From Candidatus Eiseniibacteriota bacterium (lineage in GTDB: Bacteria; Eisenbacteria; RBG-16-71-46; DASYSL01): a stretch of DNA of 29,578 nucleotides. How positions within the stretch are numbered: position 1 is the stretch's first letter; each line of letters starts with the position of its first letter. Below are positions 1-29,578 of this stretch, one piece after another. The position numbers and the translations under genes were made by a program. Below the pieces are notes generated by a model, which ran no database searches, was not told the DNA's origin, and worked only from the letters and a program-made list of their open reading frames with translations. The stretch covers positions 1-29,578 of the forward strand of contig JANPEF010000129.1 of assembly GCA_031431875.1 (NCBI GenBank), written 5' to 3'.

Positions 1-49
1 TGCGCCCGACCCCAACGGATCGCCGGAACCCAGGATCGAGGAGCCTCCC

Positions 50-2896
<2,847 letters not shown>

Positions 2897-2906
2897 CGGA
2901 GATCGA

Positions 2907-4010
2907 ATGAAAGCGCTCGTCAAGTCGCGTCCCGCCCCCGGTGCCGAAATCCTGACGGTCCCCGATCCCACGCCTTTGGCCGACGAAGTCGTCCTCAAGG
3001 TCCGGCGCGTCGCCGTCTGCGGCACCGACCTCCACATCTACGGCTGGGATCGCTGGTCGCAGACGCGGATCAAGCCGCCGCTCGTCTTCGGCCATGAGTT
3101 CGTCGGCGAGGTCGTCGCCCTGGGCACCCGCGCCGAGGGAGTGCGACTGGGCGACCTCGTCGCCGTCGAGACGCACGTCGCCTGCACGACCTGCCACCTG
3201 TGCCGCCGCGGGCTCATGCACGTCTGCGAGCGCGTCCAGATCCTGGGCGTCGATCGCGATGGGGCGTACGCCGAGTTCGTCGCCGTGCCGGCGCGCAACT
3301 GCTGGCCGATCCCGACCGGCATGTCGATCGACCACGCCGCGGCACTCGAGCCGCTGGGCAACGCAGTGCACACCGTGCTGGCGGGGGAGATCGCTGGCTG
3401 TTCGGCCGCCGTCACCGGCTGCGGGCCGATCGGGCTGTTCTCCATTGCCGTGGCGCGCGCTTGCGGCGCCGGGCCGATCATCGCCAGCGACGTCAATCCG
3501 TATCGCCTCGAGTTGGCGAAGAAGATCGGCGCCGATGTCGTGGTCAACGTGGCGCAGGAGTCGTTCGTCGACAGGGTGCGCGATGCGACCGAGGGCCGTG
3601 GCGTCGACGTGCTGCTCGAGATGTCCGGCCACCCGCAGGCGATCCGCGACGGGCTCGAGGCGCTGCGCAACGCCGGCCGCGTCTCGCTGCTGGGCCTGCC
3701 GTCCGACCCGTTCGAGCTCGACGTCACGCGGCTCGTGATCTTCAAGGGCGCAACCGTGCAGGGAATCAACGGACGCCTCATGTTCCAGACGTGGCGGCAG
3801 ATGAACGAGCTCCTCACTTCGGGTCGCCTCGACATCTCGCCGGCGATGACGCACGTGATGCCGATCGAGGACTACGCCGCGGCGATGGACCAGCTGAAGG
3901 GCGGCTCGGCCGGGAAGATCGTGCTCCTGCCGTGGGGAGAAACGGCGAGCGGCGAAGCCGCGAAGCCGGGCGCCACCACCACCCAGCCCGCACACGCCGG
4001 ACACGCCTGA
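2907..4010 (+). CDS. tdh: L-threonine 3-dehydrogenase (Zn-dependent MDR family)
   Basis: CGTDLHI, GHEF, structural Zn CxxCxxC-x7-C, EPLGNAVHT, GCGPIG; directly coupled to kbl. Confidence 0.93.
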   Translation: MKALVKSRPAPGAEILTVPDPTPLADEVVLKVRRVAVCGTDLHIYGWDRWSQTRIKPPLVFGHEFVGEVVALGTRAEGVRLGDLVAVETHVACTTCHLCRRGLMHVCERVQILGVDRDGAYAEFVAVPARNCWPIPTGMSIDHAAALEPLGNAVHTVLAGEIAGCSAAVTGCGPIGLFSIAVARACGAGPIIASDVNPYRLELAKKIGADVVVNVAQESFVDRVRDATEGRGVDVLLEMSGHPQAIRDGLEALRNAGRVSLLGLPSDPFELDVTRLVIFKGATVQGINGRLMFQTWRQMNELLTSGRLDISPAMTHVMPIEDYAAAMDQLKGGSAGKIVLLPWGETASGEAAKPGATTTQPAHAGHA

Positions 4011-5215
4011 TGGACGCCGCGACCACTGCACGCTTGGAGGCGACGCTCGCCGAGATCAAGGCGGCCGGCTTGTGGAAGGACGAGCGCGTCATCGCGAGCC
4101 CGCAGGGCCCCGTCATCACGCTGGCCGACGGGCGCCACGTCCTCAACTTCTGCGCCAACAATTACCTGGGCCTCTCGTCCGATCCGCGCGTGGTGGCCGC
4201 CGCCCACATCGCACTCGACGCGCGCGGCTACGGCATGTCGAGCGTGCGCTTCATCTGCGGGACGCAGGACGTCCACAAGCAGCTCGAAGAGACGATCGCC
4301 CGCTTCCTCCACCTCGACGACGCGATCCTGTTCGCCGCCGCGTTCGACGCCAACGGCGGCGTCTTCGAGCCGCTCCTCGGCGAAGCGGACGCCATCATCT
4401 CCGACGAGCTCAACCACGCCTCGCTGATCGACGGCATCCGCCTGTGCAAGGCGAAGCGCTACCGGTACCGCAACAACGACCTGGCCGACCTCGCGGCCCA
4501 GCTCGTCGCCGCACGGGCCGCCGGCGCGCGCGACATCCTGATCGTCACCGACGGCGTGTTCTCGATGGACGGCTCGATCGCCGACCTGGCGGGCATCGTC
4601 GCGCTGGCGAAGCAGCACCGCGCGATGACCCTGGTCGACGACTGCCATGCGACCGGGTTCCTGGGCGTGACCGGCCGCGGCGCGACCGAGCACTGCGGCG
4701 TGCTCGGCGAGGTCGACTTCGTCACCGGGACGCTGGGCAAGGCGCTGGGCGGCGCGATGGGGGGCTTCGTCGCGGGACGCGCCCCGGCGATTGCGCTCCT
4801 GCGCCAGCGTGCGCGGCCGTACCTGTTCTCCAACACGCTCGCACCGTCGATCGTCGGCGCCTCGCTCGCCGTGTTCGCCCTGCTCGACGAAACGACCGAG
4901 CTGCGCGATCGCCTGATGGCGAACACCGCGCACTTCCGCACGGGGATCACCGCCGCCGGCTTCGACGTGAAACCCGGCGTCCATCCGATCGTGCCCATCA
5001 TGCTGCACGACGAACGCCGTGCCCACGACCTCGCGCGCCGCATGCTCGACGAGGGCATCTACGTGATCGGCTTCAGCTTCCCGGTCGTCCCCAAGGGACA
5101 GGCCCGCATCCGTGTGCAGGTCTCCGCCGCGCACACGCGCGAGCACCTCGACCGCGCGATCGCGGCGTTCACCAAGGCCGGGCGCGAGATGGGGATCCTC
5201 GGGGTCACGGCCTGA
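4010..5215 (+). CDS. kbl: 2-amino-3-ketobutyrate CoA ligase (glycine C-acetyltransferase)
   Basis: Start reassigned to the ATG overlapping the tdh stop (TGATG); NFCANNYLGLS, SVRFICGTQ, LNHASLIDG, PLP lysine in GTLGKALGG, RQRARPYLFSN. Confidence 0.95.
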   Translation: MDAATTARLEATLAEIKAAGLWKDERVIASPQGPVITLADGRHVLNFCANNYLGLSSDPRVVAAAHIALDARGYGMSSVRFICGTQDVHKQLEETIARFLHLDDAILFAAAFDANGGVFEPLLGEADAIISDELNHASLIDGIRLCKAKRYRYRNNDLADLAAQLVAARAAGARDILIVTDGVFSMDGSIADLAGIVALAKQHRAMTLVDDCHATGFLGVTGRGATEHCGVLGEVDFVTGTLGKALGGAMGGFVAGRAPAIALLRQRARPYLFSNTLAPSIVGASLAVFALLDETTELRDRLMANTAHFRTGITAAGFDVKPGVHPIVPIMLHDERRAHDLARRMLDEGIYVIGFSFPVVPKGQARIRVQVSAAHTREHLDRAIAAFTKAGREMGILGVTA

Positions 5216-5231
5216 GCGGCCCGGCGTCCCG

Positions 5232-5260
5232 TTGCGGGCCCTCGGGGCCCGTGCTAGAGT
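5232..5260 (+). promoter_or_regulatory. sigma70-type promoter for the gcv operon
   Basis: TTGCGG (5232-5237), 17-nt spacer, TAGAGT (5255-5260) with extended -10 TG at 5252-5253. Confidence 0.6.
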
Positions 5261-5271
5261 CCGGCCGAAGC

Positions 5272-5289
5272 TCGTGAACGATTTCACGA
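5272..5289. promoter_or_regulatory. Palindromic operator, Rex-box-like
   Basis: TCGTGAA-CGAT-TTCACGA: perfect 7-4-7 inverted repeat matching the Rex consensus TTGTGAA-N4-TTCACAA except for one symmetric position; lies just downstream of the predicted -10. Confidence 0.6.
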
Positions 5290-5350
5290 CCCCGTCGCGC
5301 CCCCGTACCGCGCGTCTCCGAAGCCTGGGACGCCCGGCCTCCGGAGACCC

Positions 5351-6448
5351 ATGACCACGCTCACCACGCCCTTCCTCGAGCACCACAAGAGGGCCGGCGC
5401 GAAGCTCATCGAGTTCGCGGGCTTTCTCATGCCTGTCTCGTATGCCGGGATCCTGGCGGAACATACGGCGGTCCGTACCGCCGCCGGCGTGTTCGACGTC
5501 TCGCACATGGGCGAGTTCGAGGTCCGCGGGAAGGACACCTGGGCCTTCATCGACAAGCTGGTGACCAACAGGGTGGGCGAGGCCGAGGTGGGCCAGGCGG
5601 TCTACACGCCGATGTGCCTGCCCGACGGCGGCATCGTCGACGACCTGCTGGCCTACCGCTTCGAGGACAGGGCGATGCTCGTCGTCAACGCCGCGAACAT
5701 CGAGGGCGACTGGGCGTGGGTGAACGAGGTGGCAAGCCGCTTCGACGTCACGCTCGAGAACGTCTCCGACCGTATCGCCCAGCTCGCCGTGCAGGGACCG
5801 CGCGCCGCCGAGATCTTTTCTGGCCTCGTCCCCGACGCCGCGCTCGACCTGGGCTACTACCGCTTCACCGGCGTCCAGCTGTGGGGGACGCCGATGGTGT
5901 TCTCGCGCACGGGCTACACCGGCGAGGACGGCTTCGAGCTCTACTTCGACGTCGACTCCGCGGACCGCGTATGGGACGAGCTGTTCAAGGCGGGGGCGAA
6001 GGTCGGACTGGCCCCGATCGGCCTCGGCGCGCGCGACAGCCTGCGGCTCGAGATGGGATTCTGCCTCTACGGTAACGACATCGACCGCACCACGCACCCG
6101 CTCGAGGCGAGCCTCGGGTGGACCGTGAAGATGGCCAAGCCCGACTTCATGGGGAAGGCCGCGATGCTCGCCGCGAAGGCGGCGGGCCTCACGCGCCGGC
6201 TCGTCGGCCTTGCCGTCGATTCGCCGCGCGTGGCGCGCCACGGCTGGGACGTGGTGAAGGACGGCTCCGTCGTCGGCACGGTCACCAGCGGCACGTCGTC
6301 GCCCACGCTGAAGAAGAGCATCGCCATGGCCTACGTGCCCGCGGCCGGAACGGCCGATGGCACCGAGTACGTCGTGCGCTCGGGTACGACCGAGCTGCCG
6401 GCCCGCGTCGTCCCACGCCCGTTCTACACCGAGGCTTCGCACCGCTGA
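5351..6448 (+). CDS. gcvT: Glycine cleavage system T protein (aminomethyltransferase)
   Basis: FDVSHMGE, GGIVDD, VVNAAN, SRTGYTGEDGFE, GLGARDSLRLEMG..LYGND. Confidence 0.97.
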   Translation: MTTLTTPFLEHHKRAGAKLIEFAGFLMPVSYAGILAEHTAVRTAAGVFDVSHMGEFEVRGKDTWAFIDKLVTNRVGEAEVGQAVYTPMCLPDGGIVDDLLAYRFEDRAMLVVNAANIEGDWAWVNEVASRFDVTLENVSDRIAQLAVQGPRAAEIFSGLVPDAALDLGYYRFTGVQLWGTPMVFSRTGYTGEDGFELYFDVDSADRVWDELFKAGAKVGLAPIGLGARDSLRLEMGFCLYGNDIDRTTHPLEASLGWTVKMAKPDFMGKAAMLAAKAAGLTRRLVGLAVDSPRVARHGWDVVKDGSVVGTVTSGTSSPTLKKSIAMAYVPAAGTADGTEYVVRSGTTELPARVVPRPFYTEASHR

Positions 6449-6484
6449 CGGTCCGCAACCGCGGCCGCTCTCGAGAGGAATCGC

Positions 6485-6867
6485 ATGACCCCGGACGGTC
6501 TCCGCTACACGAAGGATCACGAGTGGGCGAAGCAGGACGGCGACCTCGTCGTCGTCGGCATCACGGACTACGCGCAGGGCGAACTCGGTGACGTCGTGTT
6601 CGTCGAGCTGCCGGCCGTGGGCCGCACGGTCGCGGCCGGCGAGTCGTTCGGCACGATCGAGGCCGTGAAGACCGTGAGCGAGCTGTACGCGCCGCTGGCC
6701 GGCGAGGTCGTCGCGGTCAACGGCGACATCGCGGGCGAGCCGGCGCTGGTCAACGGCTCGCCGTACGACAAGGGCTGGATGATCAAGCTGCGCCCCGCGT
6801 CCGCCGCCGACTACGACGCGCTGCTCGACGCGAAGGCCTACTCGTCCCTCCTCGCGAGCCACGGCGC

Positions 6868-6871
<4 letters not shown>
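6485..6871 (+). CDS. gcvH: Glycine cleavage system H protein
   Basis: YTKDHEW, GITDYAQGELGDVVFVELP, lipoyl lysine in IEAVKTVSELYAP, SPYDKGW. Confidence 0.98.
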
Positions 6872-8237
<1,366 letters not shown>

Positions 8238-8241
<4 letters not shown>

Positions 8242-9833
8242 CGCCCACGACCTCGCCCCCGAGCGTCCAGTCCGGCGCCGCGCAGGCGCGCGGCACGGCC
8301 GCCGCGCCGCCGGCCCCGCCACCGGGCGCGCTGGCCGGCCTGCCGCCGGCCTCGGCACCGGTGCTGCCGCTCGTCCCCGAGGGGATCGTCGAGCCGCTGC
8401 TGTCCGAGCTCTCCGCCCCCGGCCACCGCGGCGTGCGCCTGCCGGCGTGCGACGTGCCGGCGATCCCGCTGGCGACCGCGCTCCCGGCGTGGGCGATCCG
8501 AGCGACGCGCGCGGCGCTTCCCGAGGTGAGCGAGCCCGAGGTGATCCGCCACTTCACGCGGCTCTCGGGCCTCAATCATCACCTCGACAAGGGCTTCTAT
8601 CCGCTCGGCTCGTGCACGATGAAGCACAACCCGAAGATCAACGACGAGCTCGCCTTCCTGCCCGGCATGGCGCTGGCGCATCCCTGCACGCCCGACGAGG
8701 GCCTGCAGGGCGCGCTCGAGCTGCTGTGGACGCTGGAGCGGCACCTCGCCGCGATCACCGGCTTCGACGCGGTCTCGCTGCAGCCAGCCGCCGGCGCGCA
8801 GGGCGAGTTCACCGGCATGCTCGTCGTGCGCGCCTACCACCAGTCGCGGGGCGACGTCGCGCGCGACACGGTGCTGGTGCCCGACTCGGCGCACGGCACG
8901 AACCCGGCCTCGGTCCGCGCGGTGGGCTGGAAGGTGGTCGAGCTCAAGTCGAAGGATGGCCGGCTCGACCTCGACGTGCTGAAGGCCGCGCTCGGCCCGC
9001 ACGTCGCTGCGGTCATGGTGACGCAGCCGTCGACGCTCGGCATGTTCGAGCCGCAGATCGCCGAGGCGGCCGGGATGATCCACGCCGCCGGCGCCCAGCT
9101 CTACCTCGACGGCGCGAACTTCAACGCACTGGTCGGGCTGGTGCAGCCGGGCAAGATCTTCGACGTCATGCACCTCAACCTGCACAAGACGTTCTCGACC
9201 CCGCACGGCGGCGGCGGGCCGGGCGCCGGTCCGGTCGCGGTCGGGGCGCACCTGGCGCCGTTCCTGCCGGGGCCGCGGGCGGCCCGCAATGAGGACGGCA
9301 CCTTCCGCTTCGAGCGCGACCTGCCGCAATCGGTGGGGCGTGTGCACGGCTGGCACGGCAACTTCGGCGTGCTCGTCCGCGCCTACGCCTACATCCGCTC
9401 GCTCGGCCCCGATGGGCTGACCGAGGTGTCGACCGAGGCGATCCTCAACGCGAACTACCTCATGCACCGCCTCAAGGGCGCCTACGACCTGCCGTTCGAC
9501 CGGCCGTGCATGCACGAGTTCGTGCTCTCGGGCCGCGGGCTTCGCAAGTACGGCGTGCGCACCACCGACGTGGCGAAGCGCCTGCTCGACTTCGGGGTGC
9601 ACGCGCCGACGGTGTACTTTCCGCTCATCGTCGAGGAGGCGATCATGATCGAGCCGACCGAGACCGAGACGCTGCGCACGCTCGACCTGTTCGCCGACGT
9701 CATGCTGCGCATCGCCGACGAGGCGAAGACCGACGCGTCGATCGTCACCGGCGCGCCGTGGACGACGCCGGTCTCGCGGCTCGACGAGGGACGGGCGGCG
9801 CGCGAGCTCAAGCTCACCTGGAAGAACGCGTAG
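8238..9833 (+). CDS. gcvPB: Glycine dehydrogenase (decarboxylating) subunit 2
   Basis: YPLGSCTMKHNP, SLQPAAGAQGE, AHGTNPAS, YLDGANFNA, PLP lysine in HLNLHKTFSTPHGGGGPG, EPTETE; ATG at 8238 (ATGA overlap) preceded by AAGGAGG. Confidence 0.97.
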
Positions 9834-10282
9834 CCTTCCCCGGCCCGCTGACGTGGGCGGTCGGAGCCGGCCGGGCGCGACCCGCCGCGGCGCGCTGGGG
9901 TTTGTTCGCCTGGGCGGCGGGGACCGCCGCGTGGAGCGCGTTCGGACCGCGCGGATCCCTGCCGCTGCTCGTCATCGCCGGCGTGTACCTGCTGGGTCCG
10001 CTGTGGACCGCGGCGCGCTACACGGTCGACGACGACGGTGTCGAGCGCCGCACGCCGTTCGGCACGAAGCGCTGGCCGTGGCCCGGGCTCGCGTCGTTCC
10101 GGATCGATCCGCGCGTGCGCTCCGCATGGATCACGCCGCGCGGCCGCGGCGCCGCGCGCTTCGTGCCGGCGGTGCTGCTGTTGTGGGAACCGGGGGACGA
10201 AGCGGGGGCATTCGCCGCCGAGCTGGAAGTGAGGCTGTCGGTGTATCTGCCGGGTGGGACGCGCGGGAAGGACCATGACTGA
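9818..10282 (+). CDS. Hypothetical small membrane-anchored protein (two hydrophobic segments plus a short beta-rich domain); start uncertain
   Basis: Open frame fills the gap between gcvPB and the next gene; hydrophobic WGLFAWAAGTAAWSAF and LPLLVIAGVYLLGPLW, then RYTVDDDGVERRTPFGTKRWPW (bacterial PH-like pattern). No ATG; candidate starts are GTG 9758, CTG 9818/9848, TTG 9902. Confidence 0.6.
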   Translation: MEERVAFPGPLTWAVGAGRARPAAARWGLFAWAAGTAAWSAFGPRGSLPLLVIAGVYLLGPLWTAARYTVDDDGVERRTPFGTKRWPWPGLASFRIDPRVRSAWITPRGRGAARFVPAVLLLWEPGDEAGAFAAELEVRLSVYLPGGTRGKDHD

Positions 10283-10568
10283 ATCGGCGGCTCTGCCGCC
10301 GGGAGATCAGGAGATCTTCAACCGCTTGTCCCGCTGGCTGGTCGAACGTCGCCTGGAGACGCCCGCGCTCCTGTTTCTCGAGAGCTCGCGACCGTTGTCG
10401 TTCGTGGGCTCGCAGGCGATGCACTTCTTCCAGCCGCTCGCGTCCGTCCTGTTCGCGACGCGCGACTACGAACGGCTGGCCCGGCTCCTCGAGGACCGGG
10501 ACAACTTCGAGATCCTCCTCGCGACCATCGAGCGCGAGGCCGACCGACGAGACGAGGGACGCCCATGA
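10275..10568 (+). CDS. Hypothetical small helical protein (97 aa)
   Basis: ATG at 10275 after GAAGGA; typical codon usage; overlaps both neighbours; sequence LETPALLFLESSRPLSFVGSQAMHFFQP. Confidence 0.8.
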   Translation: MTESAALPPGDQEIFNRLSRWLVERRLETPALLFLESSRPLSFVGSQAMHFFQPLASVLFATRDYERLARLLEDRDNFEILLATIEREADRRDEGRP

Positions 10569-12385
10569 GCGACACACGCGAGATCCGGTCCATCCTCGCG
10601 ACCGATTGCGGCTCCACCACGACGAAGGCGATCCTGATCGAGAAGCAGGGGGACACTTATCGCCTCGTCACCCGCGGCGAGGCCCCGACCACGGTCGAGG
10701 CGCCGTTCGAGGACGTGACCCGCGGCGTGCTCAATGCCGTGAAGGAGGTCGAGGAGCTGCGGGGCCGGAAGCTCCTCGACGGCGACCGGATCCTCACCCC
10801 GCAGGACGGCGACGAGGGCGTCGACCTCTACCTGAGCACGTCGAGCGCCGGCGGCGGGCTGCAGATGATGGTCTCGGGCCTGGTCCTGTCGATGACCGGG
10901 GAGAGCGCGCAACGCGCCGCGCTGGGCGCCGGCGCGATCGTCATGGACGTCATCGCCATCAACGACGGCCGACGGCCGCACGAGAAGATTCGTCGCCTCC
11001 GCCAGCTGCGACCCGACATGCTGCTGCTCTCGGGCGGCACCGACGGTGGCGCGGTCAAGAGCGTGGCCGAGATGGCCGAGCTGATCGCCGCAGCGAACCC
11101 CAAGGCCCGCCTCGGCGCCGGCTACGAGCTGCCCGTCGTCTACGCGGGCAACAGCGACCCGGCGGCGCGCGACATCGTGCGCCAGACGCTGGGCGACAAG
11201 ACCGCGCTGCTCATCGTCGAGAACCTGCGCCCCAAGCCCGAGGTCGAGAACCTGAAGCCCGCCCGCGACGCGATCCACGAGCTGTTCATGGAGCACGTCA
11301 TGGCGCACGCGCCGGGCTACAAGAAGCTGATGACCTGGACCGCGCAGCCGATCATGCCGACGCCCGGCGCGGTGGGCCTGATCATCGAGAAGATCGCGAA
11401 GCGCGAGGACATCACGGTGACGGGCGTCGATATCGGCGGCGCGACGACCGACGTGTTCTCGGTCTTCCAGGGGGTCTTCAACCGCACTGTGAGCGCCAAC
11501 CTGGGTATGTCGTACTCGGTGTCGAACGTGATGGCCGAGGCCGGCCTGCCCAACATCCTGCGCTGGGTGTCGTTCCCGGTCGACGAGGTGCAGCTGCGCA
11601 ACCGGATCAAGAACAAGATGATCCGCCCGACGACGATCCCCGACACGCTCGAGGAGTTGGTCATCGAGCAGGCCATCTCGCGCGAGGCGCTGCGGCTCGC
11701 CTTCGAGCAGCACAAGGCGCTGGCGGTGGGGCTCAAGGGAGTCCAGCAGGAGCGCACGATCTCGGACGTGTTCGAGCAGGACGACTCCGGCGCGACCCTG
11801 GTCAACCTGGCCGACCTGAACCTGCTCGTGGGCTCGGGCGGCGTGCTGTCGCACGCGCCGCGCCGCGTGCAGGCCGCGCTCATGATGATCGACGCATTCC
11901 TTCCCGAGTTCGTGACCGAGATCGCCGTGGACTCGATCTTCATGATGCCACAGCTCGGCGTGCTCGCCACCGTGCACGAGGAGGCCGCAACGCAGGTGTT
12001 CGACCGGGACTGCCTGATCCGGCTCGGCAGCGTGATCGCGCCGGTCGGCAACGCGAAGGACGGCGCCGCCTGCATGAAGGTCCGCCTCAAGCACCCCGAC
12101 GGTCGCGTCGAGGAGGCCGCGTGCAAGGCCGGCGAGATGAAGCTGCTCGCCCTGCCCGCCGACGGCGATGCGCGGCTCGAGCTCACGATCGAACCCGAGC
12201 GTGGGTACGACATGGGAGAGGGCAGGGGCAAACCCGTGACCGCCACCGTGCGCGGCGGCGTCGTCGGGCTCGTGCTCGACGGCCGCGGCCGCCGCCCGTT
12301 CGAATTGCCGAAGGACGACGCGAAGCGCATCGAGAAGCTGCGGGGCTGGAACCGCGCGCTCGACGTGTATCCGCGCGAACTCTAG
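10565..12385 (+). CDS. GlmL/MutL (glutamate mutase L)-like protein, ASKHA/actin-like ATPase fold
   Basis: 606 aa; phosphate-1 loop ATDCGSTTTK, STSSAGGGL, LSGGTDGG, IMPTPGAV, phosphate-2 loop GVDIGGATTDVFS, RTVSANLGM, LVGSGGVLSHAP, all typical of the GlmL family. Confidence 0.85.
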   Translation: MSDTREIRSILATDCGSTTTKAILIEKQGDTYRLVTRGEAPTTVEAPFEDVTRGVLNAVKEVEELRGRKLLDGDRILTPQDGDEGVDLYLSTSSAGGGLQMMVSGLVLSMTGESAQRAALGAGAIVMDVIAINDGRRPHEKIRRLRQLRPDMLLLSGGTDGGAVKSVAEMAELIAAANPKARLGAGYELPVVYAGNSDPAARDIVRQTLGDKTALLIVENLRPKPEVENLKPARDAIHELFMEHVMAHAPGYKKLMTWTAQPIMPTPGAVGLIIEKIAKREDITVTGVDIGGATTDVFSVFQGVFNRTVSANLGMSYSVSNVMAEAGLPNILRWVSFPVDEVQLRNRIKNKMIRPTTIPDTLEELVIEQAISREALRLAFEQHKALAVGLKGVQQERTISDVFEQDDSGATLVNLADLNLLVGSGGVLSHAPRRVQAALMMIDAFLPEFVTEIAVDSIFMMPQLGVLATVHEEAATQVFDRDCLIRLGSVIAPVGNAKDGAACMKVRLKHPDGRVEEAACKAGEMKLLALPADGDARLELTIEPERGYDMGEGRGKPVTATVRGGVVGLVLDGRGRRPFELPKDDAKRIEKLRGWNRALDVYPREL

Positions 12386-12404
12386 CCGCCGAGGAGAGAC
12401 GAAG

Positions 12405-13523
12405 ATGGCCCACGCCTACACTCCCGGACTCCGGGTCACGCCGCAGACCATCGTCCGCCGCGAACGCCGCCTGCCGCTCAAGGGCGACGTGCTCGTCGCC
12501 GTCGGCGACCGCGTAAGCGCGACCTCCGTCGTCGCGCGCACCCTGCTGCCGGGCAACGTGCAGACGGTGAACCTCGCCTCGGCGCTGGGGCTCGAACCCT
12601 CGGAGGTCGCGGGCAAGCTGGCCGTCCCGATCGGCGGCACCGTCGCCGCAGGGCAGGTCATGGCTGCGACGAAGGCCCTGTTCGGGCTCATGAAGTCCGA
12701 GGCGAAAGCACCCGCCGCGGGCACGATCGAGAGCGTTTCCGACGTCACCGGGCAGCTCATCCTGCGCGAGCCGCCCATCCCGGTCGAAATCGACGCGTTC
12801 CTCGCCGGCACCGTCGTCGAGGTGATCGCGGGGGAGGGCGTTGTCATCGAGTCGCCCGCCGCGTTCATCCAGGGCATCTTCGGCATCGGCGGCGAGACGC
12901 ATGGTCCGCTCGTGATCGCCGTCGCGGGACCGGACGACGAGCTCACCGTCGACCGCCTCACGCCGGATCTCGCGGGCAAGATCGTGGTCGGCGGTTCGTA
13001 CGTGAACCACGCCGTGCTCAAGGAGGCGATCCGCCTCGGCGTGCGCGGCGTCGTCGTCGGCGGCTTCGACGACCGCGACTTGCGCGACCTCCTGGGCTAC
13101 GACCTGGGCGTGGCGATCACGGGGCAGGAGACGCTCGGCATCACGCTCGTCCTGACCGAGGGCTTCGGCCGCATCCGGATGGCCGAGCGGACGTTTCGCC
13201 TCCTGCAGTCGCTCGAAGGCAGCGCCGCCGCCGTCAGCGGCGCGACCCAGATCCGCGCCGGCGTGATGCGCCCCGAGATCCTGGTGCCACGATCGTCGGC
13301 GGCGAGCGATGCGACGGGCGGGAGCGTCACCGGCATGGACATCGGCTCGCTGCTGCGCTGCATCCGCGGCGATCACTTCGGTCGCATCGGCCGGATCACG
13401 GCGCTGCCGGCGCCGCTGCAGGAACTGGGCAGCGAGTCGCATGCCCGCGTCCTCGAGGCCGAGATCGAGGGCGTCGGACGCGTCCTCCTGCCGCGGGCGA
13501 ACATCGAATTGATCGAGGCCTGA
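12405..13523 (+). CDS. Hypothetical protein with barrel-sandwich hybrid (lipoyl/biotinyl-like) motifs, GlmL partner
   Basis: 372 aa, GAGGAG RBS; GDVLVAVGDRV and PIGGTVAAGQVMA...SEAKAPAAGTI hybrid motifs; C-terminal IGSLLRCIRGDHFGRIGRI (KOW-like). Confidence 0.8.
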   Translation: MAHAYTPGLRVTPQTIVRRERRLPLKGDVLVAVGDRVSATSVVARTLLPGNVQTVNLASALGLEPSEVAGKLAVPIGGTVAAGQVMAATKALFGLMKSEAKAPAAGTIESVSDVTGQLILREPPIPVEIDAFLAGTVVEVIAGEGVVIESPAAFIQGIFGIGGETHGPLVIAVAGPDDELTVDRLTPDLAGKIVVGGSYVNHAVLKEAIRLGVRGVVVGGFDDRDLRDLLGYDLGVAITGQETLGITLVLTEGFGRIRMAERTFRLLQSLEGSAAAVSGATQIRAGVMRPEILVPRSSAASDATGGSVTGMDIGSLLRCIRGDHFGRIGRITALPAPLQELGSESHARVLEAEIEGVGRVLLPRANIELIEA

Positions 13524-13546
13524 TCTGGGCAGCGCGGAATCGGTGA

Positions 13547-13576
13547 TTGACAGGTCGCGAGACCGGTTGCTAGCGT
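13547..13576 (+). promoter_or_regulatory. Internal sigma70-type promoter ahead of the membrane genes
   Basis: TTGACA (13547-13552), 18-nt spacer, TAGCGT (13571-13576) with extended -10 TG. Confidence 0.6.
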
Positions 13577-13638
13577 CCACGTGCTCAGTGCGGGAGTGTC
13601 CGACCCGCGCTCGTCCCCGTCCCGCGAGGAACCGTCGG

Positions 13639-14883
13639 ATGCCTGCCCGCGCCGCCCGCGTCACGCACTCCCGTCGTCCGCTTTCCTTCCTCGACTGCAT
13701 TCCACCCCTGATTCTCACGCTCGTGCTGACCCTGGGCCTCGGCGCACCGCGCTCGGCCCGGGGCCAGGACTCGCTCGTCGTGGCCGCCGCGGTCGTGGCG
13801 GCACCGGCTCCCGCCCCGGCGGGGGGCGTGAAGGCCATCGACGTGCCGAACGACCGCGGCGACGCAATCGAGGTGACGTGGACGCCCGCGCCACAGAAAT
13901 CCGCCGGCGACGGCATCGTCACGGCGTACCTGCTCGAGCGCGCGCCCGCCGTCGAGGGCCCGTGGACGCGCGTCGACTCGGTCGGCGCCGGCACCCACAA
14001 GAAGACCGACACCGTGAAGAGCGACACGCCGTACGTCTACCGCGTCACCGCGCTCGGGGCCGGCGGGGCCGCCGCGCCGGTCGTCTCGGAGCCGGTGGAG
14101 GCCTGCGCGCAGTGGTTCAACACCGGTCGCGTCAGCGTGCTGCTTGCCATGCTTCTGTTCTTCGGCCTCGTCATCCTCTTCACCCTTCGCGCCCAGGCGG
14201 GCGAGAAGCTGTTCATTCGCCGCATCGCGGGCATCGACGCGATCGAGGAAGCGATCGGCCGCGCCACCGAGATGGGGCGCTCCGTGCTCTACGTGCCGGG
14301 CATCAACGACATCGACGACATCCAGACGATGGCCTCGCTCAACATCCTCGAGTCCGTCGCCAAGGTGACCGCCAAGTACGAGACGCCGATCGTCGTCCCC
14401 TGCAACTACCCGGTCGTCATGACGCTGGCCCAGGAGATGGTGAAGAACGGCTACGTCGCCGCCGGTCGCGCCGACGGCTACGATCCGAACTCCGTGCGTT
14501 ACGTGACCACCGAGCAGTTCGCCTACGTCGCCGCCATCACCGGCATCATGCTGCGCGACAAGCCCGCGGCGAACATCTACCTGGGCTCGTTCTACGCCGA
14601 ATCGCTGCTCCTGGCCGAAACCGGCTTCTCGACCGGGGCGATCCAGATCGCCGGCACGGCGCAGGTCGCCCAGTTGCCGTTCTTCGTCGTCGCCTGCGAC
14701 TACACGCTGATCGGCGAGGAACTGTACGCCGCCGGCGCGTACCTGACGCGCGAGCCCCGGCTGCTCGGATCGCTCAAGGGCTCCGATTACATGAAGGTCG
14801 CGCTCATCGCGGCGATCGTCGTGGGCTGCGTGCTCGAGACGATCGGCATGACCTCGTTCAAGCATTTCTTCGCCTCGCAATAG
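13639..14883 (+). CDS. Membrane protein: signal-like N-terminus, fibronectin type III domain, TM, alpha/beta domain (DUF6754-like), C-terminal TM
   Basis: ATG 13639 after GAGGA; FN3 pattern AIEVTW..AYLLER..YVYRVTA; TM VSVLLAMLLFFGLVILF; IRRIAGIDAIEEAIGRATEMG; LIGEELYAAGAYL. The DUF6754 assignment is from recall and unverified. Confidence 0.8.
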   Translation: MPARAARVTHSRRPLSFLDCIPPLILTLVLTLGLGAPRSARGQDSLVVAAAVVAAPAPAPAGGVKAIDVPNDRGDAIEVTWTPAPQKSAGDGIVTAYLLERAPAVEGPWTRVDSVGAGTHKKTDTVKSDTPYVYRVTALGAGGAAAPVVSEPVEACAQWFNTGRVSVLLAMLLFFGLVILFTLRAQAGEKLFIRRIAGIDAIEEAIGRATEMGRSVLYVPGINDIDDIQTMASLNILESVAKVTAKYETPIVVPCNYPVVMTLAQEMVKNGYVAAGRADGYDPNSVRYVTTEQFAYVAAITGIMLRDKPAANIYLGSFYAESLLLAETGFSTGAIQIAGTAQVAQLPFFVVACDYTLIGEELYAAGAYLTREPRLLGSLKGSDYMKVALIAAIVVGCVLETIGMTSFKHFFASQ

Positions 14884-14901
14884 GCGCCGGGAGAGACCGC
14901 G

Positions 14902-15558
14902 ATGATGAACCTGCTTCCCGTCGTCCTCACCGCGATCGTCGGCATCGTGGTCATCCTGTCGTTCTTCGTGCCGCATCCCTACATCGCGGAGCCGGCGCAG
15001 AAGCTGCAGGACTGGGCGATCGTCATCGTCGCCTCGGGCTACGTGCTCGGCGCGGCGAACGTCTACAAGGTCAATGGTGAGTCGGCCATCAAGCGGCAGA
15101 AGGACTGGGTCTACAAGTGGATCCTGCTCGGCTCGATGACCGGCATGATGGTCGTCGGGTTCTTCTTTTCGGGCGGGACGCAGTTCCTCAACGAGGGATC
15201 GCCGTTCAAGTGGGGCTACGACTTCCTCTACGTGCCCATGCAGGCGACGATGTTCTCGCTGCTCGCCTTCTTCATCGCTTCGGCCGCGTTCCGCGCCTTC
15301 CGCATTCGCACCGTCGACGCCGCCCTGCTGGCCGTCGCCGCGCTCGTCGTGATGATCGGGCGCGTGCCCCTGGGCAACCTGTTCACCGCCGCGTTCCCCG
15401 AGCCCATCCAGTTGCCGACCATGGCGAACTGGCTGCTCGAGTGGCCGCAGAACGCCGCCAAGCGCGGAATCGCCATTGGCGCCGGCCTGGGCGTGATGGC
15501 CACCGGGCTGCGCATCATTCTCGGCATCGAGCGCTCGCACATGCGCGAGGAGGCCTGA
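14902..15558 (+). CDS. Hypothetical integral membrane protein (~6 TM)
   Basis: 218 aa, GGAGAG RBS, multiple hydrophobic helices; FSLLAFFIASAAFRAFR; RGIAIGAGLG..LRIILGIER. Confidence 0.85.
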   Translation: MMNLLPVVLTAIVGIVVILSFFVPHPYIAEPAQKLQDWAIVIVASGYVLGAANVYKVNGESAIKRQKDWVYKWILLGSMTGMMVVGFFFSGGTQFLNEGSPFKWGYDFLYVPMQATMFSLLAFFIASAAFRAFRIRTVDAALLAVAALVVMIGRVPLGNLFTAAFPEPIQLPTMANWLLEWPQNAAKRGIAIGAGLGVMATGLRIILGIERSHMREEA

Positions 15559-15559
15559 C

Positions 15560-16393
15560 ATGGCGTTCGGCGACACCCTCGAGAAACTCGACCGCCGCTG
15601 GATCTTCCTCCTCGTCGCGCTGCTCGTCCTCATCCCGCTGCTGCGCCCGCTGCGCCTGCCGCTGGCCGTCTCCGGACCCGCGCGCAACTTCTACGAGGCG
15701 GTCGAGGCCGTCCCCGCGGGTTCGATCGTGGTCCTCGCCGGCGACTTCGACCCGGCGTCGGCGCCCGAACTGGTCCCCATGACCAAGTCCGTGGTGCGCC
15801 ACCTGTTCCGCAAGAACGTGCGCATCATCGCGCTCGAGCTGTGGGAAGGCGGGCCGCCGCTCGTCGACGCCATCCTTCACGACGTGGGCGACGAGCTGGG
15901 CAAGAAGTACGGCATCGACTATGTGAACCTCGGCTACAAGTCCGGGCGCGAGGCGGTGATGCCGTCGTTCGGCAACTCGTTCTCCCGCACGTTTCCCAAC
16001 GACTACAGCGGGACGGCGGTGTCGAAGCTGCCGCTCATGCGTGAGGCGGACACCTTCGCGCAGACGGCCCTGTTCGTGAACATCTCCGCCGGCTACCCGG
16101 GCACGAAGGAGTGGGTCCAGCAGGTGCAGGGCCGCTTCGACGTGCGGATGGTCTCGGGCTCGACGGCAGTACAGGCGCCGGAGATCTATCCGTACCTGCA
16201 GTCCGGACAGGTGGTCGGGCTGCTCGGTGGCATGGCGGGCGCCGCCGAGTACGAGAAGTCGATCAACGTCCCCGGCGCTGCCACGAAGGGCATGGACGCC
16301 CAGTCGAGCGCCCACATGTTCATCGCGTTCCTCATCCTGCTCGGCAACGCGATCTACTTCTCGCGGCGCGGCGCCGCGCGGAGGCCGTCGTGA
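15560..16393 (+). CDS. Hypothetical protein with N- and C-terminal TM helices flanking an alpha/beta domain
   Basis: 277 aa, GAGGAGG RBS; TM WIFLLVALLVLIPLL; YGIDYVNLGYKSG; GLLGGMAGAAEYE; TM HMFIAFLILLGNAIYF. Confidence 0.85.
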   Translation: MAFGDTLEKLDRRWIFLLVALLVLIPLLRPLRLPLAVSGPARNFYEAVEAVPAGSIVVLAGDFDPASAPELVPMTKSVVRHLFRKNVRIIALELWEGGPPLVDAILHDVGDELGKKYGIDYVNLGYKSGREAVMPSFGNSFSRTFPNDYSGTAVSKLPLMREADTFAQTALFVNISAGYPGTKEWVQQVQGRFDVRMVSGSTAVQAPEIYPYLQSGQVVGLLGGMAGAAEYEKSINVPGAATKGMDAQSSAHMFIAFLILLGNAIYFSRRGAARRPS

Positions 16394-17028
16394 ACATCTC
16401 CATGGATTTCGGCATCTGGGTCGCGGCGGCGCTCACGCTGTTCATCTTCTCGTTCCTCTACAAGGACAACCCGCTCTACAAGTTCGCCGAGCATCTCTTC
16501 GTCGGCGTCTCCGCGGGGTTCGTCGTCGTCCAGCAGTTCTGGCAGGTGCTGTGGCCGAACCTGATCCAGCCGGCGGTCACCAGGGGCACGCCCGAGGTGT
16601 GGAAGTTCTACGTCGGCGGCCTGCTCTGCGTCCTGCTGTTCACGCGCCTGTTCCAGGGCATCTCCTGGCTCTCGCGCTACACGATCGCCACGCTCATCGG
16701 GACGTTTGCCGGACTCAAGGTCACCGGATTCGCCCAGGCGGAAGTCGTCGAACAGGTCCGTGCCACGATGGTCCCGCTGTGGACCGGCGACCTGGGCAGC
16801 TCGATCAACAACATCATCCTCGTCGTCGGCGTGATCACCACGCTTGTGTTCTTCTTCTTCTCGAAGGAGCACAAGGGTGCGATCGGCGCGACCGCACGCG
16901 TGGGCATCTGGTACCTCATGGTCTCTTTCGGCGCCGCCTACGGGTTCACGGTGATGTCACGCATCTCGCTGCTCATCGGACGACTCATGTTCCTGCTCGA
17001 CGAATGGCTCGGGATCGTGCGCTTCTGA
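16390..17028 (+). CDS. Hypothetical integral membrane protein (~6 TM)
   Basis: GTG overlapping the previous stop (GTGA), GGAGG upstream; FSFLYKDNPLYKFAEHLFVGVSAG; many hydrophobic helices. Confidence 0.85.
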   Translation: MNISMDFGIWVAAALTLFIFSFLYKDNPLYKFAEHLFVGVSAGFVVVQQFWQVLWPNLIQPAVTRGTPEVWKFYVGGLLCVLLFTRLFQGISWLSRYTIATLIGTFAGLKVTGFAQAEVVEQVRATMVPLWTGDLGSSINNIILVVGVITTLVFFFFSKEHKGAIGATARVGIWYLMVSFGAAYGFTVMSRISLLIGRLMFLLDEWLGIVRF

Positions 17029-17831
17029 GCCTCGACTTCGATGACGTCCCGCGTCCGGGTGCGCTGCACATGGCCGACGACGCGGCACGCTTTTCAGCCG
17101 CGGAAGCTGCGCATGGTCCGCTCGCCGCCGGGCTGCGCTGGTTCACCTGGGATCGCCCCACGCTGTCGCTGGGCCGACTCGAGTCGCCCGCCGGGTTCGA
17201 TTCCGCGGCGCTCGCCGCAGCCGGCATCCCGCTCGTGGTCCGGCCCACCGGCGGCCGGGCCGTCCTCCACGTCGACGAATGGACCTACGCCGCGCTGATT
17301 CCACTCGACCATCCGACGCTGGGCGGGCCGCTCGCCCGCTCGACGCGGGCGTTGACCATGCTCATCGCCACGGCGCTCGCGGACGCCTTCGGCATCGCCT
17401 GCGATCCCGCCACGGAGGCGCGGACCCCGGTCCGCACCGGGACCGCTGTCGCGACGTGTTTCGCCCGCAGCTTCGGTTACGAACTGGGCGTGGACGGACG
17501 CAAGCTCATGGGCAGCGCCCAGCGCCGCGGGCGGCGTGCCCTGCTGCAGCAGGGGAGCCTGCTGGTCGGCCCTGGCCACGAGCGGATTGCCCGCCTGCTG
17601 CCCGGAGCACGGGCGGATCCCGCGCGCACCGCGCACGCCGAGTCCGATTTGCAGGCGCGAACCACGAATCTCACCGCGTTGCTCGGCCGGCGTCCCGACC
17701 CGCGGGCGTTCCGTGAGGCGCTCGCCGCGGCATGGCACGAGGCGGCGGGGTTGGGGCGTGACGTCCAGACCGCGCAAGGTTCCGGTCCATCCCACGCCGC
17801 GCCCCTTGACAGCCCCGGTAGACCTTCCTAA
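17004..17831 (+). CDS. Lipoate-protein ligase family protein, LipM-like octanoyltransferase
   Basis: GALHMADD, LRWFTWDRPTLSLG, VRPTGGRAVLH, CF..SFGYELGVDGRKLMGSAQ (Cys and Lys placed as in LipM), LLQQGS. Start uncertain (ATG 17004 or CTG 17025). Confidence 0.85.
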   Translation: MARDRALLSLDFDDVPRPGALHMADDAARFSAAEAAHGPLAAGLRWFTWDRPTLSLGRLESPAGFDSAALAAAGIPLVVRPTGGRAVLHVDEWTYAALIPLDHPTLGGPLARSTRALTMLIATALADAFGIACDPATEARTPVRTGTAVATCFARSFGYELGVDGRKLMGSAQRRGRRALLQQGSLLVGPGHERIARLLPGARADPARTAHAESDLQARTTNLTALLGRRPDPRAFREALAAAWHEAAGLGRDVQTAQGSGPSHAAPLDSPGRPS

Positions 17832-17834
17832 TCT
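17806..17834 (+). promoter_or_regulatory. sigma70-type promoter for the ABC transporter operon
   Basis: TTGACA (17806-17811), 17-nt spacer, TAATCT (17829-17834); overlaps the ligase stop codon. Confidence 0.7.
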
Positions 17835-17890
17835 CAAGCGTCATCGTCACTTGCATTGCAAATGGCGCACAGGCGCCGGGGGAGGAACGG

Positions 17891-19714
17891 ATGCGGAAGG
17901 GACGTCGGTGGTCCGGGAGCGCCCTGGCGCTCGTCGCGGTCGGTCTGGGGCTGCTCGTCGGTCCCGGCTGCGGGCGGAAGGAAAGCGCCCGGCCCTCGTT
18001 CGTCGACCCCCATCCCATCCCGGCCGGCGCGAACAAGCGCGCCATCGAGGGCAAGCACGGCGGCCGCTTCGTGTTCGTCACCATCGGCGACCCGAAGACC
18101 TTCAACCCGCCACTGGCCAACGAGGTCTCCTCGACCGACATCATCAACGGCCCGATGTTCGTCGGCCTGACCGCCTACAACAACGCCGACCAGCGCACCG
18201 AGCCCGGGCTCGCCGAGTCGTGGGAGGCGAGCCCCGACGGGCTCACCTACACCTTCAAGCTCCGCCCCGGTCTGCGCTGGTCCGACGGCGCCACCCTCGA
18301 CGCCGACGATGTCGTCTTCACAGCGAAGGTCTCGCTCGATCCAGCCCTGCCTGGCGCGACGCGCGACATCTTCCAGAGCGGCGGCAAGGTCTGGGAGTTC
18401 GTCAAGGTCGACAGCCTCACCATCCAGGTCAAGCTCGCCGCACCGTTCGGCCCGCTGGTCGACGTCATCGGCTCGATGTACATCGTGCCCGAGCACCGGC
18501 TGGCGGCGTCGTACGCCGACGGCACCTTCGCCTCGATGTGGGGGACCGACACGCCGCCGGCCGACATCGTGTGCAACGGGCCGTTCCGGCTCAAGGGGTT
18601 CGTCCCCGGCGAGAAGTGCGTGCTCGAGCGCAACCCGCACTACTGGGAGGTCGACCAGAACGGCTTGCGCCTGCCCTACCTCGACGAGTACGTGTTCCTC
18701 ATCGTCAAGGACCTCAACACGATGGCGCTCAAGTTCCAGGCCGGCGAGACCGACCTGATCGATCCCATCGTGCTCGACCAGGTGCCGCTGTTCGAGGACG
18801 AGGCGGAGAAGTCCGGCTACCAGGTCGTCGACCTGGGGCTCGACCTGGCGACCGACTTCATGTGGCTCAACCAGAACCCCGGCAAGGACCCGACCGGCAA
18901 GCCCTACGTCGAGCCTTACAAGCTGGCGCTGTTCCGCGACGTCCGCTTCCGCCGCGCCATCTCGCACGGCGTCAACCGCGAGGGCATCGTCAAGTCGGTG
19001 CTGCAGGGCCGCGGCGTGCCGCTGTACGAGCCGTACACGCGGACCAACAAGGCGTTCTGGAACCCGAACGTGCCGAAGTTCCCGTACGACCCGGAGAAGG
19101 CTAAGGCGCTGCTCGACGAGATGGGTCTGGTCGACAAGAACCGCGACGGCGTCCGCGAGACCCCGGCCGGCAAGCCGGTCGAGTTCACGCTGCACACGAA
19201 CTCCGAGAACAACCTGCGCAAGAGCTTCGGCACCGTCATCAGCGAGGACCTGGGCAAGATCGGCATCCGCGTCAACTTCGTGCCGCTCGAGTTCAACACG
19301 CTGATCACGCGCCTGCGGGCCGACTACCGCTACGACGCGATCCTGCTCGGGCTCGCCAGCTCGACGCCGCCCGAGGCCGCGCTGTCCGGCAACGTCTACC
19401 GCTCGAGCGGCATCACGCACAACTGGAACCCGCGGCAGAAGACACCGTCGACGCCGGCCGAGGCCGAGATCGACCGCCTCATGGACCAGTTGATCGCCGA
19501 GAGCGACATTGCCAAGCGCAAGGAGTACTTCGACCGCGTGCAGGAGATCATGGGGGAGGAGCAGTTCTCGATCTACATCGTGAACCGCAAGCTGTACGTC
19601 GGGCTGCGTGACTATGTCCGCAATGCCCGCCCCTCGGTCATCCGCCAGCACGTGACGTGGAACATCCAGGAGATCTGGGTCGACAAGGCGGACGCGAAGG
19701 TCGCGGCGCGCTGA
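17891..19714 (+). CDS. ABC transporter substrate-binding protein, family 5 (OppA/DppA-like), probable lipoprotein
   Basis: Signal with lipobox-like VGPGC; GDPKTFNP; PGLAESWEASPDGLTYTFKLRPGLRWSDG; DVRFRRAIS; YDPEKAKALL. Confidence 0.93.
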   Translation: MRKGRRWSGSALALVAVGLGLLVGPGCGRKESARPSFVDPHPIPAGANKRAIEGKHGGRFVFVTIGDPKTFNPPLANEVSSTDIINGPMFVGLTAYNNADQRTEPGLAESWEASPDGLTYTFKLRPGLRWSDGATLDADDVVFTAKVSLDPALPGATRDIFQSGGKVWEFVKVDSLTIQVKLAAPFGPLVDVIGSMYIVPEHRLAASYADGTFASMWGTDTPPADIVCNGPFRLKGFVPGEKCVLERNPHYWEVDQNGLRLPYLDEYVFLIVKDLNTMALKFQAGETDLIDPIVLDQVPLFEDEAEKSGYQVVDLGLDLATDFMWLNQNPGKDPTGKPYVEPYKLALFRDVRFRRAISHGVNREGIVKSVLQGRGVPLYEPYTRTNKAFWNPNVPKFPYDPEKAKALLDEMGLVDKNRDGVRETPAGKPVEFTLHTNSENNLRKSFGTVISEDLGKIGIRVNFVPLEFNTLITRLRADYRYDAILLGLASSTPPEAALSGNVYRSSGITHNWNPRQKTPSTPAEAEIDRLMDQLIAESDIAKRKEYFDRVQEIMGEEQFSIYIVNRKLYVGLRDYVRNARPSVIRQHVTWNIQEIWVDKADAKVAAR

Positions 19715-19753
19715 CGCCGCGACCCCGCGCGATCCCGCCCGCCCCGCCCGCCC

Positions 19754-20722
19754 GTGCGCACTTACCTCCTGCGACGTGTCCTCTCGCTCGTCCCGCTGCT
19801 GCTCGGCGTGACGTTCCTGGCGTTCCTGCTCATCTACCTCGCTCCGGGCGACTTCCTGTCGCAGATGGCCGAGAACCCCATGATCTCGGCCGAGACGATC
19901 GAGCGCATGCGCTCCAACTTCGGCCTCGACCGGCCGTGGTACGTGCAATACGGGCTGTGGCTCAAGAACGTGTTCTTCCACCTCGACTTCGGCGAGTCGT
20001 TCGCCTTCCGCCAGCCGGTGTTCCAGGTCATCGCGCCGCGGCTGGGGAACACGCTGATCCTCGCGCTCGCCGCCGCGGTCGTCGCCTGGGGCCTGGCGAT
20101 CCCGCTCGGGATCCTGTCGGCCGTGAAGCAGTACAAGTGGCAGGACAAGGCCGCCTCGTTCTTTGCCTTCCTCGGGCTGTCGATCCCCGAGATCTTCTTC
20201 GCCCTGCTCATGATGTACATGGCCGCCAAGACGGGGTGGTTTCCCGTCGGCGGCATGCGCTCGATCGACCATGACGAGATGCAGTGGGGGACGCAACTCC
20301 TCGACATCCTGCATCACCTCGTGCTGCCCGCGCTGGTGCTGGGCACCGTCCCCATGGCCGCCCGCATGCGCCAGATGCGCGCCAACCTGCTCGACGTCCT
20401 CCGGCTCGACTACGTGACGACGGCGCGGGCCAAGGGCCTCGACGAGGACGTCGTGGTCTGGAAGCACGCCGTGCGCAACGCGATCAACCCTTTGATCACG
20501 CTGTTCGGCTTCACCCTGGCGACGCTGCTCTCGGGTTCGTTCATCGTCGAGATCGTCATGGGCTGGCCCGGCCTGGGCAGCCTCACGCTCGAGGCGCTGC
20601 TCAAGCAGGACCTCTACCTCGTCATGGGCTCGGTCGTCATCGCGGCGACCATGCTCGTGCTCGGCAACCTGATCGCGGACGTGCTGCTGGTGCTGGCCGA
20701 CCCGCGGATCAAGTACGACTAG
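19754..20722 (+). CDS. Oligopeptide/dipeptide ABC transporter permease (OppB/DppB-like)
   Basis: FGLDRPWYVQY, DFGES, HLVLPALVLG, EAA-type DYVTTARAKGL..KHAVRNA, GWPGLG, ADPRI. Confidence 0.95.
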   Translation: MRTYLLRRVLSLVPLLLGVTFLAFLLIYLAPGDFLSQMAENPMISAETIERMRSNFGLDRPWYVQYGLWLKNVFFHLDFGESFAFRQPVFQVIAPRLGNTLILALAAAVVAWGLAIPLGILSAVKQYKWQDKAASFFAFLGLSIPEIFFALLMMYMAAKTGWFPVGGMRSIDHDEMQWGTQLLDILHHLVLPALVLGTVPMAARMRQMRANLLDVLRLDYVTTARAKGLDEDVVVWKHAVRNAINPLITLFGFTLATLLSGSFIVEIVMGWPGLGSLTLEALLKQDLYLVMGSVVIAATMLVLGNLIADVLLVLADPRIKYD

Positions 20723-20729
20723 GAGCGCG

Positions 20730-21824
20730 ATGACGACCGCCGTCAACGACCGCTCGCCGTGGCAGATCTTCTGGCGCGAGTTCAAGAAGAGCCCCGTGGC
20801 GCTCGCGGGCGCGGGCATCCTGATCCTGCTCTACGGCGCCGCGATCTTCGCCGACTTCCTGGCGCCGTGGCCGATGCCGCAGCAGGACCTCGACTTCGGC
20901 TACCACCCGCCGACGCCGGTGCACTGGTTCGCCGACGGCCGCTTCGTCGGCCCCCACGTGCTGGCCAGCGAGCTGGTCGACATCGGGCGCAGCACCTACC
21001 GCACGATCCCGGGCGAACGCCACCCCGTGCGCTTCTTCGTCCAGGGCAGGCAGGAATACCGCGTGCTCGGCCTGTTCCCCACCCGCACGCGCCTGTTCGG
21101 CGTCGACCCGCCGGCCCATCTCTACCTGTTCGGCAGCGACAAGTACGGGCGCGACACCTACTCGCGCCTGCTCTACGGCTCGCGCGTCTCGCTGTCGATC
21201 GGCCTGATCGGCATCGCCATCAGCTTCCTGATCGGGACGCTGGTCGGTGGGCTATCGGGGTACCTGGGGAAGGGTTTCGACCTGGTCGTCATGCGCGTCA
21301 CCGAGCTCATCATGTCCGTGCCCGCTCTCTACCTGATCCTCGCCCTGCGCGCCTCGTTCCCGTCGAACGTGCCGAGCGACCGCATGTACCTGATCATCGT
21401 CGTCATCCTCGCATTCATCGGCTGGGCCAGCCTGGCGCGCATCGTGCGCGGCATGGTGCTGTCGCTGCGCGAGCAGGAGTACGTCAACGCGGCGCGCGCC
21501 CTCGGGGCGGGCACGCTGCGCATCCTGTTCCGGCACATCCTGCCCAACACCATGTCGTTCCTCATCGTCGCCGCGACGATCGCCGTGCCGGGCTACATCC
21601 TCGGCGAGGTCACGCTGTCGTTCCTGGGCATCGGCATCCAGGAGCCGCAGGCGTCGTGGGGCAACATGCTCACCGAGGCGCAGAACATCCGCGTGCTCAA
21701 GTCGATGCCGTGGATGCTGATCCCCGGGTTCTTCATCTTCATCGTCGTGCTGGCATACAATTTCCTCGGCGACGGTCTCGCCGACGCGCTCAACCCGCGG
21801 AAGGTGACGGGAGGAAAATCCTGA
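20730..21824 (+). CDS. Oligopeptide/dipeptide ABC transporter permease (OppC/DppC-like)
   Basis: [59 protein letters not shown]. Confidence 0.95.
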
Positions 21825-22849
21825 TGACCGAGGCCTTTGTCCTCGAGGTGCGCGACCTGCGCACCCATTTCGTGACGGACGACGCAACGGTCAAGGCCGT
21901 CGACGGCGTCTCCTTCGCCGTGCGTGCCGGGGAGACCCTGGGCATCGTCGGCGAGTCGGGCTGCGGCAAGAGCGTGACCTCACTGTCGATCCTGCGCCTC
22001 ATCCCGAGCCCGCCCGGGAAGATCGTGGGTGGGGAGATCCTGTTCAAGGGCACGAACCTGCTCAGCCTGCCGGATCCCGCCATGAGGAAGATCCGCGGCA
22101 ACGACATCTCGATGATCTTCCAGGAGCCGATGACGTCGCTCAACCCGGTCTACACCTGCGGCGACCAGATCATGGAAGCGGTCATCCTCCACCAGAAGGT
22201 GGGGAAGGCAGAGGCGCGCACCCGCGCCATCGAGATGCTGCGCCTGGTCGGCATCCCCTCGCCCGAGCAGCGGGTCGACGAGTACCCGCACCAGCTGTCG
22301 GGTGGCATGCGCCAGCGGGTGATGATCGCCATGGCGCTGTCGTGCCAGCCCGAGGTGCTCATCGCCGATGAGCCCACGACCGCGCTTGACGTGACGATCC
22401 AGGCACAGATCCTCGAGCTGCTCAACCGCCTGCAGCGCGAGATGGGGATGGCGATCCTGCTCATCACCCACGACCTGGGGGTCGTCGCCGAGACCTGCAA
22501 TCGCGTCGCCGTCATGTACGCGGGGCAGGTCGTCGAGTACGCCGGCGTCGAGGACATCTTCGCCCGGCCGCGCATGCCCTACACGGTGGGGCTGCTCGGT
22601 TCCATTCCCAAGCTCGGCGAGGAACGCGAGCGCCTGCGCGTCATCCCGGGCAACGTGCCGAACCCGTCCGAGTTCCCTTCCGGCTGCAAGTTCCATCCGC
22701 GCTGCCCCGTGGCGATCGACCGCTGCAAGGTCGAGAACCCGCCACTGACGACGATTCGCCCCGGCCACGAGGTGCGCTGCTGGCGCTCCGGCGAGGCCGA
22801 GGCCGGCACGCTCGACATGGGCAAGGCGTTCGAGGAGGTCACGTCGTGA
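21824..22849 (+). CDS. Oligopeptide ABC transporter ATP-binding protein (OppD/DppD-like)
   Basis: ATG overlapping the previous stop (TGATG); [41 protein letters not shown]-terminal [10 protein letters not shown]. Confidence 0.95.
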
Positions 22850-23832
22850 GCGCCGACGTCCTGCTGCGCGTCAAGGACCTCAAGAAGTACTTCCCGATCA
22901 AGAAGGGCCTGTTCTCCCGCGTCGTCGGCCAGGTCAAGGCGGTCGACGGCGTCTCGTTCGAACTGCGCCGCGGCGAGGTGCTCGGCCTGGTGGGTGAGTC
23001 GGGTTGCGGCAAGACGACGACCGGCCGCGCGATCCTGCGCCTGATCGAGGCGACCAGTGGCGAGGTGTGGTACGAGGACCAGGACGTGCTCAAGCTCGAC
23101 AAGGGCGCGCTCCGGGCAATGCGGCGGAAGATGCAGATCGTCTTCCAGGACCCCTATAGCTCGCTCAACCCGCGCCTGACCGTCGGCTCGATGATCGAGG
23201 AAGCGCTGACCATCCACAAGCTCGCCTCGGGCCAGAAGGCCAAGGACCGCGTCGCCGAGTTGCTCACGCTGGTGGGTCTAGCGCCGCACCACGCGCGGCG
23301 CTATCCGCACGAGTTCTCGGGCGGTCAGCGGCAGCGCATCGGCGTGGCGCGCGCGCTGGCCGTGGACCCCGAGCTGATCATCGCCGACGAGCCGGTGTCG
23401 GCGCTCGATGTGTCGATCCAGGCGCAGATCCTCAACCTGCTCAAGGACCTGAAGCAGCGCCTCGGGCTCACCTACGTGTTCGTCGCCCACGACCTCGCGG
23501 TGGTCGAGCACATCTCCGACCGCGTCGCCGTGATGTACCTGGGCCGCATCGTCGAGCTGTCTGACGCGAAGGCCCTGTACGCGGCACCGTTGCACCCGTA
23601 CACCAAGGCGCTCCTGTCGGCGATCCCGGTGGCCGAGCCGGTGCGCAAGACGCAGCGCATCGTGCTCACGGGCGACGTGCCGAGCCCGGCGAAACCGCCC
23701 TCGGGCTGCCCGTTCCACCCGCGCTGCTTCATGGCGAAGGATCGCTGCTCGGTCGACGTGCCGACGCTGCGCGAGATCCGCCCGGGCCACTGGTCGGCGT
23801 GCCACTTCGCCGAGGAGGTCACCGGCGCGTGA
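22846..23832 (+). CDS. Oligopeptide ABC transporter ATP-binding protein (OppF/DppF-like)
   Basis: [48 protein letters not shown]. Confidence 0.95.
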
Positions 23833-25379
23833 GCGGCGCCCGGCGCGTCCCGCTCGTCCTCGCCGTGCTCGACGGTTTCGGCCTGGCACCCGCCGGGCCG
23901 CACAACGCGATCTCGCTCGCCCGCACGCCGCACTGGGACGGCTGGTGGGCGGCCGCTCCGCGCACACAGCTCTCGGCCTCGGGCGAGGACGTGGGCCTGC
24001 CCGATCGGCTGATGGGCAACTCCGAGGTAGGGCACTTGAATCTCGGCGCCGGCCGCATCGTCAACCAGCCGCTGACGCGCATCACCAAGGCGATCCGCAC
24101 CGGCGACTTCCTGCGCAACGCTGCGCTGCGTGGCGCCTGTGCGCACGTCAGGAAGAGCGGTGGCGCGCTCCACCTGATGGGGCTGATCTCCGACGGCGGC
24201 GTACACTCGCACCTCGATCACGTGCCCGGCTTCCTCGCGCTGGCCAAGGCCGAGGGGGTCGCGCGTGTCTTCGTCCACGCGTTCACCGACGGGCGCGACA
24301 CGCCGCCGAGCTCGGGCGCGGCTTACGTGGCGACGCTCGAGGCGATGCTCGCCGGATCGGGCGTCGGCCGCATCGCCACGGTCAGCGGGCGTTACTGGGC
24401 CATGGACCGCGACCAGCGCTGGGAGCGCGTCGAGAAGGCCTGGCGCGCTCTCGTCCTCGGCGAGGGCGCGACGGCACCCTCGGCTGCGGCGACGATCGCG
24501 GCCGCCTACGCCGCGGGCACGACCGACGAGTTCATCGCCCCGACCGTGATCGTCGACGCGGCCGGCGTGCCGCTGGGCCGGATCGGTGACGGCGATGCCG
24601 TCCTGCACCTGAACTTCCGCCCCGACCGGGCGCGCGAGCTCGCGCGCGCCCTCATGCGCGACGACTTCGACGGCTTCGCCCGGCCGGGACGCTCCGTCGA
24701 CCTCGCGTTCGTGGGGCTCACACGCTACGACGAGGCGCTCGACCTGCCCGTCGCCTTCCCGCCCGAGGACATCCAGGAGACGCTCGGCGACCTGTATGCC
24801 GGGCTCGGGCTCTCCCAGTTGCGGATCGCGGAGACCGAGAAGTACGCGCACGTCACGTACTTCTTCTCGGGCGGCCGCGAGGCGCCGCTGGCGGGGGAGG
24901 AGCGCTGCCTCGTGCCCTCGCCCAGGGTCGCGACCTACGACCTCGAGCCGGCGATGAGTGCACCCGGCGTGACCGACCAGGTGGTGCGCCGGATCAGCGC
25001 GGGCCCGCCCGACCTCGTCGTGCTCAACTTCGCGAACGCGGACATGGTCGGCCACACCGGGATGCTCGCGCCGACCATCGTCGCGGTCGAGGTGCTCGAC
25101 GCCTGCCTGGCGCGCGTCGAGGCCGCCGTGCGCGACGCGGGCGGCCTGCTCGCCATCACCGCCGATCATGGCAACGCCGAGCAGATGTGGGACGCCGCCC
25201 GGGGCGAACCGCACACGGCGCACACGACGAACCCGGTGCCGTTCGTGCTGCTCGGCGAGGCGGCGCGTGGCGTGCGACTCGAGGCGGGCCGGCTCGCCGA
25301 CGTCGCGCCGACGCTGCTCGACCTGCTCGGGCTCGACGCGCCGCGGGCGATGACCGGACGGTCGCTCCTGCGACGCTGA
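23829..25379 (+). CDS. gpmI: 2,3-bisphosphoglycerate-independent phosphoglycerate mutase
   Basis: GTGA overlap start; [13 protein letters not shown] (catalytic Ser), [46 protein letters not shown]. Confidence 0.97.
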
Positions 25380-25400
25380 CCGCGGCCGCGAGCCGAACGA

Positions 25401-25438
25401 ACGACGCGGGTCGGGGAAAATCCCCCGGCCCGCGTCGT
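25401..25438 (+). terminator. Strong hairpin after gpmI (terminator-like)
   Basis: ACGACGCGGGTCGGGG-aaaatc-CCCCGGCCCGCGTCGT, 16-bp stem with one G-U; only a weak U-tract (GGTTTC) follows. Confidence 0.55.
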
Positions 25439-25631
25439 GGTTTCACCCGCGGAGCGCCTATCCGCGCCCGGTCCCGCACCGCCGCAGCATGCACGATGCC
25501 CGCCGGCGTGCAGCATGCACCGTCCCGCGACGCCCGTCGCGCACGTGACGATCGGCGCTTGCACGGGTGAGGCCGCGCGGAGAGCGCGCTGGACGCTCCC
25601 CGGCGCCCGTTGCTCAACCCCGCACCACCAC

Positions 25632-25647
25632 TGGCACACGCGTTGCT
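25632..25647 (+). promoter_or_regulatory. sigma54 (-24/-12) promoter
   Basis: TGGCAC-ACGCG-TTGCT, exact TGGCAC-N5-TTGCW consensus with GG-N10-GC spacing, in intergenic DNA. Confidence 0.7.
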
Positions 25648-25890
25648 CTCTCTCCGTGGCGAGCGCGCCACGACGGCGCACTGACATCGTCAGGACGGCG
25701 AAGTTCGCTAGGGTGCTCGTGCTTGATCGGGTCGTGTGCTAATCCTACTTGACCCCAAGAGTCTCACGGAACCTGGCACACGGCACCAACGGCGGACTTC
25801 ACCCCTTCGAACGGCGGCTCCTGCAATCGGGACCGCCGTTCGTGCTATCGTGCCCCCGGCTCGAAAAACCCTTCAGGAACTTCGCCCGAG

Positions 25891-27066
25891 GTGCCCACCC
25901 TGCGCATCGCCTACCTGTCCATCGGCCGCCACGTCCACACCGAGCGCTGGCTGCGCTTCTTCGTCGAGCGCGGGCACGACGTGCATCTCCTCACGGTGCA
26001 GCCCGGTCCCATGCCGGGGGTGACGGTGCACGATATCTCGTCGCACACCGGCCCCAAGCCGCTGCGCTACGCGACCAGCCTGCTCACCGTGCGGACGCTG
26101 CTGGGACGCCTCGATCCCGACGTGCTGCACACCCACTTCCTCACCGGCTACGGCTACTGGGGCTGGCTGTCGGGCTTCCGTCCGTTCCTGCTCACGGTGT
26201 GGGGCGACGACGTGTATCAGACTCCGTTCGAGAGCCGCGCCAAACTGTGGCTCGCACGGCATGCGCTGGCGGCCGCCGACTGGGTCTCGGGTGACTCGGT
26301 CGACATGCTGGAGAAGGCGATCGAGCTGGGCGCTCGCCGCGAGCGCTGCGAGCACCTGCAACTCGGTGTCGATTTCCGCCAGTTTCGCCCGGACGTGCCG
26401 GCCGCGGCGACGGCCGCGATCCGTAAGGAGTTCGCCACGCCGCCCGAGGCGCCGGTCGTCCTGTCGACGCGCTCGTTCAGCCAGCCGTACTACAACATCC
26501 CGCTGTTCGTCGATGCGATCCCGGCGCTGCTGGCGCGCCGCCCCGACGCCGTGTTCTGGATCGCCGGCTACGAGGGCGCCGATGGCGGCGTGCGCGCGCA
26601 GGCCGAACGCCTGGGCGTGACGCACGCGGTGCGCTTCCTCGGGCGCGTGCCGCACGAGCGCCTGCAGGACGTCGTCGCCGCCGCCGACGTGTACATCACG
26701 ATCCCGTCGCTCGACGCGACCGCGGTGTCGCTGCTCGAGGCGATGGCCGCGGGCAAGGCGATCGTCGCCAGCGCGCTGCCCTCGGCCATGGAGTGGATCG
26801 TCGAGGGCGAGACCGGCCGCATCGTGCCGGCCGGCGAGCGCACGCCGCTCGAGGCGGCGATCGCTGAACTGCTCGACGATCCGGCGACGCGCGCACGGCT
26901 CGGTGCCGCCGCGCATCGCGCCGCCCGGGCCGGCGCCGACTGGCACCACCACATGGGCCGCAACGAGGAGGTCTACCTCGCCGCGGCGAAGGCGCGCCGC
27001 ACCGGCGCCCCGTTCGCCATCCCGCACCCGCGTCCGCCCGCAGCGCCACTTGTCCACCGGACATGA
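25891..27066 (+). CDS. Glycosyltransferase family 4 (GT-B)
   Basis: RGHDVHLL, PDVLHTH, LTVWGDD, VRFLGRVPH, ADVYITIPSLDATAVSLLEAMAAGKAIVAS. Confidence 0.92.
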   Translation: MPTLRIAYLSIGRHVHTERWLRFFVERGHDVHLLTVQPGPMPGVTVHDISSHTGPKPLRYATSLLTVRTLLGRLDPDVLHTHFLTGYGYWGWLSGFRPFLLTVWGDDVYQTPFESRAKLWLARHALAAADWVSGDSVDMLEKAIELGARRERCEHLQLGVDFRQFRPDVPAAATAAIRKEFATPPEAPVVLSTRSFSQPYYNIPLFVDAIPALLARRPDAVFWIAGYEGADGGVRAQAERLGVTHAVRFLGRVPHERLQDVVAAADVYITIPSLDATAVSLLEAMAAGKAIVASALPSAMEWIVEGETGRIVPAGERTPLEAAIAELLDDPATRARLGAAAHRAARAGADWHHHMGRNEEVYLAAAKARRTGAPFAIPHPRPPAAPLVHRT

Positions 27067-27989
27067 GGGCGTCGCTGGTCGTTCCCACCTACCGCAAGCT
27101 GGCGATCCTCCAGGAAACGCTGGCATCGCTCGAAAGCGAGCCGGCCGAGCGCTTCGAGGTGATCGTCGCCAGCGACGGCTCGCCCGACGGCACGCCCGAC
27201 TTCCTTCGCGCCTACCACCCACCGTACGCGCTGACGCCGGTGCTGCTCGAGCAGAACGTGGGGCGGGCCGCGGCGCGCAACGCCGCGCTCGAGCGCGCGC
27301 GGCACGAGATCGTCATCTTCCTCGACGATGACATGCGCGTCGCACCGGGATTCATCGCCGCCCACCTGGCGCACCACACCGCCGCGCCGCTGGAACGACG
27401 CGGCGGGGTGGGGGACGTCGACGAGCGTCCCGAGGTCAGGGCCACGCCGATCGGGCGCTACATGGCGACCCGCGGGGCGCACAAGGTCCGCGACTCGGCA
27501 CCGCTCCCATGGCGCTACTTCACTTCGAACAACGCCTCGGTCCGCCGCGAGGACCTGCTGGCCGTCGACGGCTTCGATCCGCGCTACCGGGCCTACGGCT
27601 TCGAGGATACGGACCTCGGACTGCGGCTCGAGCGGGAGCGAGGGGTGCGCTTCGCCTTCGTTGCCGGCGCTCGTTCGACCCACCTCGAGTCCTACGACCT
27701 GGCGCAGGTCCTGGAGAAGAAGCGCATCTGCGGCGAGCACTCGCTGCGCCTGTTCCTCGCCGATCACCCCGAGACCCTGCCCGACCTGGGGCTGGCCCGC
27801 TGGCTCGAGATGGCCGGACCGGGGGCGGTCGAGGGCCGCCCGCGGGTCCGCTGGCCCTTCGCCCCCCTGTTCGCGGCCCCGGCGCGCGACCTCGTGCTCG
27901 CCTGGGCCCGCCACCCGGCCGGCCGGGTCCCCGATGCCGTGTTCGACTACCTGGTCCTCTGGCACTTCGTCGCCGGGCTCCGCACTTGA
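27063..27989 (+). CDS. Glycosyltransferase family 2 (GT-A)
   Basis: SLVVPTY, EVIVASDGSPDGT, NVGRAAARN, IFLDDD, GFD..YGFEDTDLG; ATGA overlap. Confidence 0.92.
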   Translation: MRASLVVPTYRKLAILQETLASLESEPAERFEVIVASDGSPDGTPDFLRAYHPPYALTPVLLEQNVGRAAARNAALERARHEIVIFLDDDMRVAPGFIAAHLAHHTAAPLERRGGVGDVDERPEVRATPIGRYMATRGAHKVRDSAPLPWRYFTSNNASVRREDLLAVDGFDPRYRAYGFEDTDLGLRLERERGVRFAFVAGARSTHLESYDLAQVLEKKRICGEHSLRLFLADHPETLPDLGLARWLEMAGPGAVEGRPRVRWPFAPLFAAPARDLVLAWARHPAGRVPDAVFDYLVLWHFVAGLRT

Positions 27990-28013
27990 GCGGCACCTGA
28001 GCGAACTGCAAGA

Positions 28014-28042
28014 TTGACAGCAGGTTCCCCGCTTGTTACCGT
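28014..28042 (+). promoter_or_regulatory. sigma70-type promoter for the BMC operon
   Basis: TTGACA (28014-28019), 17-nt spacer, TACCGT (28037-28042) with extended -10 TG. Confidence 0.65.
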
Positions 28043-28102
28043 GCCGCGAACCGTCCCTTTCGACGTCCCTGCGGGGACGCGGGACGGGCATGGAGGGCGA
28101 AG

Positions 28103-28378
28103 ATGGCGGGACAGGCGGTGGGGATGATCGAGACGCGCGGCTGGATCGCCATGATCGAGGCGGCCGACGCGATGGCCAAGGCCGCCTCCGTCGACCTCGA
28201 GCGTTGGGCCAACGTCGATGCCGGCATGGTCACGATCGTCGCCCGCGGCGACGTCGCGGCCGTTCAGGCGGCGGTCGAGGCCGGGGTCCGCGCCGCGCAA
28301 CGCATCGGCACCGTCGTCACCTCCCATGTCATTCCCATGCCGTACGCGCCCGTCGAGGAACGCATCCTCGGCCGCTGA
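28103..28378 (+). CDS. Bacterial microcompartment shell hexamer (BMC-H), divergent
   Basis: AVGMIETRG..IEAADAMAKAA..RGDVAAVQAAVEAG..HVIP; GGAGG RBS. Confidence 0.93.
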   Translation: MAGQAVGMIETRGWIAMIEAADAMAKAASVDLERWANVDAGMVTIVARGDVAAVQAAVEAGVRAAQRIGTVVTSHVIPMPYAPVEERILGR

Positions 28379-28402
28379 TCACGTCGAACGAGAGGAGATT
28401 CC

Positions 28403-28699
28403 ATGGAAGACGCGCTCGGTCTCATCGAGACCCGCGGATTCGTCGCGATGGTCGAAGCCTCGGACGCGATGGTGAAGGCCGCCAAGGTCAAGCTCGTCGG
28501 CTACGAGAAGATCGGCGGCGGCTACGTGACCACGATCGTCCGTGGCGACGTCGCTGCGGTGCGCGCCGCCACCGAGGCGGGGCAGGCGGCGGCGACGCGC
28601 GTCGGCGAAGTCATCGCCGTGCACGTCATTCCGCGCCCGCACACCGCGCTCGAAGACGTGCTCCCCATCGGCAAGTCCGAAGGCGCCGCCCGGAAGTGA
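28403..28699 (+). CDS. Bacterial microcompartment shell hexamer (BMC-H, EutM/PduA-like)
   Basis: [54 protein letters not shown]. Confidence 0.96.
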
Positions 28700-28703
28700 C
28701 CGC

Positions 28704-29015
28704 GTGATCCTGGGCCAGGTCGTCGGCACCGTCGTTTCGACGCGCAAGGACGCGGGGCTCTCGGGTCTCAAGCTCCTCGTCGTACGCGAGCTCGACGACG
28801 CGCTCGCTCCGACCGGCCACCTCGTCGTGTCCGCCGATGCCGTCGGCGCCGGGCGGGATGAGGTCGTCCTCGTCGTCGCCGGATCCTCGGCCCGCCTGAC
28901 CGAGGCGACGCGCGACAAACCGGTCGACTCGGTCATCGTCGGCATCGTCGACGAAGTCGAGGAGAACGGCAGCCTGGTCTATCGCAAGCAGTCGTCGCGC
29001 ACGGTGCCGGCATGA
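28704..29015 (+). CDS. Microcompartment vertex pentamer (BMC-P, EutN/CcmL family)
   Basis: GTG 28704; [52 protein letters not shown]. Confidence 0.94.
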
Positions 29016-29569
29016 GCGCGCCGCGGGCGCCGCGTCCACGGCCGCTGGCAAGCGAACTGGCGAGTCCGCCCGTGTCGCTGGCCGCGATCGAGACGGCCAC
29101 CGTCTCCAGCGGCATCCGCGTCGGCGACGCCGTCGTCAAGATGGCGCCGGTCACGCTGTTCCACGCACAGCCCATCTCGCCCGGCAAGTTCGTCGTCGTC
29201 TTCGGCGGGACCGTCGGCGACGTCGCGGCCGCCGTGCCGAAGGGGATCGAAGCGGCGGGCACGGCGCTCACCGATTCGCTCGTGCTCGCGCAGTGCCATG
29301 GCGACGTGCACCGTGTGCTCGCCGGGCAGGCCGCCGGCCCGGCCGGCGACGCCCTGGGCGTGATCGAGACCGACGGCGTGCCGTCGACCCTGCTCGCCGC
29401 CGACCGGGCCGCCAAGACCGCGCCCGTGCGCCTGCGCACGATCCGGCTCGCCGATGGACTTGGCGGCCGCGGCTTCGTGCTCTTCGACGGCACGCTGAGC
29501 GACGTCAACGCTGCGCTGGCCGCCGCACGCGCCGCGGTCGGCTCGCACCTGGACACGTCGGCGCCATGA
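29012..29569 (+). CDS. Tandem-domain microcompartment shell protein (BMC-T, PduT-like)
   Basis: Two BMC domains: [24 protein letters not shown] and [34 protein letters not shown]. Confidence 0.88.
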
Positions 29570-29578
29570 CGACCGCGA
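29566..29578 (+). CDS. Probable start of the next BMC-operon gene (truncated by the window)
   Basis: ATG overlapping the BMC-T stop (ATGA), the same coupling pattern as the rest of the locus; only 4 codons visible. Confidence 0.4.

Follow-up and report, generated by a model that had tools for sequence, protein, structure and literature searches.

The eight genes that follow gcvPB in the window (the whole stretch of DNA analysed, 29,578 nucleotides) are probably the host's single copy of a widespread two-part system, an ATP-dependent membrane or envelope machine. On our best reading the module is neither a B12 reactivase nor a lipoyl-carrier system. The genes are real and co-occur, the soluble pair fuses in some genomes, two of the membrane subunits fuse in another, and the module is not accompanied by glutamate mutase, the B12 mutase searched for. 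The first part would be cytoplasmic and consist of a very conserved GlmL-like ASKHA ATPase bound to a three-domain protein, p372, together with s104 and a small bPH membrane protein. The second would be a complex of DUF6754, m218, m277 and m209. ATP binding and hydrolysis by the ATPase-p372 pair would act on the cytoplasmic face of this complex, which would then work across the membrane, either in transport or in mechanical or assembly work in the envelope. We infer the soluble-membrane contact and the activity of the ATPase, and likewise what kind of work is done and in which direction; that the soluble part is linked to the membrane part is suggested by co-occurrence and gene order. Searches of the literature turned up no account of what the module does, and we know of no precedent for an ASKHA ATPase driving a membrane complex.

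Locus layout and conservation of the module

The features of the locus are as follows.

2907-4010, upstream of the gcv genes: tdh (NF003808, 441.1 bits; cut-off 380)
4010-5215, upstream of the gcv genes: kbl (Aminotran_1_2 in the frame of ORF 3200-5215)
5351-6448, + strand: gcvT (Pfam GCV_T)
6485-6871, + strand: gcvH (Pfam GCV_H)
6868-8241, + strand: gcvPA (Pfam family in the gcv set: GDC-P, GcvP2_C)
8238-9833, + strand: gcvPB (Pfam family in the gcv set: GDC-P, GcvP2_C), with the module directly after it
9902 (TTG; alternative CTG at 9818)-10282, + strand: ORF1, the bPH protein (PF10756 bPH_6, E 1.9e-6, 28.2 bits)
10275-10568, + strand: s104, a small conserved protein, overlapping both ORF1 (8 nt) and the ATPase gene (4 nt)
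10565-12385, + strand: GlmL-like ATPase, 606 aa (PF13941, 411.6 bits)
12405-13523, + strand: p372, cytoplasmic partner protein with three domains
13524-13638, + strand: intergenic gap of 115 nt, the sole sizeable one, parting the soluble from the membrane genes
13639-14883, + strand: DUF6754 (PF20539, 387.9 bits)
14902-15558, + strand: m218, polytopic, four hydrophobic segments above the hydropathy cut-off
15560-16393, + strand: m277, bitopic, a TM segment at both ends and a middle domain of ~220 aa (hydropathy)
16399-17028, + strand: m209, polytopic (hydropathy)
17004 or 17070-17831, + strand: lipoate/octanoyl protein ligase-family gene (LplA/LipM/LipL type; LplA-B_cat 66.4 bits, BPL_LplA_LipB 34.8 bits)

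From gcvPB through to the ligase-family gene the spacings are, in order, +68, -8, -4, +19, +115, +18, +1, +5 and -25 nt. ORF calls, Pfam matches and these spacings bear out the sequence-only reading in placing eight tightly packed genes on one strand after gcvPB, and the spacing list shows that it was correct in describing a single gap of about 115 nt. The promoter that it placed in this gap is unproven. A perfect TTGACA lies at 13547-13552, followed 18 nt on by TAGCGT, a 3/6 match to TATAAT, and a GAGGAA ribosome-binding site precedes the ATG at 13639 where DUF6754 starts, but a consensus promoter scan of the + strand from 9700 to 18000 called no site.

Homologues of all eight genes occur in the same order in other phyla, and the block is therefore far beyond chance. 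Of 604 stretches of species genomes picked out by pattern matching, at least 569 contain a relative of p372. Where a locus leaves room, the distance from the end of the ATPase gene to p372 downstream is under 1.5 kb in 44 of 62 cases, and of the 30 loci with 8 kb or more on each flank 17 have the complete set of four membrane genes. In the non-adjacent cases PF13941 is found elsewhere in the genome in 4/5 and PF20539 in 5/5; in two Poribacteria genomes p372, the ATPase gene (65% identical) and the membrane quartet are spread over three loci. Among 251 Planctomycetota genomes the three markers go together almost perfectly: DUF6754 occurs in 65, p372 in 65 and a strong PF13941 match in 67, with all three in 60 and any in 71 (Fisher p ~1e-48, a value that ignores phylogeny and relatedness). 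Eleven of these 71 genomes miss at least one part, likely through incompleteness of the MAGs. Conserved order and the co-occurrence of the three markers uphold the earlier view of the block as a self-contained unit. Some genomes have a single ATPase and several membrane sets (one PF13941 match to six for DUF6754 in genome G010, one to five in G009), and tandem membrane sets occur in some loci. Within the sample of the window's own phylum, DUF6754 has core status, being present in 109 of 121 genomes (including the unpublished G275) and in 94 of the 103 high-quality ones.

The opening gene, ORF1, has an uncertain start. Its product, a small membrane protein, combines a bacterial PH domain with one strong hydrophobic segment above the hydropathy cut-off. 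It matches (E 1.1e-9) an HMM of 19 ORFs located before s104, 16 loci of cluster c7 (~150 aa) and 3 of cluster c53, and is a conserved opening gene of the module (cluster c7). For s104, Pfam and NCBIfam searches gave no match; its homologues, found by tblastn, lie immediately 5' of the ATPase gene, and 35 complete ORFs were recovered.

The GlmL-like ATPase and p372

The PF13941 match of the ATPase spans the full 450-position model, and a C-terminal extension of ~120 aa (484-606) is present. The protein is 60-77% identical over 31 homologues from several phyla (mean column identity 66%), with invariant stretches including ATDCGSTTTK, DIGGATTD and SGG.LSHAPR. A PDB sequence search gave only a chance match (E 0.68). 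We assign it from its sequence to the GlmL/MutL family of predicted actin/Hsp70-fold (ASKHA) proteins; as a vitamin-B12 enzyme helper it is mislabelled.

The Pfam family and ASKHA fold are common to the window ATPase, the GlmL/MutL proteins of glutamate/methylaspartate mutase operons and the Or-4 protein of ornithine degradation (PF13941; NF040745, NF040744, TIGR01319). This membership, together with five B12-binding-domain matches in the host genome, three of them above the family cut-off, is what favours a role in reactivating or chaperoning a coenzyme-B12 mutase whose genes lie elsewhere. Such a role is nevertheless very improbable and largely refuted. The window ATPase, with its C-terminal extension, scores below all three curated NCBIfam GlmL/Or-4 cut-offs (213.5/475, 204.1/600 and 159.8/204.05 bits), and the module ATPase is never beside glmE in the genomes checked. 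It has constant partners in p372, s104 and the four membrane proteins, which true GlmL lacks; the function of true GlmL is itself, to our knowledge, unproven. In a mutase search that covered glutamate mutase, its E subunit (PF06368) was not found in the host genome (98.45% complete), nor in any of the 60 Planctomycetota genomes with all three marker genes (0/60). It is present in 3 of the 251 Planctomycetota genomes, all outside the 60; in two of these three a PF13941 gene lies beside glmE, the true GlmL arrangement, and both genomes are without DUF6754 and p372. The scan of 34 window ORFs found no B12-binding or mutase domain, as the sequence-only reading had observed, and its picture of a GlmL-like protein lacking a cognate B12 mutase holds, for glutamate mutase, in the host and in the Planctomycetota carriers.

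Pfam searches gave no family match for p372. Its AF2 model (pLDDT 90.7, pTM 0.76) resolves a barrel-sandwich hybrid (~49-123), a swivelling beta/beta/alpha domain (~150-300) and a KOW/SH3-like domain (~308-372). VIA-align matches include PTS enzyme I (2wqd, Z 9.4), rifampin phosphotransferase (5hv1, Z 9.1), RraA (Z 8.5), RnfC (8ahx_C, Z 7.5), NqrA (4u9o, Z 7.0) and KOW domains (Z ~8), and the Pfam models RnfC_N and NQRA_N pick up some p372 homologues. The lipoyl/biotinyl-like motifs that the sequence-only reading saw in p372 correspond to the barrel-sandwich-hybrid fold. No lysine is conserved within residues 70-125, the best column having K in 24 of 47 sequences, and with no conserved modifiable lysine the proposed coupling through lipoylated carriers is not supported. 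Natural fusions of the ATPase with p372 occur in P0141 (995 aa) and P0211 (1003 aa); no fusion or structural result joining the soluble to the membrane part was found.

An ASKHA ATPase and a swivelling beta/beta/alpha domain are also combined in the large subunit of diol/glycerol dehydratase reactivase (DdrA/GdrA), to which there is a weak Foldseek match (1nbw_A, E 1e-2). The module has the two on separate chains, fused in some genomes, lacks a B12 enzyme client and a beta subunit, adds the barrel-sandwich and KOW domains of p372, and has membrane proteins as partners. The swivelling domain also raises the question of whether the soluble pair acts as an enzyme rather than a motor, the hydantoinase-like ASKHA protein phosphorylating or activating a small molecule and p372 ferrying the group to the membrane complex. 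We consider this quite unlikely. In its favour, the swivelling domain has its best structural matches, and a common fold, among mobile phospho-carrier domains, those of PTS enzyme I, PPDK and rifampin phosphotransferase (Z 9.1-9.4), the ATPase has weak Pfam matches to hydantoinase/oxoprolinase families, and the invariant residues T251-E252-G253, T281, R284 and R289 of p372 suggest an active or binding site. Against these points, Z values of 8-9 are "middling" on VIA-align's own scale, there is no Pfam PEP-utilizers match, the nucleotide-binding partner is ASKHA and not ATP-grasp, and no histidine is found among the invariant p372 columns. The position of the carrier-domain catalytic histidine is presumably not kept in p372, judging by the carrier-domain motif and the invariant columns and not by a residue-level structural alignment.

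The proposed membrane complex and the cell envelope

DUF6754 comprises a signal/TM segment, an extracytoplasmic FN3 domain (~56-157), a TM segment (~162-186), a very conserved alpha/beta domain, which is probably cytoplasmic, and C-terminal helices. Its AF2 model (pLDDT 69.5 overall) is confident for the FN3 domain and of low confidence for the conserved segment 316-359; structural matches of the FN3 domain reach Z ~13, and PDB profile matches are to FN3 domains only. The other three proteins have two to four segments each above the hydropathy cut-off. Pfam, NCBIfam and PDB-profile searches gave no significant match for m218, which comes after DUF6754 in the homologous loci compared, and family and PDB searches likewise gave none for m277. 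Positive charges beside both TM segments of m277, on the sides towards the ends of the chain, point to a periplasmic middle domain. Pfam, NCBIfam and PDB searches gave no match for m209, which carries invariant motifs (alignment A4) and is fused in frame to m277 in one Zixibacteria genome (L112:3539-5254). Outside the cytoplasmic membrane the complex would show FN3 and the middle domain of m277, and on the inside the conserved alpha/beta domain of DUF6754. Membership of a known transporter family had been named in advance as grounds for refutation; Pfam, NCBIfam and PDB-profile searches place the membrane proteins in none.

In general layout, with one soluble subunit, a pair of ~200-aa polytopic subunits and a bitopic subunit whose domain faces outward, the module recalls Rnf and Na+-NQR, whose RnfC and NqrA N-terminal barrel-sandwich domains have the fold of p372 49-123 (Z 7.0-7.5). 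The module, however, has no Rnf/Nqr membrane-family match and no Fe-S or flavin domain, and whereas NqrD and NqrE are related to each other, m218 and m209 are mutually unrelated (hhalign probability <1%).

As a working analogy only, type VII ABC systems (MacB, LolCDE, FtsEX) and Tol-Pal share with the module cytoplasmic energy input, a membrane complex with outward domains and, for Tol-Pal/TonB, genes often near it; P-loop ATPase, FtsX, MotA and ExbD family members are absent from the module (Pfam, NCBIfam). A machine that moves no solute but performs mechanical or assembly tasks in the envelope, as an ATP-driven counterpart of these systems, is a tenable if doubtful reading. A tolQ/exbB-exbD-TonB_C-TolB-OmpA-TPR run lies directly 3' of p372 in five Zixibacteria/Ignavibacteriales loci, a TonB-dependent receptor with exbB-exbD-tonB stands behind the membrane set in Fermentibacteria-type loci, and in two Planctomycetota loci a PD40 propeller gene separates the ATPase gene from p372, and m209 is followed by an OmpA/coiled-coil gene. 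The outward part of DUF6754 also behaves as a variable protein-binding module: FN3 in the window, among 120 long forms listed PQQ/BamB-like propellers in 49 and FN3 in 12, and ~1000 residues without family assignment in Planctomycetota. Yet Tol-Pal genes are housekeeping genes that neighbour many unrelated operons, module neighbourhoods vary from phylum to phylum, and direct evidence for an envelope substrate is absent. Some family members are labelled Chloroflexota, Eremiobacterota or Armatimonadetes, not all of whose members perhaps have an outer membrane. The sole Dormibacterota-labelled locus nests in Eisenbacteria in the ATPase tree and may be mis-binned.

Placement beside glycine cleavage and ligase genes

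The ligase-family gene, whose product scores far under the NCBIfam LplA cut-offs, is not part of the conserved module. If the module worked with gcv or lipoylated proteins, whether as a membrane partner of GcvH/GcvP, as a machine that services them or in uptake of glycine, lipoate or octanoate, its position between gcvPB and this gene would be explained. The tdh-kbl-gcvTHP-module-ligase run of the window lies on one strand with short gaps, and among loci with room 19 of 35 have gcvP no more than 2.5 kb ahead of the ATPase gene and 10 of 23 have a ligase gene after m209. We nonetheless hold such a role to be unlikely. The remaining 16 of the 35 loci are without gcv, the Zixibacteria module is flanked by pth-rpsF-ssb-rplI upstream and tolQ-tolR-tonB/tolA-like-tolB-ompA downstream, the parts are dispersed in Poribacteria, and p372 offers no conserved lipoyl/biotinyl lysine. 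With lipA (370 bits; cut-off 310), a bona fide lipoamide dehydrogenase (548 bits; cut-off 408.8) and a second ligase-family gene all present, the host has no need to import lipoate or to replace the L-protein.

Of the earlier interpretation, a self-contained unit with no glutamate mutase partner and no known transporter family stands, whereas lipoylated-carrier coupling and a necessary tie to threonine/glycine catabolism are not supported: modules in Zixibacteria, Ignavibacteriales, Planctomycetota and Poribacteria adjoin ribosomal or Tol-Pal genes or are split over three loci. All 24 gcv-linked rows fall within one 34-row clade of the ATPase tree, where well-supported branches force one state change only, and a single ancestral arrangement is therefore possible. 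The gcv placement of the module probably reflects shared ancestry, not shared chemistry, and the gcvPB-module-ligase order is an arrangement of one clade and not a requirement of the system.

Setting and conservation of the eight-gene module

The window has a G+C content of 70%, and its proteins have their nearest named relatives in 'Candidatus Eisenbacteria' MAGs. The module is set between glycine cleavage (gcv) genes and a ligase gene:

50–2896 (+), uvrA
2907–4010 (+), tdh
4010–5215 (+), kbl (Aminotran_1_2), in the frame of ORF 3200–5215 and starting at ATG 4010
5351–9833 (+), gcvT, gcvH, gcvPA and gcvPB
9902–17028 (+), eight-gene module
17004–17831 (+), lipoate-ligase-family gene
17891–23832 (+), Opp/Dpp-type ABC system
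23799–25379 (+), iPGM

The kbl start codon overlaps the final base of the tdh stop codon; a 401-aa ORF at 4072–5277 (+) has no family, lies in the wrong frame over kbl and is spurious. The peptide ABC transporter directly 3' of the ligase gene consists of five genes, encoding an SBP_bac_5 protein, two BPD_transp_1 permeases and two ABC_tran/oligo_HPY ATPases. An ORF at 29012–29569 (+) carries two BMC (bacterial microcompartment shell) domains (PF00936, E 1e-30) and, since the contig ends at this ORF, a microcompartment locus may extend past the window.

The module encodes the following proteins, in gene order:

ORF1, a bPH_6 domain and a hydrophobic segment
s104, no family
ATPase, a 606-aa PF13941 protein
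p372, no family
DUF6754 protein, PF20539 at 387.9 bits against a cut-off of 27
m218, m277 and m209, no family, with hydrophobic segments in each

The spacings along the module are +68, -8, -4, +19, +115, +18, +1, +5 and -25 nt, so that the gene anatomy is as the sequence-only reading had it, with one long gap in an otherwise closely packed series. That gap had also been said to hold a promoter; it contains a perfect TTGACA, but the -10 hexamer is matched at only three of six positions, and a consensus scan calls no promoter on the + strand.

Relatives of p372 are numerous, with 2433 representatives at E ≤ 0.001 in a library clustered at 50% and confirmed matches in at least 569 of 604 candidate stretches of species genomes. 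Neighbourhoods were studied by tblastn with the window's proteins in the best 80 of these at least 569 loci. Among these 80, 44 of the 62 loci with room have an ATPase gene whose end lies less than 1.5 kb before p372, and of the 30 loci flanked by 8 kb or more on each side, 17 include all four membrane genes. Homologues of s104 precede the ATPase gene (35 complete ORFs recovered), and clustering of 1137 ORFs from 89 loci identified a further family of ~150 aa (cluster c7) before s104 in 16 loci. The window's ORF1 matches an HMM of c7 plus three ORFs of cluster c53 (E 1.1e-9) which, together with the locus counts, indicates that all eight module genes are conserved. The order DUF6754-m218-m277-m209 is kept even when the set is inverted, moved, or tandemly repeated two or three times.

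Several local variants were seen. Two or three tandem membrane sets accompany a single ATPase/p372 pair at loci L113, L030 and L039 (also L042, L052, L061, L067 and L075), and at L113 the three sets are divergent from the ATPase operon. Zixibacteria/Ignavibacteriales loci (L052, L053, L054, L057, L063, L070, L075 and L113) have an additional conserved protein of ~265 aa with no Pfam assignment (cluster c19), encoded between the ATPase gene and p372. In one Planctomycetota genome (G113:C20:254535-262435) the DUF6754 and PF13941 matches are fragmented by internal TGA/TAA stops while p372 nearby is intact; this copy may be a decaying module or may reflect assembly errors.

The components also co-occur when they are not adjacent. 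Five genomes in which p372 has no adjacent ATPase gene were checked, and PF13941 was found elsewhere in four and PF20539 in all five. Two Poribacteria genomes have the module split over three separate loci, one for the ATPase gene (product 65% identical to the window's ATPase), one for p372 and one for the four membrane genes. We profiled an even sample of 251 Planctomycetota genomes, detecting p372 by a profile of its relatives (alignment A1) and counting strong PF13941 matches: DUF6754 is present in 65 genomes, p372 in 65 and strong PF13941 in 67. The co-occurrence that the sequence-only reading had proposed as a check is borne out, all three markers being present in 60 of the 71 genomes with at least one (Fisher p ~1e-48 with relatedness ignored, a value to be taken as no more than a sign of strong clustering). 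Incompleteness of MAGs may account for the 11 discordant genomes; the module is also carried by several complete Planctomycetota genomes. In a sample of the window's own phylum, DUF6754 was found in 109 of 121 genomes (one of the 109 being unpublished, G275), including 94 of 103 high-quality genomes, and in 57 of 62 genera.

Natural fusions join the ATPase to p372 in two proteins, P0141 (995 aa) and P0211 (1003 aa), both having PF13941 N-terminal and the p372 match C-terminal. Candidate further fusions are open frames of 970–991 aa that cover p372 matches in three Planctomycetota genomes. Within the membrane part, m277 and m209 are fused in frame in a 571-aa ORF of a complete Zixibacteria chromosome, G010 (L112:3539-5254 (-)). 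No fusion bridging the soluble and membrane parts was found among the module homologues. Copy numbers are unequal: DUF6754 matches number six in G010 and five in genome G009, and each of these genomes has a single PF13941 match, which fits a single soluble unit that would serve several membrane complexes. We consider it very probable that the eight-gene set is one functional system.

The ATPase and p372

The ATPase matches Pfam MutL (PF13941, ASKHA superfamily) over profile positions 1–450 with 411.6 bits against a cut-off of 27. It falls below the cut-offs of the more specific models, namely the GlmL equivalog NF040745 (213.5 against 475 bits), the GlmL-related ornithine degradation protein Or-4 NF040744 (204.1 against 600) and the GlmL family TIGR01319 (159.8 against 204.05). 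The ATPase is strongly conserved, at 60–77% identity between phyla across 31 homologues (mean column identity 66%) from Eisenbacteria, Zixibacteria, Fermentibacteria, WOR-3, Planctomycetota, Poribacteria and others. Invariant runs in the 32 sequences include ATDCGSTTTK, DIGGATTD and SGG.LSHAPR, which we take to be the ASKHA phosphate and adenosine motifs.

Databases name this ATPase after a B12 enzyme that the module genomes lack. Glutamate mutase (Met_asp_mut_E, PF06368) has no match in the window's own genome, which is 98.45% complete, in the 34 scanned window ORFs, or in any of the 60 Planctomycetota genomes with all three markers. Real matches occur in three Planctomycetota genomes (G017, G059 and G206), none among the 60, and in G059 and G206 a PF13941 gene adjoins the mutase match in the true GlmL arrangement. 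The possibility that genomes with this clade always encode a cognate B12 mutase elsewhere thus fails for glutamate mutase, the enzyme covered by the search. Judged by family scores and the missing glutamate mutase, the ATPase is very probably not a B12 reactivase, and 'Glutamate mutase L' is a misnomer for its clade.

The predicted fold of p372 (pLDDT 90.7) has three domains, whose Z values lie in the tool's 'middling' range and so name folds rather than functions:

p372 49–123, barrel-sandwich hybrid domain (RnfC Z 7.5, NqrA Z 7.0)
p372 ~150–300, swivelling beta/beta/alpha domain (PTS enzyme I Z 9.4, rifampin phosphotransferase Z 9.1, RraA Z 8.5)
p372 308–372, KOW/SH3-like domain (Z ~8)

Lipoyl/biotinyl-like motifs had been noted in this protein. 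The likeness of fold is real, whereas the conserved lysine that could be modified is missing: across residues 70–125, which span the barrel-sandwich hairpin, the best column has lysine in 24 of 47 sequences. Because of this we reject p372 as a lipoyl/biotinyl carrier, with which it has the fold alone in common; the carrier family PF00364 has no Pfam match in the window's p372, and annotation of the barrel-sandwich domain as a lipoyl carrier should be avoided. The swivelling domain resembles PEP-utilising mobile domains in fold (Z 9.1–9.4), but alignment A1 contains no invariant histidine and Pfam finds no match to PF00391 on p372. Its invariant residues T251, E252, G253, T281, R284 and R289 likely mark a functional site in this domain. 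Foldseek returned a single match for p372 at E ≤ 0.001, to NusG at TM 0.15, which is a multi-domain artefact, and an ESM Atlas search gave unnamed clusters only.

The membrane proteins and a possible mechanism

In the DUF6754 protein a signal/TM segment is followed by an FN3 domain (Z ~13); beyond a TM helix come a conserved alpha/beta domain and C-terminal helices. The position of FN3, with positive charges following the TM helix, suggests that the conserved domain (residues ~187–370) is cytoplasmic. Longer members of the family have other outward-facing modules in place of FN3: among 120 listed long forms, PQQ/BamB-like propellers are present in 49 and FN3 in 12, and Planctomycetota forms contain ~1000 unassigned residues. 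A TM segment lies at each end of m277, the middle domain of which would be outward-facing. Comparisons by hhalign find DUF6754 unrelated to m277 and m218 unrelated to m209, and by such profile evidence the four membrane proteins are mutually unrelated.

Assignment of the membrane proteins to a known transporter family would have told against the sequence-only reading, and no curated or solved-structure match to such a family was obtained. No Pfam or NCBIfam transporter family (ABC, MFS, TRAP, PTS permeases and others) matches m218, m277 or m209, and the DUF6754 protein matches PF20539 and FN3 only. PDB profile searches with alignments of m218, m277 and m209 gave nothing significant, the m218 matches being chance-level K+ channels (E ≥ 0.2), and when each member of the alignments was scanned against Pfam at E ≤ 1, no weak family recurred. 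Fold searches with the DUF6754 model matched its FN3 domain only, and the ESM Atlas held no usable match to the DUF6754 domain. Prediction of a complex of DUF6754 (160–414), m218, m277 and m209 scored 0.59, against 0.60 with m277 swapped for an unrelated protein, and is given no weight in either direction. None of the eight proteins matches Rnf/Na+-NQR families in Pfam or NCBIfam (RnfA/E-NqrD/E, RnfD/NqrB, Fe-S/flavin subunits), the resemblance being confined to the barrel-sandwich domain of p372 (Z 7.0–7.5), and the PADLOC anti-phage defence models assign no family to the nine proteins scanned.

The system matches no described kind. No functional description of the module was found in literature outside subscription journals; DUF6754 has no described function, and the term was not found in the literature searched. 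We regard an ATP-dependent membrane or envelope machine as a reasonably probable overall reading; that the set does ATP-driven work across the membrane falls a little short of evenly balanced. In such a machine the ATPase-p372 pair would dock at the cytoplasmic face, on the DUF6754 domain or on conserved loops of m209/m218. The docked pair would use ATP to alter the membrane complex, which would then act via its outward-facing domains. If the soluble pair does drive the membrane complex in this way, it would constitute a new coupling of ATP to transmembrane work in bacteria, and would account for a group of genes now labelled 'hypothetical' across many uncultured phyla, among them the FCB group, Planctomycetota and Poribacteria.

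The most specific form of this idea, which we think rather improbable, is that of the first membrane machine powered by an ASKHA (actin/Hsp70-fold) ATPase, in which one extremely conserved cytoplasmic pair would drive interchangeable four-subunit complexes, as many as six in a genome and each bearing an outward-facing FN3, propeller or giant domain of its own, in transport or mechanical envelope work. Were it true, the module would represent an energy-coupling class that belongs neither with the ABC, P-type or rotary ATPases nor with the proton-driven Tol/Ton/Mot stators.

Glycine cleavage, lipoate and envelope neighbours

The gene gcvP lies within 2.5 kb 5' of the ATPase gene in 19 of the 35 loci with room, and a ligase gene lies 3' of m209 in 10 of 23. 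These gcv-linked lineages carry the module as a true part of a gcvTHP...ligase operon. Other lineages have other surroundings: Zixibacteria loci are preceded by pth-rpsF-ssb-rplI and followed by a tolQ/exbB-exbD-TonB_C-TolB-OmpA-TPR run, and WOR-3/Stahlbacteria-type loci (L056, L062, L079, L080 and L082) have topA, accA and era as neighbours. The ATPase tree, built from 47 sequences, places every one of the 24 gcv-linked rows in a single 34-row clade (SH-aLRT 99). Five rows had too little upstream sequence to be labelled, two with in-frame stops were dropped, and locus L006 was left out because its recovered ORF was too long (785 aa). The linkage label requires at least five changes on this tree, of which well-supported branches force just one, so that a single ancestral arrangement with later losses is tenable and may explain the linkage. 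One locus labelled 'Candidatus Dormiibacterota' (L012) has an ATPase nested in Eisenbacteria next to L014 on a branch of only 0.035 and was for that reason not counted as an independent phylum; it may be a mis-binned or mislabelled contig rather than an interphylum transfer.

The window's own genome has lipA and a genuine lipoamide dehydrogenase, as well as a second gene of the ligase family, and so needs neither lipoate import nor a substitute L-protein. Two candidate roles are ruled out by these genes, that of a lipoate importer for an auxotroph by lipA and that of an L-protein replacement by the real lipoamide dehydrogenase. The 16 of 35 loci lacking gcv, the confinement of the linkage to one clade and the presence of these lipoate genes argue against coupling to Thr/Gly catabolism as a required link. 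The observations of the sequence-only reading stand and its interpretation survives in part. Genome comparison shows a conserved eight-gene set in which ATPase-p372 and m277-m209 can exist as single chains and which has no glutamate mutase, as that reading had supposed of the unit and the mutase; coupling through lipoylated carriers and an obligate gcv link are not supported.

An envelope role for the module is a serious sub-hypothesis within the reading as an ATP-dependent machine. Tol/Ton-type genes adjoin the module in three separate lineages. They do so in five Zixibacteria/Ignavibacteriales loci, in Fermentibacteria-type loci, where the neighbours are exbB-exbD-tonB and a TonB-dependent receptor, and in two Planctomycetota loci, where a PD40 (TolB-like) propeller gene separates the ATPase gene from p372. 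These neighbours, together with the variable outward-facing binding domains of DUF6754, would suit work at the envelope, although Tol/Ton-type housekeeping genes are common neighbours of many operons.

The PD40 propeller genes lie at L109:724-1794 and L110:12381-13421, with an OmpA/coiled-coil gene 3' of m209 in both loci. The DUF6754 proteins there are 1272–1312 aa long, their ~1000-aa N-terminal part having no Pfam family, and a MoxR AAA gene is close to the module in L110. The window's ligase belongs to the LplA/LipB/LipM/LipL family by its catalytic domain, scoring 66.4 bits against a cut-off of 27 with LplA-B_cat, and lies far below the NCBIfam LplA cut-offs (20.4 against 480). The second gene with an LplA/LipB-type catalytic domain adjoins the bona fide lipoamide dehydrogenase gene (G000:C119:15613-17668, in the window's own genome), which suggests two lipoyl/octanoyl transferases with a division of labour.
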